Origin: Chiloscyllium plagiosum
Taxonomy: Eukaryota
Direction of reading: 5' to 3'
DNA length: 64,000 bases
Assembly: GCF_004010195.1 (NCBI RefSeq)
Contig: NC_057715.1
Span: 76,594,217-76,658,216, forward strand
Shown: positions 1 to 64,000 of the stretch, piece by piece
Numbering within the stretch: the first letter of the stretch is position 1
Layout: the number at the start of each line of letters is the position of its first letter
The notes under the pieces: generated by a model
What the model saw: the letters and a program-made list of their open reading frames with translations, nothing else
Database searches by the model: none
Told to the model about the DNA's origin: nothing
Made by a program: the position numbers and the translations under genes

Positions 1-685
1 TTGCAAAGTGGACACACAGAGAGTACAAGAGGATACGAATAGGTTACATGAGTGGGCATAGAGGTGGCAAGTGAAATATAACCTTGGAAGATGTCAATTT
101 ATGCATTTCAACAGTGAGAATAAAAAGCACATTGTCTCACCATTTAGATAATGGAAACGTTCCAAGAAGAAGAGGAATGAGATTGTCCTTGTGTGCAAAT
201 TGCAAAAGGTTACAATGGAGGCACAGCAAGTAATTTAAAAAAAGGCCATCGGAACATTACCATTAATCGGAAGAGAAACTGAATACAAACTGAGGAAGTT
301 ATGCTTCAGTTATACAGGGCACTAGTAAAACTGCACCTGGAGTAGTGTGTACACTTTTGGTGGTCTTATATAAAGTTTTTAAATCAGATGTACAAGCTAA
401 GTATCTGCAATGGGCAGGTCGCCTTGTAAGGCTGGACAGGTTAGGATTGTATTCGCTGGAGTTTAGATGACTAAGAGATAACTATGTTGAAACACAATCG
501 CGAGAGGCTCAAAGGGTAGACATAAGAAGGATATTTCCTTTCACAGTAGGACGTAGAACTAGGAGTCACTGTTTGAATAAAGAAAATCATGGATTGCCAT
601 TTAAGAATTTAGACGAACATTTTCTGAGGCACGCGTCTTTGGAATAGTTCCTTAAAAGGTGGTAGAGTAGAGTGCTTGAATACTT
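1..685 (+). mobile_element. Decayed CR1-type LINE, 3' part of ORF2
   Basis: Typical CR1 3' RT-domain DNA (gttatgcttcagttatacagggcactagta..cacctggagta..; agaactaggagtcac), heavily mutated. Confidence 0.75.
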
Positions 686-701
686 AAGATTCATGAAGCA
701 A

Positions 702-845
702 TATAGAACAATCTCAACTATTGAACAAAATCATAAGGTTCCATAACAATACTATCCATTACCTGAACAATCCGTTATCCGAACTCAGTTATCCAAACAA
801 AATACTCCCCACCAGTTTCATTCAGATAATACAGGTTGTTCTGTA
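702..845. mobile_element. Tc1/mariner (Tigger-like) MITE remnant
   Basis: Imperfect terminal inverted repeats (tagaacaatctc.. / ..caggttgttctg) flanked by TA on both sides. Confidence 0.5.
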
Positions 846-1559
846 CATCATGCATTCATTCAATCAGAACAAAATCAGTCTTGAGACTAAAATTGATAAT
901 TAACTATCCTTGCTGCATCTCCATGCCAATACAGCCCAATTAGTACCAATCTCACGGTGTATAATTTAAGGAGGAGCCCAAGGCTGCTCTGATTCCTGGT
1001 GAGTGCAAGACAAATGCTGCATTTTGCTATTTTCTTTTAGCAATGGTTAAGTTTGAAATTATTTTACATCCGCAATGCTTGATTACCTGCCTGTTTCACA
1101 GGGAACAGTTTCTCTATTCATGGCCCAATCACTTAATACTTTTGCTCTTACCCTTCTCTGCTCCAGCTAACTAAATGGTCTCCCTAATCCCTGGTTTATC
1201 TTGTAAACCTCCTGTGAACTGCTCGAATATTTCATGCTATGGACACACACCAGGGTGAGATATTAAAGGGTTAATTTGCTCTGCTGACCTGCAGGAAATT
1301 GGATGTCCCAAGGCTAGGGTGGTATGCCTCGGTCTTATAGGTAGAACGTAAGGAATTTACATTCCTATTCCTTGCCAGAGCTATTTACATGGCCATTTTT
1401 TAGTTATTCAGAAAAAAAATTACGTTATCAACCCCTATTCAGAAATCAATAAGAACATTGCAATTAAAATTCTGACTACACCCTGCAGTTAAAAAATGAT
1501 TCACAATAGATCTGGCCATTAAGGAAGGATTTACATTACACTGTTTCTGGAAACAGCGT

Positions 1560-1832
1560 GATCACTACATTGTGTCTTGAGTGGCATGTGACTGTGGGGG
1601 AATGGCTGGGGGTCATCTTGTGGGCATTACTGACTGTAATGTGAAACTCCTGTACTGTATAAATGAGGGACTGTTTCTTTTATTCAGAGAGAGATCCCTT
1701 GACATGGCTTCGCGAACATTGCTAGGAGTGTTAAAGGTTCCTCCACAGCTTGCTATGCTTAATAAATGTTGGCTGTTCACAAAAGTTGCAGTTGCATCTA
1801 GTGTGTAAGAATCTTAAGAAAAAGAACTTAAC
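1560..1832 (+). mobile_element. 3' part of an LTR related to those at 8010, 17014 and 21820
   Basis: TATA-like gtataaa, AATAAA, and terminus aaaagaacttaaca matching the family end. Confidence 0.5.
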
Positions 1833-2513
1833 AAGGGTAGTCAAGCTTTATGCTGAATTCCAGCTGGAACCAGTAAGTCTTTTTTTTAAAATGTAAACCA
1901 AGTGAGAGGTCAACAACTTAGTCAAAATTAAGGCACAGGATTCAATTGTTTTGAAAAATAGCAAATAGCAATCCTCAACAGCCTCCAGGTTCCAATGACA
2001 CGAGGAGTCATCAAACCTCACCGAACCATGCACGTGAGCCCAATGGTTTGGTTTGTAGACCAAACTTTTAAAATCTCTCTTAGGTCATAGAATGCCTCAA
2101 TAATTGCTCACGTCTGGCAATCTACCTTTCTTTGCCAAAATAATGCTCCCCAAATTTTTGAAAAGTGAAATCACTGCAGGTTTTCAACTCTCACTTTCTG
2201 GTGCACTAAACTAGTAATGTCACATAGCTTCTGAGCTCCCAAGACTTGTCTAAAGTCCTGACAACATTTAACTGCCTACTAAATCCTGGAGCATCATTGT
2301 GTTCTAACAGAGCAGTGATATCCAATTGTGTAACTCCTCAATGATTCAGTTACATTCAGTTCCCTTTCCGTACTCCAGCTAAACAGTTTTGTTCTGCAAT
2401 AAGCTTACTCCTGTTTCAGTGGGTGTCTTTTTCCAACTTACTATAATCTTTCAACTGCTGAGTGACTTCAACCGTTAATTGAAAACACCTCAAAAACAAC
2501 CCTGTCCGAATGG

Positions 2514-2827
2514 TTTAGATTAGGATTAGATTACTTACAGTGCGGAAACAGGCCCTTTGGCCCAATAAGTCCACACCTAACCTCCGAAGAGCAACCCACC
2601 CAGACCCATTCCCCTACATTTACCCCTTCACCTAACACGACAGGCAATTTAGCATGGTTAATTCACCTAATCTGCACATTTTTTTTTTTAAGATTGTGGG
2701 AGGAAACCGGAGCACCCGGAGGAAACCCATGCAGACATGAGGAGAATGTGCAAACTCCACACAGATAGTTGCCGGAGTCAGGAATTGAACCCGGGTCTCT
2801 GGCACTGAGAGGCAGCAGTGCTAATCA
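2514..2827 (-). mobile_element. HE1-type tRNA-derived SINE
   Basis: Reverse complement of the SINE at 4896 (B-box gggttcaattcc, gagtttgcacattctcc core, (aatcta)n tail). Confidence 0.9.
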
Positions 2828-4401
2828 TGAGCATGATCAAACTAGCAAATGCCTCAGAATTCAGTAAGCCAAATGTCAACATTCAGAGCATGATGACTAC
2901 AACACAAATTGCAAACAACTCATAATAGCTTCCCTATACTGCACTCTTAAAAGTACTGCCCAGAGCTGTACACACTATGGCCCAATTAATCAGTGTTATG
3001 CTAGGAAGACAAGCAGCCAAATCAGATTAGCCTTCCTATTCCTGTATTCACAACACAGTAGAATTACAATAATGACCCTCAAAAATTTACTCCAATGGTT
3101 TTTAACTTGACTTTTTGAATAGCCAGTAACAAATTGTGAATAACTATAGACAAAAGTTTATATCTTAAACAAAAAGATTAACAATTAATACTGTAACTTT
3201 AAAGTACAAGTTTAACAAAATTGTTTTGTTAATGTTTATGATTTAAACCCAGTTTGCTTTTGATTCTACCTGTCACTCAACTGTGTGCGTTTGCCAGTTT
3301 TAGTAAGGGATAAATCAAAAATGAGATGAAACTGGCCAGTTCACACTAGTCTTCACGATCCACAATCTCACAGACACATGGAATTGTATCTTTTTTGGCA
3401 TCTGAAGACACTAATGCATGCAAACAGCTTCCAGTAGACTCCAGGAATATTCACATACTGCTTATAACGGAGTTTATTCTCTGAGCTTATAATAAACTGA
3501 AAATAACCAGGAAGCAATCAATTCTCCACCCTATGGCACTCAAAACCACAAACCTTCTAATGTAAACACAGTTCCAACATTTGATTTCTCTTTGTTAGAC
3601 CGGCTGTCTTGCTATGGGGCTCCACTTAACATTCAATATCTGCTATGAGCATAACGCATCTCTGCAATTAAAACATCTGGAATGTTAAGTGCGCAAAGAA
3701 TCAAAATGCAATTAACTTCCAGGCATGGTATCCAATCAGTTTGCTTTATTTAAAAATAAGCTGGTTCACATGGCCCTAAAAGGTCACTTTCAGCTCACAG
3801 TCCAAACCAAAATTGATTTTAAATAAAAAAAAGTTCTCAACAACAATTTACTATGACTTCCTTGATTTGATATTCAATGTCACCATTTACAAAGCCAGTA
3901 TCCCACAGCCATTTTCAACTTGCCAGTTTGACCTTCAAATATTTGCTATTTAGATCATTGCGTCAAGACACAGTCGCCACTCAATTATTCACACAAAACT
4001 GCCATGATGGCATCTGTCCATCTCAGGAAATAATAAACTGCAACCAAGATGCCTACCCCTTCAAGATTCAATATAGCCTGTCAGGTTGTACAGGCTGTTT
4101 CATCAGCGGTACCTAGTAGTAATGAAGAATTTTGGTGTGGAAATAGACTGAAGCTTTTCCCTTTCCAGTGAGCTCCTTTATCCCCCACCACCTAATCATT
4201 CTTCTGCCCAGTCTGTTCCACATGAGTACAGACTGCTTATCCTCAGTCACACCTTCCTTCACACTTTGGTCTTCTCAAATCAGCCGTACCAAGTTGCACA
4301 TCTTGATGTCAGCCCTGATATTCAGGTAAACATTCTCATTAGAATCTGTGAAATCAAACAATAGCAGCATAGAGAAAAGTGGGACAAAGACAAATGGTTC
4401 C

Positions 4402-4535
4402 CGATTTTGGATTAGTGGTGCTGGAAGAGCACTGCAGTTCAGGCAACTCCTCGGTTGCTGCCTGAACTGCTGTACTCTTCCAGCACCACTAATCCAAAAT
4501 CTGGTTTCCAGCATCTGCAGTCATTGTTTTTACCT
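4402..4535 (+). mobile_element. Fold-back Penelope-pLTR-derived element with the centre deleted
   Basis: Inverted arms 4403-4501, tail ccagcatctgcagtcattgtttttacct, 10-bp TSD aaatggttcc at 4392-4401 and 4536-4545. Confidence 0.8.
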
Positions 4536-4895
4536 AAATGGTTCCTGAATACAGCTCACTGACTTAATAGCACTGCAACCGATGTAACTGGACATGCTCT
4601 AATGGAAAGCAAAACCAATATCCAGGAGCAGTAGTTCGACCTTTTTTAAAAAATATCTCTGCCGACAGGAAAGGAGGCAATGGCAATGTCCATGAAGGCA
4701 AGAGGAGACCTGTCTCATTCAGGACACTTCTCGTGCATCTGCCAATGTGAGAAACTCATCTCAACTGCCATCTATCAGAATGAAACAGCAATGTCTCAGG
4801 ATAGGTGCATGATTTTACAAACTGCAATCTCTTTGTGTATTGCTCTAAAGACATTCCCATGATACTCAACAAGTAGAGCTCCAACCATCTTTTGT

Positions 4896-5207
4896 GGGCG
4901 GCACGGTGGCACAGTGGTTAGCACTGCTGCCTCAGCGCCAAAGACCCGGGTTCAATTCCCGCCTCAGGCGACCCTGTGTGGAGTTTGCACATTCTCCCCG
5001 TGTCTGCGTGGGTTTCCTCCGGGTGCTCCGGTTTCCTCCCACAATCCAAAAAAAGTGTAGGTGGATTGGCCATGCTAGATTGCCCGTAGTGTTAGGTGAA
5101 GGGGTAAATGTAGGAGAATGGGTCTGGGTGGCTTACGCTTCGGCGGGTCGGTGTGGACTTGTTGGGCCGAAGGGCCTGTTTCCACACTGAAAGTAATCTA
5201 ATCTAAT
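4896..5207 (+). mobile_element. HE1-type tRNA-derived SINE, near full length
   Basis: A-box tggcacagtgg, B-box gggttcaattccc, central gagtttgcacattctccccgtgtctgcgtgggtttcctcc, CR1-like 3' end gggccgaagggcctgtttcc, (aatct)n tail. Confidence 0.92.
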
Positions 5208-5499
5208 CTTTCCACATTTATGGAAGTTTCAGAAATGATCACCTCCGCCCAGCTTCATGGTTGCCGCTGTCAAATTTGGGCCCATTACACTATTCATTCC
5301 TTCCTATGTCGTCCCAGCTCCCAAATGGTGTCCATTAGCAGGGATTTTCAACCAGCATTACATAGCACAATGTATAATGACAGTGTGGCATTTAACAGTT
5401 CACTTTTTTCCAAGAAAATACTCCATATACTATTATTTCTATACAGTTGCAAACTCATCCTGGAAGTTTGTTCCCTTTCGATTTGCAAGCCACACTCAA

Positions 5500-6160
5500 A
5501 TTAGTTGGTTTGCTTGATTGGTGGAGTTGTGGATAGTGAGGAGGGCTGTTGTTGGCTGCAAAGTGACTTAGATATGATGCAGAGCTGGGCTGAGGAGTGG
5601 CAGATGGAGTTCAACCCTGCCAAGTGTGAGGTTGTCCATTTTGGAAGGACAAATAAGAATGCGGAATACAGGGTTAACGGTAGGGTTCTTAATTTTAGGA
5701 AAGATGTGGAAGCTTTGGAGAGGGTGCAGAGGAGATTTACCAGGATGTTGCCTGGAATGGAGAATAGGTCGTACGAGGATAGGTTGAGCGTGCTAGGCCT
5801 TTTCTCATTGGAACGGAGAAGGATGAGGGGTGACTTGATAGAGGTGTATAAGATGATCAGGGGAATAGATAGAGTAGACAATCAGAAACTTTTTCCCCGG
5901 GTACAACAGAGTGTTACAAGGGGACATAAATTTAAGGTGAAGGGTGGAAGGTGTAGGGGAGATGTCAGGGGTAGGTTCTTTACCCAGAGAGTGGTGGGGG
6001 CATGGAATGTGCTGCCTGTGGGAGTGGCAGAGTCAGAATCATTGGTGAACTAAGTGGCAATTGGATAGGTACATGGATGGGTGCTTAAGCTAGGACAAAT
6101 GTTTGGCACAACATCGTGGGCCGAAGGGCCTGTTCTGTGCTGTATTGTTCTATGTTCTAA
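5500..6160 (+). mobile_element. 5'-truncated CR1/HER1 LINE with an internal deletion
   Basis: ORF 5505-6053 has WQMEFNPAKCEVVHFG and LERVQRRFTRMLPG..RGHKFK (CR1 ORF2 C-terminus); (tgttcta)n tail. Confidence 0.92.
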
Positions 6161-6569
6161 TGTCTTCTTCATAACTTCATGCGCATTACTATTTCACATC
6201 AACTCACTAAGAGGCAGCAGCAGGACAATCAGCCCCAAAACTTACTCATGCCTAGTCTGATCGCAACCTGAAATCTGCGTTCCCTCCAGACTTCCTGGCC
6301 GACCCGATTCACAGAGTTAAATTAATCTCTAAACCATTACCACCCTGACAATAGACAGTCTGCTGAAATTCAATTCTGAAAGCGGAGGGCATCTAGGGTT
6401 CATTTGCTAGGAACATGTTTGTAGATCACAAGGGCACTTCACAGTGTATTAATGAACTTCATTTTAATCAAATAAACTTCACACCAATTAGCAATCTATT
6501 CTCCCATTTCAAGTGTAATTTATATAGGGTGTTGTGCAGATGACCTGACTTTAATGATACTTCACAGTC

Positions 6570-6665
6570 AAGATTAGAATGGTGCTGGAAAAGCATAGCA
6601 GGTTGGGCAGCATCCAAGGAGCAGGAAAATCGATGTTTCGGGCAAAAGCCCTTCATCAGAAATGA
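6570..6665 (-). mobile_element. Single arm of the Penelope-pLTR-derived element
   Basis: Minus strand reads ctgatgaagggcttttgcccgaaacatcg..gatgctgcc..ttttccagc. Confidence 0.75.
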
Positions 6666-6982
6666 GGAGTTTCAACCAGCATTATATAATACAATACATA
6701 ATGACAGTGTGATACTTCACGGTCGCCTAGTGTGAAAGTGAAAAAATTGTGTTAATGACAGCTCTGTTTTGTTTGGTGTGGTATATAGTTTCGTTAGCTA
6801 ATGTTGATGTTGCTAGATACCAGGGAGTGATCAGTATCACAGTAAGGGGGTGCATCTAGTGAAAAACCAGCTGGTGCCGGTGGTATGGTTTGGGATGCTT
6901 CCAGGGCAATTTCTGATGTTATGTGATTTGGTAGTCACCGCATGCAATAGAATCCATCATAACAGCATAGTTCCAGCAATTT

Positions 6983-7266
6983 AGAATCATAGAATCCCTA
7001 GAGTCGAAGCAGACCTTTGGTCCATCGAGTCCATACCAATTCTCAGGAAGAATATCCCACCCAGGTCTATCCCATTTCTGTAACCCTGCATTTACCATGG
7101 CTAATCCACCTAAACTGCACATCTTTGGGAGGAAAACCAGAACACCCAGTGGAAACACATACAGCCACGCCGAGAATATACAAACTCTACACAGTGACCT
7201 GACAGTTGAATTGAACTAAGGTCTCTGGCACTGTGAGGCAGCAGTGCAAACTACTGTGCCACCATG
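6983..7266 (-). mobile_element. HE1-type SINE, diverged
   Basis: gtgaggcagcagtgc head and (gattctat)n tail on the minus strand. Confidence 0.8.
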
Positions 7267-7346
7267 TCCAATTTCTGTTCTTTTATTATGTATGTTGGCC
7301 AACTGCAAAATCAGCACCAATCCTTACACAGAAGTTCCCAGAAACA

Positions 7347-7990
7347 GTCATAGGGTCAGAGATGTGCAGCATGGAAACAGACCCTTTGATCCAACTCATC
7401 CATGCTGACAAGATATCCTAACCTAATATAGTCCCATTTGCCAGTACTTGGCCCATATCCCTCTAAACTCTTCCTATTCATATACCCATTTAGATGCCTT
7501 TTAAATATTGCAATTGTACCAGCTGCTACCACTCCCTCTGGCAGTTCACTCCATACACACATCACCCACTGCATGAAAAAGTTGCCCCTTAGGTCTCTTT
7601 TAAATCTTTCCTCTCTCACCCTCAACCCATGCCCTCTTGTTCTGAATTCCTCCACACAGGGAAAAAAGATATTTATCTATTTACCCTATCTATGCCCCTC
7701 ATGATTTCATAAACCTCTATAAAAAGGTCACCCGTCAGCCTCAAACATTCCAAGGAAAATAGCCCCAGCTTATACTGCCTCTCCCTATAGCTCAAACCCT
7801 CCAACCCCAGCAACATCCTTGCAAATCTTTTCTGAACTCTTTGAAGTTTCACAAAATCCTTCTTATAGGGAGATGAGAATTGCACACAATATTCCAAAGG
7901 TGGCCTGACCAATGCCCTGTACAGCCACAACATGACATCCAAACTCCTGTACTTAATGCTCTGACCAATAAAGGAAAGTATACCAAACTC
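7347..7990 (-). mobile_element. CR1 LINE 3' fragment
   Basis: ORFs 7673-7942 (LYRALVRPPLEYCVQF) and 7356-7655 (RTRGHGLRV..WSELP). Confidence 0.92.
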
Positions 7991-8009
7991 TTGGTCCCTT
8001 GGTTCTCAG

Positions 8010-8630
8010 TGTAATGTTAACAGATTAATATCCAAAGAGAGATTCCCATTTAAAGGGTTAAACTGCACTGTCTTTGGTGGGGATGGCAATCATGAAAGAA
8101 TGTGGGTGACCATCCATTGTAGTTGGCACTTCTTTTAGACAGTCATTTGCTACTACTCCCCCTTGCTATTGTCAAGTTAAACTATTGTTCAATCTCTTCC
8201 ATTCAGAAATGCTTTCTGGCCAGAGGTATGTCGCACCTGCATTGCCTTGTGGAATGAAAGTCAGGAAATCGTCTGCATAACTATTCCCCAGGATGAAGGC
8301 ATTAGCATTATCCCCAACGGTGATCTCATCCTGCCATTGCACCTGGGGTAAGGTTAGGGTTAGGGGCTGAGTAACTGGGGGTTGTCTTGAGCGGTATGTG
8401 ACTGTGGGGAGTAGCCAGAATATCTCTAAGCATGGCCAACTGTGCTGTATAAAAGGATGTTTTTTCTTTGTTCAGGGCCTCACTTTGACTCAACCTTGCA
8501 TGGCTGCGGGGGGGGGGGGGGGGGGGGGGGGCAGGGGGGCCACCTAGCTTGTACAAGATTTAATAAACTAACTGTTTGTTGCTTTGTGTGAATTGCATCT
8601 CCTGTGCAAAACCTTGTGAAAAGAACCGAT
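8010..8630 (+). mobile_element. Solo LTR
   Basis: Starts TGTAATGTTAA, TATA gtataaaag ~8447, poly-G run, AATAAA ~8562; reverse-complement homolog of 17014-17638. Confidence 0.7.
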
Positions 8631-9574
8631 CGCCAGCACAAAGTGTCTCACAGAATCTATCCTTGATGCCTGGGTGGAGGTGAGTGACAGAACAGACTAA
8701 GTGGATCCATACTTGTCATCAAGCCAAAAGTAAGATCTCAGCCTTTTATAGAAGTTAAATCTCAGATCTTCTTTGGTAAATTCTCCTGTCCAGTGTGTTC
8801 CTAATTTGCCCACCAAGAGATGACTTCTAGTACCTATTGCAGGCCATAGCAAGACACCACCAAACCCCATTGGAAGGCAGCCCTGGCACAGGGACGCGGT
8901 GTCATTGTTTTTAAAGCCAATTGCATCTCTATGTTCTAAGCACATGGTAAAATTTGAATGTAATAAATTAAATCTCCTTTTCTAGCAAGGAAAAGAGCCC
9001 TGTCCTGGCTTAGTTGAACAATACAGAGATCCAGAGCTCCATGTTCCAAATTCAGCATTATTTGTAGTCGCAAAGAAAATGATGAAACCAACACTGTTGA
9101 TTCGTACCAGTCCTGTTGTTGGAGCTGCAAAATAAAAAAGAAATCTCCCCGACAAATGACATTACCAATGCAGGACTCCACTCCAATTTTCTGTCATGGT
9201 CAACTCCTATAGCTGCCTTCACTCTCGAGACAGAAACCTTTACCAATAGGCAAGAGTCTGGATTTCGGGCACCAGGTCATAACCACACACTCATGGGCCA
9301 GCATGCCATACTTAGAGGTCAAAAAGAAAAGTAACAACCCTAACACTCAGCTTCTAGTGAAGATGACAGTGCATCACCTGTTTCATGACTGATTTCTGAA
9401 AAAAAACCTCTTCGACAGCTTCCCCTCCCATGATTAATGGACCTTCATTAGATTCATTCCATACTTACCCCTTTCTTTCTCATGCTCCTCATGTCCTCAT
9501 GCTCCATTCCTAGTCACCTCAACTTACACATCACTTGTCATTTCACTACCTACACAAGGTTTTTCATTTGTACA

Positions 9575-9755
9575 GTCATAGAGATGTACAACATGGAAAC
9601 AGACCCTTCGGTCCAACCCGTCCATACCAACCAGATAGCCCAACCCAATCTAGTCCCACCTGCCAGCACCCAGCCCATATCTCTCCAAATCCTTCCTATT
9701 CATATATCCTTCCAAATGTCTTTTTAATGTTGGAATTGTACCAGCCTCCACCACT
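9575..9755 (-). mobile_element. CR1 LINE 3' end
   Basis: Same 3' terminus as the copies at 7347 and 18309. Confidence 0.85.
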
Positions 9756-10617
9756 TTCATTCATTGGAAACCACAAAAACATTCTCTATTTCATATTCCA
9801 CACTCTTCAATTTGAGTTACCACCCTCCTAGCAGTCTCCCAGAAAAGACGTGCAAGCATACATGTGTTGCTTTTTATTCAACTTGCAATGAGCAAGGTCT
9901 CAGAAATAATGCTGTAGTGACAAGATTTTAGCAACTTTAATTGAGTGATGTATACAATCCAGGTGAACTCTTGTTAGAGGACTTTGCAAGTATGTGCCTG
10001 GTAAGTTTTGGACAGGTTTCAAATGAATTAGTCTCCTACAACTGCAGTTAAAATTAGACCTTTTTATGCACATCTAGCACAGCAATGTTTTGGTTCAAAA
10101 GATGTCAGTTCCAACTTTACAGCACTTGGGGGGGGGGCAGGGCTCCCTATCAGCCTACATTCTGTTCAAGTCCATGGAATAAAGTTCAACCCTAAGCAAT
10201 CTATTGGCCATTGATACTCTCTCCTTATGAGGTTTGGTTCATTCATTGTAATCATACCAGATGCAGCATTTCTGAATCCACACCTTGTCATATGGAACAA
10301 AAGTGGCAGAAAGTCATGTGCAATGTCTCCAAAATTTCATTCGGCAAGACACCAACATGGGGGCATTAAATACAAATTACATATACACATGATAAATTCA
10401 CCCAAAAAACACACACGATCAGTGTGATGCTGGGATCTAAATGGCAATAATTTAACTTGCCGCCTTGTCCAGACTTCACTGCTGTTTGCACCAAACACAC
10501 TGTCTCAACGGTACTGAACAAGATTCAAAAATAAGTATCCTGCAGTCCTCTTTCCTAAACTTCCACTTTCATGACAGTGAGGTTTACGACCATGCTATAA
10601 GGGATGTATAGATTGTG

Positions 10618-10830
10618 GCTGAAAATGTGTTGCTGGAAAAGCGCAGCAGGTCAGGCAGCATCCAAGGTGCAGGAGAATCGACGTTTCGGGCGTTTCAGGA
10701 ATTCTGAAGAAGGGCTCACACCCGAAACGTCGATTCTCCTGCTCCTTGGATGCTGCCTGACCTGCTGCGTTTTTCCAGCAACACATTTTCAGCTCTGATC
10801 TCCAGCATCTGCAGTCCTCACTTTCTCCTC
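10618..10830 (+). mobile_element. Fold-back Penelope-pLTR-derived element with a hammerhead-like core
   Basis: 73-bp inverted arms 10618-10690/10721-10793, 3' tail to 10830, 15-bp TSD gatg(t/a)atagattgtg at 10603-10617 and 10831-10845. Confidence 0.85.
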
Positions 10831-11937
10831 GATGAATAGATTGTGTCCAGATGAGGGTGCTGAATGCAGCTCCATCAATTCAATGCAGTACTGGGTGTCG
10901 GTAGACACAGCAGTTCATTAGCAGGTCATGAGACCTCCAGCATCTATCCCATTGTCTCAACATTTCCTTAAAGCCTTATTTACATCCTTCATTAAGTTGA
11001 GCTGATAATCTCACGAAATTTAGGAAGAGTAGATCCCCAGTAAACTAGTTGCTAACTGCTTTATAGAAATCCAAAATAATAAAATGCAATTTTAAGGCAT
11101 TATGCTAGGCCCAAGTCAGAACTTCGACATCGATGGCACAAACTCGGCGATCAATCATGTCAATCTTACAAAAGATTGTTTATCTCGGTAATACAGGGCC
11201 AAGTGTGGAGACGCACTATAACAACATTTTGAAGATAAATGCAAACTAAACTAATTCGTCTACGTCACCCATCAATAACGTCCTAAAGAATCGGTACATG
11301 GTGAATATACTGAATTAGACATTAGTTATAGTTGCAATGACAATGTCGAGATCTTTGTTCGTTTAAGGCTCTTCAGAGTCAATTCAGGCCCATTGTCAAA
11401 AAACAGTTTCAATAATGTACATAAGTTAATTTCACACTGTTTTGAAAGTAAACTTACAAATTGTCACTAAGTTTGTACAACGGTCTTTCAAGAAATTTGC
11501 AAAACGACACCTACGAGCGCACTGAATTGCTTGCAAGCCACAATTAATTCTTTTGTTTTTCTACACCGTTTGCCAACCACGACATTCTTTTTACGAAGGC
11601 ATAATAAAAGTAGGCAATTCAAACTGTCGACAAGCATGCACTTTGGGCGATATTTAATCTAGAACTGCGTCTCAGTCACAGCCAGTGCAAAAACATCGCT
11701 GCCGACAAGCAGGAAGTTTGTTGAAACATTTCGCCAAGACAAAAAAGGGGAAATACAAGCAATAAAGAAGAAACAAACTCGAGGTCTGCACTGTAAAGAT
11801 GTTTAAATCCCCATATCGGTATCATGTATTGTATGAAGTTAGTAAATTATGATTCAAGGCAGAAATGAGAAACCAAAAAGCTGTTTAGCAAAAAAAAATG
11901 GCGCCTATAAAATCTAACACACATATGCTCAACTTAC

Positions 11938-12252
11938 CAAGCGAATGAAGCCGAATCCGCGGTCCCGGTTGATAAAAACCTCGGATGGCTCTCCATATTT
12001 CTGGAACAATTTCTTGAAATCTTCTTCCGTGATATCAGTAGGTAAATTTCCGACAAAGAGCCTGCATCTCTGAGTATAAGTCTTCTCTCCTGGCCTGCGG
12101 AAATTCTTGATGTCCACTGTCAGGGGCTCACCTTCCTCAGCAGGCACGGTTCCTTCCAGATCCGCCGTATCATAGTCTCTTTTCATCGGAGAATTGCGAC
12201 TGTTCTCCAATTGTACTTGTTTCAAATTTCGATTCATCTGATTTGACTGCAT
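11938..12252 (-). CDS. PSPC1: Paraspeckle component 1 (DBHS family), first coding exon: N-terminus plus first half of RRM1
   Basis: [57 protein letters not shown] matches PSPC1-specific residues; phase-0 donor TTG|GTAAGT at 11937; adjacent to ZMYM2 as in other vertebrates. Later exons lie left of the window. Confidence 0.95.
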
Positions 12253-12954
12253 TTCTTATTGGCTTTTATGAAGCCCACAATAAAAAAAACTTTTAAACAA
12301 AAATTTAACGGGAAACCTGATTACTAGTTAGCAGTGACAAGAATATCACTTATCCGCACTCAAACTTAAAATGGCAGCCGTATCACAACCTCCAACTGCT
12401 TGAAAACCATGACGCCTCCTGCCGGCAGGGGTAGGGAATCTAATATTGCACTATGGGAAACTAACTCGCTCGCTCCACCGTTAAATTCCCCCTTTCAAAA
12501 ATGGATTTCGAACCGAACTACAATTCCCATTAGGCATTGCGCTATTTCGTTTTATCTATTAAAATTTATTTTTCAATTTTCTTTCATGTAAACAAATGCC
12601 TAGTATGCTTATTATCACGTGATTTGTTCACAAATCAAAGTAATCAATTGTTTATTTTTATGTAGTTCTTTTGCCTGCCAACCACACAGCGCCCTCTCCG
12701 GCCCAGGATCATAAATATGCTGCTGGAGGGCTGGTGGGTAACCTAACTTGATAACGGGAAGGTGATGCCGTCACAATGATTGGCAAAGGCAACAACCAAA
12801 CGGATATCGCAATTCTACCGTTCGGGGGCGAAATACGAGCATTTGACCAACCAGTGTGTAACAAAGGCGGGGCTTCAATGATCAAGTTCGAGTGACTTAA
12901 AGTCTAGCCCGGGACTGGAACGAGTGCGGTCGGTGTAGATCTCTGGGAAATCGG
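12253..12954. promoter_or_regulatory. Bidirectional PSPC1/ZMYM2 promoter, including the probable 5' UTRs
   Basis: CpG-enriched and repeat-free; ZNF143/THAP11 motif ACTACAATTCCCA-TTAGGCATTGCG at 12517-12541, second SBS-like site ~12445-12462 (-), YY1-like AAAATGGC ~12367, inverted CCAAT ~12778, GC boxes ~12824 and ~12866. Confidence 0.75.
12890..12954 (+). other. ZMYM2: Probable non-coding first exon of ZMYM2 (start uncertain)
   Basis: Strong donor CGG|GTAAGA at 12955 just downstream of the CCAAT and GC boxes; inferred, no transcript data. Confidence 0.45.
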
Positions 12955-14349
12955 GTAAGATGTGATATTAACCCTGCCTGCTTTAACCTTTTTTTTTCTT
13001 GAATTGTTATGCGGGTTTCGGGGCCAAAACCTGTAAAAGAAGCCACATGATTCAATTCGTGGAAATAATGGTTAATTGAGTAAAGTTTCACTTGTCCCGC
13101 CTCTATTTTTCCCTTTTTAATCCCCCTCACGTATTGTTTCGGTCGCTCTCTAATGGCGGACGTGCGCTAGTACCGCAACGAAGGGGGTAAACCCGTGAGG
13201 GCTTGGGGGGGCAGTCTTGGGGGCAGGGGGAAATCCCTTAGGGAATTTTATCCACTTTGCCCAAAATCAAAAACAAAATCGCAAACTCTCTATTTTTTAT
13301 AAAATAAGTGGGGCAATTTTTTTCTTTATAGTTGGGGGGAAAAAGCAGTTTGTTATCCCCCCCCCCCCCATAATGGTTTTAGGGCATTGGGCTTAATTTC
13401 ACTGTCTTAAATTGCTTATGTTCCGTTTATTTATTCTTTGATCATCTGTCCAATTAAGTTTTCCCCTTTTTTTTACCCCTTTTCCTAAGGTTGCTAATCC
13501 CGGATGGGTAGGTTTTTTTTCTCTGTGAGCATTGTGGGTGTGAATAGCGAAACGCACAGACGCTCGCCACAAGCGAGCTTGGTGCGTGTTGAAGGCGGGG
13601 CAACTGGGGGTGGAGGGAAGAGAACCTCACGGAGATTGGTGCTAATCTCTTAACTGGTATGAGTTCCCTTTCTTATAATTCCTCTAGGCTAACAAAATAA
13701 ACCTAATTGTTACCACTTGGAAAGCGTGTTCATTGTAAAGTCAGCCCTTTTTTTAAAATAAAAAAAAGTTTTCCTGGGTGAAAGAGGAAGAGAGATTGTG
13801 GTACGTCGATGGCAAAGAATGTTGGATTGAAACGAGTTCAGAAGAGAATCCAGCCCAGGTTTTCTGATTAGCCGTTGTCCCGGATTCAGTCGTTCTTTGG
13901 GTTTCACGTACGCAAAGCGGTTCAGTACCTTGTTTTCACCGTCTTTTGTTAGTCCGCATTGTGGTGGCAAACAAACATGCTACTTTGCGAATCTGTGTTT
14001 TATTTAACAAAAAACAGAATTTCGAAATAATCGCTATGAAATCGTGTGTAACCAATTATTTCCATTCTACAATTGAATACAATTGGAAATAAATCTTTTT
14101 GGCGAGACTAAATGACTCGTTTAACGATGAGATACTGAATTGTTATTTTTAAATTATAGCCAAACAAGTTGTGACTACTTTATCAGTTTTCCTTAACGAG
14201 AAACATGTATACTTGGTCCATCATTCTGCCACTTCAATTTACTGTTTGTAATTGTGTAGTGACAGATATTATTCGTACCTAATTATAACAATTCTTCACA
14301 TCTGACGTTTATTGCTTGAATCTTCAATCAAGAAATCCCCTGACATGAC

Positions 14350-15280
14350 CAAAATATAGTACTGAAGGAGGCCATTTGATCCATGTAGACCTATCAAACT
14401 GATCACTCCTGATAGGTCACTTTTAACTGGTCAACTCCCTTCCCCCTTTCCAATTCATTCTTTGATTGTGGAATTATTTAAGTAGTTTTTCAATTCCTTT
14501 TGAAAATTGCAATTGAATCTGTTTCACCATCCTGTACAAAATACATTCCATATTTTTACAAATAAGGAAAAAATCCTTCTGTTGTCTCTTTATAGTCGGT
14601 TGTACAAAATGGAAGCTGGACCAAAAGGATCTGTATGTCCATGTTGACTGTAATCCCAAACTAAACTAGCCTCATCTGCCTGCATTTGCCCCATATCATT
14701 CCAATCTATTCTTATTCATGTACTTATCCAAATGTGTTTTAAACATTGTTAATATAGTCAGATCCACCACTTCCTCTGAAAGCTCATTCCATATATGCAC
14801 CACTCATTTTAAAAAAAAAATGATCTCACAGCTTCAATTTGAAGTCTGTGGTTTTGACTTCATTCAGCAGTAAACAGGTGTTTATTTTGACTCTGTCACT
14901 GATCCGTTTATAAACTTTTTTTAAACTTTATTTGGTCTAAGAACTATTGAAGTCCTCCATTTCTGTTACCAATCTTGCAAATTATCTAGAAGGCTTCTTC
15001 CAACAGTGCACTGTCCAGAATTGAATGCAGTATTCTAACTGAGGCCTAATCATGTTTTTGTTTATAGTGCCACCCATACTGAAGCTAAAGATTTCATTCT
15101 TGACCAGTCTTCTCAATTTATCCTGCTACTTAGTGTGCCTATACCCTATGTCTTTGTCTTGCACCCGCTTTGAAAGTATACTATCTTAAATTTATATTGT
15201 CTTCCAGCATAAATGTGGCCTTTCATTCTTCTATTATATTGTATCTGCTAGATTTCTGCCCGTTTTACCAGTCTCAGTCT
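14350..15280 (-). mobile_element. Old CR1 LINE fragments
   Basis: Degenerate gtccagaattgaatgcagtattctaactgaggcctaa and a CR1 3' end at ~14620-14810. Confidence 0.6.
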
Positions 15281-17013
15281 TCTAGAATTGAGGCGATTGT
15301 CTTATTTGTTTATGGAATCATAGAATGATTCTAACATAAGTTCACTCAGTCCCTGCTTGCTCTCTGGCACAACGTAGTCACTCATTCCACTGCTCTATTA
15401 CCATAGCCTGTAGGTTTATATCCCTCAGGTCCCATTTTGAATGACTTGTTGATCGTAACAGCATCCCATTACATTATTTGAATGTCAGGCAGAAATCCCT
15501 TCTTAGACAGAGTTTAACCTTGCTATGGCTTGAATTCCTGATCATGGGAACATGTAGCATTTTCCTTGGCTTGTGATGTAATTGAGCTCAAACTTTCTCA
15601 GCTTCAAATAAGCCCTTCAGGGTTTAAACCAAACACTTCTGAAACTTTTACTAAATTGCTTATATTAAGCTCTTTATCAGTCATTAAAGGTCACTTTAAC
15701 AATTCAAAACTCTTTCGTCCACTTCTCAGGAGTAGCTGCTTTACATTCCCAGCTTCACTTTTAAAAACTCTGCGTACAAAGACTGAACAAGCATTTTTTT
15801 TTCCCCCTCACGTTATGGGTCTTTTTTTCCATGAAATAAATCTTCTATCTGAAAGCGCAACACACTTTAGGAAAGTTTACAAGCAAAGAAAGTAAACAGT
15901 GAAGAAAAAATTCATTGCTGTCTAGGAAGCCTTTTTCTCTCTGCCACTAGTTCATATTTAAAAATCTAAATTTAAGAATGGATTATATTAAAATCTAGAT
16001 AGCATCATGTACTGTATGTGAACACATACACAAGGAAGAAGGGTAGGCTGCTTAGTTCTTTGAGCCTGCTGTACCATTCAGTAAAATTTATGGCTGGTTT
16101 GATTTTAATCTCAACGCTACATTTTTTGCATATGGCTGATAATCTTTCATCCCTTGATAATCAAGAATCTCTACTTTTGCCTTGCATCACACCTTTTCCC
16201 CAAAGAAGAATGAAAATGTATGTTTGAAGAGGCATTTTCATTATTCATCAACAATTCACACCATTGTTGTTATGTCACTGGAATAATAGTAATATTCACA
16301 TTAAATATACAAATTACATGACAACCATATTTTAAATTAGTTCATTGGCATCACATCATTTTGCCTTTCAGATTTGTTCTTGATAGTGTTTGCTATAATT
16401 TGCTTTCCAGGCACATAACTGATTTTCTTATGTTGGAGAATTGAGCTCCTTCCAAAATTTTTCAAATAAAAACCCAAGGATTGTGGTCCATTATACTGTT
16501 TCATCCACATGCTTCCTAATATGTATTTCACAACAATGTAGAGTCAACATGACACAATGTTGTCTTTTTTCCTCAATTGTTGAATAAGTAAAGATAATAT
16601 GAGCAGAATTACCTAATTTAATCATGGCAGTTAGGTTTCTCAATCCCATTCTCCTGCCTTCTCCAAAGCCTTTAACTGCCTTACTAGCAAGAACCTTCTA
16701 TCTCTGATTTCCAGTCAGCTTCTTTGTAAACTAAATAACAGGCCATTCATTCCCCATCTTATCATCCTTCAGCAAAGCAATCCCCACACCAATGGCTTTC
16801 ATCGGCAGTTTTCAGTCTTTCTCGTGATTAGACCCAGGTAAAACTGATATACTTCTCAGCATGTCTTTCAAGCTGTCAATGATACTTCCACCCTTCTGAA
16901 TTTTCAGCTTTTCTTCAAGAAGTTTAAGAAGGAACAATCTTAAAAAGGCATTACATAACTTTATCCTTCAGATTTGCTCGAAATAAAGTACACTCATGCC
17001 AACTTTGTCCTAG

Positions 17014-20000
17014 TGTTAGGTTCTTTTCCTGAGGTTTCACACACACGATGTCATTTGTACACACCAACTTCTGCAAACAGTTTATTAAAGCCTGTAAAAG
17101 CTAGATGCGCCACCCCCCCCCCACCCCCCTCGCAGGCGTGCAAAGTTGAGTCAAAAGAGGCCCTGAGCAAAAGAAACACATCCCCTTTTATACAGGTCAG
17201 TTGATCATGCTCAGAGATACTCTGGCCACATGCGCCCCCCCCCCCCCCAAACCAACACCACATAACCACATGTTATCCCTGGTACAATGGTAAGATAAGG
17301 TCATCCTTGGAGATAATGTAAATGCTCTAATCCTGGGGAATCCTTATGCAAACTATTTCCTAACTCGGTGATCCCCAGGATAATAGGTGTGATGTGCTTC
17401 AGTATCAGGCAATGGCTATGAAAGCATTTCTGAATGGAAGGGACTGAACGAAAGTTTAATTTTGATACTTGCAGGAGAGTGGTGGTGAATGGCTGTCTAA
17501 ATGAAGTGGGAGTTATCTGCATGAATGTCGTCCCCACCAATTCCAGACATTGTTTCTGGAGGAAGACAGTGCAGTTTAACCCTTTAATATTACATTAATG
17601 TCCAGGGAGATAGTCCAATTTAATCTTTTAACATTACATTCCACCCTTATTCCATGATGACCACCTCTGACACTATTGGCTTTCATAAGACTCTGACAGC
17701 TGGTATTTTAAGCAAGTTATTGAACCAGAACATATTGTAAACACAAAAATTACTAATCCGTGCAGTAAGTAGAATTTGCAGAATCCTCCCACATGGGAAA
17801 AAAGTTCACCAGTAAAGTTCTTAATCCACAGTCCTTAGTGATCACTCCGCCTCCTCCAAGTAGATGGAAACTAGTTAGTTGTCCAAAATCTCCTTCAATA
17901 AAGTCCAACCTGAAAACAAATCCAGTCTGTCCTGTATCACTCCACAAAGAAATCTGAATTCTTGAGTAAGGGCAGTTAAATACTTAACAAAACTGATGAG
18001 ACTTCCATCCTTGTGGAGATGCTTCAGATTAAGGATACCAGCGCATCTGAGCATGAAGTGCGGCAGCAGGCTAGATGAATGGAGTATTCTTTGCTGCTTC
18101 TGCTCCGCTGTTAAATGTAACAAAGCCAAATGGCTGTTTTGATGTTAGCTTGATCAGTGAACCTTCATATTCCTTAAATGATCAAAAGAGAAGGTAAAAC
18201 TCGCATGGTTTAATGTCCATAAGAAGGTAACTGACAGAAAACATACTGATCTCCTCTTCACCACCATTGTTAGCTTCTTCACTTTTCCTGCTCGTGACTG
18301 GGGAGATAGTCAGAGATGTACAGCATGGAAACAGACCCTCTGGTCCAACCCGTCCATGCCGACCAGAGATCCCAAAGCAATCTAGTCCCACCTGCCAGCA
18401 CCTGGCCCATATCCCTCCAAACCCTTCCTATTCATGTACCCATCCAAATGCCTCTTAAATGTTGCAATTGTACCAGCCTCCTCCACTTCCTCTGGCAGCT
18501 CATTCCATACACGTACCACCCTGTGTGTGAAAAAGTTGCCCCTTAAGTCTCTTTTTTTATATCTTTCCCCTCACCCTAAACCTATGCCCTCTAGTTCTGG
18601 ACTCCCCGACCCCAGGGAAAAGACTTTGCCTGTTTACCTTATCCATGCCCCTCATAATTTTGAAAACCTTTATAAGGTCACCCCTCGGCCACCAACGTTC
18701 CAGAAAAAACAGCCCCAGCCTGTTCAGCCTCTCCTATAGCTCAAATCCTCCAACCCTGGCAACTTCCTTGTAAATCTTTTCTGAACCCTTTCAAGTTTCA
18801 TAACATCTTTCCAATAGGAAGGAGACCAGAATTGCGTGCAATATTCCAACAGTGGCCTAACCAATGTCCTGTACAGCCGCAACATGACCTCCCAACTCCT
18901 GTACTCAATACTTTGACCAATAAAGAAAAGCATACCAAACACCCTCTTCACCATCCTATCTACCTGCGACTCCACTTTCAAGGAGTGTGAACCTGCACTC
19001 CAAGGTCTTTGTTCAGCAACACTCCCTAGGACCTTACCATTAATTCTCTAACTCCTACTAAGATTTACTTTTGCAAAATGCAGTATCTGCAGTACCTTGC
19101 ATTTATCTGAATTAAACTCCATCTGCCACTTCTCAGCCCATTGGCCCATCTGTTCAAGATCCTGTTGTAATCGGAGGTTACCCTCTTCGCTGTCCACTAC
19201 ACCTCCATTTTTGGTGTCATCTGTAAACTTACTAACTGTACCTCTTATGCTCGCATCCAAATCATTTATGTAACTGATAAAAAAAGTAGAGGACCCAACA
19301 CTGACCCTTGTGGCACTCCACTGGTCACAGGCCTCCAGTCTGAAAAGCAACCCTCCACCACCACTCTGTCTTCAACCTTTGAGCCAGTTCTGTATCCAAA
19401 TGGCTTGTCGAACGCCTTACTGAAGTCCATATAGATCACATCTACCACTCTGTCCTCATCAATCCTCTTTATTGCTTCCTCAAAAAACTCAAATCAAGTT
19501 TGAGAGTCATAATTCCCCACGCACAAAGCCATGTTGACTATCCCTAATCAGACCATGCTTTTCCAAATACATGTGCATCCTGCCCCTCAGGATTCCCTCC
19601 AACAATTTGCCCACCACCGACATCGGGCTCACTGGTCTGTAGTTCCCTGGCTTATCCTTACCACCCCTCTTAAACAGTGGCACCATGTTAGCCAACCTCT
19701 AGTCTTCCAGCACCTCACCTGTGACTATCGATGATACAAATATCTCCAGCAAGAGGCCCAACAATCACTTCCCTAGCTTCCCACAAAGTGTACACCTGAT
19801 CAGGTCCTAGGGATTTATCTACTTTTATGCGTTTCAAGACATCCAGCACTTCCTTCCTTCTCTGTAATATGGACATTTTGCAAGATGTCACCATCTATTT
19901 CCTGATTGAATCCATTGGATCAGGTTATTGGGGGAGGGTGGGTGGTGGTCCAAAGGTGTGTTTTACCTGTGAATGGAGAAACTGTAGAGACAATGTTAGC

Positions 20001-22440
20001 TCCTGAAAGTATCTCTGCATTTCCTCTCTCATTCCATCCTTGTCAGGGTCGTTTTCAGTATGAAGACAGTCATACATTTCACTACATTAGATTGAGAATG
20101 TTGAAATAGGCAAACACAGTCGTCCTTAAGTCTGTTACTCTGTTCAACATTAATGACATTATCAAGTTTTATATAATCCATAAACTTCTAAATTGTACTG
20201 CCTAAACAATTCATTTATTCATAAACAACAACGGTCCTAAATTCAAAACCTCAAGGGACCTCATTCAGGTTATTCAAAAATTATTTTCCGTTGACAAATT
20301 GATGCTTGGCTAATGTAAAAGCTGTCAGGAAAAGTATTTCAAAAATCTGGAACAGCAAGAAACAACAAAATGTTTCCTATGCTTAAGCCATTGAAGAGGC
20401 CGTTTTAGCTCAGATTTAAATCTCAAATACTCATGGGAAACAAATGCAGAATATATTAAAATATGTTCTCCAAATGAAACTTCCCAAATACAACAGTCAG
20501 AATTACAGTGGCAACTTTGGTAGAGATCAACATTCTTTGAATCTGCAATATGAAGGGGGCCAATGAAGTCTTAACAATAATAGAAAGAACTTAAACGTCT
20601 CAGCTTCCAGTTCTAATATTCTCTAAAATCTTAAAATATCAAACTTCAAATGCACTCCATCTTGTGAACAGTCTGCATTTAAAAACATAGCAGCAAAGAT
20701 ATAATACGATATTGTCATCTGGCTAAAGCATGACCAATGACCCAACTTTTTTTTTTATATAACGGGCATTGTAGAATTTGAAACCAATCAAGGCACTCAA
20801 TCAATTTGTTTTAAGGTTACAAGTTTGATAATTTTAAAAAGGACGTAACATTGCACAATGTCAGTATAAAAACAAAATCTGCCCTATTACATAGCCCACA
20901 AAACACACTGAATTGAGATCCTGTTTCAAACTAGGTAAAACAGTCACTTAAAAGGATTTTCTGAACCAGTATTTCAGCAAACCAAAATATTTAAATATCG
21001 AATACTCTCAGCATGGCACAATTTACATGGAAAGTTCCTTTTTTGACCAAAGTATTAGTACAACTCTAATTTGTGTTTTTTTTTAATAATCCTCTCTATG
21101 AAATTACACTTAAAAAGAGAAAACTCTCTCACTGAAGCACATGGCACCACATTCCATGGCACCACATTCCATGCCACCCCCTTCCCCCAGAAGAAAGACT
21201 CGCCAGTTGAGTCCACAGCCCAGAAACTTGAGACTCCCACAGCAAAAACCTGGACAAAGCTTCCCCAGCAGTTAATGTACTTTACTGTTGAGATCCCAGC
21301 GTAACGGCTCCACGTCCTCTTCCTTTTCCTGGTTATGCCATGCCATCCCAAAAGTACTTCTGAGAGAACGCATGGGTGACAAAAACGTTGAATTTAATAA
21401 GTACCAAATTTTGTTTAGATGTTTTTCTTTGCAGTTCCTGATTTCTAGCTTTTTAAACTCCTTTTTCCAGGGGACTTTAACCCTTTTCTCAATTTACGTC
21501 TCACAGGGACTTGAACCCCTTTCCTTACTCTATATGTTTGGGGACTCTAACCCTAATTTTAAAAACCCTGGAGACCGTAACCCTGATTTATAACCTCTCT
21601 TTTCCGTGCAAAGTGACTCATTGATGTGCGAGTTACCACAAAGATTCTGTCACCACCAAGTCCCAAGAGACGAGGGGTGGACTGAGTGGTAGTTTCAGAG
21701 AGAGAGAGAGAGAGATCAAGGTGAAGCTTACTTTGTGAGCTCATCCAACTGACACTCAGACAATCACTTGTTCATTCTGGAAGCTTCATGTATGTTGCAG
21801 TCCCGCCGCTGCCACCATACATTAAGTTCTTTTCCAGAGGTTTCGCACGAAATGGAATTTGTACACACTAACTTCTGCAAACAGTTAAAGTTTATTAAAG
21901 CCTCTACAAGCTAGACGACCACATTTGACCCTCGTTGCAGGTGTGGAAAGTAGAGTAAAAAGAGGCCTCGAACAAAGGAAACACATCCCCTTTTTTATAC
22001 AAATCAGTTGGTGATGCTTACAGATACACCGGCTACTCCTTTCCTTCCCCCCCCCCCCTCCCCCCCCCATAACCACATGTTATCTCGGGTACAATGGTAG
22101 GATGAGGTTCTCCTCCGAGATTATGTTGCTGCCCAATCCTGGGGAATCATTATGCAAACAATTGCCTGACTCAGTGATCCTCCAGGACAATGAAAGTGTG
22201 ATATGCTTCAGTATCGGGGGATGGCTATGAAAGCATTTCTGAATGGAAGGGACTGAATAAGAGTTTAATTTGATACTAGCAGGAGAGTAGTGGTAAATGG
22301 CTGTTTAAATGAAGTGGGAGTTATCTGTATTCTTGCATGAATGTCATCCCCACCAATTCCAGGACATTCAGTTTCTGGAGGAAGACCGTGCAGTGTAACC
22401 CTTTAATATTATTCAGGGAGATAGTCCAGTTTAATGTTAA
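17014..22440 (-). mobile_element. Two-LTR element with a tRNA-Leu PBS and a PPT, no recognisable pol
   Basis: LTRs 17014-17638 and ~21820-22440; PBS TGGTGGCAGCGGCGGGAC at 21800-21817 (-); purine tract GGAATAAGGGTGGAA at 17639-17653 (-). Confidence 0.8.
18309..19905 (-). mobile_element. CR1 LINE, ~1.6 kb 3' portion
   Basis: [55 protein letters not shown] motifs in broken frames. Confidence 0.95.
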
Positions 22441-23831
22441 GCATGGGTTACCTGTTGGAATGTTGGTTCCAAGTTGCATGTCTTTGCATTGAAAGTCCAT
22501 TTGGTGTAACAAAACTCATATTTCTTGGCTCTGTCAGTCAATGGAACATGCCAGTATCCTTTTTATCAAGTAATTTTTGACAGATTATACATTTATTCAC
22601 TAATTTTGGAATATGAGGCACATCTGCTGTGGTTACCATATTGATTTTATAATAATACAGATCCTGCCCCTTTTAATGTCTCAATAGGGGTCCTCTAGCA
22701 CCTATGATTCAGTTTGATAATGTCATTCTTTACCATAACCTTAATCTCATCTTTCACTTGAACTAATCTCTCTGGATTGAGTCTGTAAGGATATTGTTTT
22801 GTAGGTCATGCATCCTGTACATTTAGTTAAAACATTAAATTTGAACTTTTATCTGAATGTATATCTTTAGACAGTCCTGTCTTGTAAAACAAAATTTGAC
22901 TAATGTTTCCACTACCCCTCTTTTTGCACTGTGTACTTAAGGTATTGCTTCAGGAGATATTATAAAAGCATCCATAATTAGAAGTACAAGATCCCATAAT
23001 TTATTATAGATAGGAATCTGACACAATCTCTTCAGACCCTATTAAAAGGTTGTATTGGATTGAAAGGTGCAGGTTTAATTGGCGGTTCAGGTTTCCCTCA
23101 AATTTTGAGTAAAATTTGTCCACCTCCTTGTATAATCCAGGTCAATAAAAAAAAAATCTTCTAATATTTAATCTTGTTTAATTGACCTGCCTTTGGGCTT
23201 TAATGAGGCACTCATAAAATGACATTTGAATTCTCTGGCTGGATCATGGCCTGATGGGCTACTGTCCATAGGTTGGCAAGACTAAGAAGTAGGAGGAGAG
23301 GTAGGCCTTTAAGTCCATCAAGCGTATTGTGTCTTTGAGTGTAATGTAGTCATCATTTATTCAATTTATTTTTCAAATAACACTCTGGTATGGCTTCTGT
23401 TTCAGTCTCTGAATAGGCTTTGTTAGCCTAACTTAATTTAGACAATTTTGAATTCTATATATTAAAAATGAGCTAAACACATCAGTATCATTCTTCTCAA
23501 ATTTTCAAAAATTGCGTCCAGTAGCTGCATTTCCAAACTATTTCTGTTTTGTATAATTTTGTTCTTCTTGTCTATTCATTTGGTCCTAAGTTCTAGTCAC
23601 ATCAGAGGTGGGAAACAATGTCAGTTTTCTTTACCTCCAGTGGTTGTTTCACCACCCCTTGAGGCCAATATTCTTGCACCTACCTGCCAGTTATTTCCCA
23701 AAATAAAGTCATCCCTTCAAATTGTTTTTTTCAAATACCCCCATACAGTTTTTCCACTGAACAAGTCATCCTTTAATTCAACTGTATATAATGAAACTGG
23801 CTTATAACCACCATGTGTGCTCCACCATGAG

Positions 23832-24138
23832 GGTGGCTTGGTGGTTAGCACTGCTGCCTCACCGCACTAGGGACCCGGGTTCAATTCCCACCTTGGGGGA
23901 CTGTCGGTCTCTGTAGAGTTTGCACATTCTCCCCGTATCTGGGTGGGTTTCCTCCCACAATTCAAAGATCTGCAGGTCAGGTGAAGTGGCCATGCTAAAT
24001 TGCCCATTGTGTTAGGTCCATTAGTCAAGGGTAAATATAGGGGAATGGGTCTGGGTGGGTTACTCTTTGGAAAGTCGGTGTGGACTTGTTGGGCTGAAGG
24101 GCCTGTTTCCATACTGTAGGGAATCTAATCTAATCTAA
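23832..24138 (+). mobile_element. HE1-type SINE
   Basis: ggttagcactgctgcctcac head, B-box, (aatct)n tail. Confidence 0.9.
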
Positions 24139-27100
24139 GGGCTTCAAATTATAATTTTCTCCTTCATTACCCTTTGGAAGACCAATAGTTCTATCAGTCA
24201 GCCGTGTAATTGATTTACCCATGTCTCTCGTATCATCTTTGGTTTACCTCTGCTTTTGAAATTACAAACTTTCGAACCTCCAGTGGTTTGAATCTCTTCA
24301 CAAGTCAAAACATAATCTTCATGATTGCACTGGTACATTCCAAGGAAACACGATCATCTTGTACTAGTGCTAAAGTTTTACTCCCTACTTCCTTTCCTTA
24401 TGCCTCCGTCTCTGAAAATTCTTTAAATATCCTTTTGACTAAAATTGGTCTCCCAGTCAATTCCCAGCTATTAATGATATGTCCAATTTTACAGTGGAAT
24501 TGTATTAACTTGTTTGTATCACTTCCCTTTTAATTCTTTTGTATTCTCTGTTCTCTAGAACTAGTATCTGTTAAATCTACAGATTTTCTCTGTGGAATTT
24601 CATAAGGCCATTTCCTCACCTGAAATTATCTGAGGTATCGTGTGTCAGAACTGTTGCTTTATGATCCTAAATACCTGACCTTTGTCTAAATTGTTTTAAA
24701 ATTTGCAGAAATACTGTTTCTGGAGTCTTCCGTGATCATAATTTCCCTTTCATTTTCAAAATAATTCTCTACCTTGATTGAATTCTACCACTAATCGATT
24801 ATTTTTGATCCCTTGTAAATTTAACAGATGTTGAATTTGGTTTCTTGTTGTCCAATATTTTAGTTGATGAGCTTCAGATCCGCTCAAAAGCATTGTATAT
24901 TTGCCTCTTTGGCACTTACATATCCTGGTTTGTTAGAAACCAATCTGCAGTGTACATTGTCATGGCCTTGCCTACCAAAACACTCTGACATTAAGGTTCA
25001 AACCTTGCTTCATCTGTCCAGATATCTTCTCGTGTGAAATAAAGTAAGTTTTGAGATTATAACCTCAATAAATTTGGGCACTCGGCAAAGATCGTTGTTT
25101 AAATCAAATCCCTAATTGTAATTAGAAGCATTCTTCAAGCTACTCCCTCTTTCTTTCTTTCTTTCTTTTTTATTCTAAGTTTTTCTTTGGGCTACTTGGT
25201 GTTCTCTCATTCAATCTCATTTTGCATTTCTTCCGCTTTCTCCCTTTACATTTTTTCTCTTTTTTTTATTTTCTCTCTTCTACTTGAAGTCTCTTCACTT
25301 CACATTTTAAATCCAGTTGTTTTTCTCATTTCTAAGTTTAGTTACTTCTAGTTGTGATACCCCAATTTCAAGACTTCCTCCTCCTAACTCAAAATAGCAA
25401 ATAATTGCTTGACTCATCTCTTCCTTATGAGATCCTACCTTTACTTGACCTTTATTCTTATTAACTCTCTTCGTTCACTTTTTAATCAAAAGATTTCAAA
25501 CAACCAGCAGCTGTATCATACATTGCCAAGAAACTCTTAGTAACATTCAGTAGTCATCTTCAATTTTCTGAATAAATTCACCAGAATGCAATCATTTTTA
25601 TGTCTACAGCTATCACAAACCTAAAGGTCCTTCCAATCCAGTGAATTCAAAAATCCTACCAAGAGCCCTCAATTGCTCTCATGCCAACAGATGTTCTTAC
25701 TGGGCATGTCAAACCTCGGACTGAAATCTGGCTTATCAATTATGTTCTGTTTTTTATTGTTTTATCAAGGTGGTCTCTCTCTGAAACATAAGCATGTGAT
25801 ACTGCAGATTTGGTTTAACATTAAAACAGATGTTCGTTAAGGAAAATAAATGATAAAATAGAAGAAACTAAAATATTTGTATGCAAGACACTTCAAAGAT
25901 TCCAAAACAAACAGAAGAAATGCAATCCATTAATCCAAACAGCACTCCATTACAGTACTTGTAGACTCGAGAGAAATCCTTTGCTTACCACAGGGTTTAA
26001 TTTAACTTTGACTTCAACTCTCAGTTGTGAGAATCTGAGCCTCTTCCTTGATTCATCTCACAAATGAGCTTAAACATTTTCAGCTTGAAATAACCCCATC
26101 TGGGTTTTAACCAAATGCTTCTAGTTTGGAACTTGTATGAATCTCCATGCAGTATGGTATCTTAATTTAGAATTTTTAAAACTATCTTTTGCATTTCTCA
26201 GGAGCAACTGCTTTACACATCTAGCTTCAGTTAAGAACCCTGCAGAATTGCTCAAACTAAAACTGTTAGTTTCCATACCATACGTGTTTTCCCCCAAGGC
26301 CAAAAATCAATTCCATCTGGAAGCATTGTACACAATGCTGTTTATATTGGGAGTATTAATGACCAAACAAAGTAAATAAAAACCCATTATTCTCCAGTGA
26401 GCCTTTCTCTGTCACTGTTTCTAAAATAAACCACCACAATAGTACAAATATTTAATCATTAAAACCCCTTAGGCAAGTGAAAAATCCAAACTCAAGTTAA
26501 ATATACATAAATCACCCAACATATTATGCTGCACCTTCCATTAGCCTGTTTTTATCCTTTTTTGAAGTCAATCATTATGCCCTATACTGTCGGTACTTCC
26601 AAGCTTTTAATCAACTGTAGATTTTGAAATTGTGCCCTGTAAATCTCGACCTCTGGCATCTATATACATTAAGAAAAGTACCACGGTTTTGCATTTCTTG
26701 TTTCTCAGCCAACTTCAAATCCATGCTGACACACTATTATTTAATTGTCCTTGTATGTTGAAATGTATATCAAACACAATCTAGAAATTCAGTTCCCCTC
26801 ATCAGCCTTTTCCATTACACTAGTAAGTTAGTTATACACCTGCCTCTCTCAAATCCCAGGTTGACTTTTGTAATTTAATCCACTCATCCTCAATGTGTAT
26901 GTGGGCAATCGCTCTTTCTCTCCAGGGCCCGGAATAAAGGTGAAGAAGATAGTCATACTGTGTCTCTGTCTCTGAGCGTAGGCTTCAACTGATATGAAAA
27001 CAGGACAACACAGAAGGATATTTAAAATAAATTTCAAGATTGGGCAAAAGAAACTGCAGAATTATCACCATAATGAACTGTATGAAGACCTGGACTTTCA

Positions 27101-27731
27101 TGAACTTGTTTGATTCATGAATAAATGCAGATTATGCTAGCAATGCTTTCCATTCCATTCTTAAATGCAGACTCACTTGCTAGTTTTTGAAAGACATTGT
27201 GAACAACCTCTGGCTATCACTTCTGATTGGTTTCCAAAAAGAAGGACTTTACATGTGGGTTAAATGATTTTAACCTATGCTTTGTTTTAGATCAGTGTTA
27301 GTGAAAAACAGCTGTATTTAATAAAAGTTGGGATTTGCAGGAAAAGCAGCTGAGACATAGTGGTTATCTCAGCTTGTCGCAAGGCCAACTTCTTTGTGTC
27401 TGGTTTAGTAGTGTCATTTTTTTCTATTCCTCTTTGGAGACTTGAGCAAACTTTTGCAAGTGTGCAATATCATCAACATATTCTTCTTGCCCTACCTCTT
27501 TCCTAAAATAAGCTTGTTTTATGTGATGCACTATGGTCACATGGAACATTAGAAAAATATAAACAGTCAGCTTAATCATTAGCTGGTATTATATTTGCTG
27601 TTTCTTATTAAAAATCTTTAATCAATTCAGTTAAATTGCATTTAACAAGTCAAAAAGAGGGCCAATGTATTGGTTAACTGGCAGACAATTAAATCCATGC
27701 AGCTGGGGAAGGATGGTTCCTGTTAAATGGT

Positions 27732-27930
27732 AGGAGAAAGTGACGACTGGAGATCAGAGTCAGAGTGTGGTGCTGGAAAAGCACAGGTCAGGCAGCATCA
27801 GAGGAGCAGGAGAATTAATGTTTCCAGCATAAGCACTTCATCAGGAATGAGGCTTGTGAGCCAAGGGGTAGAGATATAATTGGAGGGGGTTGGGGCTGGG
27901 GGAAAAGGTGGATGTGAGTGCGATAGGTAA
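27732..27930 (-). mobile_element. Penelope-pLTR-derived fragment with adjoining purine-rich sequence
   Basis: ggagaaagtga..gctggaaaagcacaggtcaggcagcatc..cttcatcaggaat, same family as 44823; a shorter piece lies at ~28272-28342. Confidence 0.75.
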
Positions 27931-29653
27931 TTAGGAACCGTGCTTACCAAGGAGGGGTTAGAAAGAATGTAAAGACAACTTGTGGGGAAATTGGTGTTGT
28001 ACAGTGAAGAGCTTACATCCAACAAGAATTCTGCTTCATGTTAGGAAGGACAAAAATACAAACTGCAGTAGTGAATTAGACTAAACTCAATTCTGATCAA
28101 TGATTAGTTAGTCATGATTAAAGAGAATATAAACTCAAACCAGATTTCATTAGTAATGAAGAAAACAAGAACTTAATCTCTGAAATATGGCAAAAATATT
28201 TTTAATTACTTGCAAACTTAAACTGTACCCCCTTTAAATCTAAACATTCATTTACACTTGGGATAGATATGAAGAAAATGAGGACTGCAGATGCTGGAGA
28301 GTCCGAGTCGAAAAGTGGCATTGGAAAAGCACAGCAGGTCAAGATGGACAAGCCAGATAAGACAAATAGATTGTATTTATCAGGAATACTGTGGGCGAAA
28401 ATATAGGCAAAAGGGCACAGCATCAGATTCCAATCAAAAATAAGAGACAAGGTGAATTTTTGATTTTTGGCCAAAGTATGAATTATTTTTAGATCATTTC
28501 AGTAGCCAGCCAATTGGACCTCATCTTGCCTTGAACTAGACCTTCTTTCTTTCTTTTTGCAAAATCTGTGTTATTTCTTTCCTGATTTTTAAAAAGAGGG
28601 AGAGTAATATTGTTTCCTAGCAGGCTTGACCAAAATTTGCAAGTTGGTGTCAGGAAGTTTCTCTATTTCCAAAGAGATGTGATGCTTCTAGCAAAATTTG
28701 TGCTCTTTTGAAACTGTTTAGTGACCATGCTATCACTTCTTCTATCAATAAAAAAAATTGGTAATCTAAACTTTCTTTTACTCACTTTAAAATTCCAGAT
28801 AAAATGTGTAGTCTTTGCATTGTTCTAAAAGCTTTCCCATCATTGAGGCGAATCCAACTGGTCTGTATTCCTGGATTTAGTAACATTGCAATTAAGCCCT
28901 CCGACACCATCCCTATATATAAAAGGAGATCGTGGCCAGTGCAGCTAATTTAACTTTCACTATTAAAATATCTACACTTAGATTATACAAATACTTTTCC
29001 GTTTGTTTGTTCAAATACAGTAATTGAACCACCCTCCTTGTCTCCCTTCCCCATCATCCATGTAATTCCTTTCGCTTTTGGCTCACTAGTAGTAGTCTTG
29101 TTTAATTGATGCAGACTGGTTTTCTGTTGGCCAGAAATGTACCTGCACTCCTCCCTATTGACATATTTCTATTTACTGCCTACATGTATCAGGAATGAGG
29201 CTTGTGAGCTAAAGGGGTAGAGATATAATTGGAGGGGGTTGGGGCTGGGGGAAAAGGTGGATGTGTATGTTTTCTGCTGTCAAAGTGCCATCATTGTCAC
29301 TTTCTGTGCCTGTGCTGTCTTGTTCACTTTAAATTTGTTTTCCACTGTCCTGTTCTAAGGAATTAAAAAAAGTTTCTATTTTGCACTGAGAATTCATTGT
29401 TTCAAATGGAAAAATGTATACTTTAATATTTCAGAACATAATCTTTTCCTGACCACTTGTACAATACAAGTACAAACTCATGGTTCATGAACAAAACTTC
29501 ACTTTTCCAGGCTACATTGCAAGTATAATAAGTTAACTTCAAATCAAGATGCAGCTTGACCTTAAATCTTTGAGATAGTGTGTAAATGTAATTCTTATTT
29601 GTAAAGAAGTAATTTTGATATTCTTTCTTTTCAATACAGCTTATACTTGAGAC

Positions 29654-30695
29654 ATGAATATTGGGAATAATGAATCTATAGGTATGAATTCAATGCCAGA
29701 AGACCAATACATTGAACAACAAAAATACTTGGGAATTGGAGGAGGAGTACACGGTGATATGTCAACCGCAATCTCAAACGCATCCACGGCCTTTGATGGG
29801 TCTCAACATGTGAACAACCATCTCAAATCTAACTCTGATAGCTCCCGTTGGAAACCTGTAGAAGGTAGTGTAACCTGTTCCCAGAATGAGGATGATGACG
29901 ATGACGTTGTGTTTGTCGAACCTTCCCTTTCTGCAAATTGTCATGCGAACACACGAGCAAACAAATCCAGTGCTTCAGTTGCAGTGTTCCAAAATCCAGA
30001 ATCCATAGGAAATGAAATGAATATATCATTGCCACCAACAGGAAAAGATCTCGTGTCACCAGTAGAGCCAATCATAATTGATGATGAGGAAGAAGGAAAC
30101 CCTGAGCCAGGAAAAGCTGCCACATCTGGAAGATGCGCTGAAAGAAATGGATTCAGCGAACCAACTGACTTGGGTGCCCACAAAGTTGATTTCCATAATA
30201 TTGGAGTGCCGTATGTGGATAATCAGGGTTTATTTTGTACTCCAAATTTGGAGAATAACAATTTAAATTGGGAATGTAGAACAAGTATAAAGGAAGTTGA
30301 CTTGAATAAATGCCACCCTTTACAAGCAACAATGCTTCCAGATACCAGACGAGGTAATATTTTGCCAACAAATGGAAACGAAGCATTAAGCCAGGGTATA
30401 AGTACCGAACCAGACTCTGAGATACAAATAACTTGTGTCACCACATTGGATGCCAGTTCTAAGCCCGTTACAAATGAACCACCAGTACAATGTTCTGGGG
30501 AAACTGATTTAGATTTAATGATTTGCAATGTTACCTCTCTTCACGATCAGAAATTTGAAGGTGTAGATGAGGGTGTACAGAAACAAGCTTTTCAATATAG
30601 CACAGGGACTTCTAACTCTGACAATATTATGGATGGTGCTGGAAATGGATTTCTAAATGGTGAATCTTTGCTTTTGACATCCCAACACAAACATG
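29654..30695 (+). CDS. ZMYM2: Zinc finger MYM-type protein 2, first coding exon (exon 29640-30695); acidic N-terminus with SUMO-interacting motifs
   Basis: EDDDDDVVFVEP, PIIIDDEE, TEPDSEIQITCVTTL, DLMICNVTSL and NGES match ZMYM2; acceptor tttcttttcaatacAG|C at 29639, in-frame TGA just before the ATG, phase-1 donor CATG|GTGAGT at 30696. Confidence 0.93.
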
Positions 30696-33339
30696 GTGAG
30701 TACTTTACAGATTATTTTCTCATCAACCTATTCAGGATGTTATTACACATTACTAGAGCAGGTGAGACTTTAAGCTGGTACTCTTGTCTCTGAGGTAAGG
30801 ATACTATCACTGCTCCACACGAGCACTGGTGAGTACTTTTTAAAATGTGTTCACAAGTGAAAAAATACTGATGCATAAATCTATAACGATAACTTTTATT
30901 ACTGATTGATGATTAAAAATGCTTAGATCATTGCTTAAATAAAATCCCAACTAATAGTTGATTAGTGTTAATGAACATGGGAAGCCAAAATCAAATGCAA
31001 TATTCTGGACATGCATGGTGAGAGTGGTGGTTAATTCCATTGGATAGTGATGTGTGGGTGTGGATAGGAAATTAGGGTATGAAAACAGTCATGAATTTGG
31101 ATGTTAACTACGAGGATGTGGTTAAAGAAGGGCAGGGATTCAGTGACATAAACAGGGAACATGAAGGCTTCTTAGTGGCAGGAATGATTGCTAAAATACT
31201 ACCTGGAGATTATACCTAGAATTTTGCTGTATAAGAGGTGACAGCATTTCTGGAATGTTGATTTTGTTCATAGCTGAATGAAGTGAGGAAATCAACTTCA
31301 CTGCTAATGGGATGCTGAGGAGGGGCAATCTCTGCAATGGGGCAGCCTTGAAGAATTTCTGCACTTAGGAAAATAATGAGCCAAGTGGGCTTTAGGAACC
31401 CATTAATTAATGAATGAGGCACAACATTCTAATTTGGGTGCAGTCTTAGTCACAATGTGTTGAATGGGATTGCATGAGGAGAGCTTGGCCTCCCCCAGTC
31501 GAAGCAATTGACTGTCTGTGGAGCCATTATGTTTGAGTGAATAAGAAAGCCAGGTAAGATTCCACTCTATACAAGGTTCATTAGTGGAAGAGGAGAATGT
31601 TGTGTGGAGTGGAAAGCCAGAGTGCTTGATGGCTCTGAGAAAGTGTTTAATTTAGGCCATACAGTTGTTGACTAAGGTCATTTTGGGTTGGTCAGAGCCT
31701 GCAGCTGTATGAAAACAAAATTGATTGTTGTGAATTAGCCACTCTTGCTGAGGGTTGCTGGCAAATGCCAGCTACTGGTGTGAGATGGGGTTGCGGTAAA
31801 CCATCTATTTGATAGTTCATAGTAATCGCTAATAACAGCAAAACAAGCTAGCTCTCTCTATTATAGTCTGCAATAAACTGAACTTATGACCAAATCTGTA
31901 GCAACTTCTTTCAATGGTATGGTGATTCTTCCAGTAAAATGTAGAGTGGAGAATAGTTATACAATAGAAACTAACTATTCCTCCTGGAAAAATTTAAATA
32001 AGTGTTTCAGATATAATAATTGACTGAAGTGCATCTGCTATATAATTGCGTTGCCATCTTATTTTTATGTACCAGTCATGGTAATGAAAGCTTTCAATAG
32101 CTATTATTTATGGGTAAAAAAGAATCCCATGTGCTAACCCACTTGGGAAGGTGTGCTGATTCTCAAGCCCCACTACTCTATGATTTAAACACTGACCAGT
32201 AAGATTTAATAAGAACTGTTCATTATAAACAACAATGAAGATCAACATTTGGCTCTTAATTAAAGCTCTTCCTTTTCAAAATGCTACACACACAGACAAG
32301 CACAGACTAAATAACAAATATTGTTTTATGGATGTGGGTGGGGAGGGACTGGAACTGGGATCCATAGTTAATAGTACCAGTCCGAGTTTGCTAAGATGGT
32401 CCTTTTTGGTTAGCCTGGAATTTTGGTTCGCCTGGAATTTTGGTTCTTGAATCTCTCTCTCCAGGTACCTTCACTTCAAGTTAGTACACTAACTGCAAAG
32501 TCTTACTGATTAAGGGTAACAGATTACAAAAACTGACTTTCTTCAGGCTTGAAGTATTTTGTCTGCAGAGGGGAGGGACACCATCTGCCCTTCCAGAGCT
32601 CGCTGTATTGTTCACACTTGAGCTGATCAGCCATTCTGGGACCAAATAGAGCTTCACCAAGCTGATTATCTTTGGCATCCACAACTGGCCACAATTGCAC
32701 AAACCGATCTGTTTGTACTGGCCAAATTTCTTTGTGCATGCACTCCCTTGTACTGACAGTCTCCTGATAGTTTCCCCATTACTTGAACAAAGCAGGAGTG
32801 CAGGCACCACTTTCCCAGTTTCGGTAACTTGTCTTTAAAGTGCTGCAAATTTTTTCATAATTCTTGGTTTTGAAATGGTCCTTTTTTTAAAAACCATTTT
32901 CAGCCCACAATCAAAAATACAGAAAATAAAAAGTCTTCACACCCAGATATGGGAATTCAAAGTGATTTTGAATATTGCAAGATGGACAATGAAATACTTT
33001 TTTCCTCACTCTAACCTAACTTATTTCATAGATGGTAACTAGATTTCAAAATTAAGTTCAGAAGTTAATAACTCTAAGCTTTAAAATAGCCACTTTTATT
33101 TCAGTTATGATTTTGAACATTGAAAGATTTTCAGTTACTTGAGGATTTTAAAATCTAAATGATTAATTTCTGTGGAAACTAAAATAGATCACTTCTGTGA
33201 ACAGATTTTGCAGACAAATGTTAATCGTTAGTTAGAATTACAAATATAGACTTCCATAAATATTAAAACTTTTGATGTAAATGAAATGTATGCAGTGGCA
33301 GTGTCACTGGATTAGACATTGAGTCCAGCTGATGTTCTT

Positions 33340-33630
33340 GGAGTCCAGAACTAGAGGGCATAGGTTTAGGGTGAGAGGGGAAGATATGAGAGACCCAAGG
33401 GGCAACATTTTCAGAGGGTGGTAAGTATATGGAATGAGCTGCCAGAGGAAGTGGTGGAGGCTGGTACAATTGCAACATTTAAGAGGCATTTGGATGGATA
33501 TATGAATAGGAAGAGTTTGGAGGGGTATGGGCTGGGTGCTGACAGGTGGGACCCAACAGATTTGGGTTGGGATATCTGGTTGGCGTGGATGGGTTGGACT
33601 GAAGGGTCTGTTTCTGTGCTGTACATCTGA
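33340..33630 (+). mobile_element. CR1 LINE 3' end
   Basis: WNELPEEVVEAGTIATFKRHLDGYM and the conserved 3' UTR. Confidence 0.9.
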
Positions 33631-33639
33631 CTATGCGTT

Positions 33640-33880
33640 TGAAGCCCACCCTAGCAGATGGTGGAATTTTGAATTCCATTTTTTTTTTAAAACTTGCCTG
33701 CTGGCAACCATTTATCTATTGTTAGTTCTAAAAGTCCAATTGATTTATTAACGTCCTTTATTCCTTTAAAAAAAAAGTCTGTCTTTCTGATCTAGCCTAC
33801 ATGTGACTCCAAGCCCACAGCAATGTGGTTGACCTAACTGGGCAAATAAACACTGGCCTAGTCAACTATATGCACATCCC
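33640..33880 (+). mobile_element. Old SINE remnant (SacSINE1/Deu-like)
   Basis: gcctacatgtgactccaagcccacagcaatgtggttgac block recalled from shark SINEs; family assignment from memory. Confidence 0.45.
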
Positions 33881-35559
33881 ACTAATAATCTAAGCTAATG
33901 GTAACTATCAATCTCCGAGATACCACCTTGTCAAGCGATTATGAATGTGCGTTAAATGCTCGTCTAGTCCATATGTGAATTGTTGTTTTTCAATATAAAA
34001 AGATCAAGATAAAGACTAAGGTGAAGCTGATTTTAGATGAAATACAGCCTGATTTTTAGATTATTTAGCAATACAAAAGAGGTAAACGTAGAAGCAAAAT
34101 GGAATTGACTAGAGTATAGTTTCTCAGCAATGTGTAATAGAGCTATCAAACCAAAACCAGTGGAAGAGGCCATACTTCCACTGGACATATGTAATTTTTA
34201 ATTCCTTGCAGATGTGAATTTTCTCTTTTCTTACCCACCTCTTTTGCTGTCTCATCTCATTTTATCCATGCATTTACATCATCTGACATTTAGAGGAACA
34301 GTGAATTGAAGTGTAACTGTTTTTAATAAGTATCTCCAACTCATAATTTTGAAAAACAAGTGAACTGCTGGCTGTTGATGGTAATACTGTTGTTTCTTAG
34401 GAAATTGGGCACAAATCATATGCTGAGACAACAGTTTTGGTACAAATTCAGCTCAGGAATAACTACATTGAGCAAGTTTATCCAGCCGAAACCTGGGCTA
34501 TAAGTGGTTGATAAAATAAGAACGATCATATTTACATTCAGTGCTAATCCACTAAAGCTTCTGCTCCAGCCTGGAATTGACTCCACTTCTAATTTGAGGC
34601 TGTGCACAATGTCAGCTCATCTACTATAAATGGATATAGTGTGTGCATGCATTCGGCATGGTTTTTTTGAAATGGAGCCATATTGGAGCTTTCTGGTGTG
34701 GAGCGAAATGCACTCAAATCATTATGACCACCTCAGTTGATTAGGCTTAAAAATTTAGTTTCCATAATCCTTCAAATAAAGGGACAGCAAAACTGTTAGC
34801 TGCAAGAGTACAGGGCTTTATTGGGGCATTCCACAGGCAAGTGTGATGCACCAAACTGATCACATGTTCCTGTTCTGAGTAGGTCAAAAAATTTTAGCTG
34901 TCATGATCCTATAATTAAATTAGATCAATTTCTTAGTATTGCAATAGCAGTTATTGTATTGCACTTGGAACAGTGCCCACTGAAGGAATGGTTTAGGGGA
35001 GCACCAATTGAACAATTTAAGTCATTGATGTATAGAATACTGGGAAAGCACCATATTATTGGCTTTTCCCAGCTGAGGACTTTCTTTTAAAATCCACATT
35101 TAAAGTAGAGTACGCTTGACATTGTCTTCCAGACGGCCAGAGAGAAAGATTAAGAAGCTGGAAGAATGTCTGTGATAACTTGTGACAACTTGTGACTGAA
35201 CAACATGGCTGCTTCTGTTCCAACAATCTGATCTTCCTGTTACAAGTGTGAATAATTTGGCTTTTTCTAAAAAAGGGTCTGTACTTTGCAGTGGCTATGT
35301 GAGCAGTTTTAGTGTAGTGCTGGATACTAGTCCCAGTAAACGATCCCACTAAGTGATCCCTGACATTGCTCATAGCTCTCAAATGTAAAGTGAACATCAC
35401 AATGGGTCAGCTATGTTACACACATTTTCACACTTTCAGAAAACAAGACTCCCACCCCATAGCCTATTTTACTTCAATGTTATTCAGAAGCAGTTTTTCT
35501 CCTCCCCTTATTTGTCAGATTTTTAAAATCAACTTGGTTCAGTCATGTTATGACATGAC

Positions 35560-35970
35560 AAGAGTGCTGGAGAAACTCAACAAGTCTGGCAGTATCTGGA
35601 GAGAATGAGTGAGTTAACATTCAGTCCAGAGCCCTCTGTCATAAAAGTCCCTTTGAAAAGGTGATACTTATACTGATGGGGTTAGAATACATGGCAATGG
35701 TGCTGAGACAGGCAGACAAAGTGGATAAGCCAAAAATGGTAAGTGTTGATAAGGTGCTCAGTTTAACAGTTTCAGAATATGAATACCTTCCTGCTTGTTA
35801 GTTATCCTCCCTCCACTCCACCTTTTTAGGTCCTGTTTTGTTTGAAAAATTGGCTTGGTTAGGAGCAACCCAATCACTTTTCCCCAATTCTGATGAAGGG
35901 CCACTGAACTCTTACATTCCACAGATGATGCCAACCTACTAACTTTCTCTAGCAATTTGTCTTTTTTTTA
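35560..35970. mobile_element. Old Penelope-like inverted-pLTR remnant
   Basis: gctggagaaactcaacaagtctggcagtatctg at left; ctgatgaaggg..ccacagatgatgccaacctact..tctagcaa at right, in inverted orientation. Confidence 0.5.
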
Positions 35971-36117
35971 AATATCATGACATATCTAGAGAGAGGGTGG
36001 GACTTTAATTTGGATCTTCAAGCCCAGTCAGAAAGACACCACTACTACCCACAAGAGACCCCTCCTTATCAATCAAACTACTCTGGACCCAACCAACTTC
36101 AGCTACATTATCAGTGT

Positions 36118-36435
36118 CATAGAAGAATACAGCGCAGTACAGGCCCTTTGGCCCTCAATGTTGTGCCGATCCAAGCCCACCTAACCTATACTAACCCACT
36201 ATCCTCCATATACCTATCCAATGCCCACTTAAATGCCCATAAAGAGGGAGAGTCCACCACTGCTACTGGCAGGGCATTCCATGAACTTACGACTCGCTGA
36301 GTGAAGAACCTACCCCTAACTTCAGTCCTATATCTACCCCCCCTTAATTTAAAGCTATGCCCCCTTGTAATACCCGACTCCATACGCGGGAAAAGGTTCA
36401 CACTGTCCACCCTATCTAACCCCCTAATCATCTTG
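36118..36435 (-). mobile_element. CR1 LINE 3' end (second subfamily)
   Basis: MIRGLDRVDSVNLFP..TRGHSFKLRGGR..FFTQRVVSSWNALP. Confidence 0.9.
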
Positions 36436-36887
36436 TCCTGCCTGCCATCATAAGGTCAGAAATAGGGTCTAGTTCTGTGCTGCATAACTCTATCCTCTTT
36501 GGTGCAGCCAATCCAGGCCATTCATAATCCCAAACTAAACTAGTTCCACCTGCCTGTGCTTGGCCCATGCCCCTCCAAACACTACTAATTCTTGTACTTA
36601 TCCAAAATGTCTTTTGAACACTATACAACATTCACCATTTCCTCTGAAGTTCATTCCACAGATGATTTTAAAAAATTGCAACTACTGTCTTAACTCTCTC
36701 CTCTTAAATATGCCCCCTCTTGAAATCCCTCACCCTAGGGGAAGGAAACACTTGCCATATATCCCTCCTTTTATAAAAACCTAACCAGGTCAAGTGTCAA
36801 CCTCCTACGCTGTAGTCAAGGGAGTAAATTCCCAGCCTATTCAGACAGACACTCTTCAGAACTCAAACCCTCAATTCCCAGTAACAT

Positions 36888-37640
36888 GCTGTGGTTCTGT
36901 TCGCTGAGCTGAAAGTTTTTGTTGCAAACGTTTCGTCCCCTGTCTAGGTGACATCCTCAGTGCTTGGGAGCCTCCTGTGAAGCGCTTCTGTGGTGTTTCC
37001 TCCAGCATTTATAGTGGCCTGTCCCTGCCGCTTCTGGTTGTCAGTTTCAGCTGTCCGCTGTAGTGGCCGGTATATTGGGTCCAGGTCTATGTGTTTGTTG
37101 ACAGAGTTTGTGGATGAGTGCCATGCTTCTAGGAATTCCCTGGCTGTTCTTTGTTTCACTTGCCCTATAATGGTAGTGTTGTCCCAGTCAAATTCATGTT
37201 GCTTGTCGTCTGCGTATGTGGCTACTAGGGAAAGCTGGTCGTGGCACAAAACGACACGACCAGCTATCCCTAGTAGCCTCACACGCAGACAACAAGCAAC
37301 ATGAATTTGACTGGGACAACACCACCATTATAGGGCAAGTGAAACAAAGAACAGCCAGGGAATTCCTAGAAGCATGGCACTCATCCACAAACTCCGTCAA
37401 CAAACACAGACCTGGACCCAATATACCGGCCACTACAGCGGACAGCTGAAACTGACAACCAGAAGCGGCAGGGACAGGCCACTATAAATGCTGGAGGAAA
37501 CACCACAGAAGCGCTTCACAGGAGGCTCCCAAGCACTGAGGATGTCACCTAGACAGGGGACGAAAAGTTTGCAACAAAAACTTCCAGCTCGGCGAACAGA
37601 ACCACAGCAACGAGCACCCAAGCTACAAATCTGCTCAAAC
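36888..37640. mobile_element. Penelope-like element 3' end duplicated as an inverted repeat
   Basis: ~355-bp arms around an 11-nt spacer (37244-37254); each arm encodes HEFDWDNTTIIGQ..AREFLEAWHS (GIY-YIG C-terminus); 3' tail 37610-37640; 12-bp TSD tcccagtaacat at 36876-36887 and 37641-37652. Confidence 0.9.
36924..36963 (-). ncRNA. Putative minimal type-I hammerhead ribozyme
   Basis: GCA-CUGAGGA-U-GUCACCU(AGAC)AGGGGAC-GAAAC-GUU-UGC: core, stem II and 3-bp stem I. The + strand twin at 37533-37572 has GAAAA in place of GAAAC. Confidence 0.65.
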
Positions 37641-38147
37641 TCCCAGTAACATTCTGGCAAATCTCTTGAACGGTCTGCAGCTTAATATCCTTCCTATAAT
37701 AGGGCAACCAGAATTGGATGTAGTGCAGAAGCGACCTCAATGTCCTGTATGACTTCAACTCAGAGTCCCAACTTCTATACTCTGGTACAAAGGCAAGCAT
37801 GCTAAATGCTTTAACTACCCTGTCAATGTGATGCAAACTATAAAAAGAGTCATGTACCTGAACTCCTAGGTCTGTTCTACATCACTACCCAAAGCCCTAC
37901 ACTTAAAGTCCTGCCCTTGTTTGTTTTTAAACCAAAATGGAATACCTTGCATTTATCCAGATTGGGCTGAAAAATGGCAGATGGAGTTCATTGACCCATT
38001 TGATCAAGTTCTCTACGTAATCTTAGGTAACCTTCTTTGCTGTCCACAATACCACCAATCTTGTTGTTTTGTAGATAGCACTAACTAACCTTCTGTATTC
38101 TCATCCAAAGCATTTATATAATTGAGAATCAGAAAATTGGACCCAAC

Positions 38148-38280
38148 TAGGTAAAAACAATGACTGCAGATGCTGGAAACCAGATTCTGGATTAGTGGGG
38201 CTGGAAAAGCACAGCAACTCAGGCAGCATCAGAGGAGCAGTAAAATTGATGTTTCAGGCAAAAGCCCTTCATCAGGAATA
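38148..38280 (-). mobile_element. Single arm plus tail of the Penelope-pLTR-derived element
   Basis: Same subfamily as 4402 and 41402; minus strand ctgatgaagggcttttgcctgaaacatc. Confidence 0.8.
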
Positions 38281-41200
38281 CCAGGTACCAGTGGCACCAC
38301 TGCTAATCAGAGGCTTCCAGTCCAAAAAGCAATCCTGTCTCCTACCATCAAGTCAGTGTGTATCCAATTGGCAAGCTCACCCTGAATCCTATGTGATCTA
38401 ACTTTACGTAGTCTACAATGCAGAACCCTTTCAAAGGCTTTACTATAGTCGAAGTCAACATGTGCCTCTCTGCCCTCCTTGAATCTTGGTTATTTCTCCC
38501 CCCCCCCCCAAAAAAAGTTCTGTTCTTATTTGTCCAAATAAGACAATTGGCTGAATTTAGCACTCAGGACAGAATTCACCACTCATCTTGCTGACAACTA
38601 CCCACTGACAGCAAAGGTTTCCACTATTCCAATGTTTTTGCAATCTTGGCCATCTACTGGGCATCTGTGGAGCCTGTGAGTAAAGCAAGCAATAGAGGTT
38701 ATTGAACCAGTTATATTGAAATATCCACACTGATTGTGCAGTCTCCCGACCAGGAAGTATACAGAAGGAAATATTGGATTTAAATGATAGTTACAAAATA
38801 TTTTGTAACTGGATAGGAATGAGAGAGCTTTATTTTCAGTAACTTCTTGGCATCCTGCTACTTTAACATTCCTCAATGGGAAATGAGATCTCATTTGTAA
38901 AATTAACTGAGTTATGGTAGTTCAACAGTAATGATCAGTCTGTTAGTTAAAAAGCTTTCCTTGTAATATTAGTGCTAAATGTTTAAGCTGTTTTTATTGT
39001 GAACTGGCAAGTTAAGTACTCTGTTGAGATTGCAGTGCTGACTCTTATCAGCAAAGCCTACAGCAAGGCCTAGATAGAGTGAATACGAAAGACCTATTCC
39101 TCTTGAGATAGATAGTCAAGAAGCAGATTTAGATAATAAGGATTAAAGGGAGTTGAAGTATTTTTACCCAAAATGGTAATGTTACTTGCTGCCTGAAAGT
39201 GATTGAGACAGCTACATTTTGAATTTGAGTATATGAATATGCAGTGAAAATGTTACAACCTATAAAAAGGTTGCAAGACAAGAGCTTGAAAGTGATTAGG
39301 CCAGATAGCGGTTTTGGCTGGTAGAAACAGTAACTTCTTTCCATTGTGTAAGTTTCTTGCATTCTGTTTTATTTAATTGTATACACAGCAATATGGATTT
39401 AAGCTATACTGTATATGTGTAGGTTCCAGAATTTACCTTAGTAATGGCACAGCTATCAATACTTATTACAACTAAATCCAGGCCAATGTCAACCCAGCAA
39501 GGATCCTGCAAGATTTGGGGCAGGATATAACTGACTGAAGAGGTTGTGGGATTCTGATCACCTGACCTGCAGTATCCAAATCATGGCACTTGTGGAAATA
39601 ATTGCAGTTGAAGTAGACTTCATGTCATCATGGTTTCTGTGAAATCACTTTTCCATAATGTTTTTCACAAATTAATTTGCTATGAGCTTTTGTACACAAG
39701 ACTGAAATCAATTAACGTTAAAGTTTTCAAACAAAGTCACGAGCAGTACATGTATGAGATACTATGAATTTTCAGTCAATACTTCAAAAATTGGATCCAG
39801 TTAACTGGGTAAATTGCTGCTGCAATTTGTGGCATTTGTACCACAGCAATATTGAGTCTCCAAAAGAAAACTAATTAGCATGGGCACTGACATCCCAGGG
39901 AGTTCACATACCTGTTTGAAGATTGAAAATTCCAGTTTGTGTGCTGGTCAGAGTGCCTGCGTCCATATTTCACACCAAAAAAACCAAACAAAGTTTGGCC
40001 ATTGACATCTTCCACACTTTTTGAAACAGGTGGCCTTCTCTTGAGAAGGTGCATAGGTTAGCAAGTAGGGAAAGAGTTAATTTGAGTTTTGTAAAACAAG
40101 ATCAGCTGAGCATGACTCCGATAAGAACTTAGTTAACGCTGGAGGCAGGGATAATGGGTTAACAAAGTGGAAAAGCAGTCATTATGCAGAACATTTATCA
40201 CTTTGGAATTATTCAGTATGCAAGGTCAGCTAAAGGGACAAAGTATCTATTGTATGAATCTAGTTAACAAGGTTAAGAACATTTATTGTATAACAGTAAA
40301 GGGCTTGGTCTCTGCTATTGATACTTATTAATTGGGTGACTATTACAATCAATGTGTACATTGCCTTATCTGCATGCTCTTCCCTGTAAAATGTAGTTAA
40401 TGGAGAAACTGCTGCTTGAAAGCAGTGAACTCGTGTCTCTGTGCACATGGGTGATAGTTTTTTGCCTCCATTTTTATTATGGGCCCTGGAGGGACAGAAC
40501 AGTCTCTTGAGCATTTTGCTTTGACTGAGGTAGGGCAACACTAAATTACTGCTCTGAAGTATTAACAATTTATGAAGTCAGTCTAACACTACATCTAATT
40601 TGGAAAATGACCTTGTATTTTTAAAGCATGCAGAGAGGCAGCATATTGTGTTAAAGATCAGCGGAGAGTGGTTTGTAAACAGATACACTAAAGCCCCTCT
40701 GTTCAACCAGTCTGATCTCGACTGACAAACTAGCTGCAAGATGTCAGGTGACCAGACTAGTTCTAATTTAAAGATAGCAGATAGAGGTTTCTTGCAATCA
40801 CAAAACCTTCACTTTACAAGATTATCAACACCATTCAAGAAGCTGGCTATGAGAAATCAGACTGAGTCAATGGTAATCTCTTACCTTCAGTCCTTTTCTG
40901 TGTATGAGTGAGTGTGTACACTTGCTTTGGAGAGCGATAGTTGAGAATAAAACAACCTCTAGTTTTAAAACTGCCACACATTTGCTGTTGAAGTATTAAT
41001 TTTGGTACACACTAGGTGCAATGGGGGGGGGGGGGGGGGGGGAGAAAGATGGAAGGGGGTACAAACCATGCAGATTACAGGCAGAGAAAGACCACACCCA
41101 TTGTCCATAAGAGATAAAGTCCATTTTTAAATCTATAAAGTTTAATACTTAATATAGAAACAATTATGAATTTTGGAATAAATCTCTAGCTTGATATTTG

Positions 41201-41401
41201 AGCCTTAAATCTAACAGCTATGATTATGAACATAAGCTGGAGCTGAAGTAGGTATCATGTTAGTGGTTCACTAAACCATAAACTGAACACCAGGAGAGTG
41301 GAGGGTAAACAGTGAATACTTTGCGGGTTCTTAGTTTCAGAGTTTTAGACTACCTCCCCTCACACCTACTCCAGGTCACCTGACCAGCTCTAAGGGTAAC
41401 A

Positions 41402-41597
41402 GTTCAGGCAGCAGAGGAGCAGTAAAATCAACGTTTCAGGCAAAAGCCCTTCATCAAGAATACAGGGTATTCCTGATGAAGCGCTTTTGCCTGAAACGTT
41501 GATTTTACTGCTCCTCTGATGCTGCCTGAACTGCAGTGCTCTTCCAGCATCACTAATCCCAAATCTGGTTTCCAGCATCTGCAGTCAGTTTTTAACC
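41402..41597 (+). mobile_element. Fold-back Penelope-pLTR-derived element with two opposed hammerhead-like cores
   Basis: Arms centred on ~41465; TSD ctcta(a)agggtaaca at 41388-41401 and 41598-41612. Confidence 0.85.
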
Positions 41598-42101
41598 CTC
41601 TAAAGGGTAACATACACACCTAACTTATGAATAACAGCCCTTCCCTATTTATTGGGGTATTCCCCTTAACTAATAGATTTCTATGTAAAATATGTTCAGT
41701 TCGGACTTAGACAAGCATTATATTTGTATTGTCAGGAATAACTAAAAGGAAAAACTACCCTTCCATAGTCTCTGACAATCAGTCAGTCTCTCCTGGACTG
41801 CAATTTAAAACCCCACTCCAGCAGGAGCTGCCCTGACCAGCATGGTCTCCTGTAGACCTAGTCTTTGAGCCACTACCACTGCTCGCATCTTTTTTCCCCT
41901 TAGATGTATAATTCTGGCCTTGAATGCCTCTTTGGAATATCTTCAACCATGAGGTACCTGCCCTTCTTAACTTCACTCTACCACCTCTAGCCTCTTCGAG
42001 CTGCATTAAGTCAAACGTGGTTGTCAGCTGGTGGTTGACATTGAGAAGCAGTGCTCACTGTCATAATCTTCAGAGACAAATTGTAGATGCTGTAATCCAA
42101 G

Positions 42102-42272
42102 GTAGATAAGAGGGTGGGAGAACTCAGCAAGCCAGGCAGCATCAAGAGGTGGAGGAGTCTACATTTTGGGTGTAAACCTTCAGTCCTGAAGAGTTACACC
42201 TGAAACGTCAACTCCTCCACCTCTTGATGCTGTCTGACTGGCTATGTTCACCCAGCCTCCTGCTTGTCTACT
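42102..42272. mobile_element. Fold-back element of a further pLTR subfamily
   Basis: cagcatcaagaggtggaggagt / actcctccacctcttgatgctg arms; central ctgaaga..gaaacgtc. Confidence 0.7.
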
Positions 42273-42929
42273 CCCAATCTTTATAGTGTTCACACCACAC
42301 TAGGGTGCCCTTAGATCACTTGTTCCAACACCTTTCCTCTTAACCAGGGAAGGGTTACAACTTGTTCCCCACATTAAACAGCTGTCTGATATGAATAACT
42401 CAGACGTGGACAAGTGTAATGTTGGGTGTTTTTATGTCAAATCTTTCCTCTCAAAGAAGTCCTTCACTAGATTAAAGACTGGATCAATCTGGGTAGCATT
42501 TCACATTAATTCGTTGACACCAGTACCTTGCTTCTTGTGAATTCTCAGTCATGGTAAGCTTAACACTATCTGCATTGCAGTGCTTCTCTAGCTATTGGTA
42601 TCTGATTTCATAGGGGTAAACAGATCTCTGTAGGCATGCTGCGGTCTTTGACGGTATCCCTGTATTCAGGCCAGAAATGGAGGTTAGTGGCCTATGGTCT
42701 GTCAACAACATGAAGTGCCTGCCATGAAGGAAATGGGTGAACTTAACACTGAAAACAGTGCCAATCCTTTTTTCACTTTGACATACTTCTGTCAACTCTT
42801 AACAGAGTACTGTAATACCAAAAGGAAGTTGCTTGTAGAGGACCAAATCTCTGGTATCACTATTGTCAGCAGTAATTGGGACTACATAGTGGCCCCATCT
42901 GCCTTCTCCCAAGTCAGCCTGCTGAACAG

Positions 42930-44152
42930 GTCATAGCTGTACAGCATGGAAACAGACCTTAGTCCAACCTGTCCATGCAGACCAGATATCCCAACCCAAT
43001 TAGTTCCATATCCCTCCAAACCCTTCCTATACATACACCCATCCAAATGCCTGTTAAAATGTTGCAATTGTACCAGCCTCCACCACATCCTCTGGCAGCT
43101 CATTCCGTAGACATACCATCCTCTGCGTGAAAAAGTTGCTCCTTGGGTCTCTTTTTATATATCTTTCCCCTCTCACCCTAAACCTCTGCCCTCTAGTTCT
43201 GGACTTCCCAACCCCAGGGAAAAGATTGTCTACTTAGCCTATCCATGCCCCTCAATTTTGTAAGCCTCTATAAGGTCACCCCTCAGCCTCCGACACTCAA
43301 GGGAAAACAGCCCCAGTCTGTTCAACCTCTCCCTATAGCTCAAATCCTCCAACCCTGGCAACATCCTTTTAAATCTTGTTAAACTTGAAAGGGTTCAGAC
43401 AACATCTTTCCAATAGGAAGGAGACTAGAATTGCTTCCAAACAGTAGCCTAACCAATGTCCTATACAGCCGCAACAGGACCTCCAAACTCCTATACTTAA
43501 TACGCTGACAAATAAAGGAAAGCATACCAAACACCTCCTTCGCTATCCCATCTACTTGTGACTCCACTTTCAAGGAGCTATGAACCTGCACTCCAAGGTC
43601 TCTTTGTTCAGCAATACTCCCTAGGACCTTACCATTAAGTGTATAAGTCCTGCTAAGATTTGCTTTCCCAAAATGCAGCACCTTGCATTTATCTGAATTA
43701 AACTCCATCTGGTCCAGATCCTGTTGTAATGTGAGGTAACCCTCTTCACTTTCCACTTACACCTCCAATTTCGGTGTTATCTTACTAACTGTGCCTCTTA
43801 TGCTCATATCCAAATAATTTAAATGACAAAAAATAGAGGACCCAGCACCGATCTTTGTGGCACTCCACTGGTCACAGGCCTCCAGTCTGAAAATCCACCC
43901 TGTCTTCTACCTTTGAGCTAGTTCTGTATCCAAATGGCTAGTTCTCCCTGTATTCCATGAGATCTAACCTTGATCACCAGTCTCCCGTGGGGAACCTTGA
44001 ACACCTTACTGAAGTCCATATAGATCACATCTACTGCTCTACCCTCAGTCTTTGTTATACTTCAATAAACTCAGTTTGAGACATGATTTCCGACACAAAG
44101 CTACGTTGACTATCCCTAATCAGTCCTTGCCTTTCCAAATATATGTACATCC
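42930..44152 (-). mobile_element. CR1 LINE 3' portion
   Basis: QMEFNSDKCKVLHFGK..EQRDLGVQV..LYRTLVRLL (43379-43756). Confidence 0.93.
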
Positions 44153-44822
44153 CCAAATGAACAGAAGTGGTACTGACCCACACGTAGGGCTAGGTTGACA
44201 GTGACCTTAAATCCTCACCAAGCCATCTGTCTAAGGTGGGAACAAATGGAGTGGCCCGTTCATTGAGCGTAACTGATTCCAACACTCCCAAGTTAATCAG
44301 CTATTCCAGTTAAGCTAGATGGCACATGGTACCGGTCATGCCTTCAGACTTGTTGGCTGAGCCTCCTGCTTCAACCAAAGTTTAATTTCTTCTTCCATTT
44401 CCCATGGAGTTCCTCTGAAGGAATCCTATACCTATCCAGAACTCTTGCATACTAGTTTTAAGTCCATCAACCTATTAACTTGAATTTCTGTAATATTCTA
44501 AACTATATAAAAAATTTGGCACAGTTGTCTCTTTACAAGTACATAGCTCTTCAGTGGCATCACTTGTTCCATGTAACTGTAGCATACAGTTGGCAGGCTT
44601 CATGGCAGTGCCTTTAAGTATTCCCTACATACTGATTCAGGAATCAGGGACACCAATGTATCTGCATCTACTTCCATCATAACTATCTTGCCCTCTAATT
44701 TGGGCAGTACCCAGAAACAATCAGCTTCAGAGGATACTTAACCAAAACTCTGCTGACTCTTTTGCTTCTCCCACAGACCGGTCTTGACTCAGTCTACTCT
44801 GGCTGGCAGCATGTATCTTATG

Positions 44823-45031
44823 GAGAAAGTGAGGTCTGCAGATGCTGGAGATCGGAGCTGGAAATGTGTTGCTGGAAAAGCGCAGGTCAGGCAGCATCCA
44901 AGGAACAGGAGAATCGACGTTTCGGGCATAAGCCCTTCTTCATTCCTGAAGAAGGGCTTATGCCCGAAACGTTGATTCTCCTGTTCCCTGGATGCTGCCT
45001 GACCTGCTGCGCTTTTCCAGCAACACCTTTC
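44823..45031 (-). mobile_element. Fold-back Penelope-pLTR-derived element with a hammerhead-like core
   Basis: Tail at left, inverted arms ~44856-45035, exact 16-bp TSD cagcatgtatcttatg at 44807-44822 and 45032-45047; CTGAAGA-A-GGGC(TTAT)GCCC-GAAAC-GTT at 44946-44973. Confidence 0.88.
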
Positions 45032-48000
45032 CAGCATGTATCTTATGTCTTGTCTTCTGAATGGTCTCCTTTGAAACATATTGCTCGACTTGTACCCAGC
45101 AATCTTATGCAATATGCCCAACTTGCTTACACCTGCTGCACTGCACTCCCACCATGTTGGCTCCTTGTGGCCACTGGGAGGGCCACAGGCACCATTCTAC
45201 AGTTGGTATCATACTATGCTGAGTATCCTGGTTGGCAGCCATCCCCATCAAAGTAGCAAATTTCAAAAGCTGCCTTGAAATACAGGTTTATCCTTGCTAA
45301 TACCTTCCTTTTTAGAAGTCATGGTGGAGGCCACAAACCAAAGAGTCCAACAAAGTTTCTTGGAGGAGCCTTCCAAATTAGCAATGTTCCACTAACCTCA
45401 TTTAAGATGGCTATAAATTGGGTAGTGAACTCTTTCATCCTGCACCTGTTTATGAAAATGGAAAGTGTGATAGTCTGTGGTGTTTAATGCAAAACTAATT
45501 AGTCTTCTCCACAGATTTCTCTGGTTTCAGACTCATTAGAATTGTGAAGGTCTTTCTCCCAGTGATGCTTAAGAAAACCATTATATCTCCAGCCATTTTG
45601 TCACCTTACGCAGAATCTAACTTTGTCTCCTCTTCAAATGGTCCCACCATCTGGATTTCCTACCGTTCACTTTCTCCCCCCACTTGAGTATAGTAGCCGT
45701 TCAGACTAAGTCCCCTAGGTGAGCACTGTACACATCGGCGTCCCTCACTGTTTATTAGCGTACCTTTCTTCCCTGGTGTCAGCCAGTCTCAACAACAATT
45801 TCAATAAGCTCCGCATGAGTACTCTCCTCTTCAGCCATCTGTAGCCTGAATCTCCTAACTACTGCTCTCACCCTACACCCTGTTGCATCCCATTCTTCCA
45901 TGGCGTTCACCACAGCCAGACTTCCTTCACGACTGCTTCTCTTACTTCTGTAAAGCAACACCATTTTTAAGTCCAGACAACGTTCTTACGCTTGACAAAA
46001 GAAATGGTGTTCATTCAGTTTGAGAGCCAGACCCCCCACTCATCACCAGTTATGATTGTGGTTCACTAGAACTATAGATGGAAAACAAGTTTGACAGAGG
46101 GTAAACTTGAACAGGGAATACTTTAATGTAGGTCTCTCAGTTGGTTTTAGTCTGCTTCCCCAGTGCCTGTCTCTGGGTCACCTGACCTACACGAGTAGAA
46201 TACACAACTATATACATAACAGTAGGTCTTTCAGCCTCACTCTTGTTCCACACTCAAGATCATGGCTGATCTGATTAAAACCTCCGATCTGTATGCATGC
46301 ACACATACACCTCAATCTTTCATCCTCCTTTCTTAGGGATGATCAATCCACCTGTGCCTTAGAAGTATTCAAGAACACTACTTGCACCACATTTTCAGGA
46401 AGGGTTCCAAACACACACCTCATCTATTTGTAATGGGCTACCTCTTTATTGTGTAAAAAAAAGTGACTCCTAGTTCTCTGTTTAATATGGAAAGAAGTTG
46501 CACGTAATTAACAGACAGGATTTTTTGCATTAGTCATTGTCAGTGAAAATTTAAATACAATTAAAGTATAGTTCTACTAGTGACTTTAAACTTACTTTAA
46601 GATATTGGTGAGTTTTATTTATAAATTAGAGTAATTAGGTTAAGACTTATATTTATTGGAAATTAGAAATTAAAGAAATAGTACCTGAATTATCCATCCA
46701 GCCCTGGACCCGATTCAAAACAATCATGGCTGATCTTCATCTTTGCCTTCATTTTCCTGCCCATTCTCAGTACCCTTCAAACTGAGACACTAAATATAAA
46801 TTCAACAATGGAGAATAAGAATTCCAAAAAAACTCAACTTGAGCAAAGAAATTTCTCCTCCTTTCAATGCACGATGATCAGCTTATATTCCTGAGACCGT
46901 GTCCATAGAGGAGAAGAAATATTAATTTGTATCATACCAAGCCCTTCAATGTCATCTTGAGTTTAGAGGAATGAAATTATTAAAACACCAGAAAATATAG
47001 GCTTAATTAGACTGACATCCCAGGACAACCCCTTGTCCCAAAAACTGCTGAAACTTTTGCTGTTTGATGTCCCATTGTCAATTCAAATCCATCCTTCAAT
47101 ATGGAGGCTAAATCTGAACACCAGGATATTTTCAGCAAAATCTCTTTCCTTTAGTAATTTTAGTGTCCTTGCAATACCCACCAAATGCCATTTATCCTCC
47201 TGATTAATTGCTGCACTTGAAGGCCAACCTTCTATATTCCTTGCATGAGTAAACTTGATTCTCCCTGAGCATCAGAAATGACTACATTTCATGGTATAGT
47301 GATTTGACTGAGGGCCATGTGGATCTTATTGACTGAGATTCTTGATTGGGATTGTTAAGCTGGGCCAATCAGAGGGTGCCCTGGCTGACAGCTTCAATCA
47401 AGAATCTCATAGTCCATGATACCCACCTGACCCTCATTCCAATCATTGCACATGCCTTTTTAAAAGTACCCTGCCTTTGTCATCTTAAGCGATTCTCGGT
47501 GCGTTATAACTATGAGCTGGGAAGGACAACTTTTTATTAAGAGCTTCTATTTTCTGAGGAGACTTCAAGCAAATCCACATTTATCTATCTGCTCTGAAAA
47601 ATCCATTCACATTTTGATGTGACAAATTTGACCTCAGCAACTGAGACAATCCAAAACCGTCAAAAACCATGAACAACATTTTAAATAAAACCATCCGCAG
47701 TAATCTTAATATTAGGAAAAGAGGCATACTACTTTGGCACTTTAACAAAGTATTTTTATTAAAACAAATCTAAAACCTGTATTCGAATCTGTATCTTTCC
47801 TACAAAGAATTGCTTCCTTGGAGCATACTTTGCCTCGGTGCCATGTTTCATTGAGCTTCATTAGCATTTGAGGTTTGTTATTTACAGGTTAACTAACAGG
47901 AGCAAAAGTATTAATTCCACCCACCTTTGTTGGCAGAGTTAACTATTTCCTTTAATGTTATGACCGATGGTGCAGTATTGTTTGGGGGTCTATACGTTAC

Positions 48001-48974
48001 TCCTGGCATTTTCTGATCCTTAATATTACTATTCCTAACCCCCCCACCCCGCGACATGTTGATTCAGCTTCCTAATTCCTTTGTGTCAAAACAATTTATT
48101 TTCTCACTAAAATCATCTTTTGCTATGGAAAATACACTAATTTCTACTTTTTAAAAAAATTCAAGTTGGAAATTAACCTTTGTTCATTGATGAATTGCCT
48201 TTCTTAATTAAGGATATGAAAACTGAAAATAGTTCTCCAGATGCTGTTTCATTAACACCATGTACAGTAGTAGCAACACTTCCTTGCTTTTATGCTCCAT
48301 TTCCCTTTTAATAACGGTCAACATTCAATTTGCCTTTCTGATTACTTGCTGTATCTGGATGGTGACTTTTGTGATGCATCTACCAGCGTACCCAGATCCC
48401 TTTGTACCACAGACCATTGAGTCTTCTTTGTTTATTTAATGTTCTGCTGGTCTGTTCTTCCAAAGTGCACAAGCTCACATTATCCCACATAATGCTCCAT
48501 CTATCAAGTCTTTATGCACTTAATCAGCTAAATCCTTTTACAGACTCTTTATATCCTTCCCAGAAGTTCTGTTTAAAAAAAAAAGTCATGTTGGACTTGA
48601 ATTGTTAACTGTGTGTCACTGTCCACAGATGTTGCCAAACTTGCTGAGTTTCTTCAGCATTTCCAAGTTTGTGCCACAACACTCTCCCTACAAATAGCTC
48701 ACCAATTCCTTGTCCGTGTTAACATGAGACCCAAAACCTTTGGTAATCGAAATACACTACATTTACTACTTCACCTTTAGCCATCCAGCTTGTTACTACC
48801 TCAAAAAACTGATTAGGCAAATACAGTTTCCATTTCCCATAATCATATTGACTCCACCTGATTTCTATCTCTATCCTTTTTTTACATTCCTAGCTAAAGT
48901 TACTACCAGACCAGTCAGATCTCAGACTAAAATCTAGTTTGATGGATCGTTTTGCCTTAACAAAGTGATCTTTT

Positions 48975-51590
48975 ACAGAAATGAAAACATATGTCACTGC
49001 AGATTTAATTTTTTTTACTTAAACTTCTACTTTACTGTTGATGTTGTAAAAGAAATGAAGATCAAATAGAATAAACCAAACTATTTACAATTTTTAGGAC
49101 ACAGTTTGAAAGCTTTCAAAGTGCATTATAAAATACAATCCCATCTATCCCACAACATCACTTTACAATATTCAAAATGTCAGAGAATTCCCTACTATAC
49201 AACCAATGCAGGCTTGACTTAACTGCTTCTTTCACTTTCTACTCTGAGAGTTTGATTGTCTCTTTCTCAAGTCGTCACACAACTGATTTTAAATTTTCTT
49301 GTTCTAAACAAACAGTTTGGAATTTTGAAAGTAAAGTCTTTACGCTGAGGTAAATTGCTTCCTAACAGTTTTGAATAATCTCCTTTCAGCAGGAGGAACA
49401 GTTTCATTCATTTAACTTCAAGCACGATCTCTGCAGATTACTACTAAAAGCTTTCCAAGCTATGGTTTCTTTTCCTCTGAGCAAATAAAAAAAACTCAGT
49501 TCCTGATTCTTTTAACTGAAAGCAAGATAATGCTCTTTACACTCCATTGTTAAAACTCTCCCAATGCAAACAAATTCCATTTAATATTTGAGGAGGTATC
49601 CTGTCCTAGTTTAAAAATAACATAGCTCTAGCAATACTGGCAAGTTAATTATTAAAACCTCTCACAAACAGACCAAAGCCCACATACCATAATTCAGCAT
49701 CCACATTCTAAAATTAATTATGATCTATCACACATCTGTATCTCATGTACCAAAAAGGAATAAATATGCAATTGAGGTATGATTAGATGGTATTTTCATT
49801 GCCAATCAAAAATGATCTTGACACGAATTCACTGCCACGTTAACAGTAGTAACAAATTGACATTAAACTTAGAATGAATTACAAAGCAACCATACATTGC
49901 ATAAGTCCATGTGTACCACAGTATTCTGTGTCTTGTATATGTGCTCTTGATAAAACATTCAGCTTTAAAAAAAATTCCTTTCAAGCATTATTTGCAAATT
50001 GTATGGTTAAAGAATTAAGATCCGCTAAAACAATCATAATGTCTTGTTTCGAAGTTTCTCCCAAGAAAATCAAAAGATTGTAATTAACAGTTTGTTCCAC
50101 ATTGCTGATGTATATTTCAACACAGGACTCACTGTCTCCTGCTCAACAGGGTTTGGATATATTTGACATGCAGTCAGTTTCTTACAAAAATAACTGATAC
50201 GTCATTCCATCCCTATCTTGATGTCCTGCAGTAAAACGGCCTCCATATTAATTTTGCTGGCATGAACATCTGGTTTAAATGGCTTCTCAATTTGGTACAG
50301 CGTATACTATGCGCTTGTCAGCACAGCTTTCAATTTCTTAAAGGCCCTCTTGCATTCACATTTTCTGCCTTCAACAAGTCTCAGGGCAACCTTTTCATGC
50401 AGAGTGGAATGGAATAAATTGACAGAGAACGTGGTGGAGGCTGACACAATTGCAACATTTAAAAGGCATCAGGATAGGTATATGAAGAGGAAGGGTTTAA
50501 AGGGATATGGGCCAAGTCATGATGGCAAATGGGACTAGATTTATTTAGGTCAACTGGTCAGCACAGAAGAGTTGCACCGAAGAGTCTGTTTCCGTGCTGT
50601 ACATCTCTGACTCCAGGTTTAAGGTGCAAGAAAATGGCAGAATTTCGGAACAAACTTGCAGTACTATCCTCTCTTACCATCATAACACAAAAATTCAAGT
50701 ACATTCACTTCTCTTGACGCTACTTGATCTTCTTAAAACAGATGACACTCAAATAAGTCACTTTGGCTTTGGCAGATTCACTTTAAACAAGATTAATAAC
50801 CAAACTGGCTTTTGTAGTAAATCAAACAGTTCAGTCAAGTCATGTCAATTCTTCCCAGGTTTGGCTATAATCAAACAAATCACTGATGTAAATGACAGTT
50901 GCATAGTCCTTCAGAAGGTCATTGCATTTTTCATTCCACATGGCATGACTTTGTATTGATAAAGTCCATCTGTTGTTCCCAAAGCCTATCATTGTATGTG
51001 TTCAATTGATTCAATGCAGTCTTTTAATCTTGGAATAGGATACAAGTTTTAATTTTGCTACCATATTTACTTTGCAATAATCAATACAGAATCTTTGTTA
51101 TCCATTCAGTTTCAGTACTATCACAATAGTCAAGCTCTACCTCTTAAAACTCAATTCAACAAAATCATTATTCATCACAAACTTAATCTTCTCCTTCACT
51201 TGAGCAACTTGTCTGGATTGAGTCTGGAATGGTGTTGTTTTACATGTCACACATCCCCTCTATTAATATCATGAACAGCCAAAACTATTCTTCCTGCTCT
51301 ATCCACACAAATTGATTTATCATTCTGTGATGGATTTTGTAAGTTCCTTATAGTTTTATGGATGATGAAACATGATGCTGCCTAATCATTGAAGCATCTC
51401 CATGTTATCAGTCTTATTTCTGGAGGGGAGGGGGGGGTGCAAGGAGAGAATAAACCTTTGAATTTTCAATTTCTGATTTGTTCTCTACGTTGCTACATGA
51501 AGACAGCAAATCAAATCAGCCTCTATATTCTCAACACGACAGAATCAAAACCTTCAAAGACCCTCAAAATTGGCCCCAATGGTTCCTAAC
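48975..51590 (-). mobile_element. Decayed Gypsy (Gmr1-like) fragment: RT/RNase H plus LTR, with a CR1 end inserted at ~50380-50610
   Basis: Minus-strand YPIPRLKDCIE (~51030), DGLYQYKVMPCGMKN (~50950), ASLVINL..ESAKAKVTYL (~50780); LTR-like ~48975-49730. Confidence 0.7.
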
Positions 51591-51652
51591 CAGATTTTGA
51601 TTAACTAGTCCAGACTTTATGAATAATCAATTCCAGACACCAGGTTTGTAGT

Positions 51653-52552
51653 AGGATGGGTTAGTAAATTTGAGGATGACACAAAGATTGGTAGAGTTGT
51701 GGATAGTGATGAAGGATGTTGTAGGTTACAGAGAGACATAAATAAGCTGCAGAGCTGGGAGGAGAGGTGGCAAATGGAGTTTAATGCGGAAAAGTGAGAG
51801 TTGATTCACTTTGGAAGGAGTAACAGAAATGCAGAGTACTGGGATAATGGTAAGATTCTTGGTAGTTAGATGAGCAGAGAGATCTCAGTGTCCAGGTACA
51901 TAGTTCCTTGAAAATTGCCAGCCAGGTTGATAGGGTTGTTAAGAAGTCCTATGGTGTGTAGCTTTTATTGGTAGAGCGATTGAGTTTCGGAAGCATGAGA
52001 TCATTCTGCAGCTGTAAAAAAACTCTGGTGTGGCAGCATTTGGAGTATTGCGTGTAGTTCTGGTCACCACATTATGGGAAGTATGTGGAAGTTTTGGAAA
52101 GGGTTCAGAGGAGATTTATTAGGAAGTTGCCTGGTATGGAGGGAAGGTGTTACGAAGAACGGCTGAGGGACTTGAGGCTGTTTTCGTTAGAGGAAGGTTG
52201 AGAGGTGACTTAATTGAGACATATAAGATAATTAGAGGGTTATATAGGTTGGAAAGTGAGAGCCTTTTTTCTCGGTGATGGCTAACACGAGGGGACATAG
52301 CTTTAAATTGAGGTGTGATAGATATAGGACAGGTGTCAGCAGTAGTTTCTTTACTCAGAGAGTAATAGGGGTGTGGAACGCACTGCCTGCAACAGTAGTA
52401 GACTCACCAACTTTAGGGGCATTTAAATAGTCATTGCATAGGCATCTGGATGAGAATGGAATATAGGTTAGATGGGCTTCAGATTGTTTTGACAAGGCCA
52501 GCACAATATCGAGGGCCGAAGGGCCTGTACTACGCTGTAATGTTCTATGTTC
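51653..52552 (+). mobile_element. CR1 LINE 3' portion (same subfamily as 5500 and 36118)
   Basis: WQMEFNA, LERVQRRF and TRGHSFKL codons; tgttctatgttc tail. Confidence 0.92.
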
Positions 52553-52579
52553 AAAGTAATTTAATTAATGTCTGTTTGG

Positions 52580-53500
52580 ATGTATAGTTAGTAAGATTGC
52601 AAGTGACACCAAAATTGGAGGTGTAGTGGACAGCGAAGAAGGTTACCTCAGAGTACAATGGGATCTTGATCAGATGGGCTGAGGAGTGGCAGGTGGAGTT
52701 TAATTTAGATAAGCGTGAGGTACTGCATTTTGGAAAGGCAAATCAGGGCAGGACTTATACACTTAATGGTAAGGTGTTGGGGAGTGTTGCTGAACAAAGA
52801 GCCCTTGGAGCGCAGGTTCGTTGTTCCTTGAAAGTAGACTCACATATAGATAGGATAGTGAAGAAGACATTTAGTATGCTTTCCTTTATTGGTCAGTGCA
52901 TTGAGTATAGGAGTAGGGAGGTCATGTTGCGGCTGTACAGGACATTAGGCAACTTTTACGATATTGTGTGCAATTCTGGTCTCCCTCCAGTAGGAAGGAT
53001 GTTGTGAAACTTGAAAGGATTCAGAAAAGATTTACAGGGTTGGCAGTATTGAGCGATAGGGAGAGGCTGAATAGGCTGGGGCTGTTTTCCTGGAGCATCG
53101 GAGGTTGAGGAGTGACCTTATAGAGGTTTATGAAATCATGAGGGGCATGGATAGGGAAAATAGACAGTCTTTTCCCTGGGTTGGAGGAGTCCAGAACTAG
53201 AAGGCATAGGTTTAGGGTGAGAGGAGAAAGATATAAAATGGACCTAAGGGACAACATTTTCATGCAAAGGGCGGTGCGTATATAGAATGAGCTGCCAGAG
53301 GAAGTGGTGGAGACTGCTGCAATTACAACATTTAAAAGGCATCTGGATGGGTGCATTGGTAGGATGAGCTTAGAGGGATATGGGCCAAGTGTTGGCAAAT
53401 GGGACTAGATTAATTTAGGATATCTGGTTAGCGTGTACAAGTTGGACCAAAGGGTCTATTTAGGATATCTGGTCAGCGTGTACAAGTTGGACCAAAGCAT
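52580..53500 (+). mobile_element. CR1 LINE 3' portion ending in a 44-bp-period tandem duplication
   Basis: ORF 52666-53007 WAEEWQVEFNLDK..LYRTL; ttaggatatctggt.agcgtgtacaagttggaccaaag occurs twice at ~53415-53497. Confidence 0.92.
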
Positions 53501-53559
53501 CATAGAGATGCTACACATCTCTATGATTATAACTTGTTTTGAGTGCCATCATACAAAAG

Positions 53560-54990
53560 ACAAACAACAAAAACATTTAAAGAATCATTTTTCTTTGAAA
53601 AAGCAAACAACAAAACTGACCAGATTACTAGCAATTTTCATGATGTATTGTTCCACAGGCATATATGAATGTTTTATTGGTTGATTTTTGAAAGATTTTT
53701 TTAAAAGCTACCTTTAATGACAAAGTTAATATCGCGTAAACGACCAACAAAACCAAAACTTACTACTGTTCATTCTTCTTCCCTCCAGATTCTTAACTAC
53801 GATTCAGCTTTGTTGATCAGGTTCTTAAATTCACAGTGGTTTACATTTAGGGTAAAGTGTCAGCAATTACATTTTCTTTCCTTTAATTATAACATATAAT
53901 TTAACATTATATGTTAAATTGCTGCAGATCTAAACTCCATTTGAACAACCTTGTAGTCTTAGGACCAAAACGTTTCAACAAAAGTTAATGAATTATGGTC
54001 AGTAAAATCGAAGTCTTTTAGTTCTCACTTCAAACATAAATTTCAAAATGTTGAAGAGCTGCTAACACTGCCAGTGCTTCCTTTCCTATGGTTGAATATC
54101 TTCTTGATGTCGTTCAGTTTCTCCAAAAACTAAACCACGGGCTTCTCCATTCCAGTCTCGTCATTTTCTAAGAGAATTGCTCCAATCCCCAAATTGATCG
54201 TGTCTACTGCAAATGTAATTGGTTTGTTAAAAGTGAGTGTAATCAATAAATTCATTAAAATTGCTTTTAGCTTTTGAAAGGCTGCCTGGTATTCTGTTGA
54301 CCAGAACATATTTTGTCTATTTTTGTAGCACTATCATTACAGTGCTAAAATTAGGGTTAAAAATGTGATGAAATCTGCACATCCCCAAGAACGTCATTAT
54401 CTCTCATTTTGTTCTAGGGGTGGGAAAGTCAATTAAAGTGTTAACTTCTGCTGTTCTGGTTGACACCTGTCTGTCCTACATATGTCACGTTTGCTTTTGC
54501 AAATTCAGTTTTTGCTGGATTTAATGCCAACCCAGCTAACTACTCATATACAGTTATAAGACCTGCTTACATGTTCCTTCCATGTCATACTCTCTATCAT
54601 GATGTATAAACTACACTGGTCCTTCAGCTGCAACTGTATTTGTTATCCATTAGAATGTAGCTGCAGCATTTTTAATTTATGTTCATTTCTTTTGTTTCCC
54701 TTTCGAGTTCCAGTGCTTTAAGTTTTAATGCTCTTTGGAAATCTTTCTTTTTCCTCTTTCTCTTTCTTTCTTCTGCCCTTTGGAATGCCATCATTTTCTC
54801 ATTTCCATTTGCCTAAACTACAAGTCAGGGTTCTCTAATGCATCCAATGCAGTACTTTTCCCATTTAGTCTCCCTGTTTCCACTAAACCCAACCATTTCA
54901 TTCTTAAATCTACAATTCCTGCTGCCTTATATTCTCTGGCAACTTTATTTCCGATTTGCTGGCTAGATCTACTAGCTTAGCTTCAGTTGT
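53560..54990 (-). mobile_element. Internally deleted Gypsy fragment (gag start joined to RT end/RNase H)
   Basis: Minus-strand FNKPITFAVDTINLGIGAILLENDETGMEKPV (~54135-54235); E/K/R-rich tract ~54740-54800. Confidence 0.65.
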
Positions 54991-56391
54991 ATTGTGCAAC
55001 CATACCAGAGAAACATCCTTATGTCTCTGTATCAACTTAGTGTCCAATTACTCACTCTTAAGTACCAGACTTCAATTCCAGATCTACTTTGTATTTCAAG
55101 ATCCTGGTTGAGTCCCCAGTTGTGTTACAACATGGAGACTGACAACCAAATCAAATCAGGCTCCATCCCTCTGTATACATAGCGCAGTAGACAAGTTTGT
55201 CAAATGTATTTTCCCATGTTGATCCTGTCTGTTTTGACCCTGCCAAGTCAGTGCATACTTTCTAATAAATTCTAATATTTTCCTTACTACTGATATCAGA
55301 TTCCACAATTTAGAGTTTAGAAAGATGATTATCAATGCATCCACTATTTCTATAACCAACACTCTTGAGATGTACATCATCAGGTTCTGAAGATTTGTCA
55401 ATTTTCAGTCTCATTATTTCCCAAATACTTTTTAAAATCAATACTAACCTGTTTAGTTCCTCATTCTTAGTAAGACTTCTGATCATTATCATTTCTAGGG
55501 AATTTGTATTTTCCTGTCTGAAGGCAAAAATTTCCCTATTTCCCATATTTGTGTTAATTGTTTTAAGTTGTCTCTCTTCATTTGTCTCTCTTCATTTGTC
55601 TCTCTTCATTTTCAGTGAGGATTTTTTTGTGTTTTCTGTATTGAAAAAGGATGCAAAATATTTGTTCAGTTTTTCCAACATTTCCTTGTGTTTGTACTTT
55701 CACCATCAGTATATTTGAGATTCATACAGCTCCATGTGCACTAAGACTTTCTGTATCAGCAATCTTTACATCTGCTCACCTTTTAAACAGAAATAAAGCA
55801 TGATACAGCTAAGCCACTGAACAGTAGCTAACCTGACCAGATCATTGTTCACTATGTGTCACACACACTTGCAAATGGGCCAAAGGATCCAGAAAGTGCC
55901 CGGTCCACTTTTTAAAGTTGGAAAAGGAAGCTATCTCAAAAATTCCAACAGCATGCTAGGCAAGATATTTTGAGATACCATGAAAATTAGCTATGCAAGT
56001 GTTATTTTCCACGAGCAGGATGCAGCCATTAGTGCAAAAAGCCATTCTGCCTATCACATAATTAAGTCATGATATGTATAAATTTCAGTGCCATTTGATG
56101 CCAGGTACACCGACTGTATGACACAATAATTGCTGATCAACTCAAACAAACATCCTTCCATTGTTTATAAATGGGTAAAGTGCAAAGCCCAAAATAAAAT
56201 ATCTATAGTGATGTGATTCTGCATTTGGATTGCACTTGTTATACATTCTTGGATGTGCAGCTTGCATCTATTTTTAATTACCTGGAAGCCTGTTGTAGTG
56301 ATTGGAACAAGGTCAGCCAGGTCGATGTTCTAGAATATGATATCCCTGAATGAGGCCATTAACCTGATTAACAGATATGAACAGGAATGGT

Positions 56392-56560
56392 GGGGTGACA
56401 TGGTAGCTCAGTGGTTAGCACTACTGCCTCACAGCACCAGCGTCCCAGGTTCGATTCCAGCCTTGGGTGACTGTCTGTGTGTAGTTTGCACATTCACTGC
56501 ATGAGTTTCCTCCCACAGTCCAAAGATGTGCAGGGCAGGTGAATTACCCAGTGTGCTAGG
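56392..56560 (+). mobile_element. HE1-type SINE, 5' half
   Basis: A-box tagctcagtgg, B-box ggttcgattcc. Confidence 0.85.
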
Positions 56561-56564
56561 TACT

Positions 56565-57055
56565 TTAACACGCTCCTGATCTTCGCGCACCCGGTACGGA
56601 GGAGGGAGGGCAGGTCTGAAGACCTCCTCGTGGGTCTGCTCCTGGGCCTGGCCAAACTGGCCATAAACAGGTCCAGGCAGCGGGCCGTGGAGGGGGTCGT
56701 TAGGGCCGACTGCCTGCCCCTCTTCCGCGGTTACGTTAGGGCCCGGGTGTCCTTGGAGAAGGAGCATGCGGTGTCCACCAACACCCTGGAGTTGTTCAGG
56801 GAGAGGTGGGCGCCGCAGGGAGTGGAGTGTATTATTTCCCCCTCCAACTCTATTTTGATTTAGTCCCTGCCCTCCCCTTCACTGTTTGATCACACAGCAT
56901 TGCCCTTTGATGTGAAGGGCACTGCTTGTCACTGGCCACTCGGGTGTTTTCCTATCTTCCTGGTGGTGGAAATTGATGAACGATTCGTGCACTTTGTGTC
57001 TCTCACTGTGTCTCACAAGAAGAAAAAAATAAAAAAAGAAAAAAGAAAAAAAAAA
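56565..57055 (+). mobile_element. Tx1/L1-clade LINE 3' end (ORF2 C-terminus, 3' UTR, A-rich tail)
   Basis: GC-rich open frame LLLGLAKLAINRSR..FRGYVRARVSLE..FRERW, stop at 56863, A-rich tail 57017-57055. Confidence 0.7.
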
Positions 57056-58319
57056 TGAACAGGAGTGTTCACACCTGCGCGCACACACAGCATGGGTGCT
57101 GGGTTAAAAAAAAAATTAAAAATAAACAGAAGTGTCAGAGATTCTGTTCACTCTGAGAGCTGGCTCTTGAGGGAGCTGGAATGTGTGTGTGTTTGTTTTC
57201 AAGGACTCTCCTCCTTGACTGCGTCAGAGGGAAAGGGGACTGTCTCTGGACCAGCTGCCCAAAAAAAAAGCAGAGTTGTGATCTGAAATGTGCCATCTGA
57301 AGGGGTGGGTGAAGTTGATTTAATAAAAGAGACTTGTGATTAAGACTCAAACCCACGATTTGTGGGTTTAATGATGAGTGTGACTACCCAGTGAAGCACA
57401 AAACGTTTGTGCTTCTACTAATTTTTGAGCTTGTTAAACTGGAGATACTAATAGATGCTGGTGGACTGATTATAGTTAATCCATCAGTGAGACGATGATG
57501 CTAAGAACTGTCCCTTAGCAAAGAAAAAATTTTTCCAGATCACTATGTATCTGGATGTTGTGCTAATAACTGGGAAGATCGATAAAGAGCATTTAGAGAA
57601 CTTGGGCATAGTTTAAATATTTCTCCAAAGGAGTGTTTTCGTGCACCCTGTGTCTTTCACTGTGTCTCACACTTGCACACAAACAACATGGGTGCTGGGG
57701 AAATAGTGTGGAGGTAATAAGAATAAATAAATAAATCGGAGGGGTGACATCCTGCTCACTCTGAGAGCTGGCTGTGAGGGAGCTGGATCAGTGTCAAGGA
57801 CTCTCCACATATAAATAAAGGGTGACTCGGTGATGGGATATCAACCTCTGTGAAGTTATTTCAGTGGCTATGAGAGAAAACCATACTTCTGAAGAAATTC
57901 AATTTCAACATTCATCTTAAAAAAAAGACAGACAAAAATGAACAGGCGTGTTGGTGGCTCAGTGGTTAGCACTGCTGCCTCAAATAGAATAAACCAAACT
58001 ATTTACAATTTTTAGGGCACAGTTTGAAAGCTTTCAAAGTGCATTATAAAATACAATCCCATCTATCCCACAACATCACTCTCCAAAGCATCTTAGGAAG
58101 GAACAGTGTGTGTTCCAGGCACCCAAGTGATCTACTTGGGCTACAGAGTCAACAAGGCCGAGTTACACCCATTGGAAGTGAGGGTGATCAAAGGTATACC
58201 AGAGTTTAGATCTCTCCTTGGAGTGGTGAGTTATTACGGAAAATTCATACATATCCTGGCATCCTTGTATCTTCTATTGAGAAAGGGTCCAACTTGGAAG
58301 CAGTCTCGTAGCCAGGGAG

Positions 58320-59465
58320 GGTTGTTTTTCGGACTGGTGGCCTATCAGTAGCTATGTTCCACAGGGATTGGTTCTGGGTCCTCTTTTGTTTGTCATTTAT
58401 GTAAATAATTTCGGGTGAGAATATAGGAGGCATGGTTAGTAACTGTGGGCAACAGAAAATTGGTGGCATAGTTGACAGTGAAGAAGGTTGTCTAAGATTA
58501 CAAAGGGATCTTGATCAAATCAATAAATGGCCTGAAAAATGACAGGTGGTATTCAAATCTGATAAATGTGAGGTATTGCATTTTGGTACAACAGACAAGG
58601 ATAGGGCTTATACAATTAATGTCAGCACCTTGGGCAGTGTTGTAGAACAGCGGGACCAAGGCATTCAGGTACATAATTCTTTGAAGTTTGCGACACATAT
58701 AGGTATGGTGGTTGAAAAGATGCTTAGCACGCTTGCTTTTATTGCTCAGTCTTGGAGTACAGGTTGTTCTGTTATTACATGCGTTTCGGCAACGCGAATT
58801 GGGGACTCTGCTTCCACAACACAAACTTTAAAAATGTGTTTTGATTGTAACCTGATTACAAAACTTTATAACGCTGGGTTGCACAAGAACGCAACCATCG
58901 CGATACAGAAGTGCTGACTGTATAGAAGTCAGGATGTCATGTTGAAATTGTACAGGATATTGTTGAGACCTCTTCTGGAATCCCCAATTCTGGTCACCCA
59001 GTTATAGGAAGATAAATTATTAAGCTGGAGAGGTTTCAGAAGAGATATACCAGGATGTTTCCGGGTATGGAAAATCTGAGTCATAAAGATAGGCTGGGAC
59101 TTTTTTCAATGGAGCATAGGAGGTTGAGAGGCGATCTGAAAGAAGTTTATAAAATCATGAGGGGTATACGCAGTTATAATGGTAGGTGTATTTTTTATAT
59201 ATATTTAAGGTGAGAAGAGAGAGACTTTAAAAAGACATGGGGGTAAATTTTTTACATAGGGTGGTTTGTGTGTGGAATGAACTTCCTGAGGAAATGGTAG
59301 ATGTGGGCACAGTTACAATGTTTAAAAGACATTTAGATAAGTAAATGAATGAGAACAGTTTGGAGGGATATGGGCTAGGAGCAGACAGGTGGGATTCATC
59401 TAGTTTGGGATTATGTTCGGCACAGACTGGTTGGACCTAAGGGTCTCTTTCCATGGTGTATGACT
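58320..59465 (+). mobile_element. CR1 LINE 3' portion inserted in Gypsy pol
   Basis: VPQG-LVLGPLLF, FKSDKCEVLHFG and WNELPEE codons. Confidence 0.9.
58760..58920. mobile_element. MITE inserted at a TA inside the CR1
   Basis: CR1 gagTA|TAgaag is split; termini caggttgttct.. / ..agaagtgctgactg with TA duplication. Confidence 0.6.
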
Positions 59466-60696
59466 CAGGGAAGTGAATAAGCAGCTTTTGTCATTTAAGC
59501 ATTGGCACAGTACAATGTCAAGTGAAATGTGGTGCTGAAATGTAATGCCTCCCTGTATGGCATCAAGATGATGTTGGCTCACTAGTGGCCCAGCAGAGTG
59601 AACTACCCGATAGCATATGCTTCCTGGACTTTGGCTGATGTACAATGCCCAGATAGAGCACAAAGGTTTTGTGGTCATCTTAGGTGTGCAAAAGTTCCAC
59701 CAGTATCCTTATGAACATAAATTTACAATAGTAATGGACCATAAACCCCTACTAGGGCTACTTAAAGAGGACAGGCCAAATTCAGCGGTGGGCTCCTATT
59801 CGAATTACGTACAATTACAAGTTGGAATACCTTAGGGAGACCAAGTAGCAAATGTGGATACCTTGAACTGCCTCCCACTGGTGGATACACTAAAGGCAGT
59901 GCCGCCACCAGAAGACTCTGTTCTGGTTTAAAACTTTGTGGACACCCTTCTGATCACCACTGACAATGTCAAACTACAGATGTAAAAAGATCCCATCCTG
60001 GCAAATCTAAAACAACTGGTGGTAATAGAGAAACAAAAGGACCATCGCAATTAAAATTGAAAGCTTTCTGGACCTGGCAAGACTAGATTACCATGGAGAA
60101 TGGCATTATTATGGGGAACAAGGGTGATAGTCCAAATACTGGCTTAATTCCACCAGGGTCATCCAGTACTTTCCAAAATGAAGATTTTGGTGAGTAATTA
60201 TGTCTGGTGGCCAGGATTGGATGCTGAGATAGCTGTATGGGTGGGGCAGTGTCCAGCAAGGACAAAAATTACCACAGCAGCTCCCTCACATTATGTGGAA
60301 ATGGCCAAGTAAACCCTGGATTCGGTTGCACATTGACTACCCACTCCTTTCATGGGCTCTATGTTTTTAGTCATTGTGGACATCCATTAAAGAAGTTGGA
60401 TGTACATAGAGTTCATTTATTAAACACAGGGGCAACAATAGAAACACTGTCTGCATCTTTTGCAATACATGGACTCCCAGAGGTGTTGGTCACAGACAAC
60501 AGGCCATTGTTTATCAACAGGGAGTTTGATTAGTTCCTAAAGTTGAATGACATTCAGCATTTAAGAACAGCTCCATACCATCTATTGTCCAATGGTTTGG
60601 TGGAAACAGCAGTCCAAACTTATTGAGGGAGTCTGCAGCTCACTTGATACGAAACTGTCCCAGTTCCTGTTTGATTATAGGACCATCCCTCATGCA

Positions 60697-61196
60697 NNNN
60701 NNNNNNNNNNNNNNNNNNNNNNNNNNNNNNNNNNNNNNNNNNNNNNNNNNNNNNNNNNNNNNNNNNNNNNNNNNNNNNNNNNNNNNNNNNNNNNNNNNNN
60801 NNNNNNNNNNNNNNNNNNNNNNNNNNNNNNNNNNNNNNNNNNNNNNNNNNNNNNNNNNNNNNNNNNNNNNNNNNNNNNNNNNNNNNNNNNNNNNNNNNNN
60901 NNNNNNNNNNNNNNNNNNNNNNNNNNNNNNNNNNNNNNNNNNNNNNNNNNNNNNNNNNNNNNNNNNNNNNNNNNNNNNNNNNNNNNNNNNNNNNNNNNNN
61001 NNNNNNNNNNNNNNNNNNNNNNNNNNNNNNNNNNNNNNNNNNNNNNNNNNNNNNNNNNNNNNNNNNNNNNNNNNNNNNNNNNNNNNNNNNNNNNNNNNNN
61101 NNNNNNNNNNNNNNNNNNNNNNNNNNNNNNNNNNNNNNNNNNNNNNNNNNNNNNNNNNNNNNNNNNNNNNNNNNNNNNNNNNNNNNNNNNNNNNNN
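60697..61196. other. Assembly gap (500 N)
   Basis: Run of N. Confidence 1.
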
Positions 61197-63720
61197 GCTG
61201 TACTTTTTGGAAATTTATGCAAAAATAATTTTTTTATGTTTGTACTTTTCATTCTTCACATGGATAAATTATTTTTGGATCCATTGTTTTAATCAAAATT
61301 TTAGTCAATTATTGGAAGTACTTATAATCGATTGCTTAGTTTTAATGATAGCATGCTTTGCACAATCATTTGTGGTGTTAATGCATTTTTAAAAAATGGA
61401 AGTTTGTATATTGTTACAAATGATCATGGTCAAATGTATTAATATGTTAATGTACAATCATGCCAAACACCGAGGCCTCTTCAGAATCATCTTACTGGAG
61501 TAGCAATGTAATGCACTGCAAAAGTGGCTCCATCTACTAATAATTATCGTCTTGGAAAGTTCTACACTTTCTCTTGCTATCTGGTGCAAAATTTAAGAAT
61601 ACATTCTGGCAGTTTGTTTTATCCCCTCCTGATAGTTACCAAAATAGTTGAAATATTTGGGAATATGTTTCTTTGCTTATCACAAAAGTTTTGTGTATGA
61701 AAGAGGCTACAAATACAATGAATTTGCAGGTAAAATTGGGTTATGGGACCAGGATGATTGGAACTGGATACAAAGAGATGGGTTAGTCATCATTTTTAAT
61801 TTTCTATATACTGTACTTTTATAAATATTTAGAATTTTACAGCTGAGGAACAACTGATCTCTACTGGTATTCATGCTCCACGAAATTTTCCTTCTTACCC
61901 CATCAATGCTTCTTTTTGTTTCTTTTTCCTTCATATCCTTTACTTTCCATGAGGCAGTGCTGTTTGCATACAAAAAATGTTCTAAGTTACACACCATAAA
62001 AAAAAAAATTGGAAGTATAAAAATAAGTCATCATTGGGCATATGAGTATGTGTAATGCATAAAATAAGGGGACAGTATGATGCTAATTTATTAAATTGAG
62101 TGTTCCCAATATTTTTAAGCTAAATTTATTCCCAGTGTAGTTTATTTTTGAAAGATTTTTTTGATACAGTTGGTTTTAGGAAATGCACAATATTGAATAC
62201 AATTTGAATTTCATGTCATGATAGTTAATAGTTACATAACAAATTAATATCCTGTTTGTAAAGCGGATAAACATAGTTTCTTGGAGCAGCGATATTTGTC
62301 CTCATTTACAGTCTGAGGATTTTGAAGATGCAAAACTTAGATACTTCTGTTCCCTTTCCCTTCCTTGCATCTTTCACCTTGCACCTCTCCTAAAATCTGC
62401 ATGTGCTCAAATCAGGTTGGAGTTGGTAATATGAAAGACTTTGATGTGCTCCATTCTCCCACCAGAAGTATAAAAAGTATCATTTTGACGATTAGCCAAA
62501 AAGTCAAAAAAAGGTTCAGTGTCATTGACTTTTAGTACTGTAAATCTTACTTATATTATTGCCTTTTTCTAATCAAGGCTGACCTTTGCTTTAATTTGCA
62601 TTGCTTTCTATGAATGTTTGAGCTGACAACTGAGTTGCACATTGTGCCATCCACGCAGTTACACTGGAGTCTGATATTTGAGGAGAAATCCACAGTTAAT
62701 AAATATGGGTCAAATAAAAACCAATCTTATTATAATTCTGTGTAAGCTGTTTTGATTCAACAGCAGTGAAAAACTTAATGGCTGTTGACATATTAAACAA
62801 ACAAAGATTAGTGATAGATAGACTCAAAGCAAAAAATGGAATTTTAAGTTCTAAATTAATGTGGGAAGGGTAACATGGCAAAATGAAAGATTTAAATAAA
62901 TTAAGAATAACTGAAAATTAAAATAAACTAAGATATCTTTGCAACTAAGCTGAAGATACCCCATAATGCAGATTTGACATAAAATCACCAAGAAGTGAGG
63001 TAATGTAACTAAAGCATGCAATGTTTATACAAGTGAAATACAACAGTTTCTATGTCCACATTTAATGGTGGAAGAAGATTGCCACCACACATTTTGTTAC
63101 ATAGTGCAGACAAGATAAATCGGAAGCTACAATTTTCTTAGGCTGGATTCATGTAAGTAACTGGTGAATAACAATTTTTTAGGTGAACAATGGAACCTGC
63201 GAAGATGTTACCATGAATGCCATAAGAATCAGTGACGTGTATGGATCATCCAGCCATCCTGTAAATGGTGAATCAAACTGAGCTGTTTAATATTTTAGTT
63301 CAGACTCCTTCAAATACACTGTAGCTAATATTGTACCTTTTTTGCAATGACTTCAGATTTTCATACCATAACTAAGCTATTCAGTTTATAGCAAAAAAAC
63401 TTTGCCAATTTTTTGTACATTCTGAACACGAGTGTTTGCTTTTTGATTTGCAGTTTGATAAAAGTTTTGTGTATTTTATTTGAAATATATGAAGCAAATA
63501 AGCAGCAAAATATCTTATCAAAAAAATTGAGCTGTAACATTTTAAGTTGATAAATATTTCTGAAATTATATTAATCTTATATGCTGTATATGCTGATTGT
63601 TCATTATGATGCAAAATAGTAACAAATTTGAAAAAGTTTTGAATTGCTAAATTTTGTATTTTAACATGAGCTTTAAAATATAGCTCTAACCATTTTTAAA
63701 TCTGACTATTTTATTTCAAG

Positions 63721-64000
63721 ATTCATGGCTATCACTGTCGCCTTCACTCTCCACAAACCGTAAACTGAATGTTTCAGATTCTGTTGTGCCCATGGCGCCT
63801 CTTTCAAAACCAGTCTTCCAGTCCTCTGGACTTCAGCAGCAAGCTAAGCCATCTATGAAAGTGATTTGCGCTCACTGCAAAAAACCATTACAGAAAGGTC
63901 AAACAGCATACCAGAGGAAAGGTTCATCTTACCTCTTCTGCTCCACTACTTGCTTATCATCATTTTCTCATAAACCAGCTCCAAAGAAACTGTGTACTAC
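63721..64000 (+). CDS. ZMYM2: ZMYM2 next coding exon with the first MYM-type zinc finger (runs off the window; missed by the ORF track)
   Basis: Acceptor ttttatttcaAG at 63720, phase 1 matching the previous donor; (D)[55 protein letters not shown]. Confidence 0.96.

Follow-up and report, generated by a model that had tools for sequence, protein, structure and literature searches.

Short fold-back copies of a Penelope-like element end in a shark genome and how they were probably assembled

Introduction

The window analysed here, a whole stretch of 64,000 nucleotides (64 kb) of Chiloscyllium plagiosum DNA, contains a 209-base hairpin (44823-45031) with a hammerhead ribozyme motif, and relatives of this hairpin recur along the window. 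Does such a hairpin spread by itself, as an RNA processed by its own ribozyme, or is it made by a larger element? In our reading the hairpin is likely stitched anew at each landing and unlikely to be a self-spreading ribozyme RNA. We consider it probable that this non-coding insertion contains the final 90-125 nt of a Penelope-like element (PLE) twice, arranged head to head, and that it was produced in one event in which element RNA was copied from both nicked target strands and the two copies were joined.

Both the class of element and its layout are already known, so what was proposed does not amount to a new finding. According to PMC3846280, PMC8557442, PMC8969392 and PMC4209133, an inverted pLTR, a tail, a target site duplication (TSD) and a minimal hammerhead are all PLE features in print, and the formation of PLE inverted repeats and tails is still debated (PMC11167929; PMC8557442, available part). 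In papers judged by title and the start of the abstract, we found none on shark PLE palindromes or on PLE twin priming. The value of these copies is that of a record of mechanism: two-strand priming and snap-back can be told apart by the exact ends of short, young copies, of which shark genomes contain many, and these ends can also place the 5' end of the RNA.

Results

The exemplar insertion

The initial annotation had described this copy, our exemplar, as having inverted arms, a one-sided tail and a TSD, and all three were borne out. The arms measure 86 and 89 nt and align over 86 nt with three substitutions and a single 3-nt gap; the predicted fold has -181.8 kcal/mol (z -21.7) and none of 200 shuffles was as stable. 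The tail is 34 nt long, and its terminus at 44822 is constant in 447 X1 contigs whose flanks are unrelated. The TSD is an exact 16 bp, while 0 of 300 random position pairs reached a score of 10. Record 9 of organism B (X12) spans 44600-44791 and 45032-45300 with 17 letters between them, instead of the 240 in the window, which confirms both the insertion and its TSD. The filled right junction is present in X5, another sample of organism A. The exemplar is a real, young insertion, and the empty site known from a related species makes it a useful one. Pfam searches with ORFs spanning it gave no match.

Table 1. Positions of the features in the window (positions count from its first letter)
Feature	Positions	Strand	Evidence and remarks
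Fold-back copy, subfamily B	4402..4535	.	Both arms stop 3' of hammerhead; TSD 4392-4401 / 4536-4545
Single arm with core, without tail	6568..6667	-	5' end at -8; alignment and core pattern
Fold-back, exemplar's subfamily	10618..10829	.	36-nt tail on right arm; arms join at AATT; TSD 10603-10617 / 10831-10845
Single arm with tail	27732..27931	-	Reaches ~87 nt 5' of core, the parent's upstream sequence
Short single arm with tail, without core	28270..28343	-	Alignment, profile
Single arm, old, diverged	35564..35644	-	Profile E 2.8e-6
Fold-back, different coding PLE family, 750 bp	36887..37637	.	Arms ~355 bp; TSD 36873-36886 / 37638-37651
Single subfamily B arm, tail and core present	38148..38281	-	5' end ~ -6
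Fold-back copy, subfamily B	41402..41597	.	Both arms from -6; 3-nt spacer; TSD 41388-41401 / 41598-41612
Old fold-back copy	42075..42275	.	Arms 19% diverged; TSD degenerate
Exemplar: left TSD, 16 bp	44807..44822	+	Exact match to 45032-45047; single occurrence in organism B contig
Exemplar: PLE tail, 34 nt, 3' end of long arm	44823..44856	-	Alignment; terminus fixed at 44822
Exemplar: inverted arm (pLTR end)	44857..44942	-	5' end at core +1; 3-nt deletion at 44881
Exemplar: junction	44940..44946	+	TCA common to both arms, then 4-nt loop of sense-arm sequence; junction view and fold
Exemplar: minimal type-I hammerhead core	44946..44973	+	CUGAAGA, 4-bp stem II, GAAA, GUU
Exemplar: tail-less arm	44947..45035	+	Ends at second 3' terminus; final 4 nt common with target
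Exemplar: right TSD	45032..45047	+	Exact repeat of left copy; empty site in organism B
Old family fragment	48618..48660	+	Profile E 8e-4
Host exon, MYM-type (FCS) zinc finger	63792..63998	+	Pfam PF06467, E 9.5e-8

The family in the window

All 11 loci that had been listed as about a dozen copies or arms are real family members, at a density of about one locus per 6 kb. The profile was built from nine of them; the two that were not included, 35560 and 48570, matched it with E 2.8e-6 and 8e-4, against 1.7 for the best match in the reversed window. Fold-backs account for five loci (4402, 10618, 41402, 42102 and 44823) and single arms for the other six, so that the description of inverted arms flanked by TSDs holds for part of the family: the TSD is above the null at four of the 11 loci (10, 15, 14-15 and 16 bp) and marginal at 42102. 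Tails are 36 nt long at 10618 and 31-34 nt at 4402. The hammerhead, claimed for most copies, keeps its core at seven of the 11 loci, but in each of the four fold-backs that have a core it is intact on one arm only. The pattern CTGANGA-N9-19-GAAA-NN-TH occurs nine times in the window (0.50 expected; 0/100 shuffles), seven times in this short family and twice in the element at 36887.

Outside the window the family is very large. It is matched by 83,116 contigs in X1, although summed contig depth was not taken as a copy number, and a reference made of the single arm at 27732 is matched by at least 20,097 contigs in X1 and in X12. We were not able to find a hammerhead family at E<=1 among the 14 matches of an Rfam scan, a check that the initial annotation had proposed; the miRNA-like matches were rejected as generic hairpins under the gathering score. 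A tRNA scan returned nothing.

Short, palindromic and abundant copies might also be taken for a MITE or a fold-back DNA transposon, to which we give practically no credence. The ends are asymmetric by a tail of 34-36 nt, the TSDs vary from 10 to 16 bp, the 5' ends are variable and single arms occur; the one-sided tail and the variable TSD length refute the MITE reading. The earlier preference for target-primed insertion over a MITE is supported.

Junctions and 3' termini

The fold-back junctions differ in all six cases in the window (five family copies and 36887), so that the proposed search for identical junctions across loci came out negative there. In the reads there are at least 484 joints, and none dominates among those listed; in 10 of the 15 joints listed, an inverted arm whose cut point varies is connected to a sense arm that begins at 44941-44945. 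The junctions thus favour the first of two alternatives offered before, namely extreme 5'-truncated, inverted insertions, and speak against the second, a self-propagating, ribozyme-processed retrozyme- or SINE-like family.

This second alternative, a non-coding hairpin cut out by its hammerhead and moved as a unit by a PLE protein, appears to us very improbable. The size of the family would suit it, as would the few junctions that reach 15-40x single-copy depth, some of them restricted by species (for example, junction 44942-44990 has a depth of 232 in X1, 338 in X5 and 13 in X12), and non-autonomous PLE derivatives are known from the available parts of PMC8557442 and bioRxiv 10.64898/2026.07.22.740005. 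On the other hand, besides the differing junctions, none of 15 scored arms begins at the cut site (+28), just one arm retains an intact core, which is predicted to be buried in duplex, single arms make up six of the 11 loci, and neither a Pol III box match nor a tandem array was found in the searches given below. The junctions of high depth, which include 44844-44945, could lie in duplicated or tandem host DNA. A related and similarly remote idea is that some hairpins have become mobile units after a twin-primed insertion, the whole hairpin being transcribed and re-inserted by the PLE protein with its junction intact. If true, this would explain the lineage-restricted junctions at 15-40x depth, and such hairpins would add a new kind, built as a fold-back, to the non-autonomous parasites of Penelope elements.

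The 3' termini are fixed at two positions, 34-36 nt apart. The tail-less arm of the exemplar and the shorter arm at 10618 have the same end, while the short arm of 41402 stops ~30 nt short of this usual inner terminus. The inner terminus is fixed on single arms too, namely at 6570 and in the loose ends at 27762, found in 338 X12 contigs whose flanks are unrelated.

In the exemplar, the 4-nt loop is missing from the arm with the tail, and the tail is missing from the arm with the loop, with TCA as overlap; hence neither arm can be a plain copy of the other. In 42102, too, it is the tail-less arm that includes the loop. This argument for two strands is based on 4 nt in the exemplar and on 2 nt in the 42102 copy, and bases may be lost from the tip of a hairpin after insertion; the exemplar arm without the loop also carries a 3-nt deletion. 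The triplet of the exemplar hammerhead is GTT and that of the other arm GTC.

The two arms could instead share the PLE origin and differ in how the second one arose, if the 3' end of a cDNA or of an antisense RNA folds back and copies itself. Such self-priming has been proposed for rotifer PLEs from junction palindromes (PMC3846280, available part). It would account for the minority variants common to both exemplar arms (44861/45031 and 44905/44984), and the junctions at 4402, 10618, 41402 and 36887 fit snap-back equally well. Against it stand the loop on the tail-less arm in the exemplar and 42102, and the fact that single arms (6570, 27762) share the inner terminus, at a distance of 34-36 nt from the end of the tail, which fits a second reverse transcription start better than the end point of self-copying. 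We therefore regard self-priming as unlikely.

A coding element as internal control

The element at 36887 belongs to a different, coding PLE family and shows the layout of the short family around the end of a GIY-YIG ORF: its arms carry the GIY-YIG C-terminus, a hammerhead and a tail of ~28 nt. One arm is 92% identical to P0002, which has a reverse transcriptase (RT) with YVDD and a GIY-YIG-like end; the Pfam RT and GIY-YIG matches of this family are under the curated cut-offs. A protein search with the ORF piece gave no match at near lengths and eight matches among 152 candidates at longer lengths. A frame of 34 codons begins with an ATG where stem II starts and runs through the tail.

For the short family we did not find an RT or endonuclease ORF in a search with its sole open 40-codon frame, which is weak evidence. 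Because no such ORF is linked to it, its assignment to the PLEs is based on its hammerhead, tail, TSD and layout. The minimal hammerhead, tail, TSD and inverted layout match PLEs, in agreement with the Penelope pLTR origin suggested at the outset.

Where the arms begin

The 5' ends lie between -8 and +1 in 10 of 15 scored arms, and those of six of 10 loci fall inside one 10-nt window (P 0.001-0.009). The 35560 arm was excluded from this count, as its end is not definable, and three arms at +38, +50 and +54 were entered as +35, +46 and +47, which leaves the cluster count unaffected. With the single-arm reference, the depth of raw reads is 458 at +4, 78 at -6 and 3 at -25, and contig depth is below 1% by -25 in both species. 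DNA contigs retain 69% of their depth at -6 and still 48% at position -11, which makes the 5' pile-up a zone of 25 nt and not one base; the fall in depth is confounded in that the 27732 reference departs from the majority at several upstream sites and a C-rich upstream variant was seen among the loose ends at 27849.

The 5' end of the RNA is probably a transcription start a few nucleotides before the core, judging from sequence: upstream in the 27732 copy, a TATA-like word stands 30 nt ahead of an initiator-like TCATTCC. Alternatively, the pile-up could mark a splice acceptor or an RT stop (at a pyrimidine- or C-rich tract, or at helix I just before the core), which we consider possible yet doubtful. 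The upstream pyrimidine tract closes with AG at -9 and the arm at 6570 ends at -8, in D. virilis the 5' boundary of helix I is where the intron ends (PMC4209133), and the DNA depth falls over 25 nt. However, the loose ends listed have no common exon sequence past -8, their commonest start at -4 is the A of the initiator-like word, 30 nt after the TATA-like word, and transcription of PLEs reportedly begins within the pLTR (PMC6765202, available part).

State of the ribozyme

The predicted cut in the exemplar is at 44973/44974, and in the model the core is entirely paired within the hairpin: its unpaired probability is ~0.001, and a fold in which stem II forms and the core is open would cost ~33 kcal/mol. 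Whichever strand is transcribed, the antisense arm of a fold-back is transcribed first. Since the inverted arm starts at core +1, its hammerhead is without C3. The latent self-cleavage sites once envisaged in fold-back copies are thus unlikely, and the ribozyme is predicted to be a passenger, inactive inside the duplex. Starts and ends of X21 reads do not accumulate at the predicted cut, a result to which we give no weight, since a library of this type would not reveal such ends. We found no head-to-tail array over any copy in the window; a few go-back joints occur elsewhere in the genome. Patterns of the Pol III A and B boxes had no match on either strand of 14 arms, and the 3' ends do not form the A-rich or simple-repeat tail of a SINE.

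Discussion

Comparison with known systems

The closest likeness is to insertions of EN+ PLEs such as Adineta vaga Pen2/Pen2a, for which the available parts of PMC3846280, PMC8557442 and PMC8969392 describe a head-to-head, 5'-truncated inverted copy, a tail of 30-40 nt at one end, a TSD, a junction palindrome and solo pLTRs. The shark insertion, in contrast, is the pLTR end alone without an ORF, is found at about one locus per 6 kb and has 5' ends that cluster just before the hammerhead; its TSDs measure 10-16 bp and those of rotifer PLEs 8-10 bp (PMC3846280, available part).

With the minimal type-I hammerheads of metazoan PLEs (PMC4209133) the shark motif shares the core boxes, an unpaired base 5' of stem II, a G-C closing pair and a palindromic CG replacing helix III. 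That paper likewise records opposite-strand pairs 100-700 bp apart and many solo motifs. The two motifs of a shark fold-back abut, usually with one broken, and are paired to each other; hence neither the monomer nor the dimer fold is predicted. Non-LTR retrozymes (PMC7229834 and bioRxiv 10.64898/2026.07.22.740005, available parts) are likewise non-coding and pLTR-related with a type-I hammerhead, but are described as tandem units arranged head to tail, in which two or more complete ribozymes follow one another and which yield circular RNA, whereas the shark copies are head-to-head or solo.

Poseidon PAc of Anolis (PMC11167929) agrees in that two internal RT starts bracket the tail, both strands are cut and extended, and the hammerhead is dispensable. 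The 36887 element resembles it even in the ORF start at stem II, whereas the short family has no ATG frame there; joined head-to-head products were not described in that work.

In L1 twin priming, two target nicks prime two cDNAs that microhomology joins, and L1 inversions are not known to duplicate sequence. Both shark arms, in contrast, copy one stretch, so that two RNA templates or the re-use of one template are needed.

A two-strand route

The PLE protein nicks and extends both strands, beginning at two internal sites of the RNA, one on either side of the tail, and insertion is independent of ribozyme cleavage (PMC11167929). In the two-strand route that we favour, synthesis from one nick would begin at the end of the tail and synthesis from the other nick at the inner site. 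Each of the two cDNAs would extend to or near the 5' end of the RNA, just upstream of the ribozyme; initiation within the 5' pLTR would give products resembling a "strong stop". The 3' ends of the cDNAs could then anneal via 0-4 nt of microhomology and be filled in, and single arms would be the one-sided outcome of the same process.

Host setting

A MYM-type zinc-finger gene likely contains the exemplar in one of its introns, a long one: the exon at 63792-63998 and an upstream, putatively ZMYM2-like ORF (29651-30793), which has no Pfam match, likely bracket this intron. Given that setting, the view that family copies act as dsRNA hairpins in introns is plausible, and the near-perfect 90-bp duplexes placed in introns may be substrates for RNA editing. 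An excess of A>G/T>C in RNA versus DNA runs (p 0.054, 0.21 and 0.0015) was rejected as a sign of editing, as many loci and different data types are pooled in it.

Structure of the exemplar and its family

The initial annotation described a fold-back near 45 kb (here the exemplar) as the best copy of an abundant hammerhead family. Its structure proved to be real, with inverted arms, a one-sided tail, a flanking 16-bp repeat and the pattern of a hammerhead core (see table). In the null for the target-site duplication (TSD), a score of 10 was reached by 0 of 300 random pairs, and the predicted fold of the exemplar strand has an energy of -181.8 kcal/mol (z -21.7). The core pattern occurs nine times in the window (0.50 expected); a search of Rfam gave no hammerhead match at E<=1.

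All 11 loci listed by the annotation are members of the family (the short family below) and most carry the ribozyme as claimed, with the core kept in 7 of the 11. The described layout stands in part: five of the 11 loci are fold-backs and the rest are not, and a TSD above the null is found for four. In the four fold-backs that have a core, it is intact on one arm only.

Features in the window and their coordinates
Feature	Position	Length	Description
Exemplar fold-back	44823-45031		tail of 34 nt, left side only
Exemplar arms	44857-44942 vs 44947-45035		3 substitutions and one 3-nt gap per 86 aligned bases
Exact repeat around exemplar	44807-44822 / 45032-45047	16 bp	
Coding PLE fold-back	36887-37637	750 bp	arms about 355 bp, tail about 28 nt, 14-bp TSD
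Copy of 27840-27916	29188-29265	78 bp	97% identical, 1.35 kb away
Old imperfect hairpin	47300-47445		71-75% complementary; no match to the short-family profile
Assembly gap	60697-61196	500 N	

Near 12 kb the minus strand of the window carries an RRM exon, and at 63.8 kb the plus strand carries a MYM-type zinc-finger exon; we take these to be PSPC1 and ZMYM2, respectively. The exemplar likely lies inside a long intron between the ORF at 29651-30793 and the zinc-finger exon. The nearest named proteins to one repeat of the window come from Chiloscyllium, Hemiscyllium and Rhincodon, which marks the DNA as that of a vertebrate, a carpet shark.

Age and spread

The exemplar is a recent insertion. 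Organism B, a related species, has an empty site with a single occurrence of the target sequence: a 3,163-nt contig (run X12, record 9) aligns to 44600-44791 and 45032-45300, and between the aligned blocks it has 17 letters, against 240 in the window. The flanks differ by 3.3% between this contig and the window, which is close to the 3.5% between the exemplar arms. The right junction is also present in a second sample of organism A (run X5, record 23).

A variant found on both exemplar arms (44861/45031) has, at 44861, a share of about 37% of the organism A depth, compared with about 2% for organism B; subfamilies therefore kept spreading after the split. The short family is very large, with 83,116 matching contigs in run X1 of organism A, where depth does not equal copy number.

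Relation to Penelope-like elements

The fold-back layout is already known, and by our comparison each structural feature of the exemplar has been reported before for Penelope-like elements (PLEs) that carry an endonuclease. Published work describes minimal type-I hammerheads in PLE terminal repeats (pLTRs), including opposite-strand pairs and many solo motifs (PMC4209133), and a typical insertion that combines a 5'-truncated copy in inverted orientation with a tail of 30-40 bp at one end (PMC8557442; PMC8969392). In a rotifer PLE, inverted pLTRs are accompanied by a TSD, palindromes at the junction and a tail of 31 bp (PMC3846280). In a literature search that covered mainly open-access papers, neither this shark family nor twin priming in PLEs turned up.

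The element at 36887, which is not among the copies of the initial annotation, has a hammerhead on both arms, and these are 2.5% diverged. Its arm peptide is 92% identical to the end of the protein P0002, which has a reverse transcriptase (RT; YVDD) and a GIY-YIG-like domain, with Pfam scores below the cut-off. It is a fold-back of a Poseidon-like coding PLE with a GIY-YIG end. The window thereby contains an internal control: in this genome a coding PLE of a different family yields the same layout at larger size. A protein search with the short-family frame did not find an ORF-bearing parent, so the PLE membership of the short family rests on non-coding features.

Two shark proteins, P0001 and P0003 (gene models named MAP3K7 and NT5DC1 isoforms), match the endonuclease piece of this element at 91-92%, and P0001 ends in it; exonisation or annotation error are possible reasons. 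The copy at 29188-29265 looks like a local templated duplication; its source is the upstream part of a PLE arm, with the break falling within the hammerhead core. The minus-strand tail tip (44823-44840, 38146-38165, 27730-27745) resembles a splice acceptor in two subfamilies, with a pyrimidine run and then TAG. Introns are a known feature of PLEs.

Termini and mode of insertion

The long arms run as far as the tail tip, where 447 X1 contigs have unrelated flanks at 44822. The short arms of the exemplar and of the copy at 10618 end at the identical base, 34-36 nt before the tail tip, as does that of 4402 in its subfamily; the short arm of 41402 departs from this, being about 30 nt shorter. Near this terminus, 338 X12 contigs diverge from the single-arm reference (27732) and continue into unrelated flanks. 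The two termini match a pair of RT start sites on either side of the tail in an anole PLE; the protein of that element cuts both strands and extends them (PMC11167929).

The tail-bearing arm of the exemplar stops at +1 relative to the core, without loop bases, and the tail-less arm has them; therefore neither arm can simply have been copied from the other. The two arms share an overlap of TCA, and the junction of 42102 points in the same direction, by 2 nt. Two separately primed cDNAs that anneal at their 3' ends would fit the exemplar, and we consider such two-strand priming its moderately probable origin. A snap-back, in which a strand folds back and copies itself, seems unlikely given the uneven loop bases, although later base loss at the hairpin tip could mimic this pattern and the other four fold-back junctions fit both mechanisms alike.

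The 5' ends pile up just upstream of the core, with 10 of 15 arms at -8 to +1, and a 10-nt stretch holds those of 6 of 10 loci (P 0.001-0.009). The single-arm reference extends 87 nt further upstream. Raw-read depth on this reference is 458 (+4), 78 (-6), 43 (-11) and 3 (-25), and contig depth falls more slowly in both species (69% at -6, 48% at -11, <1% at -25), the fall being partly confounded by upstream subfamily differences. In the upstream stretch there is a TATA-like word and, 30 nt after it, an initiator-like TCATTCC with its A at -4. PLE transcripts are reported to start within the pLTR (PMC6765202); an RT starting inside the 5' pLTR would run off the RNA 5' end once it had copied about 90-125 nt. 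The rival explanation of the pile-up is a splice acceptor at -9 or an RT stop.

Is the hairpin itself mobile?

The initial annotation named identical junctions as the sign of a mobilised hairpin; within the window, all six fold-back junctions differ. Reads of four runs gave 484 joints. Among the 15 listed, ten lead from an inverted arm, cut at any point between 44844 and 44886, to a sense arm that begins at 44941-44945; in one the start is at 44951, and four are the mirror case. This listing does not separate near-symmetric junctions, which are the most frequent type in the window. A few joints have 15-40x single-copy depth, some of them restricted to organism A, so that passive duplication or rare re-mobilisation may have taken place.

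The suggestion of a self-propagating, ribozyme-processed retrozyme or SINE-like unit is not supported. The predicted cut (+28 from C3) starts none of the 15 scored arms, and, whichever strand is transcribed, the antisense arm of a head-to-head copy precedes the sense arm in the RNA. In the folding model, the probability that the exemplar core is unpaired is close to 0.001, and forming stem II while the core stays open would cost about 33 kcal/mol. The window copies have neither a Pol III box nor a tandem array. Retrozymes are defined as head-to-tail tandems with at least two complete ribozymes (bioRxiv 10.64898/2026.07.22.740005; PMC7229834); the supplements of the former list families from one chondrichthyan. 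PLE ribozymes cleave weakly even as dimers (PMC4209133; PMC6765202) and the hammerhead is dispensable for insertion in vitro (PMC11167929). The family has a few go-back (head-to-tail) joints, one at depth 713 in X1, and tandem, retrozyme-like arrays may occur elsewhere in the genome.

RNA observations

In the polyA single-cell run X21, one orientation is about 1.3-2.6 times commoner at 44816-45031 and 27745-27865; it is the element sense strand provided that first mates are antisense to the RNA. As a rough indication from one sample, this bias runs against depletion of the sense strand. At 44816-45031, A>G and T>C changes were seen at 48 places in the RNA reads versus 13-20 in the DNA runs (p 0.054, 0.21 and 0.0015, with loci pooled and DNA unmatched), possibly reflecting editing of the family duplexes.
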